Positions 1 to 30,702 of a stretch of 30,702 nucleotides of DNA are shown here, piece by piece. The notes beneath the pieces were generated by a model, which made no database searches, was not told the DNA's origin, and saw nothing but the letters and a program-made list of their open reading frames with translations. The stretch is from Herpetosiphonaceae bacterium. Its GTDB lineage: Bacteria; Chloroflexota; Chloroflexia; Chloroflexales; Herpetosiphonaceae. The DNA lies in the NCBI GenBank assembly GCA_013813565.1, contig JACCRK010000382.1, positions 1 through 30,702 on the forward strand, read 5' to 3'. A program made the position numbers and the translations under genes. Position 1 is the first letter of the stretch. Each line of letters begins with the position of its first letter.

Positions 1-142
1 GGTTTGATCCTGGCCCGTGCGGGGTCGCCGCAACAAATGTCACCCCCTCGGCCACCAGCACACGCGCCAGATCAAGCGCGGCGCTCCAGCCTGCAGGTCC
101 GTCATCAATTCCCGGCAGAATATGGCAGTGTAGATCATACAT
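1..142 (-). CDS. CpsB/YwqE-like PHP-family (Mn-dependent) protein-tyrosine phosphatase, N-terminal fragment; the gene runs off the left edge of the window
   Basis: The reverse complement of 1-142 reads ATG-TAT-GAT-CTA-CAC-TGC-CAT-ATT-CTG-CCG-GGA-ATT-GAT-GAC-GGA..., giving MYDLHCHILPGIDDGPAGWSAALDLARVLVAEGVTFVAATPHGPGSN. This matches the conserved N-terminus of CpsB/YwqE PHP phosphatases (D-x-H-x-H-ILPG-DDG ... TPH). It sits directly downstream of a BY-kinase, which is the canonical kinase/phosphatase pair. It is absent from the ORF track only because it is truncated by the window edge. Confidence 0.55.
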   Translation of the reverse strand, partial: MYDLHCHILPGIDDGPAGWSAALDLARVLVAEGVTFVAATPHGPGSN

Positions 143-244
143 AAGCAGCGGCCACCAAGCAGAGAACATGAAAATTACCTGTATCATACGCGAAAGTAGC
201 GTGAAATCAATCAGGCTCGGCAAAAATTAAGGCTAATTTAGGAC

Positions 245-910
245 CTACGAGTAGCTGCCGTAGCCATCTTTTTCCAGCTTCGCATTGGTCAGCACCACGC
301 CCAGCACACGGGCGTTGACTTTTTGCAGCAGCTGCACCGCCTCGCGGGCGCGATCGCGGCGGGTGCGGCCGGATTTAGCCACCAGCAATACTCCATCGAG
401 CTTAGTCGCCAGCACAGCGGCATCGGTCACCGCAATAATCGGCGGCGCGTCGAACAGCACAATGTCGGCCTCGGCCTTGAGCCGCTCAATCGCCGCATCC
501 ATCCGTCGCGAGCCCAACAGATCGGCGGGCTGGGGCGGCAGCGGGCCAGAGGTGAGCAGGCGCAGGCCCTCGACCTCGGTGGCCTGAAACGGGATCGGCG
601 CGGCCGCATCGAGCAGCAAGTTGGTGAACCCGGCATCGTTCGGCAGGCCAAAGATGCTGTGGAGCGCCGGACGCCGGAGATCGCAGTCGACCAGGATGAC
701 GCGCAGCTCAGCCTGGGCCATCGTCACCGCCAGGTTGGCCAGCGTGGTGCTTTTGCCCTCATCGGGGGCGCTGCTGGTGACCAGCAGGGTGTGCAGCGTG
801 CGCTCAAGGCTGGAAAACTGAATATTGGTGCGCAGCGTGCGATATGCTTCTGCTGCTGGCGCTCGTGGATCGCGGAGCGTAATTAAGTCTATAGCCACAA
901 ATAACCTCAT
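245..910 (-). CDS. BY-kinase catalytic protein (CpsD/CapB/YwqD-like tyrosine autokinase) with a C-terminal Tyr cluster
   Basis: Walker A VTSSAPDEGKSTTLANLA and Walker A' ILVDCDLRRP are present. The N-terminal region has AAEAYRTLRTNIQFSS, a CpsD-like motif, and the tail is Y-rich (KDGYGSYS). The ORF is open back to 1015, but that start would overlap the upstream gene by 59 nt. The internal ATG at 910 (MRLFVAID...) puts the Walker A about 45 aa from the N-terminus, as in CpsD/CapB, so I prefer it. Confidence 0.8.
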   Translation of the reverse strand: MRLFVAIDLITLRDPRAPAAEAYRTLRTNIQFSSLERTLHTLLVTSSAPDEGKSTTLANLAVTMAQAELRVILVDCDLRRPALHSIFGLPNDAGFTNLLLDAAAPIPFQATEVEGLRLLTSGPLPPQPADLLGSRRMDAAIERLKAEADIVLFDAPPIIAVTDAAVLATKLDGVLLVAKSGRTRRDRAREAVQLLQKVNARVLGVVLTNAKLEKDGYGSYS

Positions 911-956
911 TGATAAAGCAAACGTGAACGCTGGCCGAACGAACACTGGTGGCTTG

Positions 957-1613
957 TTAGCCCTCGGTGGTTGGGATACTCCCCAGCGTTGCCAGATTGG
1001 TCCAGCGCTCAACATCGCTGGTAGTCTTCAGCGTGTCATCGGCATACTCCAGCGCGAAGACCACCAGCAGACCGATAATCCCGCCCAGAATCCCGCCGGC
1101 CAGCACATTGATTTTGGTCTTCGGCGAGGCCAGCTCAAGAAACTTGGCCGGCTGCTGCAGCTGAATATTGATCGCGTCGGTGCTTAGCCGGAGTGCGTTC
1201 AGCGCCGCCACCTCGGCCTTGAGCGTCTCGCCAACCGCATCGGCCAGCTTGACGGCGGTGTCAGCATCGGGATAGTCGACATTAATCAGCAGGCGCAGGT
1301 TGTTGGGCTGAGGCTGGATCTTGATGTATTTGCGCAGGTAGTCCGGGGTGCGATCAAGCTGGAGCCGGTCGCTGATCTCCTGGAGCCGCGCATCGGTGAG
1401 CTGGTCGGGCCAGTTGTTCATCACGCTGGGGAGCTGGCCCTGGAGGCCCAGGTCGTAGCGGCTGGTGATGACGGTGTAGCTGGTGCTGGCGCGAAACAGC
1501 GGCGTCTGCAGCTTGCTCACGCCATAGGCGGCGGCGGCGGCGGCGAGCCCAATCAGGGCGATCACCCACCAGCGGCGGAGCAGAACATTGATATAGTCGC
1601 GTGCTTGTAACAT
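957..1613 (-). CDS. Wzz/CapA/YwqC-like transmembrane modulator of the BY-kinase (polysaccharide co-polymerase family)
   Basis: There is an N-terminal TM helix (WWVIALIGLAAAAAAYGV) and a C-terminal TM helix (VLAGGILGGIIGLLVVFAL), then a cytoplasmic tail (DDTLKTTSDVERWTNLATLGSIP) resembling the kinase-activating tail of CapA/YwqC. Its start overlaps the stop of the upstream gene (TAATG, 1-nt overlap at 1613). Confidence 0.7.
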   Translation of the reverse strand: MLQARDYINVLLRRWWVIALIGLAAAAAAYGVSKLQTPLFRASTSYTVITSRYDLGLQGQLPSVMNNWPDQLTDARLQEISDRLQLDRTPDYLRKYIKIQPQPNNLRLLINVDYPDADTAVKLADAVGETLKAEVAALNALRLSTDAINIQLQQPAKFLELASPKTKINVLAGGILGGIIGLLVVFALEYADDTLKTTSDVERWTNLATLGSIPTTEG

Positions 1614-2302
1614 TAAACTTCCTTTGGAATAGCCGCCAGCATTGGCACGCCCATCCCATCAAGATCGGTGTGTTCGCGAACAATCTGGTCAAGGTAGTGG
1701 CGGAGAAAAGTCAGGCCAATCCCGGCCACAAACGCCAGCATCAGCCGTAGGGCCAGGCGGGTGATCGGCTGTGGCCAGCGACTGAGCGCGCTGGCGGTCG
1801 TGGGCAGATCGAGCGCGCTGACCGCCAGCCCATCGGCGGGCGCGCGGTTCCAGAAGCGCAGCCCCTGCTCCTGAAGCACCGCCACACTGCCGGCGGCAAT
1901 GGCGGTGGCCTTCTCAGGCGAGTCGGCGTTGACGATCAGCGCGACAATCCGATGCTCGCGCTCGACATCAAAGGTGCCCTGAATGGTGCCGGCGTCCAGC
2001 GCCATGTCGCGATTCTGGCTGATCCACTGGCTGACTGCGGTGGCAAAGGCCTGGGAGCGGACGATCGCCGGCAGGTCATCGACAATAAACTGCGAGGTTT
2101 GCCACGAGTTGTAAATGTTCATGTCGGGGAGGATTTCGTTGCCGCCGATGGCATCGAGCGTCACCGCCATCTTCGCCGTCACCCGATAGCGGGCCGGGTC
2201 GGGGCGGAAGCTGAGCAGCGAAAACGCCAGCACCACCAGGGGCACGCCGATGACGAGCCACCAGGCCCGCTGAATAATCGCTAAGTAGCGTCGTAGTTCC
2301 AT
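1613..2302 (-). CDS. Second Wzz/chain-length-determinant-like membrane protein (paralogue of the modulator)
   Basis: N-terminal TM helix (WWLVIGVPLVVLAFSLL), periplasmic loop and C-terminal TM helix (LMLAFVAGIGLTFL). A GAGGG Shine-Dalgarno lies 3 nt before the ATG, and the stop overlaps the next start by 1 nt. Confidence 0.65.
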   Translation of the reverse strand: MELRRYLAIIQRAWWLVIGVPLVVLAFSLLSFRPDPARYRVTAKMAVTLDAIGGNEILPDMNIYNSWQTSQFIVDDLPAIVRSQAFATAVSQWISQNRDMALDAGTIQGTFDVEREHRIVALIVNADSPEKATAIAAGSVAVLQEQGLRFWNRAPADGLAVSALDLPTTASALSRWPQPITRLALRLMLAFVAGIGLTFLRHYLDQIVREHTDLDGMGVPMLAAIPKEV

Positions 2303-2339
2303 AATCCCTCATTCGGTGCGCCCAAACCGTTGGAGCTGA

Positions 2340-3428
2340 TCACTGTTCGTGGGCGACGATCTGCGCCACGATTGCCCGAAACTGCTGCTCAAAGACCGGT
2401 CGCGCAAACGTCTCGGCGTGCTGGCGAATAGCGGCGGCGGCGTAGCTATCGGCCTGGCTGGCGACGATCGCCTGGGCCAGCGCCTCGACGGTCTGGTGGG
2501 CAAAAAAGCGCCCTGTCCGGCCCTCGACCACGGTATCCAGCGCCCCGCCAGCCGCGTAGGCGATCACCGGACGGCCAGCGCCCATGGCCTCCAGCGGCTG
2601 AATGCCGGCATCTTCTTCGCCGGGCATCAGGTAGGCGCGGCAGCGCGCATATAAATTGTGCAGGGTGGCGGCATCAACTCGTCCGACAAAGCGGATAGTT
2701 GGCCCGGCGATCTGCTCAAGCGCGGCGCGGTCACGGCCATCGCCAAAGACCACCAGCGGCAGCCCAAGCTGGTTGCAGGCCCGAATCGCCAGATCGATGC
2801 GCTTGTACGGCACCAGCCGCCCGCCAGCCAGATAAAAGTCGGCTGGCTCCTGCGGTGCAAACGGCAGGAGTTCAACTGGTGGGGTAAGAATGGTTGCATC
2901 ACGGCGATAAAAGTGCTTGATTCGGGCCGATACTGTGCGTGAGTTGGCCACAAAATGGTCGACACGCTGCGCCGTTTGTACGTCCCACAGTCTAACATAC
3001 GTCAGAAACAGCGGCAAAAGCGCCCCAAACAATCCACCGATCTGCTCACGCTCGACATAATCTGCCGAGCGCCAGGCAAAGCGCATCGGTGTGTGGCAGT
3101 AGCAGATATGCTTGGCGCCCGGCCGGGTGATCACGCCCTTGGCATAGGCGCTGGATGAGCTGATCACTAGGTCGTAGTCGGTCAGGTCGAAGCTCTCGAA
3201 GGCGCTGGGATACAGCAAAAAATATTTGCGGAAGTGCTTGCGCCAGGCGGGCAGCCGCTGCATAAACGATGGCCGAATATCCCAGCGGCGATACATGGCT
3301 GGCAGCGCCGCTGGATCGTAGATCGAGGTATAAATTGGCGCGGTTGGGTACAAGTCGTGCAGCACTTCGAGCACCCGCTCGGCACCGCCATATTGATTCA
3401 GATAATCGTGAACGAGTGCGACGCGCAT
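2340..3428 (-). CDS. Glycosyltransferase family 4 (GT-B fold, RfaB-like)
   Basis: The 362-aa product starts MRVALVHDYLNQYGGAERV, the typical GT4 N-terminus. The C-terminal half has the E-x7-E region (LMPGEEDAGIQPLEAMGAGRPVIAY...GGALDTV). The ORF track extends this ORF to 4763, but that extension is antisense to the amidohydrolase gene and is an artefact. The start at 3428 (ATG) was mapped by counting residues. Confidence 0.8.
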   Translation of the reverse strand: MRVALVHDYLNQYGGAERVLEVLHDLYPTAPIYTSIYDPAALPAMYRRWDIRPSFMQRLPAWRKHFRKYFLLYPSAFESFDLTDYDLVISSSSAYAKGVITRPGAKHICYCHTPMRFAWRSADYVEREQIGGLFGALLPLFLTYVRLWDVQTAQRVDHFVANSRTVSARIKHFYRRDATILTPPVELLPFAPQEPADFYLAGGRLVPYKRIDLAIRACNQLGLPLVVFGDGRDRAALEQIAGPTIRFVGRVDAATLHNLYARCRAYLMPGEEDAGIQPLEAMGAGRPVIAYAAGGALDTVVEGRTGRFFAHQTVEALAQAIVASQADSYAAAAIRQHAETFARPVFEQQFRAIVAQIVAHEQ

Positions 3429-3525
3429 AGATCCTCGTGTGCTTAAATCAAGATAAAGACCAGCGTTGGCCTGAATGCGTGGGCGATTATACCGCAGTTT
3501 GGCGGCGCTAGGCGGTGGGCTGGGT

Positions 3526-3560
3526 AATTTGTCAAAGCCTGATATCGCGTGTAGCATGAT
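3526..3560 (+). promoter_or_regulatory. Putative sigma70-type promoter for the amidohydrolase gene (TTGTCA, 17-nt spacer, TAGCAT)
   Basis: -35 TTGTCA at 3526-3531, a 17-nt spacer, then -10 TAGCAT, in the divergent intergenic region between the GT gene and 3654. A GAAGGAG Shine-Dalgarno lies 7 nt before the ATG at 3654. Confidence 0.3.
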
Positions 3561-3653
3561 TGCAGCGCTGGTATCCACGCCAGCCCACAATCGATATGCA
3601 GTTTCCATCGTTACCCATGTAATCCAGATATTATCGCTACGTGAAGGAGCTAC

Positions 3654-4856
3654 TTGATGACGAGCCGAACCGATTTTCACATGGTCGCCCATTCCCTGGT
3701 TGAGCAATTGATCACGGATCGGCGCGACCTGCACCAGCATCCTGAGCTGGGATTTCAGGAGTTTCGCACCGCCAAGATTATCGCCGAGCGCCTGCGCGAG
3801 CTGGGCTACGACGTCACCGAGGGCGTGGCAGAGACCGGCGTGCTGGGCGTGATTCCGCCCAAACAGGGCGGCAAGCTGGCGATGCTGCGCTTCGATATGG
3901 ATGCGCTGCCGATTGAAGAGCAGAACCACGTCGAGTACCGCTCGCTGGCTGAGGGCAAAATGCATGCCTGTGGCCATGACGGCCACGTGGCGATTGGCCT
4001 GGGCGTGGCGGCGGCGCTGATGGAGAACCGGGCCGCGCTCGGCGATGGTGGGGTCAAGCTGCTGTTCCAGCCGGCCGAGGAGGGCGGCGGTGGCGCCGAG
4101 CGCATGGTGCAGGCCGGCGCGATGGAAAACCCGCGCCCCGATGTCTCGCTGGGCATGCATATCTGGGCCGATCTGCCGCTGGGCGTGGCGAACGTGCGCT
4201 CTGGGCCGATTATGGCCTCGGCCGACGAGTTCACCATCAGGGTGACCGGCAAGGGCGGCCACGGCGCCCAGCCCCACGTCACGGTTGATGCGGTGCTGGT
4301 CGCCGCCCAGATGATCGTGGCGCTGCACACCATCGTCAGCCGCAACATCAACCCCGAGCAGCCCGCCGTGCTGACGGTTGGCGCCGTCCACTCCGGCACC
4401 GCCCACAACATCATCGCCCACGATGCGGTGCTGAAGGGCACAATTCGCTCGTTTGATACCGACGTGCGCGAGACCGTCCGCCGCCGCCTGTACGAGGTCG
4501 TCACCGGGATCGCCAGCGCCTACGATGCCCACGCCGAGGTTGAGTACTCGGTCACCTGTCCGGCGACCGTCTGCGCGGACGACGCCACCGCGGTTGTGCG
4601 CGAGGCCGCCGAGACGATCCTGGGGCCGGCAAATGTGATCGACACCCAGCGCACGATGGGCTCGGAGGATATGGCGGTGCTGCTGAATGACGTGCCCGGC
4701 TGCTACTTCTTCCTCGGCGCCAAAAACGAGCAGCACCAGCTCGGCGTCTACGCCCACCACCACCCACGCTTCGACTTCGACGAGGCCGTGCTGCCGCTAG
4801 GCGTGGCGATTATGTGCGAGGCGACCACCCGCTACCTCAACGCGGCCAAGAACTAG
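3654..4856 (+). CDS. M20-family amidohydrolase (N-acyl-L-amino-acid amidohydrolase / hippurate-hydrolase type, M20D)
   Basis: Metal-binding motifs MHACGHDGHVAIGLG and QPAEEGGGGA, and the dimerisation-domain pattern, are present across 400 aa. The Shine-Dalgarno is strong. Confidence 0.85.
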   Translation: MMTSRTDFHMVAHSLVEQLITDRRDLHQHPELGFQEFRTAKIIAERLRELGYDVTEGVAETGVLGVIPPKQGGKLAMLRFDMDALPIEEQNHVEYRSLAEGKMHACGHDGHVAIGLGVAAALMENRAALGDGGVKLLFQPAEEGGGGAERMVQAGAMENPRPDVSLGMHIWADLPLGVANVRSGPIMASADEFTIRVTGKGGHGAQPHVTVDAVLVAAQMIVALHTIVSRNINPEQPAVLTVGAVHSGTAHNIIAHDAVLKGTIRSFDTDVRETVRRRLYEVVTGIASAYDAHAEVEYSVTCPATVCADDATAVVREAAETILGPANVIDTQRTMGSEDMAVLLNDVPGCYFFLGAKNEQHQLGVYAHHHPRFDFDEAVLPLGVAIMCEATTRYLNAAKN

Positions 4857-4875
4857 CCTGGCCAACCTAAACGCA

Positions 4876-4920
4876 CAAACGGGCCGCCATCAGCCGACTA
4901 TGCTGATGGCGGCCCGTTTG
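4876..4920. terminator. Bidirectional intrinsic terminator hairpin between the convergent amidohydrolase (+) and dnaA (-) genes
   Basis: A perfect 19-bp inverted repeat, CAAACGGGCCGCCATCAGC (4876-4894), a 7-nt loop (CGACTAT), then GCTGATGGCGGCCCGTTTG (4902-4920). T-rich tracts follow on both strands (TTTGTCTG on +, TTTGTGCGTTT on -). Confidence 0.55.
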
Positions 4921-5006
4921 TCTGCGCGTTAGTTTCAAAACTCTGGTGCAGGCCAATCCTAACCGGATAGATGCACTGGAATAGCCTAACCCCTAACCCC
5001 TTCGCC

Positions 5007-6500
5007 TTATCGCGCATTCTCACCATACAGGCGCTGGCGCAGCGTTGTGATATCGTTGCGCAGCCGGGTATCGGTGGTGATATCCGCAGTAATTTTGTTG
5101 ATCCCATGCATGACCGTGGTGTGATCGCGTCCGCCGAGAAACGCGCCGATCTCAACCAGCGACGCATCGGTCTCCTCACGCAGCAGATACATCGCGACCT
5201 GGCGTGGCAGCACCACGTTGCGGGAGCGGCCGCGGCCCTTGATCGCCCGCTGGTCGATGCTGAAGTGCTGCGAGATCTCGCGGAAAATATCTTCGTGGGT
5301 CACGCGCTTGCGCCGGCTGGTATCGAGCAAATCGGCCAGCGCCGCCGCTGCGACCTCAACCGTGACCGGCGTGCGGCTCAGATTGGCGTAGGCCACCACG
5401 CGGTTGAGGCAGCCCTCCAGCTCGCGAATATTGCTTTGAATTCGGTGGGCCAGAAAATCAATCACATCTGATGAGACCGGCACCTGCAGGGCCTCGCCCT
5501 TGGCGCGCAGAATCGCGGTGCGCGTCTCCAGATCGGGGTTTTGCACATCGACGATCAGGCCCCACTCGAAGCGCGAGCGCAGCCGCTCTTCAAGCGTCAG
5601 GATGGCCTTTGGTGGGCGATCGGAGCTGAGCACAATCTGTTTGCCGGCGCCATGGAGGGTATTGAACGTATGGAAAAATTCTTCCTGGGTGCCTTCTTTG
5701 CCAGCAATAAACTGAATATCATCAATCAGCAAAATATCAATATTACGATAGCGAATACGGAACTCTTCGGTCTGCTGGCGGCGAATCGCATTGATCAGAT
5801 CGTTGGTAAATTTTTCAGAGGAAACATATAAAATATTGATCTCGGGGTTGCGCTCAAGGGCATAGTTGCCGATCGCGTGGAGCAAGTGGGTTTTACCCAG
5901 TCCCACGCCGCCATAGAGAAACAAAGGGTTGTAGGCCTGCGCGGGGTGCTCGGCCACCGCCAGACAGGCGGCGTGGGCCAGGCGGTTGGAGCCACCGACA
6001 ATAAAAGATGAGAAGGTGTAGCGTGAGTTCAACACCGATGAGCGATTGCCCTGCTCACCAAGCTGCATCTGGCCATTGCTTGAGGTCGGCAGCGGCTGGC
6101 CGAGCGCTTCTTTGAACGATGTGCCCAGGCTTGGCAGCGCTGGCTCGGGGATGGCGGCGGCGACCACCTCAGGCGTGGCTACGACGGTCTCACTGAGTGT
6201 GCTTTGGCCATTGCCATTGCCATTGGTATGAATAATGACCCGCACATTTACTGGATAGCCTAGCACATCACCGAGCGAGCGCTTGATTGAGCTCATAAAG
6301 CGATCTTCGATCACTTGCTTGATGCTGGTGTTAGGGGTGCCTAGAACCACCAGATCGCCATTGAGTGCCACCAGCGAGGTCGGCTTCAGCCATAAGTCGT
6401 AATCGTAGCGTACCGTTTGGGCCTGGAGAGCGCTCAACGCGGTATGCCAAATTTGCTTTATATCCAATGAAGCCTCCTCGATGCTGGTGTTATGTTCCAC
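5007..6500 (-). CDS. dnaA: Chromosomal replication initiator protein DnaA
   Basis: AAA+ Walker [17 protein letters not shown], Walker [10 protein letters not shown], sensor/box VII SSDRPP and RSRF are present. The C-terminal DNA-binding domain has [13 protein letters not shown]...[11 protein letters not shown] (DnaA signature). The start is GTG at 6500. Confidence 0.95.
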
Positions 6501-6588
6501 TCGCCATTGAGTAGCCCACGGGTTTGAAAATCAGTCGGCAAAACCGCGCAACGTCGCAGGTTTTGGTGGTTACGGCTAAGCGTTGGCG

Positions 6589-6618
6589 TATGATAGCCGA
6601 TCCTCCTGATCATTTCAA
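6589..6618 (-). promoter_or_regulatory. Putative dnaA promoter (-35 TTGAAA, 18-nt spacer, -10 TATCAT on the minus strand)
   Basis: The reverse complement of 6613-6618 is TTGAAA and the reverse complement of 6589-6594 is TATCAT, with an 18-nt spacer. This would give a 5'UTR of about 80 nt to the GTG at 6500. The site lies between the DnaA-box cluster and the gene. Confidence 0.3.
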
Positions 6619-6689
6619 GGGTGACACCCTGGCGTTTATATAAGTATTGCTTATACTTGCGCTTGTTCAATACCGATAGTTTCTATTGA

Positions 6690-6850
6690 TCAGAGCGGAA
6701 TAATCCACAACTATGTCAATAGCATGGTGCGCTTAATGTGGATAACATTAAAATACTATCCACAAAACGCTTCATTTATCCCTTTGTAATGCGATTGTTC
6801 TCAGCGGAATAAAAAAGGCATTTTGTGGATAGCGGGTGGACGATTGTGGG
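6690..6850. other. oriC core: cluster of four DnaA boxes in an AT-rich region
   Basis: The four boxes are TAATCCACA (6701-6709, +), TGTGGATAA (6737-6745, reverse complement of TTATCCACA), CTATCCACA (6756-6764, +) and TGTGGATAG (6824-6832, reverse complement of CTATCCACA). All are within one mismatch of the TTATCCACA consensus. They are embedded in the most AT-rich stretch of the window (ATAACATTAAAATACTATCC, GGAATAAAAAAGGCATTTT), which could serve as the DNA unwinding element. Confidence 0.6.
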
Positions 6851-6857
6851 AAGCTAT

Positions 6858-7055
6858 TTATGCAGCGCGGCGGCTTGATGATCCCTGATTGATCGAAACG
6901 CTAATCGGCACAACATCTTTCGAGCCACACTGTGGGCATTTGACTTTGGTTGGGAGCGGTCCAGCCACGGCGGTTTCGTGTTTGCAGTGGTTGCATAGCA
7001 GGGTGGTTGTCATAAAATCAGCTACATCTTCATGGGTGGGAGCTGGAATATACAT
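6858..7055 (-). CDS. Small (about 65 aa) zinc-ribbon protein of unknown function
   Basis: Two CxxC pairs about 20 residues apart (CNHCKHE...KCPQCGS) form a classic zinc-ribbon. A GGAG Shine-Dalgarno lies 8 nt upstream of the internal ATG at 7055. The longer ORF back to 7094 has an AT-rich N-terminal extension without an SD. It is on the same strand as, and immediately downstream of, the NACHT gene. Confidence 0.4.
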   Translation of the reverse strand: MYIPAPTHEDVADFMTTTLLCNHCKHETAVAGPLPTKVKCPQCGSKDVVPISVSINQGSSSRRAA

Positions 7056-7156
7056 TGGGTCATCTCCATTGCTTAAATTGTTTGCTGATATCAACTATAG
7101 GCTTTACCGCCCGCGTTGACGAGATCGAGAGATGACAAATCGAGAACAACACCCTT

Positions 7157-10102
7157 CTAATCCTCCTCGCTGACCTGCTGGGCCTCATAGCGCTCAATCA
7201 GCGCCGCCAGCGTTGCCCAGACCAGCCGCTGGCTATAGGCATCAACCTGAGCAAAGCCGGCAAACTCGGCGATCAGCGCCAGGGCCGGGGTTGGATAGGC
7301 GGCATAGGCTGTGACCGCGGCATCACGCACCCGCGCCGATGGGTCGAAAAGCGCCTGGCGGATGACCTCCCAGTGTTCCCCCGCACCAAAGGCCGTCACC
7401 GCCACGCTCCGCATGTCGGGGTCTTCAGCCCTGAGCGCCGGCCGAATCGCCTCCCAATGTCCACCGCTGCCAAACGCGCTAATGGCGGCCCGGCGCACGA
7501 CAGAATGCGGATCGCTCAGCGCCGGTCGAATCGCCTCCCAGTGTTCGCCCGCGCCAAAGGCGCTGACGGCAGCGCTCCGAACGTCATCATCGTGATCGCT
7601 CAGCGCCGCCCGGATCTTGTCCCACTGTTGATGGGCGCCGAACACCTCCACAGCAGCGCGGCGGACCTCCCAGTCGGGATCGTCCAGCGCCGGTTCGACG
7701 GCGGCCCACTCCGGCCCAGTACCAAACGCCTCGACCGCTGCCTCACGCACCGAGACCGATTCATCGTGGAGCGCAAAGCGAATCATCTCCCACTGCTGGC
7801 CGCGCCCAAAGGCATAGACAGCAGCGCTGCGGACCAGGGCGGTCTCGCCAGTCAGCGCCGAGCGAATGTAGCCCCACTGCTGGCTGGCGCCAAAGGCCTC
7901 CACGGCAGTCCGCCGAACCCGTTTAGAGCGATCGCGCAACACTGGCCGAATCGCCTCCCACTGCTGCCCGGCGCTGAAGGCCGCCACCGCCGCCTGGCGG
8001 GTCCACTCGTCGGGATCGCTCAATAGCGGACGGAGCGTTTCCCACTGCTGCGCCACCCCAAACACCTTGATCGCATCCAGATGGACGCCCCCGGCGCGAT
8101 CATTGAGCGCCGGATAGATCGGCTCCAGCGCCAGCCCAAGACATTCGAGGCCGACCAGACCGCTGATTGCCACCACGACCGGCTCGCGGACATGGCCGGT
8201 CCACCACAGCTCCCCGAGCTCGCGGGCAATGGTGCGGGTTAGCGAAGGCTTTACGCCAACATCATCACCTAAAATCGCCGCCGCCAGCAGCAGATCGCGG
8301 TGCAAAATGTCAGGGTAGAGACTGTTGGCGCCGTGAATCGAGCGCACAAATGCGGTGGCTCCGGCCTCATCAGCGTTCATCACGCCAATCTGGCCAGCGG
8401 TCAGCAAGATAACTTCCTGCCAGCCTGGGTTATGCAGATGTGGACGGATGCGGGCAAAACGCTCTTCGGCGGGCAAAACTGCCACGGCGCGGGCGGCAAA
8501 ATACTCCTGAAAGGTCCGATGAATAAAGCCCCAGGCATCAGCCCCACGCTCAACTAGCAGACCGCTATGTTCACGGACATCGATCAGCCACTGCAACGCC
8601 TCACGCTCGGGATCGCTGGCCTCGCGCTCGGTAAAAATCCGCCGCAGCTCGCGCTGAAGCTCGGCAAATCTGGCGGTGCCATCAGGTCTGGCGCTATGCA
8701 GCCATAAGGCCAGCGGCGCCATAACTTTCACCGTATCCAGCACATCCAGCGCTTTCCCGACGATGTGGCCGCTCAGGCTGCGGGCGCGATTCCAGCTTTC
8801 CAGCAGCGTTCGCGCATACAGATCATACAGCTCGATCCGCCGCCGTGGCAGCGATTTACCCTGGCGATGAATCAGCGCCAGAATCGTCAGGAGCAGCGGA
8901 TTGCCCGCCAGCTTGGCCACGCTGGGGTTGGCGTTGATGGCGGTAAACAGGCGCCGTTGCTCGGCGGCAGCCTCGCGGATGGCGTGGCGGGTATCACCGC
9001 GCTGCATCAGCTCGAAGGCCCGGCACCACTGCCGGGTAAAGCGGTCGATCTCAGCTGGGCCGAAATCCAGCAAGGTATAGTGGGGGAACTCCGCCGCCAT
9101 GGGCGCGGCGCGGTAGCCAACAATCCGGCTGGTCAGCACGACACGATTGCCAAGCTGGGTATAGCGGCTGATAAATGTCTGGACCCGCTCGGCGATACTG
9201 CGGCGAATCTCGCTGGACTGGACCTCATCAAGCCCATCGAGCAGCACCAGCACCCGTCCGCTATCCAGGGCTTCCCCGAACAGCGGAGTGAGGCCAGGCA
9301 GCTCGTGCTGTTCGGCGTAATATTGGCCCAGAAACTCAAACAGTGAGCGTGGCTGTTGGGCCAGGGCGGCGCCATAGGCCGCCAGCGGCACCAGAATTGG
9401 CAGGCGGGACTCGGGCATGTTCAAGCGTTCGGCGGCAGCATCTTCGGCGAATGTCAGGGTCAGATAGCGCAACAATGTTGATTTGCCGGCGCCTGGGTCG
9501 CCCAGCACAACCAGGGTTCGATAGTCACGGAGCGCGGTGGTGATATCAACCCGGCGGGGTGTCAGGTTCCAGCGGCGGCGGTTGAGCAGCGCCAGCTCCT
9601 GCTCCAGGTGCTCGTGTTTCGTCGGCCCAGCCTCATGGAGGCGGACGATCAGGCGGCGCTCTTCGGGCGAGACCGTATCGCCCTCGCCCATCTCGCTGGT
9701 GCTTTGCCCGGCGACATACAGCTCGGCGAGCGGCAGCGCGATCGGCTGATTGGTCTGCAGAATACCCTGAAATGTCAGCGAGCGATGGGCCTCGATCAGC
9801 TGTTGGCGATACAGCTGTTCCAGGGCGGCCAGGTCGGCTGCGGTTGGCTGCTGCTCACGCTCGCCGATCAGGACAAAATAGCGGGCCATGCGCTCAAGGA
9901 TCGGATAAAGCGCCTCGCTATACTCATTCTGCTGATACAGATCGCGTCCGGCCAGGTTCGTAATGTTAATGGTGCCGCCGCTGATCGTGAGAGACACCCC
10001 GGTTGTCCGAGCGGCGGCACTTTCCGACTGAAAGGCTCGCACAAGATCGGCAACTGTGATCGTTGTTTCCGCCAACGGCGCATCAGGTGCTTCATCGGCC
10101 AT
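7157..10102 (-). CDS. NACHT-family STAND NTPase with a C-terminal array of about ten PBS-lyase-type HEAT repeats (bacterial NLR-like protein)
   Basis: NACHT motifs are present: Walker A VVLGDPGAGKSTLLRYL (DNA about 9470-9520), Walker B RVLVLLDGLDEV and TSR (VVLTSRIVGY). A pre-NACHT helical region precedes them (LTFQGI...LAELYVAGQS). The C-terminal 330 aa are 31-aa repeats of the form [Q/E][Q/H]WE.IRPAL.D.D..VR.AAV.AFG. A strong GGGAGGGG Shine-Dalgarno lies 3 nt before the ATG at 10102. Confidence 0.85.
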   Translation of the reverse strand: MADEAPDAPLAETTITVADLVRAFQSESAAARTTGVSLTISGGTINITNLAGRDLYQQNEYSEALYPILERMARYFVLIGEREQQPTAADLAALEQLYRQQLIEAHRSLTFQGILQTNQPIALPLAELYVAGQSTSEMGEGDTVSPEERRLIVRLHEAGPTKHEHLEQELALLNRRRWNLTPRRVDITTALRDYRTLVVLGDPGAGKSTLLRYLTLTFAEDAAAERLNMPESRLPILVPLAAYGAALAQQPRSLFEFLGQYYAEQHELPGLTPLFGEALDSGRVLVLLDGLDEVQSSEIRRSIAERVQTFISRYTQLGNRVVLTSRIVGYRAAPMAAEFPHYTLLDFGPAEIDRFTRQWCRAFELMQRGDTRHAIREAAAEQRRLFTAINANPSVAKLAGNPLLLTILALIHRQGKSLPRRRIELYDLYARTLLESWNRARSLSGHIVGKALDVLDTVKVMAPLALWLHSARPDGTARFAELQRELRRIFTEREASDPEREALQWLIDVREHSGLLVERGADAWGFIHRTFQEYFAARAVAVLPAEERFARIRPHLHNPGWQEVILLTAGQIGVMNADEAGATAFVRSIHGANSLYPDILHRDLLLAAAILGDDVGVKPSLTRTIARELGELWWTGHVREPVVVAISGLVGLECLGLALEPIYPALNDRAGGVHLDAIKVFGVAQQWETLRPLLSDPDEWTRQAAVAAFSAGQQWEAIRPVLRDRSKRVRRTAVEAFGASQQWGYIRSALTGETALVRSAAVYAFGRGQQWEMIRFALHDESVSVREAAVEAFGTGPEWAAVEPALDDPDWEVRRAAVEVFGAHQQWDKIRAALSDHDDDVRSAAVSAFGAGEHWEAIRPALSDPHSVVRRAAISAFGSGGHWEAIRPALRAEDPDMRSVAVTAFGAGEHWEVIRQALFDPSARVRDAAVTAYAAYPTPALALIAEFAGFAQVDAYSQRLVWATLAALIERYEAQQVSEED
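7200..8180. repeat. Imperfect tandem DNA repeat of about 93 bp, roughly ten copies, encoding the HEAT-repeat array
   Basis: A recurring DNA unit such as ...GCTCAGCGCCGG(C/T)CGAATCGCCTCCCA(G/A)TG... appears at a period of about 93 bp (for example 7437-7463, 7521-7547, 7940-7965), matching the 31-aa protein period. Confidence 0.6.
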
Positions 10103-10123
10103 TGTCCCCTCCCTTCTGGAGAA

Positions 10124-10492
10124 CTACTGCTGAGCGATGGGCTGGATCTGATAGCCTGGGAATGTGCTTAGATCCAGTGCGCCCTGGCCGGTCTGCAGAT
10201 CGGGCGGGATACGCTGCAAGCATTCCAGCACAAACCCCCGCAATGCCGCGACATCGATCTGCTGGTGGACTGGCTCGTAGGCGGCCAGCAGATCGTGGGC
10301 GGTCTGCAGTAAAAAACGCGGGCTGGTGATCAGTCCCAGGCGAAGCTGATTGAGGGCCACGCAGACGCGAATCAAGCCCTTATAAAAATCAGCGCGCTCA
10401 ACAAACCACAGCTTCTCCAGCGCCAGCACGCCTTCAACATACTCGCTGCGGTTAAAACAGTGGACAAAATGCTGCCAGCTGGCATCGCTCAT
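10124..10492 (-). CDS. DUF309-like small protein (divergent; the conserved His of the FNxGxYxEAHE motif is replaced), first gene of the NACHT operon
   Basis: The 122-aa product has HCFNRSEYVEGVLALEKLWF...GLIRVCVALNQLRLG, which resembles the DUF309 signature (FN.G.YFEAHE.LE.LW) as I recall it. A GAGGT Shine-Dalgarno lies 5 nt before the ATG. Its stop is 21 nt upstream of the NACHT start, and the NACHT SD lies inside that gap, implying co-transcription. Confidence 0.55.
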   Translation of the reverse strand: MSDASWQHFVHCFNRSEYVEGVLALEKLWFVERADFYKGLIRVCVALNQLRLGLITSPRFLLQTAHDLLAAYEPVHQQIDVAALRGFVLECLQRIPPDLQTGQGALDLSTFPGYQIQPIAQQ

Positions 10493-10528
10493 GGCCTACC
10501 TCAGGTCTTGCTAAATCTTGCTGGCGTG

Positions 10529-10557
10529 AGTCTAGCCGACGGCGATTGGTGCGTCAA
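10529..10557 (-). promoter_or_regulatory. Putative promoter of the DUF309-NACHT operon (-35 TTGACG, 17-nt spacer, -10 TAGACT on the minus strand)
   Basis: The reverse complement of 10552-10557 is TTGACG and the reverse complement of 10529-10534 is TAGACT, with a 17-nt spacer. The site lies in the divergent intergenic region shared with the ABC transporter promoter. Confidence 0.3.
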
Positions 10558-10625
10558 CCGCAGCGATTCATAGTACTTTAGAACCATGTCAATCCGACGT
10601 ATGGCTGAAAAACAAACAAATTCAC

Positions 10626-10653
10626 TTTGACACAAGGCACGATTTCGTTATAA
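10626..10653 (+). promoter_or_regulatory. Near-consensus sigma70 promoter of the ABC transporter operon (TTGACA, 16-nt spacer, TATAAT)
   Basis: TTGACA at 10626-10631, a 16-nt spacer, then TATAAT at 10648-10653. A 5' leader of about 140 nt follows, ending in a consensus AGGAGG Shine-Dalgarno (10790-10795) 5 nt before the ATG at 10801. Confidence 0.55.
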
Positions 10654-10800
10654 TGAAGTTCTAAATAGTCCTCATTCGCACTATATCCAGATTCAAACAC
10701 CTTGAAAGGGGGTGGTATCCCAGACAACAATTGACCAGCGCAGTGTTTTTTTACGCTGTGATGTTCGTTTCTTGGACTATCTACTTTTTAGGAGGTTACA

Positions 10801-12765
10801 ATGCTTCGTTCGAAGCGCCAAATCGTGAGCTTCTTGCTCATGTTGGTACTCTTGGTTCCTGTGCTCGCCGCTTGTGGTGGTACCACCGCAACAACTGCAC
10901 CTGCCACGACTGCTCCCGCTGTTGCTACAACTGCACCAACTTCAGATACTGCTCAGGCTCCAACCGCTGTTGCAACGGAAGCTGCACCAGTTGCAACGGA
11001 AGCTGCTCCAACAGTTGCGCCTACCGAAGTCGCCGCCACTGTTGAGCCAACCGCTGCCCCTGGTGGCGCTGGCCCAGACGCCAACAAAACCATCATCGTT
11101 GGTATGACCCAGTTCCCCGACACCCTGTTCGGGATTGAGTCACAGTCAAGCGCCACCACCCAGGTGTTGGCCGCAATTCAGCCAGCCTGTATCACCACGC
11201 TGAGCTACGAATATCAGCCAGTCTGTTTCGAAAAAGTCCCCGCATTTGCCGATGGCGATGCTGTGACCGAAACCGTCACTGTTGATAACACCTACGAAGG
11301 CAATATCGTGATCAACGATGAGCTGATCACCGATACCACCACCCTGACCGAGTCACTTGATCTGACCCAGGTCCAGGTAACCTGGAAACTCATTGAGGGT
11401 TTGACCTGGGAAGATGGCGAGCCGGTCAAGGCCAGCGACTTCGTGTTTGCTGCCAACCTGTACCAGGATCCAGGCATCCAGAACGCTTCACGCTTCACCC
11501 TTGACCGCACCCAGAAGTTCGAAGCCCCAGATGAATCAACCATCGTTTGGTATGGCGCTCCTGGCTACAGCGATGCCACCTACTTCTTGAACGTTTTCGG
11601 CCCTGAGCCAGAGCACGTTCTTGGCTCGGAAGACCCGGCCACCATTGGCAGCAGCGAGTACGCTAGCCAGCCGCTGGCCTACGGCCCCTACAAAATTGTC
11701 GAGAACGTTCCCCAGGAAAGCACCACCCTGGTTGCCAACGAAACCTACTGGAAAGCCAGCGAAGGCTTCCCCAAAGTTGGCAACATCGTCTTCAAGTATC
11801 TGACCAGCGAAGATCAAGTGCTGCAGCAGCTTGAAGGCGGCGAGATCGACGTCGTTGGTTCGATTGGCCTGACCCTGGCCAACGCCCCAGCTCTTGATGA
11901 CCTGGAAGCTGCTGGCAAAGCAGTCGGCCAGTACGTCCCGGCAACCGTGTGGGAGCACATGGACTTCGCCGTTGAGCGTGGCGATGGTCAAGAGTCCTTC
12001 TTCACCGATGCGAACGTTCGCAAAGCCGTCGCGTACGGCATCAATCGTCAGGAAATCATCGACCAAGTGCTGTTCGGCAAAACCGTCACGATGAACAGCT
12101 TCCTGCCCGACACCCACTGGGCTTATCCACCGAATGGTGAAGGCCTCGAAGCCTACGAGTATGACACCGCCATGTCGGCCGAGCTGCTTGATGCTGCTGG
12201 CTGGACCCTTGGTGCTGACGGCATCCGTGAAAAAGATGGCCGCAAGTTCCAGGTACAGATGTTCACCACCGAAGGCAACGCAACCCGCCAGGCAGTGGTC
12301 CAGATCATTCAGGAAAACCTGAAAGAAGTTGGCATTGACGTCGTGTTGAACTTCGTTCCCGCCACCGCCGTTCTGTTCAAGAACGGTGCCGATGGTGTTC
12401 TCTCAGGCCGTACCTATGACCTGGGTATGTACGCCTGGGTCAGTGGCTCCGAGCCATCAACCGCCCTGTATCTCTGTGATCAAATCCCGACCCCAGAGAA
12501 CAGCTACGCCGGCCAGAACAACACCGGCTGGTGTAACCCAGAGTACGATGTATCTGCTCTGGCCTCACAGTCGGCCACCGAGCGAGCTGATCGTATTCCG
12601 TTGGTCATCGAAGCTCAGAAAGTCTTCAACGATCAGCTGCCAACCCTCCCGCTGTATCAGCGCGTGAACCTCGGCGCATATCGACCTGCTGTTACCGGTC
12701 TCCAGCTTGACCCAACCAGCCAGGTTGACTTCTGGAACATCGAAACCTGGGATATCTCGGAGTAA
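10801..12765 (+). CDS. ABC transporter substrate-binding lipoprotein, family 5 (DppA/OppA/NikA-like), with a Pro/Thr/Ala-rich linker
   Basis: A signal peptide with lipobox LAAC|GG is followed by a low-complexity linker (TTATTAPATTAPAVATTAPTSDTAQAPTAVATEAAPVATEAAPTVAPTEVAATVEPTAAP) and then an SBP_bac_5-like body (WEDGEPVKASDFVF, FKYLTSEDQVLQQLEGGEIDVV). Confidence 0.9.
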   Translation: MLRSKRQIVSFLLMLVLLVPVLAACGGTTATTAPATTAPAVATTAPTSDTAQAPTAVATEAAPVATEAAPTVAPTEVAATVEPTAAPGGAGPDANKTIIVGMTQFPDTLFGIESQSSATTQVLAAIQPACITTLSYEYQPVCFEKVPAFADGDAVTETVTVDNTYEGNIVINDELITDTTTLTESLDLTQVQVTWKLIEGLTWEDGEPVKASDFVFAANLYQDPGIQNASRFTLDRTQKFEAPDESTIVWYGAPGYSDATYFLNVFGPEPEHVLGSEDPATIGSSEYASQPLAYGPYKIVENVPQESTTLVANETYWKASEGFPKVGNIVFKYLTSEDQVLQQLEGGEIDVVGSIGLTLANAPALDDLEAAGKAVGQYVPATVWEHMDFAVERGDGQESFFTDANVRKAVAYGINRQEIIDQVLFGKTVTMNSFLPDTHWAYPPNGEGLEAYEYDTAMSAELLDAAGWTLGADGIREKDGRKFQVQMFTTEGNATRQAVVQIIQENLKEVGIDVVLNFVPATAVLFKNGADGVLSGRTYDLGMYAWVSGSEPSTALYLCDQIPTPENSYAGQNNTGWCNPEYDVSALASQSATERADRIPLVIEAQKVFNDQLPTLPLYQRVNLGAYRPAVTGLQLDPTSQVDFWNIETWDISE

Positions 12766-12787
12766 CTTCCGCACTATCTTGGGAACC

Positions 12788-12838
12788 GGCGAAGGAGTGG
12801 GGCTATGGCCTCGCTCCTTCGCCTAAAAAGCTCTTTTT
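12788..12838 (+). terminator. Putative intrinsic terminator or attenuator after the binding-protein gene
   Basis: A 10-bp stem, GGCGAAGGAG (12788-12797) paired with CTCCTTCGCC (12814-12823), is followed by TAAAAAGCTCTTTTT (an AU-rich mini-hairpin and T-run). Partial termination after abundant binding-protein genes is common. Confidence 0.4.
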
Positions 12839-13041
12839 CCGCCTCGAACCAGCCTGAAATTAAAGTCGGCACATCCTATTTAATCTGCCCGGTGAGATGA
12901 TGCCTAAATCTAAATCCTCAGTTAGACGCTGCTGACAATGTGTTTTGAACAAAACTGGTCGCTTGAAATTGAACAAAATCTGAAATATGTAGTGTTAACC
13001 AGTGAAGTGATTTCTATCTTTTCTTTCAACCTACGAGGTGT

Positions 13042-14109
13042 GTGATGACGGTCTACCTTATTCGCCGGTTCTTTCAGATTATTGTTGTGCTGTTTCTCTC
13101 GACTGCGGTGATCTATACCCTCTTTGCGCTGGCCCCGAACCCGCTCGATGAGCTGCGGCAGAGCACCGATCCTAAAGCTCAGGCATCAAATGCAGATATC
13201 GCGCGCTTATCTAAACAGCTTGGTCTAGACAAGCCCTGGTTTTTGCAGTATCCAGTCTGGCTGGCCGGTGATACCTGGCTGGATTCGATTGGCTATGGCC
13301 AATTTGTTGGCGATCGTATGGGTATCTTGCGTGGTGACTGGGGCACATCGTGGAAGTATCAGAAAAATAAACCGGTGCTTGGCCTGATTAAAGATCGTCT
13401 GCCAGCAACCTTGTGGCTGATGGTCAGCTCGACCTTGATCTCTCTAATGATTGGTATTCCGCTCGGCGTTTTCTCGGCGGTCCGCCAATATTCATTTTTT
13501 GACTACTTTTTTACTTCGTTCAGCTTTATCGGGATCTCTATTCCCGCCTTCTGGTTTGGGCTGCTGATTATTTCAGCCTCGCTGGTCGCTAAAAATAAAG
13601 GCTGGTTCTACTTTCCAGCCGGCGACGTTCTCGCCATTCGTGATTACAAAGTGCCGCTGCTAGGGATGGTGGAGGCCGGCTCATTCCTTGACCGGGTTAT
13701 GCATCTGGTGATGCCGGTTACCGTGCTGTCGCTGCTGAACCTGGCTGGCTGGAGCCGCTTTATGCGCGCCAGCATGCTGGAAGTGCTGAGCCAGGACTAC
13801 GTGCGCACTGCCCGCGCCAAGGGTGTCCGCGAGCGAATCGTCATCTATAAGCATGCCTTTCGGAATGCCTTGATTCCGCTGATTACCCTGGTTGTATTTG
13901 CCATTCCAGGCGTCTTTGGTGGCGCAATCCTGACCGAACGAGTGTTCAACTACAAAGGTCTGGGCTTCTTGTTTATTAGCGCGCTTAACTTAAACGATTA
14001 CCCGCTGGCCATGGCCTTCCTGCTGATCTCTTCGATCTTGCTGGTGCTGGCTACATTGCTGGCTGATATTCTGTATACCTTTGTTGATCCACGGATTCGC
14101 CTTGACTAA
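13042..14109 (+). CDS. ABC transporter permease, DppB/OppB-like
   Basis: Six or more TM helices are visible, and the EAA-like loop has YVRTARAKGVRERIVIYKHAFRNAL. A GAGGTG Shine-Dalgarno precedes the ATG. Confidence 0.9.
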   Translation: MMTVYLIRRFFQIIVVLFLSTAVIYTLFALAPNPLDELRQSTDPKAQASNADIARLSKQLGLDKPWFLQYPVWLAGDTWLDSIGYGQFVGDRMGILRGDWGTSWKYQKNKPVLGLIKDRLPATLWLMVSSTLISLMIGIPLGVFSAVRQYSFFDYFFTSFSFIGISIPAFWFGLLIISASLVAKNKGWFYFPAGDVLAIRDYKVPLLGMVEAGSFLDRVMHLVMPVTVLSLLNLAGWSRFMRASMLEVLSQDYVRTARAKGVRERIVIYKHAFRNALIPLITLVVFAIPGVFGGAILTERVFNYKGLGFLFISALNLNDYPLAMAFLLISSILLVLATLLADILYTFVDPRIRLD

Positions 14110-14173
14110 GCCCTGGCGCCGTCTTACGCGGTCTACGATTCTGTAATATCCTTTGTCTGAAAGGCACACCATA

Positions 14174-15139
14174 ATGGCAGTTACAAATACCCAGCTTGAG
14201 GCGCGTGAGGTCGCAAAAGAAGAATATCAGCATCCCTGGCTCGATATTGCCAAACGGTTTATGCGGCACCGCCTGGCAATCGGCAGCTTAATCGTGATGT
14301 CCCTAATTATTTTGTCGGTGTTTATTGGGCCATTGTTTTCGCCCTTTACCGAACGCTCCCAATCACCCCGCCAAAAGAACCTGGCTCCATTAAGCACATT
14401 TCAGGTTGATAAAGAAATTCGTAACATTGATAACACTGTGCGCACACCAGCCGGTGGCACGGCTACAGCCTTCTTTGGCACCGATGAAATCGGCCGTGAC
14501 CTGCTAACCCGCTTGTTGTATGCCGGACGTGTATCGTTGTATATTGCATTTGCTGTGACCCTGCTTAGCGAGATCATTGGCGTAACGATTGGCGTTATCA
14601 GTGGCTATTTCGGTGGCTTTGTTGACACCATGGCAATGCGCTTTGTTGACTTTCTCAACACCTTGCCGCTCCTGCCGATCCTCCTGATTATTACAACCAT
14701 CATCAAGCCAAGCATTAACTTTCTGATCGTGATTCTAGTGTTCTTCAGCTGGACCGGTGGCGCCCGCTTGATGCGGGGACAAATTTTGAGCTTACGTGAA
14801 CAAGAATATGTTTCGGCCTCGCGGGCGCTCGGCGCTTCAAATATCCGCATTATGTTTCGTCACCTGGTACCAAATGCAATTGCGCCCAATATCGTCAATG
14901 CCTCGCTGAGCTTGAGCGGTGTCATGATTACCGAAGCGGCCTTGAGCTTCCTTGGCTTCGGCGTGAAACTCCCGGCCGCCTCATGGGGCAATATGCTTAA
15001 GGATGTAAACCTGTCTATTCTGGAAACTTATCCCTGGCAGGCCTTCTTCCCTGGGTTTGCGATTTTCATCTGTTCGCTGTGCTTCAACTTTATTGGCGAT
15101 GGCTTGCGTGACGCGCTTGACCCGCGTGCTAAACGTTAA
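14174..15139 (+). CDS. ABC transporter permease, DppC/OppC-like
   Basis: TM helices are present, and the conserved loop has YVSASRALGASNIRIMFRHLVPNAIAP. The ORF is open from a TTG at 14153, but the first ATG at 14174 is the more likely start. Confidence 0.85.
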   Translation: MAVTNTQLEAREVAKEEYQHPWLDIAKRFMRHRLAIGSLIVMSLIILSVFIGPLFSPFTERSQSPRQKNLAPLSTFQVDKEIRNIDNTVRTPAGGTATAFFGTDEIGRDLLTRLLYAGRVSLYIAFAVTLLSEIIGVTIGVISGYFGGFVDTMAMRFVDFLNTLPLLPILLIITTIIKPSINFLIVILVFFSWTGGARLMRGQILSLREQEYVSASRALGASNIRIMFRHLVPNAIAPNIVNASLSLSGVMITEAALSFLGFGVKLPAASWGNMLKDVNLSILETYPWQAFFPGFAIFICSLCFNFIGDGLRDALDPRAKR

Positions 15140-15178
15140 AGCGGCTTGATAATTGGTTTTTCTAGATAGGGGCATATT

Positions 15179-16147
15179 GTGGCTCAATCAGATGTCTTGC
15201 TGAAGATCAAAGGCGTGAAGACGTATTTCTACACCGAAGAAGGGGTCGTTCACGCGGTTGATGGTTTGGATTTTCAGGTACGACGCGGTGAAACACTCGG
15301 CATTGTGGGCGAGTCTGGCTGTGGTAAAAGTGTTACCTCTATGTCCATTCTGCGTTTGCTGGGCAAAACAGGGAAAATTGTCGAAGGTGAAATTATCTTC
15401 GACAATGAAAATATGCTTGAGCTCAACGAAGAAGAGATGCGGAAAATTCGTGGGAACCGCATTTCAATGATTTTCCAGCAGCCAACAACATGTCTCAACC
15501 CGGTGTTCCGCATTGGTGATCAGGTCATGGAGGCGCTGGAAATCCATCAGGGGTTATCCGGTTCTGAGGCCCGTAAGCGGGCGATCGAGCTGTTTGTCCT
15601 GGTCGGTATCCCCGATCCGGCCCGCCGCATGCGCTCGTTTCCCCACGAGATCTCTGGCGGCCAGGCCCAGCGCGTGATGATCGCGATGGCGCTGGCCTGT
15701 AACCCGGAGCTGCTGATCGCTGATGAGCCAACCACCGCACTTGACGTAACTATTCAGGCGCAGATTTTGGATTTGATGCGCGAGCTACGCGAAAAAGTAA
15801 ACACTGCCATCATTCTGATCACCCACGACCTGGGGGTGATCGCCGAGATGGCCGAAAATGTGATGGTGATGTACGCTGGAAAAGCCGTTGAGTACGCTCC
15901 GGTTGAGCAGCTCTTTGCCGCACCGAAACACCCCTATACCCAGGGGCTGATCGCTTCAACTCCAATCTTAGGCGTGGTTCGCGATGAGCTGGCCACGATT
16001 CCTGGGCAGGTTCCCAGCCTGCTTAATCCACCGAAAGGCTGTCGTTTTGCGCCACGGTGTGCATATCGCATGGATCAATGTAGTGAAGAAGAGCCACCGT
16101 TGATCAAACTCGAAGGCGATCGATTGGTGCGTTGTTGGCTCTATTAG
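15179..16147 (+). CDS. ABC transporter ATP-binding protein, DppD/OppD-like
   Basis: Walker [11 protein letters not shown], signature LSGGQAQRV, Walker [13 protein letters not shown] and an oligopeptide-transporter C-terminal extension (CRFAPRC...C) are present. The start is GTG with an AGGGG Shine-Dalgarno. Confidence 0.9.
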
Positions 16148-16163
16148 AAAAACTTGAGGATCT

Positions 16164-17183
16164 GTGATGACTGTTTCTCCGCTAAACACGACTGCACCAA
16201 CGGTGGCTGCCACTACTCAGGATACATTGTTAGAAGTTCGTGATCTTAAAAAGCATTTTCCAATCAAGGGCGGTATCCTGCGCCGGACGGTAGCCAATGT
16301 TAAGGCGCTTGATGGCGTCAGCTTTGCCATCAAGCGGGGTGAAACCCTGGGCCTGGTCGGTGAGTCGGGCTGTGGTAAAACCACCACCGGCCGCACGGTT
16401 CTCCGCCTCATCCAGGCGACCTCGGGCGAGGTCAAATTTGAAAATCAGGATGTTATGAAGGCCGGCCGCGCGGAAATGCGCAAGCTGCGCCGCGACATGC
16501 AGATTGTCTTTCAAGACCCGTATGCGTCGTTAGACCCACGGGTTCCGGTCGGGGTGAGCATTGCTGAAGGGCTGCGGATTCACGAGATTGGCAACGATAA
16601 AGAGCAGCGCGATCGGGTCAAGGTGGTGCTGGAGCGGGTCGGCATGAATGCCACCCACATGCGCCGTTTCCCCCACGAGTTCTCCGGCGGTCAGCGCCAG
16701 CGCATTGGCATTGCTCGGGCACTGGTGATGCAGCCCAAGCTGATCGTCTGCGATGAGCCAGTCTCGGCCCTCGATGTTTCCATCCAGGCCCAGGTCTTGA
16801 ACTTGCTCAAGGATTTGCAGGAAGATCTTGGCCTGACCTATCTGTTTATCGCCCATAATCTGAGCGTGGTTGAGCATATCAGCGATCGGGTTGGCGTGAT
16901 GTATCTCGGCCGCATGGTCGAGCTGGCCAGCCGCGATCAGCTCTTCAGCCACCCGATGCATCCCTATACCAAAGCCTTGATGTCGGCGATTCCGCTGCCA
17001 GACCCGACCATCAAGCGCGAGCGGATTATCTTGCAGGGCGATGTTCCCAGCCCGGTCAATCCGCCCAGTGGCTGCTACTTCCACCCACGCTGCTGGCTGG
17101 CCCAGGAAGTCTGCAAGCAAGAGGATCCGGTCTTCGAGGAGAAGGAGCCCGGCCACTGGGCGGCCTGCCACTTCGCGCAGTAG
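16164..17183 (+). CDS. ABC transporter ATP-binding protein, DppF/OppF-like
   Basis: Walker [11 protein letters not shown], signature FSGGQRQRI, Walker [13 protein letters not shown] and a C-terminal Cys/His-rich tail ([14 protein letters not shown]) are present. Confidence 0.9.
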
Positions 17184-17216
17184 CCAGCTTTTCTTCGCAC
17201 CATGCCCCATAGTCTA

Positions 17217-17246
17217 GGCGCTGATCATTCGTGATCGGCGCCTTTT
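17217..17246 (+). terminator. Intrinsic terminator after the second ATPase gene
   Basis: GGCGCTGATC (17217-17226) and GATCGGCGCC (17233-17242) form a 10-bp stem with one G.U pair. The loop is ATTCGT, and TTTTCGTT follows. Confidence 0.55.
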
Positions 17247-17347
17247 CGTTCGACAAAAAGCACTGGCTGCGGTAGACTGCCCGGTGGTCAAAAACTGCTC
17301 CAGCGGTGACTTACTGGGCCGCTGTGTTTAGAGATAAAGGTGACTCC

Positions 17348-19111
17348 ATGAAACAACGCTCTCCATCTCGTTTGCTCCTCCTGGTCCTGCTGGCGCTGTT
17401 AGGCGCATGTGGTCTCGAAGGCGGCGCTGTGCAGCCAACCCCGCCGCCAGCGGTGCCAACGCCAACCCAGGCCCCAACCGCCGATCCAAAAAATCAGGGC
17501 TGGATCGTTGGCCTGACCGAGGAGCCGCTTGATCTTTACCCCTACAGCTATGCCGCGCGCACGGCTTCAGCCTTGCTGGAGCTGCTGTATCCGGCACCAT
17601 TGCAGATTGTCAACGAAGCCTATACCACCACCGGCGTGCTAGAGCGGGTTCCGTCGTTTGAGAATGGTGATGTTGCCTATGTCAACACCAGCGCCTATCT
17701 TGACCCAACCGGCGCCATAACCCAGACCAAGACCGATGTGATCACCAGCGTCCGCCAGCTGACGGTCACCTATCGCTGGAACAAAAATTTGCGCTGGTCA
17801 GATGGTACACCCCTGACTGCCCAGGACTCGGTTTTTGCCTATAATCTGCTCAAAGGCAGCGCCTCAACCCCACAGATTGCGATTCAGAGCGACCTGACGG
17901 CCGACTATGTGACCATCGATGATCACACGACCAAGGCCTATTTGCCACCGCTCCGCGATGAGCCAAACTATCTGGAGACGGTCTGGATTCCGCTGCCCCG
18001 CCATAAATTTGCTGAAGATACTACCGCGCAGGCCGTCAATGATACGCTGGCCCGCCAGCCACTTGGCTATGGACTGTATCGGCTGGAGGCCTGGATCGAG
18101 GGGCGGGAGTTGAATTTTATCCGCTCTGACACGGCGCTCGATCCAGCTATTCCCGCGAAGCTGACCGTACGTCTCTACCCCGATCTCTCGACCTTGCGCG
18201 ATGACGTCTTAAGCAGTCGGGTTGATGTGGCCTGGACTGAACAAATGCCCGATACTATCGCCGCCAGTCTGCAGGCCGATACGCGGGCCAAAACGCTCCA
18301 GTCCTGGATGATTCCCACGCCGATCTGGGAGCATATCGATATGAATCTGGCGGTGGTTGCCCTGCAAGATATTCGGATGCGGCACGCGCTGGCCTACGGT
18401 TTTGATCGTGCCGGCCTCAGCACCAGCATCTACGGCGCCGATCAGGCCGTCTGGGATAGCTGGATCGCGCCAACGTCGTGGGCCTATGGCGGCACTGCCA
18501 TAAGCCGCTATACCTACGATCCGGATAAAGCCCGTGGATTGCTCGATGAGATGGGCTACACGGATACTGATGGTGATGGCCTGCGGGAAAATCCCGCAGG
18601 TGCCCTGTTTGCCCTCAAGCTGGTGACCAGCGAACAAACCGCGCTGCGCGAGATCATCAGCGACCGTTTTATTGCCAATATGGCCGACATTGGCCTGAGG
18701 ATTGAGCTGGAGACGGTGCCAACCCAGGATCTGTACAGCCAGCAGGGACCGCTCTTTCAGCGCCGCTTTGAGCTGGCCCTCTTCGGCTGGCTGCGGGCGC
18801 TTGACCCTGATGGCGCGGTGCTATGGAGCTGTGCCGCCATTCCTAACCAGGTCAATAACTTTACCGGCGACAACTTTACCGGCTGGTGCATCGACACCGC
18901 CGATCAGGCCATTCGAACCGCCACCGGCTCGCTGGACCAGACGGTGCGCAAGAACGCCTATATCGAGCATCAACAAATTTTCACCCGCGAGCTACCGATC
19001 TTACCGGTTATCACACGCCAGATGACCGTCCTGGCCCGGCCAAGTATTCAGGGCCTTCAGCCTGAGACCTTTGCTCCACCCACCTGGAACATCCAGCACT
19101 GGCAGCGCTAA
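17348..19111 (+). CDS. Second family-5 ABC substrate-binding lipoprotein
   Basis: Signal peptide and lipobox (MKQRSPSRLLLLVLLALLGAC|GL) followed by an SBP_bac_5-like body. An AAAGGTGA Shine-Dalgarno precedes the ATG at 17348. The ORF track's 17306 start adds 14 residues without an SD. Confidence 0.85.
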   Translation: MKQRSPSRLLLLVLLALLGACGLEGGAVQPTPPPAVPTPTQAPTADPKNQGWIVGLTEEPLDLYPYSYAARTASALLELLYPAPLQIVNEAYTTTGVLERVPSFENGDVAYVNTSAYLDPTGAITQTKTDVITSVRQLTVTYRWNKNLRWSDGTPLTAQDSVFAYNLLKGSASTPQIAIQSDLTADYVTIDDHTTKAYLPPLRDEPNYLETVWIPLPRHKFAEDTTAQAVNDTLARQPLGYGLYRLEAWIEGRELNFIRSDTALDPAIPAKLTVRLYPDLSTLRDDVLSSRVDVAWTEQMPDTIAASLQADTRAKTLQSWMIPTPIWEHIDMNLAVVALQDIRMRHALAYGFDRAGLSTSIYGADQAVWDSWIAPTSWAYGGTAISRYTYDPDKARGLLDEMGYTDTDGDGLRENPAGALFALKLVTSEQTALREIISDRFIANMADIGLRIELETVPTQDLYSQQGPLFQRRFELALFGWLRALDPDGAVLWSCAAIPNQVNNFTGDNFTGWCIDTADQAIRTATGSLDQTVRKNAYIEHQQIFTRELPILPVITRQMTVLARPSIQGLQPETFAPPTWNIQHWQR

Positions 19112-19143
19112 CGCGCCGTCTGGCCCATGCTATACTTGGCTTT

Positions 19144-20121
19144 ATGAACGTTGAGAGCTTGCCATTAGTGCTGCCAGGATTGCTCGCCCTGCCCATCATC
19201 TGGACGGTGATGCGGCCGATGGAACGCTTTATCATGATGCGCGCAATGTGGCGAATCTGGCCGGTTGTTCGCCCAATTGTTGGCTGGCTGTGTATTGTTC
19301 TGGGGATTCTCGGCATTATTCTGCCGATTTTGCAGGGGATTATCTTTTTGGTGATTGGCGCAACCCTGATCGGCCGGCACCATCCCCTGATCCGCTGGTT
19401 TCGCGTGCGCTACAAGCAGCTGCTGCGCACCTGGAGGCGCTCGCCAAATCGGCTGCTGGCCTGGATCGGCCGGCGCGGTGAGCAGGCGCTGGCGATTCTT
19501 GAGCGGCAAATGCTGCATCTGCGGCAGCATTTTCAGCTCCGGGCCAAGGCGCGGCGGCGCTTCCGGGTGGTGCTGATTGCCCCCGCTGCTGTTCGGCAGC
19601 AGCTTAATCACTGGCGCTCGCGCTATGATCCCGCCTATCGCAACGATTTACCGCCACACATTGTGCTGGTGGCAACCTCGCGCTCATCCCACCGACCGCA
19701 GTTCGAGCAGGATCTGGCGCGCCTGTGTGGGGCGCTGGAGCCTTTTCAAATTAAGCTCGACCAGGTTGTTCTGGATTCGCATGAGCACCGTATTTTCAGC
19801 ACTGTCGGCAGCGGAGCGCCCGCGATTCGGTCGCTGCGTGAACAAATCGCCAGGATTGCGCCAGCCGAGCTGCGGTTTTCACAACGGCAGCTCTGGCCCT
19901 GTCTGACGCTTGGCAAAATTCGCCATCAGTCCAGCCTCCGCAGCGCCTACGAGTCCATTCAGCGCGGGTTTGAGCCACAAACCTGGTCGGCAACCGAGGT
20001 CGTCCTGCTGGAAGAACGCATTGGATCAATCTGGCACGAGGTGCGCCTTTTTTCGTTTAACCGTCGTTTATTGGCCCGAAGCAACGACGCTTCGCCGCTC
20101 ATTGTCGAGGAGGCACTCTAG
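19144..20121 (+). CDS. Fusion protein: N-terminal DUF454/YbaN-like (PGPGW-related) membrane segment plus C-terminal 2H-phosphoesterase (LigT/2'-5' RNA ligase)-like domain with non-canonical motifs
   Basis: The N-terminus has hydrophobic helices and GWLCIVLGILGIILPILQGIIFLVIGATLIGRHHPLIRWF, which matches the YbaN/DUF454 signature (LGxxGxxLPxLP..F.L.A...R..P). The C-terminal 200 aa have LigT-like topology (FRVVLIAP...PPHIVLVATS...FQIKLDQVVL...WPCLTLGKIRH...EVVLLEERIG..WHEVRLFSF), but the two H-x-T/S-x catalytic motifs read H-I-V-L and C-L-T-L. Confidence 0.55.
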   Translation: MNVESLPLVLPGLLALPIIWTVMRPMERFIMMRAMWRIWPVVRPIVGWLCIVLGILGIILPILQGIIFLVIGATLIGRHHPLIRWFRVRYKQLLRTWRRSPNRLLAWIGRRGEQALAILERQMLHLRQHFQLRAKARRRFRVVLIAPAAVRQQLNHWRSRYDPAYRNDLPPHIVLVATSRSSHRPQFEQDLARLCGALEPFQIKLDQVVLDSHEHRIFSTVGSGAPAIRSLREQIARIAPAELRFSQRQLWPCLTLGKIRHQSSLRSAYESIQRGFEPQTWSATEVVLLEERIGSIWHEVRLFSFNRRLLARSNDASPLIVEEAL

Positions 20122-21362
20122 TGGAAACAACCATCGCAACCGCCCAGCAACAGTTCGACATCGCCGCTGAACTTCTTGGACTTAGCTCGGATACCCGTGA
20201 GGCGTTGCGCGCCCCGAAGCGTGAGCTTATCGTCAACTTTCCGGTTAAGCTGGATAATGGACGCACCCATACATTCACTGGCTATCGGATCCACCACAAT
20301 ATTTCGCGTGGCCCGGCGCTCGGCGGTCTGCGCTACAGCCCGACTGGCACGCTTGAGGAAATGCGGGCGCTGGCGATGTGGATGACCTGGAGCTGTGCGA
20401 TTGTCCAGATTCCCTATGGCGGAGCCAAGGGCGGCATCGTCTGTGACCCCAAAACCCTCTCGCTCAGTGAGCTAGAGCGGATCACCCGGCGCTATGTTAC
20501 CGAGATCACGCCCCTGATTGGCCCGGAGCGCGATGTGATGATGCCCGATCTGAATACCAACGCCCAGACGATGGCCTGGGTGATGGATACCTACTCGATG
20601 CAGCATGGGTATACGATGCCTTCGGTGGCAACCGGGAAACCGGTGCAGGTTGGTGGCACTCATGGTCATGGCCAGGCGACCGCTCGTGGGGTGGGCTACT
20701 CGATTCAGCAGGCCGCCAAGTATCGCCGCCTTGAGCTGAACGGCGCTCGGGTGGTGATGCAGGGATCGGGGGTGACTGGGCGGCTGGTGGCGCAGTACCT
20801 GGAGGAGGCTGGCGGTCGGATTATTGCCGCCAGCGATGATTTTACCGGCGTGGTGGCCGAGGATGGCTTCAGCGCCGCCGCCCTGACCGAGCACCGGGTC
20901 GCCAACGATACCGTCGCCGGACTGCCAGGCACCCGGCCCATCAGCAATGCCGAGCTGCTTGAGCTGCCCTGCGATATTCTAGTCCTGGCCGCCGGGCAAA
21001 ATGAAATTACCGGAGCCAACGCCCATCGGATCAAGGCGACGGTGGTTGCCGAGCTGGCCAACGGCCCAATCTCGCCGACCGCCGATGCAATCTTAGGCAA
21101 TAAAAATATTCTGGTCGTGCCGGATATCCTGGCCAACGCCGGCGGGATCGTGGTCTCGTACTTTGAGTGGGTCCAGGGCCTACAGGAATTTTTCTGGACT
21201 GAGCGCGAAGTCCATGGCGAGCTGGAGCAGACCATGCAGCGGGCTTTTGGTGAAGTGATGAATGTCGCCGAGACGCGCCATATCTCCCTGCGAACCGCTG
21301 CCTATCTGCTGGCCGTCGAGCGGGTTGCCAAGGCTATGGCGGTCCGAGGAATCTATCCCTAG
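20121..21362 (+). CDS. gdhA: NAD(P)-dependent glutamate dehydrogenase (Glu/Leu/Phe/Val dehydrogenase family)
   Basis: The catalytic Lys motif PYGGAKGGIVCDP and the Rossmann motif QGSGVTGRLVAQYL are present across 413 aa. The GTG start overlaps the upstream stop (TAGTG), and a GAGGAGG Shine-Dalgarno lies 7 nt upstream. Confidence 0.85.
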   Translation: METTIATAQQQFDIAAELLGLSSDTREALRAPKRELIVNFPVKLDNGRTHTFTGYRIHHNISRGPALGGLRYSPTGTLEEMRALAMWMTWSCAIVQIPYGGAKGGIVCDPKTLSLSELERITRRYVTEITPLIGPERDVMMPDLNTNAQTMAWVMDTYSMQHGYTMPSVATGKPVQVGGTHGHGQATARGVGYSIQQAAKYRRLELNGARVVMQGSGVTGRLVAQYLEEAGGRIIAASDDFTGVVAEDGFSAAALTEHRVANDTVAGLPGTRPISNAELLELPCDILVLAAGQNEITGANAHRIKATVVAELANGPISPTADAILGNKNILVVPDILANAGGIVVSYFEWVQGLQEFFWTEREVHGELEQTMQRAFGEVMNVAETRHISLRTAAYLLAVERVAKAMAVRGIYP

Positions 21363-21511
21363 GGCGCTGGTATATCGGGGACGGATTTGGCTTTCTAAGG
21401 GGCTAAAGCCGCTCTCACAGCATGCTGAAAAAGCGCCAGGTTCGGTTTTCTATGGCTGTGCAAAGGTCCGCTAAATCGGGTCTTTGCGCAGCTGTCACAA
21501 CAGGCTCATCG

Positions 21512-22270
21512 ATGTCACTTGCGACCTCCCATCCGTATACCCTGCAGCTGCCGGATTTTGCCGGCCCGCTCGATCTGCTGCTCCGCCTGATCGAGAAGGA
21601 TGAGCTGCAGATCACCACGATCTCACTTGCTGCTGTCGCCGACCAGTATCTGGCCTATGTGCGCGATCTGGCCGACCCCGACCCGCTGACGGTGGCCGAG
21701 TTTCTAGCGATTGCCGCCCAGCTTTTGCTGATCAAGTCACGGGCACTGCTGCCGCGGCCTGAGCCGCCGGTGGTTGTGGCGGATGAGGATAGCGGCGAGC
21801 AGCTGGCGCGTCAGCTGCGCGACTATCAGCGCTTCAAGCAGGCGGCCTCCCAGCTGCGGTCGTGGGAGCATGAAGGCCGGCGGACCTGGGAACGGCTGAC
21901 CCCGCCACCACAGCCGCCAGTGCCCCCGCCAGCGCTGCCGCCGCACAATGTTGCCAGCCTGGTCAGTGCGCTCAGCCGACGTCTGCAGCTGCTGACCACA
22001 GTGCCTGACCCCGTGGTCAATCTGCCCACCCCGAAAGTCATTACGATTGCCGAGGTTGCCGAGCGGCTCCACGAGCGCTTGCTCGCGCAGCCATTCATCT
22101 CGTTTGAAGATGTGCTGAATCTTGCCACTAGCCGCGCTGAAGTGATTGTTACCCTCTGGACAGTGCTGGAGTTGTTCAAGCGCCAGATTATTAGCATCGA
22201 ACAGCCGGCTTTGTTCGATTCAATTAGCATTGGACGTGGCGAACGCTTTGGTGAACCCTGGCATGAATAA
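21512..22270 (+). CDS. scpA: Segregation and condensation protein A (kleisin ScpA)
   Basis: The N-terminal ScpA signature LQLPDFAGPLDLLLRLIEKDELQITTISLAAVADQYLAYV is present. The ORF is open from 21422, but ScpA homologues begin just before this motif, and 21456-21491 forms a stable hairpin. I therefore prefer the ATG at 21512 (MSLATSHPYT...). Confidence 0.75.
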   Translation: MSLATSHPYTLQLPDFAGPLDLLLRLIEKDELQITTISLAAVADQYLAYVRDLADPDPLTVAEFLAIAAQLLLIKSRALLPRPEPPVVVADEDSGEQLARQLRDYQRFKQAASQLRSWEHEGRRTWERLTPPPQPPVPPPALPPHNVASLVSALSRRLQLLTTVPDPVVNLPTPKVITIAEVAERLHERLLAQPFISFEDVLNLATSRAEVIVTLWTVLELFKRQIISIEQPALFDSISIGRGERFGEPWHE

Positions 22271-22440
22271 GAATCACCCATGAATTATTTACACCTACTA
22301 TAGGCCTGGATCGCATCGCAATGAGCCGAAGTAGGCTATACTTGCACATTCGTGTATAATATCTTTCGACTAACACTTAAACTCTGTGATCCTGATTCCA
22401 ACCCAACGTTGCCCAGCAATGGCATGTATGGAGGCTGTCC

Positions 22441-23745
22441 ATGAGCCGTTTATCGCCCTCTGTGCTGGTTATCATTCTGCTTGTAAGCACCTTCTTTATT
22501 TATCTGGGCCCAGCGAATACCGACTGGGTCATGGGTATGGTTCTGCTGGCCATTTTTTTGTTTGGCTGTTTTCTGGCCATCAGCGGCAGCACCCCACAGC
22601 AGAAGGAATCCTCGCGCAAAATGTTGGGGTCGATGACTGGGATTGTTGCGGTTTCCTCAGCGGCATTGCTCGGCCAGTACGCGCTTAATAACCCGATTGG
22701 CCTGGCCTGTGCGCCGGTGTTGCTGGTGGCTGGCTATATGGCGTTTCTGGCCATTCTATCGCGCAGCGGACTCAACGTTGAAGAGGGCGAAGTCCTGCTC
22801 ATCCAGCGGCGCATGGATCATCAGCATGTCCTGCGGCCACCAGGTTTGCACTCACCAATGGTGCCAGCCCTCGAGGCCGGGGTGGCGGTGATGCCGACCT
22901 ACAATATTCAAACCGATATTGAAGTCGAGACGGTGGATACCTCCTACTTGCATAAAGTCGATAAAATTATCGTTGATACTACCTGCCGGATTATTCAACA
23001 CTTCCCCCAGGACGGCGAAATTCTCTCGGTTGAAATGCGCTATGAGGGCTTTTTGAAACTGCCCTACAACTACCCCAACCGCGATCATACCTTCAAGGAT
23101 CTGGCCGACAAGCGCAACGCACCTATCTCTGAGGCCCGCATGTCGGCTGATTTTTGGATCGAGGCCATTCAGCGCCAGGTTGGCCGCGATGTTGATGAGG
23201 AGCTGCGGGCGATTATTCACGATGCGACCTTCTATAATTCCGAAAAGCGCACCTATGGCAAGCTTGGACCGGCGGATATCTCGGCCCGGCGCTCCGAGAT
23301 TGCGGCGCTGCTGCGGCAGCGTTTGCAGGAGAAGGTGCAGCACTGGGGCATTGAGATGCTGGAGGTGGGGATTAGCCAGGTGATCTTGAGCCCCGACCGG
23401 ATCAGATCGTTCTACTACGAAAATTCTTCCAAACGCGATATGCAGGAGGCCGAGCGCAGCGCCAAGAAGGAGGCCATGCGCACCCGTGAGCTAGCCGACG
23501 CGCTGGCCTACGAGCGCCAGAAGCTGGCCGAAACCGAGCTACAGATCCAGCGCCAGCGCAATGCGATCGAGAATGAAAGCACCCTGGCGATGATCCAGAA
23601 CTGGCTTGATGCGATGATCTCGGATAATCCTGAGATGAGAGAGGAAGATCTTAAACACCTGCTCATGATCGCCCTCGACGAACACGAAAAGCGCAAAAGC
23701 TACCGTGATCGACCAAACTTAATGCATTCTTCTGATCAGGATTAG
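22441..23745 (+). CDS. SPFH/band-7 (stomatin/prohibitin/HflK-like) membrane protein with four N-terminal TM helices and a C-terminal coiled coil
   Basis: Four hydrophobic helices are followed by an SPFH-like core (GEVLLIQRR...LRPPGLH, TDIEVETVDTSY..VDKIIVDTTCRI, HWGIEMLEVGISQVIL) and an E/R/K/A-rich coiled coil. A TGGAGG Shine-Dalgarno precedes the ATG. Confidence 0.6.
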   Translation: MSRLSPSVLVIILLVSTFFIYLGPANTDWVMGMVLLAIFLFGCFLAISGSTPQQKESSRKMLGSMTGIVAVSSAALLGQYALNNPIGLACAPVLLVAGYMAFLAILSRSGLNVEEGEVLLIQRRMDHQHVLRPPGLHSPMVPALEAGVAVMPTYNIQTDIEVETVDTSYLHKVDKIIVDTTCRIIQHFPQDGEILSVEMRYEGFLKLPYNYPNRDHTFKDLADKRNAPISEARMSADFWIEAIQRQVGRDVDEELRAIIHDATFYNSEKRTYGKLGPADISARRSEIAALLRQRLQEKVQHWGIEMLEVGISQVILSPDRIRSFYYENSSKRDMQEAERSAKKEAMRTRELADALAYERQKLAETELQIQRQRNAIENESTLAMIQNWLDAMISDNPEMREEDLKHLLMIALDEHEKRKSYRDRPNLMHSSDQD

Positions 23746-23770
23746 CGCTTGGGCTGCGCAAGGGGGAAAC

Positions 23771-24709
23771 ATGCACTCGCCAGAAACTGATTGGCGCGTC
23801 GTGGTGATTGGCGGAGCCTGCCTTGATATTAAGGGCCGCTTGCATGAACCAATGATTGAAGGCACGTCGAACGCTGGTCACTTATCGATCAGTGTTGGTG
23901 GGGTGGCGCGGAATATTGCCGAGAATCTGGCCCGTCTGGGTGCCGATACAACGCTGATCGCGGCGGTTGGCACCGATGAGTTTGGCCAGCTGATCATCAC
24001 CCAGACCGAGGAGGCCGGGGTGCATACCGATGCCATGCTGATCGTCGACGATCAGCATACCGCAGCCTATCTGGCGCTGCTGGACCACCAGGGTCTGCTC
24101 TATACCGCCCTGGATGATAGCCACTGCGCGCGTGCCCTGACCCCTGAGTACATTCAGGAAAACCTTGAGCTGATCACCTCCGCCGATGTCGTGTTTATCG
24201 ATGCCAATCTCTCGCGCGTCACGGCAGACCTGATTCTGGCAACCTGCCATGCCGAAGATATTCCGGTCTGTCTGGAGCCGGTCGCCTTTGGCCTGGCCAG
24301 CCGCTTCCGCGAACGCCTGCGCGGCTTGTATCTGGTCACACCCAACGAGCGCGAGGCCCAGGCGCTGACTGGGATCACGATCAGCTCGCCTGCCGATGCG
24401 ACGGTGGCGGCCAAAGAGTTAGTCCGCCTGGGCATTGAGATCGTCATTATCACGCTGGCCCGTGATGGATTAGTCTATGCAACTGCTGATGAGCACGGTC
24501 ATATACCTGCTTTAGCAAATGATATTGTCGATGCAACCGGAGCAGGTGATGCCCTGGCAGCAGCAGTGTTGTTTGGTCTCATGAATCATCTCCCACTGGA
24601 TGAGGCGGTGCGGCTGGGGGCGAGCGCCGCCGCCCTCACCGTGGCCTCACCGGATACGGTGCGACGTGACCTGAGCCTCGAAAGCTTGTATGCCCAGCTG
24701 TTAATCTGA
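23771..24709 (+). CDS. PfkB-family carbohydrate/nucleoside kinase (ribokinase-like fold)
   Basis: The N-terminal GG motif (VIGGACLDIKG) and the C-terminal anion-hole/ATP motif (DATGAGDALAAAVLFGL) are present. Confidence 0.85.
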   Translation: MHSPETDWRVVVIGGACLDIKGRLHEPMIEGTSNAGHLSISVGGVARNIAENLARLGADTTLIAAVGTDEFGQLIITQTEEAGVHTDAMLIVDDQHTAAYLALLDHQGLLYTALDDSHCARALTPEYIQENLELITSADVVFIDANLSRVTADLILATCHAEDIPVCLEPVAFGLASRFRERLRGLYLVTPNEREAQALTGITISSPADATVAAKELVRLGIEIVIITLARDGLVYATADEHGHIPALANDIVDATGAGDALAAAVLFGLMNHLPLDEAVRLGASAAALTVASPDTVRRDLSLESLYAQLLI

Positions 24710-24731
24710 GGATGACAAGATCAAGAGGGGG

Positions 24732-26048
24732 TTGCGTTTGACATCATCTACCGATATGACAGCACGTATTTTAGTCGCTGACGATAATGAGGCGTTAAGC
24801 GAACTCCTGGAGATTATTCTGCTGGAGAATGGCTACGAGGTCGTGCTTGCGGCAAATGGCGACGAGCTGCTGCGTAAGGCCCAGACCACCTCACCCGATC
24901 TCATGCTGGTCGATATTATTATGCCCTATATGGATGGCTATGAGGCGATCCGCCAGCTGCGCAACGATACCCGCCTGGCCCATATTCCAATTATTGTGCT
25001 GACGGCATGTACGTCGCTGCAGGATGTGGTGACCGGCTTTGAGACCGGTGCCGATGACTACATTACCAAGCCTTTCCAGATGCCGGAGCTGCTGGCGCGG
25101 GTCAAGGCCCAGCTTCTTCGCGCTAACCGGCGGCCGGTCCAGAACCCGCTCACCGGTCTGCCAGGCAATACGCTGATCGAGGAAGAGATCAGCCATCGGC
25201 TGCGCATCGGCGAGCCATTCGCACTGTTGTATATCGACCTGGATAACTTCAAGGCCTTCAACGACACCTATGGCTTTGCCCGCGGCGACCAGGTGATTAA
25301 GCTGCTGGCCGGGCTGCTGACCGACCTGAAACAGCAGGAGGCCAACGAGCGGATTTTTATTGGCCATATCGGCGGCGATGATTTTGCGGTGCTGCTGCCG
25401 CTTAACTCGGTTGTGCCATTCTGTGAACAGCTGACCGCCCAGTTTGATGTTCAGGTGCCAGCGCTCTACGACCCGGAGGATATTCAGCGTGGGTATCTGG
25501 CCCGCGAGGATCGCTATCACATCGTGCGCCAGGTGCCGATCCAAAGTGTTTCGATTGGGGTGGTAACCACCAAAAATCGCTCGCTCACCTCATATCACGA
25601 TATCAGCCGGGTGGCGGCCGAGATGAAACATCTGGCTAAAAAACAGCCGGGTAGCGTGTATATTATCGATCGCCGCTCGCAGCAGGTGTTGGTTCCCCAG
25701 GAGCGGCGCAAGCGGCGCCCCACCGTCTATGTTGCTGGCAGTGAGGGCCTGATTAAGCAGCAGATCGTAGCTGCCTTTGAGCAGCAGATGCTGGTGATTA
25801 CCAGCTACGACCCGGCAACCAACCCTGAGCAGCCTGATCTGGTGACCGTGATTGGCGCTTCGATCTCAACAGCGATCAGCGAGATGGAACGAGACTGGCC
25901 CGATGTGCCGATCATCGCCATCGTGCCTGGAGATGCTGATGATCCATCAACAACAGAGTTCGGGATGAAAACATCGATCAAGCCAACGGTTCCGGTTGGG
26001 GATTATCTCTCTTTGGCACTGCACCTGTTGCGGCTGGAGGCTCGATGA
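24732..26048 (+). CDS. Response regulator: REC receiver plus GGDEF diguanylate-cyclase domain (GGDDF variant) plus a C-terminal region of about 110 aa of unknown function
   Basis: The REC domain shows ILVADDNE...LMLVDIIMPYMDG...LTACTS..D...GADDYITKPF. The GGDEF domain shows NPLTGLPGN..., ALLYIDLDNFKAFNDTYGFARGDQVI and IGHIGGDDFAVLLP. Candidate starts are TTG at 24732 or 24738 (the latter with a GAGGGGG Shine-Dalgarno 6 nt upstream) or ATG at 24756. Confidence 0.85.
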   Translation: MRLTSSTDMTARILVADDNEALSELLEIILLENGYEVVLAANGDELLRKAQTTSPDLMLVDIIMPYMDGYEAIRQLRNDTRLAHIPIIVLTACTSLQDVVTGFETGADDYITKPFQMPELLARVKAQLLRANRRPVQNPLTGLPGNTLIEEEISHRLRIGEPFALLYIDLDNFKAFNDTYGFARGDQVIKLLAGLLTDLKQQEANERIFIGHIGGDDFAVLLPLNSVVPFCEQLTAQFDVQVPALYDPEDIQRGYLAREDRYHIVRQVPIQSVSIGVVTTKNRSLTSYHDISRVAAEMKHLAKKQPGSVYIIDRRSQQVLVPQERRKRRPTVYVAGSEGLIKQQIVAAFEQQMLVITSYDPATNPEQPDLVTVIGASISTAISEMERDWPDVPIIAIVPGDADDPSTTEFGMKTSIKPTVPVGDYLSLALHLLRLEAR

Positions 26049-29000
26049 TCGGGTGGGTCATTGCTCTTGTGGTGTTGCTGTGCCTTATTCTGGCACTTAA
26101 TCTGCGCCCAACAGGCCAGATCCGACGGCGAACAATCGAGCTACGCAGCTGGCTCAACCGCTTCAGGCGGAGTCGCCGTCCGACACCACCGCCACATGCT
26201 AGCGCGCCGACTGTGCGCGGGCGCAATTTGCGCTCGCCACGCCGGTCATTCACGGTGCGGATTCGTGATGAGGTGGCCTCACGTGGCGGCAAGGGCGGGC
26301 TCGTTCTGTTCGGGATTTTTTTCTTGGCAGTATTGCTCTTTATGCGGATTAGAGGAATGCCTGGATCAGCTCCCGAGCGCCCAAACCTCCAGGTTGCGGT
26401 GGCCCACTTCACCGCGCCCGATGGCGCGCCCGCGCCCGAGGGCGCCTCGGTGATGCAGGCTCTGGTTGATGAGTGGACCCAGGGCGATACCCACCGCCTG
26501 ACCCGCCCCCTCGGACTGATCCCCCTCAGGCAATCCATCCCCGATTCCCAGACCGCCTTTGAGATCGCCCAGAGCCAGCGCGCCGATGTGGTGATCTGGG
26601 GCAGCATTGAGCCGGGCGGCACCGCCAACACCGCCAGCCTGCGCCCACGGCTGCTGTGGTGGCCACGGCGGGCGTTGCCAACCGACCGCTCGCTCAGCGT
26701 GCGCGAGCGGCTCGCGCAGCCGGTGGTCTATGAGCTGGCGGTGACTCCCCTGAATGGTCAGGTTGTGCTGGGCCAGATTCTGAACACCCTCGACCTGTAT
26801 CAGTCGGCGGAGTACGACGCGGTACTGCAGTCGGTCAATGTGCTGCTGGACCAATATGCGGTCGGTTATGCTGTCGATGGGCAGCTGCGCCCGGATCTGC
26901 TGCTCTCGCTGCGCGGCAGCATCGCCTCGATGCAGGAGCAGTGGTCGGCGGCCGAGCTGGACTATCGGGCGGCAATTGAGGCGACCAGCCCTGGCCGCGC
27001 TGAATACTGGAATAACCTGGCGGTGGCCCTGGCGGCCCAGGGGCGGATCGATGAGGCTGGACAGGCGCTCAACACGGCTCAGGCGCAGAGCGACCAGGGC
27101 GGCGGTAATCTGGCGGCAATTCAGCTGAATCGCGGCCTGATCAGGCTGCGTGGCCCCGACCCGGCGGCGGCGGCGGCGAGTCTGGGCCACGCCCATGAGC
27201 TGTTGCCGAATGGTGTGGTGACCTTGGTGTCGCTGGCTGAGGCGCAACGGCGGGCGAATCAGTTTGATCAAGCGGTGGCGGCGATCAATCGGGCGCTCGA
27301 GCTTGCGCCAAACGATCCGCTGGTGCAGCTTGAGTCCAGCCGGATCGAGCTTGCGCAGCTGGTCGGGGTCGGTGACCAGCCGCTGTGGGAGCTGGAGATC
27401 GCCCCTGAGCTGCCCCATGACAGGCTGACAGCCCTGCGCACGCGGCTGGACAGCGCTGTGGCAACCCTGGAGAGTATGGTTGTCGGCGAGCGGCAGCAGG
27501 CGGCCAGCGATGATGCTTCAGGCCGGCCGGAGTCCGGGCGGGTTCACGAGGGCACCGCCCGTCAGCTCAGCAGCCTGCTGAGCGAGGCGCGCTACTGGCG
27601 CTCGGTGGCGCTGACTGAAGAAGGGGTCGCCGCCGCCCGCAATCGTCCAGGCGGGCTGCGCGGGCTATGGAATAGCATGTTTGGCGATGATACACCGCTG
27701 GTGCAGGCGCAGAAAACCCTGGCACCCTTAGCCAAATCCGAAGAGAACAACTACGATATTCAGCTCCAGAGTGGTCGCGTCTACCGTCTGCTCGGCTCGT
27801 CGAAAGTTGCGCTGGACTACTATACGAGGGCGTCTGAGATCAACCCCAACCGCCCGGAGGCCTGGTATGGGCTGGCGAGCACTCGCTGGGAGCGCGAGGC
27901 CGAAAGCCCTGAGCGCAACGAGGCAATTCGGGCATGGCTAGCCCAATCGATTGCGGCGGACCCGCGGTTTACCCCGGCCTATTTGTTAATGGCGCGGCTT
28001 GAGCTACGCGACAAACAGTGGGCCGCAGCATTGCCCTCCCTGCAATGGCTGAAGCTTAATCGGCCTGACCAGATCCCGGCCCAGATTGCGCTAGGCGAGG
28101 CGCAGCGTGAGCTGGGCCAGCTTGCTGAAGCCGAGCTCACGCTCCTGCCACTGGCAAATGCCAACAATGGGGCGGCGCTGGTGGAGCTGGCGCGGGTGTA
28201 TCTACAGGCGAGCCAGGTTGAGGCCGCCGAAACCGTGCTGCGGCGGGCGCTGGAGCTGGATAGCACCAATGCGATTGCCGCCTATGAGCTTGGCCGCTTG
28301 CTGCAAAACCAGGGCAACTACGCCGGGGCGGAACAGGCCTACACGCTGGCGATCGCCGCCAATGAGGCGTATATGGAGGCGCATCTGGCGCTGGGCCAGC
28401 TCTATGGCCGCTATCTCAACGATCCCCAGCGGGCCGTGACAGCGTATCGTCGGGCGATTGAGGCCGGTGGCACTGATGCCCGCAACTTTGAGGATCTTGG
28501 ACGCGAGTTTTTAGAGATCGGCCAGTATGCTGAGGCTGCCGATGCGCTTGAGCAATCGATCGCGCTCAATCCGAATGTGCCTGAGTCACGCCATGCACTG
28601 GCCCAGGCTTATCGGGAGCTTGGTCGCTACGATGCCGCTCGCGAGCAGGATCGGGCGGCGATTGCCCGCAAGGCCGACGGCCTCTACATCGATGCGCAGA
28701 TTGGCATCGGTGAATCGTTTCGGCGCCAGGGCCGACCGGACGAAGCGATCGAGGCCTACAATGTGGCGCTGGATGCGGCGCCCGACTCGGTGCCTGCCTA
28801 TGTCGGCCTCGGGCGCACCGCAGCGGATAAACAGGATTGGCAGGCGGCAATTGGCTACTATAATCAAGCCCTAGCCCGCGATGCCGATGATGCGAATGCT
28901 CATTTCTGGCTGGGCCAGGCGCTGGTGGAGCAGGGCCACCATGAGCTGGCGCTGGCTGAGTTCCAGCTGGTGCTGGCAAACCCAGCCACCAGCAACACCG

Positions 29001-29596
29001 ATGCCTTCTATGGCGCCGGTCGGGCCTATATGCGGATGGCTGAAGGCTTATACTACGATGATCCAGCGAAGGCAGCCCAGTATGATGCCGAGGCGCGCTC
29101 CATGCTGGATGCGGCGCTCAGCCGACGGCCAACCTTTCCCCAGGCCCTGCTGGAGCGCGGGATTCTCAATGAGCGTCAAGGCCAGGTTCAGGCGGCCCTG
29201 GCCGATTATGGCCAGGCGGCCGAGCTGAATCAGCTTGATGCTACGGCCTTGTTTTTACAGGGCAAGCTATACCTCAGCCTCAACAATGTTGCGTCTGCCA
29301 CCGAAGCCCTGGAGAATTCGGTGCGCCGCGATCCCAATAGTGCCACCTCGCTGTACTGGCTGGGCCGGGCCTATCGGGCCCAAAGTCGCCCTGCTGATGC
29401 GATTAAGAGCTTTAGCCGCGCAGTTTCGATCAACGGCGGCTATACCGAGGCACGCTACTTCCAGGGTCTGACCGAGGAAGAGGAGAATCAGCTCGAGGCC
29501 GCCCGTAGCTCCTACGAGGCGATTGTGGCGCAGTCCACCCCCGATGATCGCTGGCGCCAGCAGGCCGAACAGCGCCTGCGCGAGCTAGGCCAGTAG
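26045..29596 (+). CDS. Large membrane-anchored tetratricopeptide-repeat (TPR) protein
   Basis: An N-terminal TM helix (WVIALVVLLCLILAL) and a second hydrophobic segment (GLVLFGIFFLAVLLF) are followed by more than 20 TPR-like 34-aa repeats (W.NLA.A...G..DEA...L..A...P....A...LG). The start overlaps the upstream stop (ATGA) with a GGAGG Shine-Dalgarno. Confidence 0.85.
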   Translation: MIGWVIALVVLLCLILALNLRPTGQIRRRTIELRSWLNRFRRSRRPTPPPHASAPTVRGRNLRSPRRSFTVRIRDEVASRGGKGGLVLFGIFFLAVLLFMRIRGMPGSAPERPNLQVAVAHFTAPDGAPAPEGASVMQALVDEWTQGDTHRLTRPLGLIPLRQSIPDSQTAFEIAQSQRADVVIWGSIEPGGTANTASLRPRLLWWPRRALPTDRSLSVRERLAQPVVYELAVTPLNGQVVLGQILNTLDLYQSAEYDAVLQSVNVLLDQYAVGYAVDGQLRPDLLLSLRGSIASMQEQWSAAELDYRAAIEATSPGRAEYWNNLAVALAAQGRIDEAGQALNTAQAQSDQGGGNLAAIQLNRGLIRLRGPDPAAAAASLGHAHELLPNGVVTLVSLAEAQRRANQFDQAVAAINRALELAPNDPLVQLESSRIELAQLVGVGDQPLWELEIAPELPHDRLTALRTRLDSAVATLESMVVGERQQAASDDASGRPESGRVHEGTARQLSSLLSEARYWRSVALTEEGVAAARNRPGGLRGLWNSMFGDDTPLVQAQKTLAPLAKSEENNYDIQLQSGRVYRLLGSSKVALDYYTRASEINPNRPEAWYGLASTRWEREAESPERNEAIRAWLAQSIAADPRFTPAYLLMARLELRDKQWAAALPSLQWLKLNRPDQIPAQIALGEAQRELGQLAEAELTLLPLANANNGAALVELARVYLQASQVEAAETVLRRALELDSTNAIAAYELGRLLQNQGNYAGAEQAYTLAIAANEAYMEAHLALGQLYGRYLNDPQRAVTAYRRAIEAGGTDARNFEDLGREFLEIGQYAEAADALEQSIALNPNVPESRHALAQAYRELGRYDAAREQDRAAIARKADGLYIDAQIGIGESFRRQGRPDEAIEAYNVALDAAPDSVPAYVGLGRTAADKQDWQAAIGYYNQALARDADDANAHFWLGQALVEQGHHELALAEFQLVLANPATSNTDAFYGAGRAYMRMAEGLYYDDPAKAAQYDAEARSMLDAALSRRPTFPQALLERGILNERQGQVQAALADYGQAAELNQLDATALFLQGKLYLSLNNVASATEALENSVRRDPNSATSLYWLGRAYRAQSRPADAIKSFSRAVSINGGYTEARYFQGLTEEEENQLEAARSSYEAIVAQSTPDDRWRQQAEQRLRELGQ

Positions 29597-29627
29597 CACC
29601 ACCTATCTCTTCTCTCACCGGAAATGT

Positions 29628-30702
29628 TTACTGCCGTAGCCAGCGGGGCCAGATCGCATCGTCGGCTACCTGGGTCGGCGAGCTGGCGTCAAGCGGCGTG
29701 TGCCAGATTGAGTAGCGTTCTTGCTGGGGCAGAAATCGGCTCCAGAGCAGACTCTGGCTATCAGGTGACCACTGTGGGTCGAAGTTGTCGTACTGCTGGT
29801 CGTCACTGATCTGGCGGGCCGCTGTGAGGTCGGCGAGCGGCAGCACCCACAGCTCGCCATGCTCAGCGCCAAGCGGGCGGCGCACAAAGGCGATCTGGGT
29901 TCCATCGGGCGACCAGCGCGGATAGTAGACATCGCTGTCAGGCGCATCGAGCAGCGTGGTGCTCTGGCCGGAGGCGATATCATAGCGTACCAGGCGGGCA
30001 AAGCGACCAGCGGCAGCATCGGTCAGCTGGCTGACGACGATGCTGCCGCTGTCTGGCGACCAGGTAAATGTCCCAATGAAGGGCAGCTGGTGCTGGTTAC
30101 TGCTCGGATCGATCAGCACCAGGTTGGGGGTTTCGGCAAGCTCAAAGATCACCGCGCTGCCATCAGGCGACCACTGTGCATTGAGCGCCGGCCGGCCTGA
30201 GAAAACCTCTGGGACCGCGGGCACCCCCTGGGCTGGGGCGGTGGTCCGCCAAATACGCGGCGGCTGCGGCTCGTCGTCAACCAGCTCGCTCGGCCGGCGC
30301 AGATAGAGCACGCGGTCGTGGCGCGGGCTGCACTCGGCCTGTGTCAGACTGGCCTCGGGGTCATTGACCAGCGTCCGCACCGTTGTGCTGTCCAGATCAT
30401 GGCGCACGAGCTGGCTGCTGGCGGTGGTTGCCACGGTGTAGATCAGGGTGGTTCCGGCGCTGCACGCCGGATGGGTGAGCCGATCGGCGAGCATCTGGCC
30501 TGGGGCGGCGTGCAGGGTTTGCAGCCAGAGCTCGCTGTTTCCAAGCGGATCGCGGACCAGCACAAACTGCTCCGGTCGTGCTGGCGGCAGGGCACCACTC
30601 GCGGGCTGCGCTGGCTGGCTCGTGGCACCACAGCCAGCCAGCAGCACACCTAAGATCGCGCCTGCCAGTAAACGGCCACAGTTCCTACTTATAGCGAATA
30701 TG
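29628..30702 (-). CDS. Beta-propeller (TolB/WD40-like) lipoprotein; the 5' end runs off the right edge of the window
   Basis: Repeated WSPDG motifs (QWSPDGS, RWSPDGTQ, QWSPDSQ) are typical of TolB-like propeller blades. The in-frame reading continues upstream of the GTG at 30647 as ...RLLAGAILGVLLAGC, a lipoprotein signal peptide with no start codon inside the window. Confidence 0.7.
   Translation of the reverse strand, partial: IFAISRNCGRLLAGAILGVLLAGCGATSQPAQPASGALPPARPEQFVLVRDPLGNSELWLQTLHAAPGQMLADRLTHPACSAGTTLIYTVATTASSQLVRHDLDSTTVRTLVNDPEASLTQAECSPRHDRVLYLRRPSELVDDEPQPPRIWRTTAPAQGVPAVPEVFSGRPALNAQWSPDGSAVIFELAETPNLVLIDPSSNQHQLPFIGTFTWSPDSGSIVVSQLTDAAAGRFARLVRYDIASGQSTTLLDAPDSDVYYPRWSPDGTQIAFVRRPLGAEHGELWVLPLADLTAARQISDDQQYDNFDPQWSPDSQSLLWSRFLPQQERYSIWHTPLDASSPTQVADDAIWPRWLRQ

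What the first reader, a model, noticed from the sequence alone, without database searches (positions are those of the whole stretch)
6858..10557. Origin-adjacent three-gene operon DUF309-like, NACHT-HEAT STAND NTPase, zinc-ribbon: a candidate NLR-like defence or signalling system
Three co-oriented genes are packed tightly on the minus strand. The DUF309-like gene ends 21 nt before the NACHT start, and the strong NACHT Shine-Dalgarno lies inside that gap. The zinc-ribbon ORF starts about 60-100 nt after the NACHT stop. Bacterial NACHT and other STAND NTPases with C-terminal repeat sensors are an established class of antiphage immune proteins (bacterial NLR-like and Avs families). The accessory partners seen here, a divergent DUF309-like protein lacking the family's conserved His and a 65-aa CxxC...CxxC zinc-ribbon, are not components I recognise from described systems. 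The N-terminal region of the NACHT protein is about 60-140 aa with no recognisable catalytic motif, so the effector function, if there is one, might reside in the small partner proteins instead. Placement right next to oriC and dnaA is unusual for accessory defence loci.
Basis: partly seen in the sequence, partly recalled or inferred. Interest (0 to 1): 0.75.

Follow-up and report, generated by a model that had tools for sequence, protein, structure and literature searches.

The report
Lone NLR-like gene inserted beside oriC
The three genes are real, but they are not a three-part system: a single NLR-like sensor ATPase gene sits between two small genes that stay adjacent without it in related bacteria, so this is an ordinary new member of a known family.

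Summary
A 122-aa DUF309-like gene, a 981-aa NACHT-HEAT gene and a 65-aa zinc-ribbon gene lie on the minus strand next to a DnaA-box cluster and dnaA. The "three-gene system" reading fails its own refutation test. In four related Herpetosiphonaceae lineages (L087, L093, L094, L096) the DUF309 gene is followed directly, 97-208 nt later, by the zinc-ribbon gene and then dnaA, with no NACHT. Three further lineages have DUF309 in another context, also without NACHT. The nearest NACHT relatives (42-44% identity) have neither small gene nearby, and three of the four contexts examined hold restriction-type genes. The NACHT-bearing loci form one clade. The extra DNA is about 2.97 kb: the ORF, 21 nt upstream and about 8 nt downstream. 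It ends just before a conserved promoter-like block belonging to the zinc-ribbon gene. The NACHT protein is intact and models as NLRC4/NOD2-like. It is under purifying selection (dN/dS 0.12) and has ten 28-aa HEAT-like repeats. Residues 1-67 are unmodelled, have no detectable homologues outside the orthologue and contain no effector domain. Most likely it is a solo, lineage-specific NLR-like sensor, probably for conflict or defence, with an unknown output. It is a new member of a known kind and of low interest.

The parts
7157..10102 (-). NACHT-HEAT STAND NTPase gene (981 aa). This is the lineage-specific gene.
   Evidence: ORF. Pfam NACHT at aa 195-361 plus HEAT. AF2 model pLDDT 82.6. Foldseek top hits are NLRC4, NOD2 and NLRP3. 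dN/dS against the L004 orthologue is 0.12 with no indels.
7149..10123 (-). Approximate extent of the DNA present in NACHT+ loci and absent from NACHT- loci (about 2.97 kb): the ORF, a 21-nt leader with SD, and about 8 nt of trailer.
   Evidence: Junction sequences and alignment. The DUF309-to-zinc-ribbon spacing is 3068 nt here against 97-208 nt in L087, L093, L094 and L096.
9902..10102 (-). NACHT aa 1-67: low-confidence, strand-rich N-terminal segment with no effector domain.
   Evidence: pLDDT is below 50 for residues 1-67. There is no Pfam hit. Among 1.84 billion representatives only the orthologue matches, plus two proteins that carry a repeated match to aa 25-64.
9476..9502 (-). Walker A motif (GDPGAGKST, aa 201-209).
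   Evidence: G201, P203, G204, G206, K207 and T209 are invariant in the 40-sequence alignment.
9224..9250 (-). Walker B motif (LVLLDGLDE, aa 285-293).
   Evidence: L287, D289, G290, L291, D292 and E293 are invariant.
7259..8098 (-). HEAT-like repeat array: ten units of 28 aa (aa 669-948), the predicted sensor.
   Evidence: Pfam HEAT/HEAT_2. alphaRep hits in PDB. TRF finds an 84-bp period. Unit register and 51% mean identity between units.
10124..10492 (-). DUF309-like gene (122 aa). It is a conserved clade gene, divergently transcribed from the peptide ABC-transporter operon and independent of NACHT.
   Evidence: Pfam. 22 homologues. AF2 pLDDT 91 with best PDB match 2IJQ, a DUF309 structure. 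Contexts without NACHT.
10529..10557 (-). Promoter-like site upstream of DUF309 (TTGACG-17-TAGACT). It is the likely source of NACHT transcription by read-through.
   Evidence: Consensus scan. No promoter-like or terminator-like site lies between DUF309 and NACHT.
6858..7055 (-). Zinc-ribbon gene (65 aa), a conserved neighbour of the origin region and independent of NACHT.
   Evidence: Homologue P0143 at 89% identity. Orthologues in L004, L087, L093, L094 and L096 share invariant CxxC..CxxCGS, GPLP and a C-terminal RRAA.
7092..7148 (-). Conserved non-coding block upstream of the zinc-ribbon gene. It includes promoter-like TCGTCA-17-TATAGT at 7122-7094 and begins about 8 nt after the NACHT stop.
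   Evidence: Alignment A3 has invariant columns in NACHT+ and NACHT- loci alike. Promoter scan.
6701..6832 (.). DnaA-box cluster (4 boxes) between the zinc-ribbon gene and dnaA: the oriC or dnaA-promoter region.
   Evidence: One search places 4 of the window's 7 matches here. Sequence read.
5007..6500 (-). dnaA
   Evidence: ORF. 78-80% identical DnaA lies directly downstream of the zinc-ribbon gene in L087 and L093.

Best explanation
The locus is a conserved Herpetosiphonaceae gene order: peptide ABC-transporter operon, divergent DUF309-like gene, zinc-ribbon gene, DnaA-box cluster, dnaA. In one sub-clade a single NACHT-HEAT gene lies between the DUF309 stop codon and the zinc-ribbon gene's own promoter block.

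Shown:
- Presence/absence of NACHT among relatives.
- The boundaries of the extra DNA.
- Both small genes occur without NACHT.
- The NTPase motifs are intact.
- The model has an NLR-like fold.
- The gene is under purifying selection.
- There is no folded or known N-terminal effector.

Inferred:
- The gene has no promoter of its own, so it is transcribed by read-through from the DUF309 promoter. That makes it a positional operon, not a functional one.
- It works as a stand-alone NLR-like switch. The 28-aa HEAT-like solenoid would bind a ligand, NACHT would exchange nucleotide and oligomerise, and the short N-terminal segment would be brought together to signal to a partner encoded elsewhere, or to act directly.
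- Family relationships and the restriction-type genes around its nearest relatives make the role most likely conflict or antiphage sensing. This was not tested and the output is unknown.
For: Presence/absence:
- NACHT+ loci are the window, L001 (=L092) and L004. NACHT- loci with DUF309 followed by the zinc-ribbon gene and dnaA are L087/88/89, L093, L094 and L096.
- DUF309 sits in other contexts without NACHT in L005, L006, L113, L090 and L095.
- tblastn finds no NACHT remnant (E<=1) in any NACHT- locus. The DUF309-to-zinc-ribbon spacing there is 97-208 nt, against 3068-3093 nt in NACHT+ loci.
- NACHT+ loci are monophyletic in the DUF309 and SBP neighbour-joining trees. In the SBP tree the NACHT- lineages are paraphyletic to them.

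Independence of the zinc-ribbon gene:
- Its conserved promoter-like block is retained in both locus types.

The NACHT protein:
- Pfam NACHT plus HEAT, invariant Walker A/B, AF2 pLDDT 82.6 with NLRC4/NOD2/NLRP3 as top structural matches, and dN/dS 0.12.
- Residues 1-67 have pLDDT below 50. Beyond the orthologue, the N-terminus matches only a repeat unit in two unrelated proteins.

Relatives:
- Relatives at 42-44% identity sit beside HNH, an EVE-AAA_5 McrB-like protein (PADLOC PDC-M26A), XhoI/Eco57I-type restriction-modification genes, DUF3800 and T5orf172.
- Bacterial NACHT proteins with HEAT, TPR, LRR or FGS sensors are a described class and several defend against phage (Kibby et al., bioRxiv 10.1101/2022.07.19.500537, read).
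Against: - There is no effector domain and no partner nearby, so the output step is conjecture.
- No PADLOC defence family matches the NACHT part. The only hit is a partial HEAT-ARM_XIII match. The EruA model scores 38 bits against a cut-off of 1000.
- The gene lies in a housekeeping neighbourhood rather than a defence island.
- It has been stably inherited without indels in its repeat array across lineages about 15% diverged in DNA. That is less typical of fast-turnover immune genes.
- One relative, P0014, also sits in a metabolic context.
- Gain versus loss is not fully resolved. The DUF309 tree alone makes NACHT+ and NACHT- sister clades.
- All loci are metagenome contigs, and no complete genome of the clade could be inspected.
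Confidence: 0.72

Rival explanations
1. DUF309-like, NACHT-HEAT and zinc-ribbon form one three-gene NLR-like defence or signalling system, in which the small proteins supply the effector or accessory function.
For: The genes are tightly packed and co-oriented. DUF309 and NACHT are 21 nt apart with a strong SD and no intervening promoter or terminator. NACHT lacks an effector domain. The trio is conserved in L004, and DUF309 plus NACHT in L001 and L092.
Against: All trio-bearing loci are close relatives (84-86% nucleotide identity), in which shared gene order is expected anyway. DUF309 and the zinc-ribbon gene stay adjacent without NACHT in 4 lineages, and DUF309 occurs alone in 5 more. NACHT relatives never have these neighbours. 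The zinc-ribbon gene has its own conserved promoter-like block. No motif is shared between the NACHT N-terminus and either protein: alignment scores fall below the shuffle mean. Neither small protein hits a defence family.
Confidence: 0.05
2. NACHT-HEAT was ancestral at this position and was lost cleanly from the NACHT-less lineages, rather than inserted in one sub-clade.
For: In the DUF309 tree the NACHT+ clade and the L087/L093/L094 clade are sisters, so one loss is as parsimonious as one gain within that pair. NACHT GC3 (0.72) is typical of host genes. No mobile-element scars flank the gene.
Against: The SBP tree places L093 outside (L087 + NACHT+), which would require two or more independent precise deletions. 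Deeper lineages (L005, L006, L113) also lack NACHT. No NACHT remnants remain in any NACHT- locus. The nearest NACHT homologues outside the clade are only 42-44% identical and sit in unrelated contexts.
Confidence: 0.15
3. The NACHT-HEAT protein is not an antiphage gene. It is instead a cellular signalling or regulatory STAND of a filamentous, multicellular, predatory bacterium, for example in kin or self recognition, developmental cell death or stress signalling.
For: There is no effector domain and no PADLOC family hit. The gene sits in a housekeeping neighbourhood, is under strong purifying selection and shows no repeat-number change between lineages. NACHT and other NLR-like proteins are enriched in multicellular bacteria.
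Against: The nearest relatives sit among restriction-type genes. The gene is lineage-specific rather than core. No DNA-binding or other regulatory output domain is present.
Confidence: 0.2
4. Secondary co-option. After insertion, the NACHT protein came to monitor or act on the origin-proximal DUF309 and zinc-ribbon proteins, as guardees or outputs, linking sensing to replication control.
For: The evidence is only positional: probable co-transcription with DUF309, and placement about 300 nt from the DnaA-box cluster.
Against: No shared motif. No co-evolution signal was detected or examined beyond sequence identity. Both small genes look the same in NACHT- lineages, with the same invariant residues.
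Confidence: 0.04

Closest known systems
Bacterial NLR-related NACHT proteins (bNACHT; Kibby et al. 2022/2023, bioRxiv 10.1101/2022.07.19.500537)
   Same: It has a central NACHT module with intact Walker A/B, a C-terminal array of structural repeats (HEAT is one of the listed 'antigen-receptor-type' sensors), and is a single-polypeptide STAND. It occurs in a filamentous multicellular lineage. The model resembles NLRC4, NOD2 and NLRP3.
   Different: There is no recognisable N-terminal effector or adaptor domain: aa 1-67 are unmodelled and have no detectable homologues outside the orthologue. It matches no PADLOC NACHT model. It is not in a defence island. Defence activity is untested.
NACHT-HEAT relatives P0003, P0004 and P0005 (1078-1080 aa, 42-44% identity; metagenomic)
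   Same: They share the NACHT, helical and HEAT-like architecture and align over 86-88% of the query.
   Different: They carry an extra helical N-terminal region of about 100 aa. They are tightly linked to other genes: a 393-aa HNH_4 protein upstream, or a 199-aa multi-TM protein downstream. They sit among McrBC-like and restriction-modification genes. The window protein has none of these.
Avs / AVAST antiviral STAND NTPases (named in papers read)
   Same: They follow the general STAND logic of a repeat sensor, an NTPase switch and oligomerisation.
   Different: By my recollection, Avs proteins carry N-terminal nuclease, protease or other effectors and belong to different STAND clades. No PADLOC Avs model matched.
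Bell-domain/NLR amyloid signalling pairs (BASS; Dyrka et al., bioRxiv 10.1101/2020.01.06.895854)
   Same: A small gene lies immediately upstream of an NLR-like gene in a filamentous bacterium, and the NLR N-terminus is short and strand-prone.
   Different: The upstream protein has a DUF309 fold, not a Bell domain. It shares no motif with the NACHT N-terminus. It exists unchanged in NACHT-less relatives.
Pfam DUF309 (PF03745; structures 2IJQ, 2CWY)
   Same: The 122-aa protein passes the Pfam threshold and its AF2 model best matches 2IJQ.
   Different: It lacks the family's His in the HxxxExxW motif (Val here). It forms a narrow Herpetosiphonaceae/Chloroflexaceae subfamily of 22 sequences. No paper in the held library describes a function for the family.

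Membership tests
Bacterial NLR-related NACHT proteins | NACHT NTPase module with Walker A (GxxxxGK[ST]) and Walker B (hhhhDGLDE) | tested here: met
   Pfam NACHT scores 42.2 bits against a cut-off of 26.7. GDPGAGKST and LVLLDGLDE are invariant across 40 homologues. The fold matches NLRC4, NOD2 and NLRP3.
Bacterial NLR-related NACHT proteins | C-terminal sensor made of tandem repeats or an FGS domain | tested here: met
   Ten 28-aa HEAT-like units span aa 669-948.
Bacterial NLR-related NACHT proteins | N-terminal effector or effector-associated adaptor domain | tested here: not met
   Residues 1-67 have pLDDT below 50. There is no Pfam hit. Beyond the orthologue, the exhaustive search returned only a repeat-unit match in two unrelated proteins.
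Bacterial NLR-related NACHT proteins | Protection against phage, dependent on the NTPase | not testable with these tools
   This needs expression, phage challenge and a K207A control.
Known defence-system catalogues (PADLOC v2; NCBIfam antiphage models) | Full-length match to a catalogued defence protein model | tested here: not met
   In PADLOC the only strong hit is HEAT-ARM_XIII over the HEAT region (1.4e-13); the others are weak P-loop matches. NCBIfam EruA scores 38 bits against 1000 and DS8 scores 14 bits against 790.
Multi-gene defence system (DUF309 + NACHT + zinc-ribbon) | The components co-occur across genomes beyond close relatives | tested here: not met
   DUF309 and the zinc-ribbon gene are adjacent without NACHT in L087, L093, L094 and L096. 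DUF309 is alone in L005, L006, L113, L090 and L095. NACHT relatives lack both small genes.
Multi-gene defence system (DUF309 + NACHT + zinc-ribbon) | Single transcription unit | tested here: inconclusive
   For DUF309 and NACHT, the gap is 21 nt and no promoter-like or terminator-like site lies between them. The zinc-ribbon gene has its own conserved promoter-like block. No RNA data are available.
Bell/BASS amyloid-signalling NLR pairs | The same short motif at the C-terminus of the adjacent small protein and the N-terminus of the NLR, with a Bell domain in the partner | tested here: not met
   Local alignment scores of NACHT aa 1-85 against DUF309 and the zinc-ribbon protein fall below the shuffle means. 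The partner has a DUF309 fold.
Pfam DUF309 (PF03745) | Profile match above the gathering score, and a helical-bundle fold | tested here: met
   28.7 bits against 27. AF2 pLDDT is 91.2 and the best PDB match is 2IJQ, TM 0.65-0.68.
Pfam DUF309 (PF03745) | Conserved His of the HxxxExxW motif | tested here: not met
   That position is Val22 here and V/I/L in all 22 homologues. E26 and W29 are invariant.
Zinc-ribbon proteins | Two CxxC knuckles conserved among orthologues | tested here: met
   CxxC...CxxCGS is invariant in six orthologues. No individual Pfam or NCBIfam zinc-ribbon family reaches its cut-off.

The most novel reading that the evidence does not exclude
This would be an effector-less NACHT-HEAT sensor that has joined the DUF309 transcription unit beside the replication origin. 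It would signal through its orphan, strand-prone 67-aa N-terminus, either as a new oligomerisation or amyloid-type signalling motif with a partner encoded elsewhere, or by acting on the origin-proximal DUF309 and zinc-ribbon pair to couple threat sensing to replication initiation.
Probability: 0.05. Interest if true: 0.7.

Novelty: new member of a known kind. Interest (0 to 1): 0.2.

Why it matters
The main value is corrective. Tight spacing and shared orientation made three genes look like a new NLR-type system, but comparison with relatives shows one accessory gene wedged between two conserved neighbours. The locus is a clean natural example of a single STAND gene present or absent with almost no flanking DNA, apparently using a host promoter. 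The protein adds to the bacterial NACHT-HEAT proteins that have no recognisable effector, whose output mechanism is still unknown. The conserved order DUF309, zinc-ribbon gene, DnaA-box cluster, dnaA, together with the invariant non-coding block, may be of minor interest to people who study Chloroflexota replication origins.

Tried and rejected
- **Genome-contig scan with DnaA.** I hoped to see what lies upstream of dnaA in Herpetosiphonaceae genomes. The patterns were too general: 600 or more hits, none from the family, best 58% identity. The 80 loci served only as a negative control, with no DUF309 or zinc-ribbon gene near dnaA elsewhere.\n- **metagenome-contig scan with the DUF309 alignment.** It returned only 5 loci, but four of them were informative.\n- **Exact look-up of the window's NACHT protein.** Not on record.\n- **BASS or EAD-style motif pairing.** I tested the NACHT N-terminus against both small proteins and rejected pairing.\n- **Target-site duplication at the junctions.** A 6-nt GTTCTC occurs at both junctions in the window but not in L001 or L004. 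I judged it chance.\n- **Foreign base composition.** NACHT GC3 is 0.72, within the range of the window's other genes, so this is uninformative.\n- **Known RNA families in the window.** None found.\n- **Viral contigs.** Only distant NACHT relatives, at most 32% identity, so no vehicle was identified.\n- **Adaptor pairing in a relative.** By eye, the N-terminus of P0005 resembles the adjacent 199-aa TM protein. BLASTP does not support this (E=0.21).\n- **Literature on DUF309 function.** Nothing useful. No papers on EruA were found.

Full report
**Source and observation**

The window is a 30.7-kb contig of a Herpetosiphonaceae metagenome-assembled genome, according to the source's name for the identical protein P0001.
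- a 122-aa gene at 10124-10492;
- a 981-aa gene at 7157-10102;
- a small ORF at 6858-7094, which is 78 aa from TTG or 65 aa from the ATG at 7055.

The DUF309 stop and the NACHT ATG are 21 nt apart, and GGGAGGGG lies in that gap. The NACHT stop is 62 nt from the TTG and 101 nt from the ATG of the small ORF.

DUF309 is just above threshold at 28.7 bits against 27. NACHT (aa 195-361) scores 42.2 bits against 26.7. The HEAT families score 76-82 bits. The small ORF gets only sub-threshold zinc-ribbon matches.

dnaA lies at 5007-6500. Four of the window's seven near-consensus DnaA boxes cluster at 6701-6832, between dnaA and the small ORF.

**Do the three genes belong together?**

Contexts of DUF309 homologues. 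The DUF309-like protein has only 22 homologues, all with Herpetosiphonaceae or Chloroflexaceae labels where a label exists. Their genomic contexts fall into four types.
1. DUF309, then NACHT-HEAT, then the zinc-ribbon gene where the contig reaches that far. This type comprises the window, L001 (=L092) and L004. They are 84-86% identical to the window in DNA over 5.4-6.6 kb.
2. DUF309 followed after only 97-208 nt by a 66-72-aa zinc-ribbon orthologue, then DnaA boxes and dnaA, with no NACHT. This type comprises L087/L088/L089, L093, L094 and L096. DnaA there is 78-80% identical to the window's, and the solute-binding protein (SBP) is about 76-85% identical, depending on the aligned stretch.
3. 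DUF309 followed by ORF11_beta, DinB_2 and MBOAT_2 genes: L005, L006 and L113.
4. Unrelated contexts: L090/L091 and L095.

tblastn with the NACHT protein finds nothing (E<=1) in any locus of types 2-4.

Contexts of NACHT relatives. Outside the close clade, the nearest NACHT-HEAT relatives are 42-44% identical (P0003, P0004, P0005). A fourth relative, P0014, was also examined.
- None has a DUF309 or zinc-ribbon neighbour. The loci with DNA were searched by tblastn; the P0004 contig and one P0005 contig have no DNA, and their gene tables list no DUF309.
- P0003 and P0004 are preceded by a 393-aa HNH_4 protein and followed by UDG and/or an EVE-AAA_5 McrB-like protein (PADLOC PDC-M26A) with a PD-(D/E)xK partner.
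- P0005 lies near T5orf172, XhoI/Eco57I-type restriction-modification genes and DUF3800.
- P0014 lies among metabolic genes.

**Anatomy of the difference**

The junctions were aligned. In every lineage the zinc-ribbon gene is preceded by a conserved block (window 7092-7148). Its consensus is TGTTCTCGATTTGTCATCT...TCTCG...CTATAGT.G. It includes a promoter-like TCGTCA-17-TATAGT, followed by GGAG and the ATG.

In the window this block starts about 8 nt after the NACHT stop codon. Upstream, the NACHT ATG follows the DUF309 stop by 21-26 nt in all NACHT+ loci. The extra DNA is therefore about 2.97 kb (roughly 7149-10123) and is essentially the ORF with its Shine-Dalgarno sequence.
- There is no integrase.
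- There are no flanking repeats conserved among NACHT+ loci.
- Composition is not unusual: GC3 is 0.72, within the window's range.
- No promoter-like or terminator-like site lies between DUF309 and NACHT. A promoter-like site sits upstream of DUF309 at 10557-10529.

I infer that NACHT is expressed by read-through from the DUF309 promoter and that the zinc-ribbon gene keeps its own promoter. There are no RNA data, so this remains inference.

**Gain or loss?**

NACHT+ loci form one clade in neighbour-joining trees of both DUF309 and the SBP. In the SBP tree, L093 branches outside (L087 + NACHT+). In the DUF309 tree the two groups are sisters, with the NACHT-less L005 and L006 as outgroups. One gain is the most parsimonious reading. 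A clean loss cannot be excluded, and I give it about 0.15. Either way, the two small genes do not depend on NACHT.

**The NACHT-HEAT protein itself**

- Walker A (GDPGAGKST, aa 201-209) and Walker B (LVLLDGLDE, aa 285-293) are invariant across 40 family members.
- The AF2 model has mean pLDDT 82.6 and pTM 0.72. It shows a confident pre-NACHT helical/strand region from about aa 84, then the NACHT module, helical and winged-helix modules, and a HEAT solenoid.
- Residues 1-67 are below pLDDT 50, with only short predicted strands.
- Foldseek against the PDB puts NLRC4, NOD2 and NLRP3 first.
- The repeat array has a 28-aa (84-bp) period with ten units (aa 669-948) and 51% mean identity between units. 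It matches alphaRep-type HEAT-like repeats.
- Against the L004 orthologue, dN/dS is 0.12 overall and 0.14 in the HEAT array, with no indels. This is a functional, stably inherited gene.

The first 80 residues were searched exhaustively against 1.84 billion representatives. Only the orthologue was found, plus two unrelated proteins in which aa 25-64 match a repeated unit. The N-terminus is therefore not a known effector or adaptor.

The N-terminus also shows no similarity to DUF309 or the zinc-ribbon protein beyond shuffled controls. This rules out the matched-motif logic of Bell/BASS or effector-associated-domain pairs (for the definition).

Within the wider family, N-termini vary. They include NNH2, TIR, metallophosphatase, kinase and helical extensions, and many members carry FGE-sulfatase sensors instead of HEAT. 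This matches the published picture of bacterial NLR-related proteins.

No PADLOC or NCBIfam defence model matches at family level.

**The small proteins**

The DUF309-like protein models confidently (pLDDT 91.2) as a helical bundle. Its best PDB match is the DUF309 structure 2IJQ. No function for DUF309 is reported in the library I could search.

The zinc-ribbon ORF is a real gene. Six orthologues share CxxC...CxxCGS, GPLP and a C-terminal RRAA. Neither DUF309 nor the zinc-ribbon gene is found near dnaA in 80 loci from other Chloroflexota and other phyla.

**Verdict**

The locus contains a lone, lineage-specific NACHT-HEAT (NLR-like) gene between two conserved origin-proximal genes. It is not a three-component system.

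Mechanistically, I consider it most likely a stand-alone STAND switch: ligand binding by the HEAT solenoid, NTP-dependent oligomerisation, and output through the short N-terminus or a partner encoded elsewhere. Family relationships and the restriction-type genes around its nearest relatives point to conflict or defence. The output step and the defence role are inferred, not shown.

It is a new member of a known kind, and interest is low (0.2). The most novel reading the evidence does not exclude is an orphan N-terminal signalling motif, or secondary coupling to the origin-proximal pair. I give that about 5%.

Noticed in passing
window 7092-7148 (-); also L004, L087, L093, L094, L096: A non-coding block of about 57 nt upstream of the zinc-ribbon gene has many invariant positions across lineages whose flanking intergenic DNA is otherwise unalignable. 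It contains a promoter-like TCGTCA-17-TATAGT. The invariant upstream half (TGTT..C.ATTTGTCATCT) is unexplained and could be an operator or an origin-related site.
   Followed up: partly
window 5007-10492; L087 10001-12537; L093; L094; L096: The order DUF309, zinc-ribbon gene, DnaA-box cluster, dnaA is conserved in several Herpetosiphonaceae lineages and absent near dnaA in 80 loci from other taxa. The zinc-ribbon protein has an invariant C-terminal RRAA and a GPLP motif. Any link of this pair to replication was not examined.
   Followed up: partly
window 7259-8098 (-): The HEAT-like array has an unusually short 28-aa (84-bp) period. It has ten units with 51% mean identity, and repeat number is unchanged between the window and L004.
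   Followed up: yes
L098 2055-3236; L002 5952-6551; L097 7245-7988: Relatives of the NACHT gene have tightly linked, variable partner genes. One is a 393-aa HNH_4 protein about 9 nt upstream. One is a 199-aa multi-TM protein 2 nt downstream, whose N-terminal helix resembles the NACHT N-terminus by eye but not by BLASTP (E=0.21). One is a 247-aa upstream protein with a weak NNH2 hit, possibly a split N-terminal domain.
   Followed up: partly
window 9911-10030 (-) (NACHT aa 25-64): This strand-prone segment (…GVSLTISGGTINITNLAGRDLYQQ…) matches a unit repeated 10 times in a 1701-aa MopE/T9SS-tail protein (P0144) and 6 times in a 551-aa Helicase_C protein (P0145). That suggests a beta-solenoid-like repeat motif rather than a domain.
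   Followed up: partly
window 10627-10654 (+): A perfect sigma-70 consensus (TTGACA-16-TATAAT) lies ahead of the divergently transcribed peptide ABC-transporter operon (10801-19111).
   Followed up: no
window 26045-29596 (+): This is a 1183-aa protein with very many TPR repeats from about aa 390 onward. At E<=1e-5 its N-terminal ~390 aa had no Pfam hit. Its start overlaps the end of the preceding gene by 4 nt.
   Followed up: no
L005 12506-13668: In one NACHT-less relative, an IS605-family OrfB/TnpB-like gene sits a few genes downstream of DUF309, showing that this neighbourhood is rearranged in some lineages.
   Followed up: no

What the first reader, a model, noticed from the sequence alone, without database searches (positions are those of the whole stretch)
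7157..10102. NACHT protein pairs a minimal N-terminus with a 10-copy PBS-lyase-type HEAT sensor array
The protein begins with about 60 residues that include a G/T/I/N-rich stretch (TISGGTINITNLAGRD) before the helical pre-NACHT region. This is too short for a typical enzymatic effector such as a nuclease, protease, TIR or SIR2 domain. The C-terminus is a highly regular array of PBS-lyase HEAT repeats, each carrying an invariant Trp (QQWE.IRPAL.D.D..VR.AAV.AFG), rather than the TPR or WD40 sensors most often seen in characterised antiviral STAND proteins. Together these features suggest either an unusual sensor specificity or a scaffolding STAND protein whose output goes through partner proteins.
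Basis: partly seen in the sequence, partly recalled or inferred. Interest (0 to 1): 0.55.

Follow-up and report, generated by a model that had tools for sequence, protein, structure and literature searches.

The report
Effector-less bacterial NLR with HEAT sensor
This gene encodes a bacterial relative of animal NOD-like immune receptors (a NACHT ATPase with a HEAT-repeat sensor) that lacks any recognisable killing domain; it is an ordinary member of a large, already catalogued family, with two lineage-specific quirks.

Summary
The ORF at 7157-10102 (-) encodes a 981-aa protein, NCBI MBA3471338.1, from a Herpetosiphonaceae MAG. It has an intact NACHT NTPase and ten in-register 28-aa HEAT units; Trp is present in nine of the ten, not all. 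The first ~85 residues match no Pfam family and no solved fold.

NACHT proteins with HEAT or FGE-sulfatase 'antigen-receptor-type' C-termini are an already catalogued class (Kibby 2022; Kaur 2021). Of the 120 nearest relatives, 45 carry HEAT and 70 carry FGE-sulfatase, and about a quarter also have N-termini under 100 aa. The G/T/I/N stretch is modelled as a beta-hairpin. It contains a 'GG...AGRD' motif that recurs at the same position in 23 of 116 relatives, behind unrelated N-terminal modules, so it looks like a connector rather than an effector.

No partner was found. Neither flanking protein shares the motif, and no other protein in 185,579 representative genomes carries the N-terminal module. 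The local context is housekeeping (dnaA, Opp), although three ~43%-identical relatives sit in defence islands.

Two features are lineage-specific: the orphan N-terminal alpha-beta-beta-alpha module and the compact 28-aa Trp-bearing HEAT unit. Verdict: a new member of a known kind, of low to moderate interest.

The parts
7157..10102 (-). Complete CDS of the 981-aa NACHT-HEAT protein (NCBI MBA3471338.1)
10106..10113 (-). Shine-Dalgarno-like GGGAGGGG, ending 3 nt upstream of the ATG
9848..10102 (-). Orphan N-terminal module, residues 1-85: disordered tip 1-14, helix 17-33, beta-hairpin 36-41/44-49, helix 60-83. No Pfam or fold match; found only in the orthologue
9941..9988 (-). G/T/I/N-rich stretch TISGGTINITNLAGRD (residues 39-54). 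It forms the predicted hairpin and contains an AGRD motif that recurs at this relative position in 23 of 116 relatives
9521..9847 (-). Conserved pre-NACHT region, residues 86-194 (L..YR..L......L.F.G...P..LPL..hYV, then helices). It is aligned in all 65 relatives used
9020..9520 (-). NACHT NTPase core, Pfam PF05729, residues 195-361
9476..9502 (-). Walker A GDPGAGKST, residues 201-209 (G201, P203, G204, G206, K207 and T209 are invariant in the family alignment)
9224..9253 (-). Walker B strand VLVLLDGLDE, residues 284-293, with the NACHT-type D[GAS]hDE signature (D289-G290-L291-D292-E293 invariant)
8135..9019 (-). Helical and winged-helix part of the NOD module plus irregular helical repeats, residues 362-656. 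Includes the invariant F526-x-H528-x-T530-F531-x-E533 segment
7295..8134 (-). Ten in-register 28-aa HEAT units, residues 657-936. Trp is at unit position 3 in 9 of 10 units; variable unit columns are 5, 11, 14-16, 19 and 23
7157..7294 (-). C-terminal helical cap, residues 937-981, plus the stop codon. It is conserved in P0121 and P0266 and modelled with low confidence
10124..10492 (-). Co-oriented DUF309 gene (MBA3471339.1) ending 21 bp upstream, probably co-transcribed. The pairing is conserved in the orthologous locus. Its relevance to the NACHT protein is unknown
10529..10557 (-). Promoter-like site (TTGACG-17-TAGACT) upstream of the DUF309 gene; a consensus match only

Best explanation
The gene encodes a standalone bacterial NLR-type STAND NTPase. 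It belongs to the NACHT clade whose members carry HEAT or FGE-sulfatase 'antigen-receptor-type' C-termini and are typical of filamentous or multicellular bacteria; here the host is a Herpetosiphonaceae MAG (Chloroflexota). The most likely mechanism has four steps. (1) The HEAT solenoid binds a protein ligand on a surface built from the variable repeat positions; this is inferred. (2) Binding releases autoinhibition of an intact NACHT module, which exchanges nucleotide and oligomerises; this is inferred from conserved Walker A, Walker B and winged-helix His motifs and from NLRC4/NOD2/NLRP3-like fold matches. (3) Oligomerisation clusters the ~85-aa N-terminal alpha-beta-beta-alpha module. (4) Output arises by induced proximity of that module, most likely by recruiting an unidentified partner encoded elsewhere, because the protein has no enzymatic domain of its own; this last step is speculative. 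The G/T/I/N stretch is a beta-hairpin connector carrying a clade-recurrent GRD-type motif. It is not an effector.
For: NACHT passes the Pfam cut-off. Walker A, the D-G-L-D-E Walker B signature, TSR and the F-x-H-x-TF-x-E segment are invariant or nearly invariant across 66 family members. The AF2 model has pLDDT 86 and pTM 0.79, and its best PDB matches are NLRC4, NOD2 and NLRP3, plus PP2A-A and alphaRep. Relatives carry TIR_2, Schlafen/AlbA_2, DUF4062, EAD7 and NNH2 N-termini on the same NACHT core, which is the modular pattern of conflict NLRs described by Kaur 2021 and Kibby 2022. The three full-length relatives at 42-44% identity lie beside McrB-like EVE-AAA_5, HNH, restriction-modification, T5orf172 and DUF3800 genes. 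The repeat scaffold is near-invariant, with variation confined to columns 5, 11, 14-16, 19 and 23; non-synonymous changes against the orthologue are modestly enriched there (odds ratio 2.8, p=0.04). The GRD motif is 54-fold enriched just upstream of the pre-NACHT region and occurs behind TM, Zn-ribbon, coiled-coil, EAD7 and kinase N-termini.
Against: The local context is housekeeping (ParA-like, glycosyltransferase, dnaA, Opp ABC transporter, GDH, ScpA), with no defence genes in 30 kb. The same synteny is kept in the orthologue. PADLOC gives no defence-family match apart from generic HEAT and P-loop hits. No partner or second copy of the N-terminal module was found. No member of this subclade has been tested experimentally as far as I could find. 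The ligand and the output are unknown. The N-terminal fold is modelled at only moderate confidence (pLDDT ~55-76).
Confidence: 0.55

Rival explanations
1. It is a sensor-only or decayed NLR. The protein has lost, or never had, an output module. It acts as a regulator, decoy or helper of other NLR paralogues in the genome, or it is on the way to pseudogenisation.
For: No effector or adaptor is detectable. Relatives with even shorter N-termini exist as standalone genes in housekeeping context, for example P0053 in the complete Archangium violaceum genome. Kibby et al. note multiple diversified NACHT paralogues per genome in multicellular bacteria.
Against: The N-terminal 60 codons show purifying selection, with 22 synonymous and 11 non-synonymous differences. 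The catalytic motifs are intact. The ORF is uninterrupted. No paralogues could be examined, because only 30 kb of the genome is available.
Confidence: 0.15
2. It uses amyloid signalling. The ~25-aa G/N/T/I-rich hairpin would be a BASS-like amyloid signalling motif that templates the same motif on a cell-death effector, as in fungal NLR/HET-S pairs, bacterial Bell/NLR pairs and Bab/Agp.
For: The position (N-terminus of an NLR), the length (~25 aa), the predicted beta propensity and the enrichment in G, N, I and Q all fit the description of BASS motifs in Dyrka et al.. The host is a filamentous bacterium, where such motifs are found.
Against: The defining feature, a matching motif at the C-terminus of an adjacent effector, is absent. 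No second copy occurs in any frame of the window. Neither flanking protein aligns above shuffled controls. No other locus in the species-representative genome F20_78, or in any GTDB representative, encodes a close copy. The motif sits between two predicted helices rather than in a disordered tail. Similar GRD stretches occur in relatives that already have EAD7 or kinase N-termini.
Confidence: 0.07
3. The co-transcribed DUF309 protein (122 aa, stop codon 21 bp upstream) is the functional partner, as effector or adaptor, in a two-gene system.
For: The two genes have the same orientation, a 21-bp gap and a promoter-like site only upstream of DUF309. The pairing is conserved in the orthologous locus. 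Relatives P0003 and P0004 also have a tightly linked upstream gene, an HNH_4-like gene ~10 bp away.
Against: The pairing is seen only in two genomes whose NACHT proteins are 89% identical, so shared synteny explains it. P0003, P0004, P0005, P0014 and P0053 have no DUF309 neighbour. DUF309 has no PADLOC hit and no sequence similarity to the NACHT N-terminus.
Confidence: 0.08
4. It is a non-immune housekeeping STAND scaffold, an NTP-dependent regulator of a cellular process, that merely shares the NLR architecture.
For: It is a core-genome-like locus next to dnaA and its DnaA-box cluster, with stable synteny in the orthologue and no mobile-element or defence genes in 30 kb.
Against: The closest full-length relatives outside the species are in defence or mobile contexts. 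The clade swaps TIR, Schlafen and EAD N-termini, which is a hallmark of conflict systems. The protein has no DNA-binding or enzymatic domain that would suggest a regulatory output.
Confidence: 0.1

Closest known systems
Bacterial NACHT (bNACHT) proteins with 'antigen-receptor-type' repeat sensors (Kibby et al. 2022/2023, bioRxiv 10.1101/2022.07.19.500537)
   Same: A NACHT module with the D[GAS]hDE Walker B signature, followed by a C-terminal superstructure-forming repeat; HEAT is explicitly listed. The N-terminus is the usual site of effectors or adaptors. The family is enriched in multicellular bacteria.
   Different: There is no recognisable N-terminal effector or adaptor. This particular subclade has not been tested experimentally as far as I could find. 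I could not place it in one of the paper's 25 numbered clades.
STAND NTPase-FGS (FGE-sulfatase/C-type-lectin) conflict systems of multicellular bacteria (Kaur et al. 2021, PMC8195603; Dore et al. 2024, PMC10907252)
   Same: The NACHT core is the same: 70 of the 120 nearest relatives are NACHT-FGS at 40-45% identity over the NOD module. N-termini are equally variable (EAD7, TIR, kinase, TM, or uncharacterised extensions). A GRD-type stretch sits ahead of the pre-NACHT helices.
   Different: The sensor is a HEAT solenoid rather than a lectin-fold FGS domain. No DGR (diversity-generating retroelement) component was identified among the window's ORFs of 150 aa or more scanned with Pfam.
Animal NLRs NLRC4, NOD2 and NLRP3
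   Same: These are the best structural matches of the AF2 model over the NBD-HD1-WHD-HD2 module (Foldseek E about 1e-10 to 1e-9). The overall plan is tripartite.
   Different: Sequence identity is only 11-15%. The sensor is HEAT instead of LRR. There is no CARD or PYD death-fold at the N-terminus.
alphaRep / PBS-lyase HEAT-like repeats
   Same: The repeat consensus D..VR.AA..ALG is shared. These are the only PDB sequence matches (E down to 3e-21).
   Different: The unit is 28 aa rather than the usual 31 aa; 81 of the 147 best database matches have period 31. It also carries a conserved Trp at position 3, and only P0002 and P0121 share that variant.
NLR-associated bacterial amyloid signalling motifs (BASS; Dyrka et al. 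2020, bioRxiv 10.1101/2020.01.06.895854)
   Same: A short G/N/I/Q-rich, beta-prone stretch near the N-terminus of an NLR in a filamentous bacterium.
   Different: No matching motif exists on an adjacent or any detectable effector, and the stretch is embedded between helices.

Membership tests
NACHT clade of STAND NTPases | Pfam NACHT (PF05729) above the gathering threshold | tested here: met
   42.2 bits against a cut-off of 26.7, residues 195-361
NACHT clade of STAND NTPases | Walker A GxxxxGK[ST] and the NACHT-specific Walker B D[GAS]hDE signature (as defined in Kibby et al.) | tested here: met
   GDPGAGKST at 201-209 and D289-G290-L291-D292-E293, invariant in the 66-sequence alignment
NACHT clade of STAND NTPases | NBD followed by helical and winged-helix domains, at the fold level | tested here: met
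   AF2 model with pLDDT 86; top Foldseek PDB hits are NLRC4, NOD2 and NLRP3 at E about 1e-10 to 1e-9
Tripartite NLR-like defence STAND (effector - NOD - sensor) | Recognisable N-terminal (or C-terminal) effector or adaptor domain | tested here: not met
Tripartite NLR-like defence STAND (effector - NOD - sensor) | C-terminal repeat sensor | tested here: met
   Ten 28-aa HEAT units
Tripartite NLR-like defence STAND (effector - NOD - sensor) | Defence-island genomic context | tested here: not met
   The window is housekeeping. The feature is met only for relatives P0003, P0004 and P0005.
Known anti-phage STAND families in PADLOC / NCBIfam (Avs, EruA, DS8 and others) | A full-length match to a family model | tested here: not met
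   Only P-loop-local or repeat-local matches were found: EruA 38 bits against a cut-off of 1000, over 32 residues, and PADLOC HEAT-ARM_XIII over the repeats only
Numbered bNACHT clades of Kibby et al. | Phylogenetic placement of the NACHT module among the 25 clades | not testable with these tools
   Reference sequences and the tree are not available here
HEAT repeat / PBS-lyase HEAT-like | Pfam HEAT or HEAT_2 above threshold | tested here: met
   HEAT 82.3 bits and HEAT_2 76.4 bits
HEAT repeat / PBS-lyase HEAT-like | Specific match to the PBS-lyase HEAT-like subtype | tested here: inconclusive
   PF03130 is not among the hits at E<=0.01. Against that, alphaRep proteins match at E=3e-21 and NblB matches partially at 34.9 bits. 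The period is 28 aa rather than 31.
BASS amyloid signalling pairs | The same ~25-aa motif at the NLR N-terminus and at the C-terminus of an adjacent effector | tested here: not met
   No second copy in any frame of the window; flanking proteins do not align above shuffles
BASS amyloid signalling pairs | Match to the BASS1-11 profile HMMs, or fibril formation | not testable with these tools
Effector-associated domains (EAD) / death-like adaptors | Match to the EAD or bDLD Pfam models | tested here: not met
   No hit at E<=10. As a positive control, relative P0106 matches EAD7 at 5.6e-21.
Effector-associated domains (EAD) / death-like adaptors | 'EAD principle': the same module also fused to effectors elsewhere in the genome | tested here: not met
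   The scan of 185,579 representative genomes returned only the orthologous NACHT gene.

The most novel reading that the evidence does not exclude
The orphan ~85-aa alpha-beta-beta-alpha N-terminus could be a new kind of induced-proximity output or docking module for 'effector-less' bacterial NLRs. More broadly, the same could apply to the Gly-rich GRD-type hairpin that recurs ahead of the NACHT module across the HEAT/FGS clade. Once clustered by NACHT oligomerisation, it would either capture a partner by beta-strand augmentation, in the manner of NRPS alpha-beta-beta-alpha-alpha docking domains, or self-template in an amyloid-like manner.
Probability: 0.1. Interest if true: 0.6.

Novelty: new member of a known kind. 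Interest (0 to 1): 0.25.

Why it matters
If the best explanation is right, this adds little that is new. It is one more uncharacterised NLR-like sensor from a filamentous Chloroflexota bacterium, in a family already mapped by comparative genomics. Its value is mainly as a clean example of an 'effector-less' NACHT-HEAT protein, which raises the open question of how such proteins signal. Two small observations might interest specialists. First, a short GRD-type Gly-rich stretch recurs at a fixed position ahead of the NACHT module, behind many unrelated N-terminal domains. Second, the compact 28-aa Trp-bearing HEAT unit is a rare variant that could interest repeat-protein engineers. Neither makes a long-standing question directly testable.

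Tried and rejected

(2) An amyloid or BASS partner. A regex scan of all six frames and local alignment to both flanking proteins with shuffled controls were negative.

(3) The same N-terminal module on other proteins. A word-indexed protein search returned nothing. It also failed to return the query's own parent protein, so that negative is unreliable. The genome scan found only the orthologue.

(4) Homology of the N-terminal leader to the 'GRD leader' of the FGS cousins. The hhalign score was 10.2, against 8.5 +/- 1.7 for shuffles, so this is not supported. Only the short motif and its position are shared.

(5) A defence-island context in the window: rejected.

(6) Known anti-phage family membership: rejected.

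(7) A recent DNA-level repeat expansion. Only 2.2 copies reach 78% identity at the DNA level, and mean nucleotide identity between units is 0.56, so the array is old.

(8) An N-terminal TM helix. My first crude filter flagged residues 33-52, but the Kyte-Doolittle maximum is 0.74, so this is not a TM segment.

Full report
OBSERVATION. The window holds an uninterrupted ORF at 7157..10102 on the minus strand, 981 aa, starting at the most upstream ATG. A GGGAGGGG Shine-Dalgarno sequence ends 3 nt upstream of that ATG. Against the 89%-identical orthologue (P0002, locus L001), codons 1-60 differ at 22 synonymous and 11 non-synonymous sites. The N-terminus is therefore translated and under constraint. 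The protein is already public as NCBI MBA3471338.1, 'MAG: HEAT repeat domain-containing protein [Herpetosiphonaceae bacterium]', and its contig length of 30,702 equals the window. Herpetosiphonaceae belong to Chloroflexota. That they are filamentous is my own knowledge.

DOMAINS. Pfam gives NACHT at residues 195-361 (42.2 bits, cut-off 26.7) and HEAT and HEAT_2 (82 and 76 bits) over roughly 680-940. In a 66-member family alignment, several motifs are invariant or nearly so:
- Walker A (G201, P203, G204, G206, K207, T209).
- The NACHT-type Walker B signature D289-G290-L291-D292-E293.
- T324-S325-R326.
- The winged-helix segment F526-x-H528-x-T530-F531-x-E533.
The D[GAS]hDE signature is the one Kibby et al. 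use to define NACHT. An AlphaFold2 model built with that alignment is confident (mean pLDDT 86, pTM 0.79). Its best matches among solved structures are NLRC4, NOD2 and NLRP3 for the NOD module, and PP2A-A and alphaRep for the solenoid. No solved NACHT protein is close in sequence; the only PDB sequence hits are alphaRep proteins (E down to 3e-21).

HEAT ARRAY. Ten units of exactly 28 aa lie in register over residues 657-936, with consensus qqWE.IRpAL.D....VR.AAV.AFGag. Identity at lag 28 is 0.47, against 0.08 +/- 0.016 in shuffles. Trp is present in nine of the ten units, with Leu in the first. The array is old at the DNA level: mean nucleotide identity between units is 0.56, and Tandem Repeats Finder sees only 2.2 copies at 78%. 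Variation is confined to unit columns 5, 11, 14-16, 19 and 23, that is, the inter-helix loop and an i/i+4 pair on helix B. Differences from the orthologue are modestly enriched for non-synonymous changes there (odds ratio 2.8, p = 0.04). This fits a binding surface displayed on a rigid scaffold, but the evidence is weak. A full HMMER scan of 1.84 billion representative proteins found 3966 matches at E<=1e-3 and 19 at E<=1e-30, so HEAT arrays of this general type are very common. The specific variant is rare, however. Of the 147 best representatives, 81 have the usual 31-aa period, and only P0002 and P0121 share three or more Trp-bearing units at period 28. P0121 appears to be an N-terminally truncated NACHT-HEAT fragment.

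N-TERMINUS. Residues 1-194 hit no Pfam family even at E<=10. Family alignment shows that residues 86-194 form a pre-NACHT region present in all 65 relatives aligned, whereas residues 1-85 are variable. AF2 models residues 1-85 as follows, both in the full-length model and in a separate 1-200 model at moderate confidence (pLDDT about 55-76):
- a disordered tip, residues 1-14;
- a helix, residues 17-33;
- a helix, residues 60-83.

THE FAMILY. The protein has 1831 homologues at E<=1e-5 among a capped candidate set. Counting the precomputed Pfam lists, 45 of the best 120 carry HEAT, 70 carry FGE-sulfatase (PF03781), and 5 carry neither. This is the NACHT/STAND-FGS and NACHT-repeat class already described by Kaur et al. 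2021 and Kibby et al. 2022. Those authors call FGS and HEAT/LRR/TPR 'antigen receptor-type' C-termini and describe enzymatic effectors or adaptors (EADs, death-like domains) at the N-terminus. I confirmed the modularity directly: relatives carry NNH2, EAD7, DUF4062, Schlafen/AlbA_2 and TIR_2 N-termini, and others carry TM hairpins, Zn-ribbons, coiled coils or kinases. Short N-termini are common. Among 114 relatives with a complete start, 31 have fewer than 100 aa and no TM helix ahead of the pre-NACHT region. Dore et al. [quoted passage not shown] A minimal N-terminus joined to a HEAT sensor is therefore not an unusual architecture.

THE G/T/I/N STRETCH IN CONTEXT. Many relatives have a Gly-rich stretch ending in [AVILMF]G[RH]D-hydrophobic just upstream of the pre-NACHT helices. 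Examples are P0116 GGGDFAGRDLNLIV, P0107 with three tandem copies, and P0101 GGVAAGQVAVGRDVYGDV. This regex is 54-fold denser in that 80-aa window than elsewhere in the same proteins: 24 in 8569 aa against 6 in 115,276 aa. It occurs in 23 of 116 proteins. The p-value is inflated by relatedness. Even so, the motif sits behind unrelated N-terminal modules, including an EAD7 adaptor (P0106) and a kinase (P0073), which argues that it is a connector and not the output domain. The window protein has ...GGTINITNLAGRDL... at the corresponding place. Profile-profile comparison of its leader with the FGS-group leader is not significant (hhalign score 10.2, against 8.5 +/- 1.7 for shuffles). Only the short motif and its position are shared, and common descent of the whole leader is not shown.

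PARTNER TESTS. The motif occurs once in the window, in any frame. The co-oriented upstream gene is DUF309 (122 aa, MBA3471339.1); its stop codon lies 21 bp upstream of the NACHT start, and the only promoter-like site lies upstream of DUF309. Neither DUF309 nor the unannotated 78-aa Zn-ribbon-like ORF downstream aligns with the N-terminus above shuffled controls. A scan of 185,579 species-representative genomes with residues 1-91 recovered only the orthologous NACHT gene, in Herpetosiphonaceae isolate F20_78. There is thus no evidence for the 'EAD principle' or for a BASS-type motif pair. Two caveats apply. The word-indexed protein search with the N-terminus failed even to return the parent protein, so it is uninformative.

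GENOMIC CONTEXT. The window is housekeeping: a ParA-like gene, a GT4 glycosyltransferase, dnaA, a five-gene Opp-type ABC transporter, glutamate dehydrogenase, ScpA, an SPFH protein, a PfkB kinase, a response-regulator-GGDEF gene and a large TPR protein. The orthologue keeps the Opp-DUF309-NACHT synteny. By contrast, the three full-length relatives at 42-44% identity lie in defence or mobile settings:
- P0003 and P0004 have an HNH_4-like gene ~10 bp upstream and an EVE-AAA_5 McrB-like gene downstream. P0004 also has a DUF2357/PDDEXK_7 McrC-like gene and a relaxase.
- P0005 lies near a T5orf172 gene, an XhoI/Eco57I restriction-modification pair and DUF3800.
P0053 (Archangium violaceum, complete genome) is a standalone NACHT-HEAT protein with a 21-aa N-terminal extension in non-defence context. 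PADLOC and NCBIfam give no family-level anti-phage match.

MECHANISM. Shown: an intact NACHT NTPase with an NLR-like fold; a regular HEAT solenoid with localised variability; a constrained but orphan N-terminal module; and membership of a modular clade that exchanges conflict-type effectors. Inferred, by analogy with characterised NLRs, Avs and bNACHT proteins: ligand binding to the solenoid, nucleotide-dependent oligomerisation, and clustering of the N-termini. Speculative: the nature of the output. I consider recruitment of an unlinked partner most likely, followed by a sensor-only or regulatory role. The amyloid-type and DUF309-partner readings are less likely because their defining tests were negative or rest on synteny alone.

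VERDICT. The protein is a new, uncharacterised member of a known and catalogued kind (bacterial NACHT with a repeat-type sensor). It has two lineage-specific features: the orphan alpha-beta-beta-alpha N-terminus and the 28-aa Trp-bearing HEAT unit. Interest is low to moderate.

Noticed in passing
window 6701-6832: Four DnaA-box matches (TTATCCACA, one perfect and three with one mismatch) cluster within 132 bp. They lie in the 656-bp, lower-GC intergenic region between the NACHT stop codon and the dnaA start; only three other matches occur in the remaining ~30.5 kb. A promoter-like site for dnaA lies at 6618-6590 (-). This is probably the dnaA autoregulatory region or part of oriC.
   Followed up: partly
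window 6858-7094 (-): A 78-aa ORF with CxxC...CxxC Zn-ribbon-like motifs and weak Pfam Zn-ribbon hits lies 62 bp downstream of the NACHT gene on the same strand. This exact sequence is not in the 15-billion-protein collection. It may be an unannotated small protein or a spurious ORF in the origin-proximal region.
   Followed up: partly
window 10124-10492 (-): A DUF309 gene ends 21 bp upstream of the NACHT start and is probably co-transcribed with it. The pairing is conserved in the orthologous contig L001 but is absent from more distant relatives.
   Followed up: partly
relatives P0068-P0120 (N-terminal regions); window residues 42-55: A short Gly-rich '[AVILMF]G[RH]D' stretch, sometimes in tandem, recurs at a fixed position ahead of the pre-NACHT helices in 23 of 116 relatives. 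It sits behind unrelated N-terminal modules: TM hairpin, Zn-ribbon, coiled coil, EAD7 and kinase. I found no name for it in the papers read.
   Followed up: partly
L003 2055-3236 and the P0004 contig 2872-4059: A ~395-aa HNH_4-like gene lies ~10 bp upstream of the NACHT-HEAT gene in two independent contigs, with an EVE-AAA_5 McrB-like gene downstream. This may be a conserved two-gene HNH + NACHT-HEAT system.
   Followed up: partly
L004 6245-9688: P0014 looks 'effector-less' (35-aa N-terminal extension). However, a 247-aa gene with no Pfam hit ends 12 bp upstream, and the related P0043 carries an NNH2 N-terminus fused in one protein. P0014 is therefore probably a split or frameshifted gene call.
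   Followed up: no
L001 8001-10706: The orthologue P0002 ends with a divergent tail (...RPRACAKSGSQPKTG) 74 bp before the contig end and lacks the last two HEAT units and the C-terminal cap. This is likely a frameshift or an assembly artefact near the contig edge.
   Followed up: no
window 24732-29596 (+): A response-regulator-GGDEF gene (24732-26048) overlaps by 4 nt the start of a 1183-aa all-TPR protein (26045-29596), which suggests a translationally coupled pair.
   Followed up: no
window 19144-20121 (+): A 325-aa protein combines a DUF454 match (below its Pfam cut-off) with a 2'-5' RNA ligase superfamily domain, an unusual fusion.
   Followed up: no
tool behaviour: The word-indexed protein search with the 95-aa N-terminus returned no hit at E<=10. 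It missed even the parent protein P0001, which contains the query exactly. Negative results from that tool for short, low-complexity queries should not be trusted.
   Followed up: no

Follow-up and report, generated by a model that had tools for sequence, protein, structure and literature searches.

What can be the role of a protein in which a small membrane module is joined to a 2H-fold domain whose two catalytic tetrads are both altered, and is such a protein real in the first place? This question is raised by one gene within a 30,702-nt contig stretch from a Herpetosiphonaceae metagenome-assembled genome, the whole of which was analyzed here and is referred to as the window (Table 1). According to the ORF listing and the sequence itself, the gene runs from an ATG to a TAG stop (20119-20121) and encodes 325 residues. 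The public annotation (MBA3471346.1) is only 300 aa long and places the start at M26; however, M1 is the likelier true start, as protein-level conservation extends over residues 1-22 and a Met at position 23 or 26 is lacking from several orthologues. The database name given to the protein, "2'-5' RNA ligase family protein", probably overstates its function.

A first, sequence-only reading proposed the gene as a membrane-tethered 2H fusion of an architecture it did not recognize as described. The fusion is real and conserved within its family, and a literature search for a membrane module combined with a 2H-like domain returned no paper describing it. Fourteen full-length homologues were found at 41-79% identity, a search of 1.84 billion representatives yielded about 1,000 PF13563-like matches and just three full-length fusion clusters, and the phylogenetic profile suggested by that reading, now run, confines the fusion to the Herpetosiphonaceae. 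That the window comes from a metagenome-assembled genome and that the public annotation starts the protein later could speak for an artefact, for a pseudogene in decay, or for a quirk of sequencing or annotation. Yet Herpetosiphon aurantiacus, H. geysericola, H. giganteus and H. llansteffanensis, all in culture, and independent metagenomes have the same architecture and degenerate motifs, no reading frame is disrupted, and every segment of the gene has a dN/dS well below 1. We attach practically no weight to an explanation of this kind, and a sequencing or annotation quirk in particular is ruled out by the orthologues with degenerate motifs and by dN/dS values below 0.25.

Among unsaturated pairs, dN/dS is 0.08-0.23 for the whole gene and about 0.06-0.2 for the 2H-like domain (residues 140-305); that domain is therefore still constrained by purifying selection. 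Values for the basic linker (residues 79-139) are higher than those of the flanking parts, at 0.1-0.5. The fusion protein also evolves faster than the products of neighboring genes (44-46% identity versus 64-82%). Its C-terminal tail is conserved within the clade of the window and is absent or different in the genus Herpetosiphon; in the AlphaFold model this tail has a pLDDT below 50.

Table 1. Features of the fusion gene and its surroundings; positions are counted from the first nucleotide of the window.
Feature	Position	Strand	Evidence
Terminator-like 12-bp hairpin (17216-17243), then promoter-like TCGACA-17-TAGACT (17250-17278)	17216..17278	+	pattern scan
Family-5 solute-binding protein (peptide/Opp-type) gene	17306..19111	+	PF00496
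Whole gene, 325-aa fusion protein	19144..20121	+	ORF listing, sequence, homologues, dN/dS
Predicted TM helix 1, residues 5-23, N-terminus outside	19156..19212	+	hydropathy, charge, model
DUF454/PGPGW-like hydrophobic helical hairpin, residues 44-78, PIVGWLCIVLGILGIILPILQGIIFLVIGATLIGR	19273..19377	+	hydropathy, sub-threshold DUF454
Very basic helical linker, residues 79-139	19378..19560	+	charge, model, standalone relatives
YjcG-like 2H-fold domain, residues 140-305, predicted cytoplasm-facing	19561..20058	+	PF13563, 2D4G profile, Foldseek, dN/dS
Degenerate proximal tetrad H172-I-V174-L (canonical H-x-T/S-x)	19657..19668	+	sequence, profile alignment
Degenerate distal tetrad C253-L-T255-L-G-K258 (canonical H-x-T-x-x-R/K)	19900..19917	+	sequence, profile alignment
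C-terminal tail, residues 306-325, conserved end R-S-x-x-A-S-x-L-I-x-E-E-x-L	20059..20118	+	alignment
TAGTG: fusion stop overlaps dehydrogenase GTG start	20119..20123	+	sequence
Glu/Leu/Phe/Val dehydrogenase gene	20121..21362	+	PF02812 + PF00208

The C-terminal part had been read as following the LigT/2H topology, and it is indeed a 2H fold that emerges from both the profile and the fold searches. Pfam PF13563 (2_5_RNA_ligase2) matches residues 147-290 across positions 2-147 of its 152 (E 1.6e-14, 54.6 bits against a cut-off of 27), and the family profile detects Bacillus subtilis YjcG (2D4G) at E 1.5e-7. The AlphaFold model of the fusion protein has a mean pLDDT of 81.8, with values of 85-95 across the 2H-like domain. 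When it was compared with the PDB by Foldseek, YjcG ranked first (E 7e-9, TM 0.87, rmsd 2.2 Å over 170 columns), followed by LigT/ThpR, plant CPDase, Usb1 and AKAP18; of the 35 matches at E≤1e-3 nearly all are 2H proteins, the exception in ranks 1-35 being a mitoribosome chain at rank 33. As modelled, the C-terminal domain has the two-lobed alpha+beta 2H fold. Scores against narrower families remain below their cut-offs: the YjcG equivalog (NCBIfam NF010223/PRK13679) gives 21 bits versus 129, over residues 142-208 only, and Pfam PF02834 (LigT_PEase) gives 18.6 bits versus 23.3. The LigT/ThpR motifs HxTxxF and HxTxxR are likewise missing, as the corresponding HIVLVA has neither the Thr nor the Phe, and CLTLGK has no His and carries Lys for Arg.

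Both tetrads depart from the canonical pattern throughout the family. In the profile alignment H172-I-V174-L is matched to the PHITL of canonical standalone relatives, which bears out the earlier observation that the first tetrad keeps its His and has Val in place of Thr/Ser; H172 is invariant, and all 16 members have V, I or L at position 174. For the second tetrad, C253-L-T255-L (nt 19900-19911), the canonical counterpart in the alignment is PH[VLI]T[LIV]. Here the reported loss of the His holds good, but its replacement by Cys is not a conserved trait, as position 253 is occupied by C, S, A or G among orthologues. Because of this variation, the alignment indicates that Cys253 is no catalytic stand-in for His. 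The family invariably has T255 and K258, and likewise W251 and P252 immediately before the tetrad; motif spacing would put K258 in the +5 register of ThpR R130. Orthologues with canonical HxTx motifs would have pointed to a peculiarity of this one sequence; instead, all 16 members share the degenerate pattern PPH-x-[V/I/L] plus WP-[C/S/A/G]-x-T-x-x-K, and in none are there the two His-x-Thr/Ser-x tetrads by which the 2H superfamily is catalytically defined. Both canonical HxT/S motifs are kept in 24 of the 27 nearest standalone relatives; P0130, P0138 and P0147 are standalone relatives in which one Thr is missing. The motifs of the predicted cleft are among the most conserved parts of the domain, in which R184, R216, R248, E290 and E291 are further invariant charged residues. 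We considered whether a second His might compensate, for instance H213/H215 in "SHEHR", and dropped the idea, since Q or W can stand in place of H at position 215 and, apart from H172, the C-terminal domain has no invariant His. In the AlphaFold model the proximal tetrad lies at the start of strand 172-179 and the distal tetrad at the start of strand 253-258; these are core beta-strands, and part of the motif conservation may be structural.

In characterized 2H enzymes the distal His serves as general base, while the proximal Thr helps to hold the leaving group. The ThpR variants H43A, T45A, H125A and R130A are inert and T127A behaves as the wild type (PMC4201822), and His and Thr mutants of CNPase are inactive, with H309S still trapping nucleotides in its site (PMC4643303). 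Since replacement of either the proximal Thr or the distal His abolishes activity in characterized enzymes, canonical 2H phosphodiester hydrolysis or transesterification has most likely been lost from the fusion protein, although this is an extrapolation from 2H enzymes at only ~15-20% identity. It could nevertheless be postulated that the protein is still a membrane-tethered phosphoesterase working by a non-canonical mechanism, in which H172 would be paired with another base (such as E290/E291) or with a water at the small residue 253, and that it acts on a different substrate, perhaps a membrane-proximal or lipid-linked one. The invariance of H172, T255 and K258, the new invariant residues R184, R216, R248, E290 and E291, the purifying selection on the domain and the few standalone relatives that do without one Thr would all be in keeping with a surviving activity, as would the residue at position 253, which is always small, and two observations on CNPase, namely that in H309S the room left by the imidazole is partly taken up by a water and that T232A may retain slow turnover, product having been seen in crystals (PMC4643303). 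Position 253, on the other hand, varies in a manner unlike a catalytic residue, no second His is invariant, and the fusion protein combines both of the change types that are separately inactivating in ThpR T45A and H125A (PMC4201822) and, for the distal His, in CNPase H309S/Q (PMC4643303). We consider a persisting enzyme unlikely on balance, while conceding it a real minority chance.

Purifying selection acts on the 2H-like domain, and the cleft motifs rank with its best-conserved parts. From this we infer that the domain continues to bind a ligand carrying phosphate: perhaps a nucleotide, or an end bearing a 2',3'-cyclic or 2'-phosphate group, or a similar compound. The net charge of the C-terminal domain averages +6.3 in the fusions versus +0.4 in standalone relatives. 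Polyanion binding was considered on this basis and set aside, the charge argument being weak because the C-terminal domains of the genus Herpetosiphon are near neutral (pI 7.3-9.4).

The N-terminal part starts with a TM helix, continues with a DUF454/PGPGW-like hairpin and ends in a helical tail that is very basic. A signature of small YbaN-type membrane proteins had been read here, with a match to DUF454 or PGPGW expected, and it is real in an attenuated form: Pfam DUF454 aligns with residues 45-99 at E 6.4e-6, but its 26.6 bits fall short of the 35.1 cut-off and the alignment spans positions 6-63 of 115, that is, only the first half of the family. The NCBIfam DUF454 equivalog (NF007818) reaches 26.4 bits against a cut-off of 163, and PGPGW (PF09656, threshold 23.3 bits) gives no match to the fusion protein, in which the turn reads LPILQG. 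The PGPGW threshold is passed only by distant relatives (for example P0259), and the relatives P0258 and P0242 just reach 35.5-37.5 bits for DUF454, only over its first ~50 positions; N-module profiles also reach proteins annotated as YbaN/DUF454. These scores identify the module as a homologous hairpin and not as a full member of DUF454/YbaN (PF04304). The module (query ~30-140) aligns with standalone Chloroflexales proteins of 100-150 aa at up to 45% identity, and the comparisons mark these as its close kin, a separate and unnamed family of small Chloroflexales proteins with no Pfam assignment. Because the standalone relatives align through the basic linker region too, the linker is by alignment a part of the ancestral standalone module. 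A literature search for the function of DUF454 found nothing relevant.

Kyte-Doolittle values for TM helix 1 are 1.4-1.9 in 19-residue windows, and the AlphaFold model has a helix at residues 3-22. There is no basic residue ahead of this helix and there are five Arg in the loop that follows it (residues 24-43). From this charge distribution the positive-inside rule would place the N-terminus outside and would make both the loop and the chain beyond residue 79 cytoplasmic, with the 2H domain at the membrane's inner face. The hairpin (residues 44-78), a hydrophobic stretch of 34 residues with Kyte-Doolittle values up to 2.8, forms the best-conserved block in the family, where G54, L56, G57 and I59-G65 (ILPILQG) do not vary; the AlphaFold model shows residues 25-76 as a single continuous helix, not a hairpin, at a pLDDT of 65-79. 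The linker has 17 K/R versus 2 D/E (pI 12) and is modelled as helices at residues 81-98 and 103-137 with a pLDDT of 83-90.

The gene for the solute-binding protein, which ends 32 nt ahead of the fusion gene, is its upstream neighbor in 11/11 loci, L003 among them, which lacks the permease and ATPase genes, and the dehydrogenase gene is its downstream neighbor in all 11 as well. The stop of the fusion gene overlaps or directly abuts the dehydrogenase start in five loci (the window, L003, L006, L007 and L008), and a gap of 32-97 nt separates the two genes in L001, L002 and the genus Herpetosiphon. Upstream of the solute-binding protein gene lie the terminator-like hairpin and the promoter-like site, which are consensus matches only; L006 shows the same arrangement with changed stem bases and identical hexamers. 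It is possible that a three-gene transcription unit begins at this point. No Rfam family was found anywhere in the window. Since all loci come from a single bacterial family, shared ancestry, not function, may account for the constant gene order. The fusion protein is presumably expressed together with its two neighbors, the peptide-binding protein and the glutamate-type dehydrogenase, and may have a link to amino-acid catabolism.

The same neighborhood invites a purely structural explanation, in which the 2H fold would be a platform that holds a partner, either the dehydrogenase or the peptide ABC importer, at the membrane, with a cleft that binds nothing. The fixed position of the gene between those for the binding protein and the dehydrogenase, the overlapping or abutting ends in five loci and the conserved C-terminal tail are what such a scaffold might be expected to show, and kinetoplastid mitoribosome subunits with a 2H fold, which we read as non-catalytic, are among the Foldseek matches (ranks 33 and 36-38). 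A mere scaffold would have no need of the polar predicted-cleft residues H172, T255 and K258, however, all of which are invariant, and the gene order may be simply inherited. Furthermore, the genus Herpetosiphon has a gap of 41-97 nt and a promoter-like site ahead of the dehydrogenase gene, and in five standalone loci (three distinct gene contexts) the N-module genes of Chloroflexales lie beside ThiS, MoaE, Fpg and a split photolyase-like pair, not beside a dehydrogenase, with no 2H gene adjacent in an unfiltered six-frame HMM search. A role confined to scaffolding strikes us as rather doubtful.

A part in anti-phage or cyclic-oligonucleotide signaling, with the 2H domain degrading or sponging signaling nucleotides, seems very improbable. 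Phage Acb1-type 2H enzymes degrade or sponge such nucleotides, 2H enzymes are known in conflicts of this kind, and a membrane-anchored, non-catalytic, nucleotide-binding 2H domain could act as a receptor; yet a PADLOC-DB search of the fusion protein returned no families at E≤1, by which membership of a defense system was rejected, and the neighborhood is a family-wide syntenic housekeeping one (Opp-type transporter, dehydrogenase, ScpA, SPFH protein and PfkB kinase) in which no cyclase or effector gene was found.

Taken together, the explanation we prefer, at somewhat better than even confidence, is that the 2H domain is tethered to the membrane, faces the cytoplasm and, its canonical catalysis lost, serves as a binding or regulatory module. 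A complete small Chloroflexales-type membrane protein would have become fused to a YjcG-like 2H-fold domain, its one TM helix, hairpin and strongly basic amphipathic tail forming the anchor. At the inner face of the membrane the domain, which keeps H172, T255 and K258 and has lost the proximal Thr and the distal His, would act non-catalytically in the company of the peptide-binding protein and the dehydrogenase. The idea of a sensor or pseudoenzyme, put forward in the sequence-only reading, is plausible in this light. A more specific proposal for these predatory, filamentous Herpetosiphon-type bacteria is that a membrane receptor has been made from a dead 2H enzyme, binding a 2',3'-cyclic nucleotide or the 2',3'-cyclic/2'-phosphate end of RNA left by RNA breakdown and controlling the co-expressed dehydrogenase or peptide uptake. 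We hold this to be improbable, although, if true, it would be a bacterial example of a 2H pseudoenzyme turned sensor. Should the preferred explanation hold, the protein would be a natural 2H pseudoenzyme, fixed to the membrane, whose fold has been kept under selection after the loss of one His and one Thr. It would offer a testable case of 2H domains reused for binding instead of catalysis and a first functional handle on the small DUF454-related membrane-protein family of the Chloroflexia, with a reach limited by the confinement of the fusion to one bacterial family.

Of the known systems, B. subtilis YjcG is the best match in both sequence and fold, with the W-R-x-x-Y-D-P helix and the PPH strand common to both proteins. 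YjcG is soluble and about 170 aa long, whereas the fusion protein adds a membrane module of ~140 aa, and the proximal tetrad of YjcG is canonical in the alignment (PPHLTL) where the fusion protein has HIVL, with CLTL as its distal counterpart. E. coli ThpR/LigT has the same fold (Foldseek ranks 2-4 and following) and shares the distal Thr and the basic residue at +5 (R130 versus K258); ThpR requires H43, T45, H125 and R130, and the fusion protein has no equivalent of T45 or H125, nor the Phe at +5 of motif 1. On the membrane side, the hairpin signature G-W-x-x-x-x-L-G-x-L-G-x-x-L-P-x-L is common to YbaN/DUF454, PGPGW and the N-module, which matches the first ~50-60 of the 115 DUF454 positions and has a basic helical tail in place of the second hydrophobic half.

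Two eukaryotic proteins with a 2H domain can also be compared. Attachment of vertebrate CNPase to the membrane is by C-terminal lipid modification, not by TM helices. AKAP7/AKAP18 carries its 2H domain inside a protein with a mainly anchoring or scaffolding role (Foldseek rank 34); it retains canonical motifs along with 2',5'-phosphodiesterase activity (PMC4161237), and, unlike the fusion protein, it is eukaryotic and has no TM module. CNPase, a weak fold match (Foldseek ranks 41, 49 and 50), is termed "membrane-associated" (PMC3290555), so that its 2H domain too is found at a membrane; it differs from the fusion protein in having both HxT motifs and high activity. Its His-to-Ser mutant, which binds nucleotides without hydrolyzing them (PMC4643303), would be the laboratory analogue of the state that we propose to have arisen naturally in the Herpetosiphonaceae.

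Fold and PF13563 (2_5_RNA_ligase2) score both place the C-terminal domain of the fusion protein (residues 140-305) in the 2H superfamily; residues 147-290 match that Pfam profile with an E value of 1.6e-14 and a score of 54.6 bits (cut-off 27). B. subtilis YjcG (PDB 2D4G) was matched weakly by the single sequence and at E 1.5e-7 by the family profile. The AlphaFold2 model, for which 14 homologues were used (mean pLDDT 81.8; 85-95 in the C-terminal domain), returned 35 Foldseek matches in the PDB at E<=1e-3. Almost all of these are 2H proteins, with YjcG at the top (E 7e-9, target TM 0.87, rmsd 2.2 A over 170 columns) and E. coli LigT/ThpR, plant and Deinococcus CPDases, Usb1 and AKAP18 after it. 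The 2H/LigT-type fold proposed in the sequence-only reading was thus recovered by Pfam, family profile and Foldseek. The domain scores below the YjcG equivalog and LigT_PEase cut-offs, and the catalytic definition of 2H, two His-x-Thr/Ser tetrads, is not satisfied by the protein.

Both tetrads of the window protein lie at beta-strand starts in the model, as in 2H enzymes. The family's C-domain profile served to align all 16 members with 27 standalone relatives. Every fusion member reads L-P-P-H-[I/V/L]-[V/I/L]-[L/V] at the proximal motif and W-P-[C/S/A/G]-[L/I/V]-T-[L/I/V]-[G/A]-K at the distal one; in the standalone relatives the motifs are x-P-H-[I/V/L]-T-[L/V] and x-P-H-x-T-[L/I/V]-G, with both canonical tetrads present in 24 of the 27, about 82 residues apart. 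H172 (the sole invariant His of the domain), T255 and K258 are invariant, and position 253 varies, always as a small residue. The altered tetrads first noticed in the window are therefore a degenerate pattern common to all 16 members, which rules out the sequencing or annotation quirk considered as an alternative source of the motif loss. The reported replacement of His by Cys is true of the window sequence, but the Cys is not conserved (C, S, A or G at 253). Two distant multidomain 2H relatives, P0126 (835 aa) and P0149 (535 aa), carry a proximal 'PHINVL' with Asn for Thr; judged by sequence, P0149 also seems to carry a fused TatD-like hydrolase region.

Catalysis by E. coli ThpR uses the proximal His43 as general acid and the distal His125 as general base, with Thr45 helping to coordinate the leaving O3' and Thr127 and Arg130 holding the phosphate; the H43A, T45A, H125A and R130A mutants are inert, and T127A behaves as wild-type (PMC4201822). 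Every His/Thr tetrad mutant of CNPase is likewise essentially inactive; the site of its His-to-Ser mutants still traps nucleotides (PMC4643303). Exactly the Thr45 and His125 equivalents are missing from the window protein and all its orthologues, and the His43 and Thr127 equivalents are kept, together with a Lys that the fixed motif spacing would place at the Arg130 register. As the corresponding ThpR and CNPase mutants are inactive, it is quite likely that canonical 2H chemistry has been lost, and the earlier suggestion of a pseudoenzyme gains support from this family-wide loss. That the protein is instead a non-canonical enzyme we consider unlikely.

The N-terminal membrane part is less clear-cut in its assignment. 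Its DUF454 match in Pfam (residues 45-99, profile positions 6-63 of 115; E 6.4e-6) reaches 26.6 bits, below the cut-off of 35.1, and the score for the NCBIfam DUF454 equivalog is 26.4 bits, where 163 are required; the PGPGW cut-off is not reached either. By the positive-inside rule, the predicted topology is an outside N-terminus, TM1, a cytoplasmic loop, a helical hairpin, and a cytoplasmic tail with the 2H domain. The AlphaFold model draws residues 25-76 as one long helix with modest confidence, which is less likely because the two basic regions would then end on opposite sides of the membrane. The public annotation, MBA3471346.1, begins at M26 (300 aa) and leaves out the first predicted TM helix. 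Since orthologues conserve residues 1-22 and several of them lack a Met at positions 23 or 26, M1 is probably the true start and the public form 25 residues too short. A C-terminal tail motif, of low model confidence, is conserved in the window's clade and is absent or different in the genus Herpetosiphon.

Features of the fusion protein, the window and standalone N-module loci (nucleotide positions are those of the window unless a locus or residues are named)
Feature	Position	Strand	Detail
Fusion gene	19144-20121	+	intact ORF, 325 codons, ATG to TAG
Start region in question (M1, or M26 as in MBA3471346.1)	19144-19221	+	
Hydrophobic helix 1	residues 5-23		no basic residue ahead; hydropathy
Loop	residues 24-43		five Arg; charge count
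Hydrophobic stretch, 34 residues	residues 44-77		centred on invariant L-P-I-L-Q-G turn; hydropathy
Basic segment	residues 79-139		17 K/R vs 2 D/E, pI 12; charge count
Proximal tetrad H172-I-V174-L	19657-19668	+	read from DNA; starts predicted beta-strand 172-179
Distal tetrad C253-L-T255-L	19900-19911	+	read from DNA; starts predicted beta-strand 253-258
Tail motif	20059-20118	+	R-S-x-x-A-S-x-L-I-x-E-E-x-L
12-bp terminator-like hairpin, then promoter-like TCGACA-17-TAGACT	17216-17278		upstream of binding-protein gene; consensus match only
Same layout, L006	3987-4051		
Family-5 binding-protein genes	10801-12765; 17306-19111		
Permease genes, Opp-type transporter	13042-14109; 14153-15139		
ATPase genes, Opp-type transporter	15179-16147; 16164-17183		
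dnaA	5007-6500	-	Bac_DnaA, DnaA_N, DnaA_C domains
NACHT NTPase gene	7157-10102	-	981 aa; STAND-type, C-terminal HEAT repeats
Response-regulator-GGDEF gene	24732-26048	+	
All-TPR gene	26045-29596	+	1183 aa
Standalone N-module loci	L016 5001-5360; L017 5001-5369; L019 5001-5393		

In the exhaustive search, matches to query positions ~30-140 were mostly standalone proteins of 100-150 aa, which align over the entire module, basic tail included, with identities of up to 45%. A profile of their alignment recovered about 100 such proteins, the named sources being Chloroflexaceae, Oscillochloris and Chloroflexales and all of them 'hypothetical'; about three quarters have no Pfam assignment. Proteins annotated as YbaN/DUF454 fall at the weak end of the list, some relatives are barely above the DUF454 cut-off (first ~50 profile positions), and one exceeds that of PGPGW. 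From these alignment, profile and cut-off results, the N-module represents a small-protein family of its own that has distant sequence similarity to DUF454/PGPGW and was fused whole; the YbaN-type N-terminus proposed earlier stands as a relationship but not as membership. No 2H neighbour of a standalone N-module gene was found at five fetched loci (three distinct Chloroflexales contexts) by unfiltered six-frame HMM search, so the two halves do not occur there as adjacent genes either. The C-domain is far diverged, its nearest standalone relative matching at only E about 1e-13. Within Chloroflexales the standalone proteins (119-130 aa, 'hypothetical', no Pfam match) form a coherent family. ThiS-MoaE-Fpg genes lie downstream in two of the three contexts, and in L017 the gene adjoins an apparent split photolyase/cryptochrome (a 275-aa FAD_binding_7 protein and a 163-aa ORF).

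A word-indexed search of 5.8 billion proteins gave 14 proteins of 295-325 aa: the window's own annotated product (P0001, 100% identical) and 13 homologues at 41-79% identity. Searched exhaustively by HMM, 1.84 billion cluster representatives gave only three full-length clusters plus fragments. Scanning one genome for each of 185,579 species with peptide patterns from the hairpin located eight loci, all Herpetosiphonaceae (H. aurantiacus DSM 785, H. geysericola, H. giganteus, H. llansteffanensis, Herpetosiphon sp. and MAGs). Pairwise NG86 dN/dS, restricted to pairs with unsaturated dS, was 0.08-0.23 for the whole gene, 0.06-0.20 for residues 140-305, 0.07-0.20 for the membrane part and 0.08-0.53 for the basic linker; purifying selection acts on every part, and that the gene is an artefact is hardly credible. 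It also encodes the fastest-evolving protein of its neighbourhood, at 44-46% identity between window and Herpetosiphon vs ~82% for OppF, 75% for the dehydrogenase, 65% for ScpA and 64% for the binding protein.

At all 11 distinct loci the gene lies between family-5 (peptide/Opp-type) solute-binding-protein and Glu/Leu/Phe/Val dehydrogenase genes on the same strand. This trio is kept in L003, without the upstream permease and ATPase genes, and in L002 despite different downstream genes. In the window (TAGTG), L003, L006, L007 and L008 the fusion stop codon either overlaps or directly adjoins the start of the dehydrogenase gene, and the gap is 32-97 nt elsewhere. L006, a 62%-identity orthologous locus, repeats the hairpin and promoter-like layout with identical hexamers and with stem bases changed but pairing kept; in H. 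aurantiacus a promoter-like site is also present ahead of the dehydrogenase gene, and at both loci these are matches to consensus only. The second binding-protein gene, the fusion gene and the dehydrogenase gene appear to form a separate unit that begins with the first of them. As all loci come from one family, their shared gene order argues only weakly for a functional link. That the protein serves purely as a scaffold, possibly of the co-expressed dehydrogenase or of the transporter, seems improbable. A defence or signalling role is very improbable, there being no PADLOC match and the gene context being housekeeping. Within the window, one family-5 binding-protein gene lies on each side of the Opp-type ABC transporter genes (10801-19111). 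The presence of dnaA, which the NACHT NTPase gene adjoins, places the window probably near the chromosomal replication origin. The GGDEF and TPR genes overlap by 4 nt, and this pair also occurs in L006.

A literature search found no publication on a membrane-module and 2H architecture, nor on DUF454 function. Public records name the protein '2'-5' RNA ligase family protein', a label that probably goes beyond its actual function. With the corrections described, the fusion recognised in the sequence-only reading is confirmed: the protein is a lineage-restricted union of a probable 2H pseudoenzyme with a membrane anchor. We somewhat favour the combined proposal that it would act as a membrane-tethered, non-catalytic binding or regulatory module whose cleft may still bind a phosphate-bearing ligand. 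In its working, such a protein would most resemble a natural 'substrate-trapping' 2H domain; like CNPase it is membrane-anchored, but by other means.
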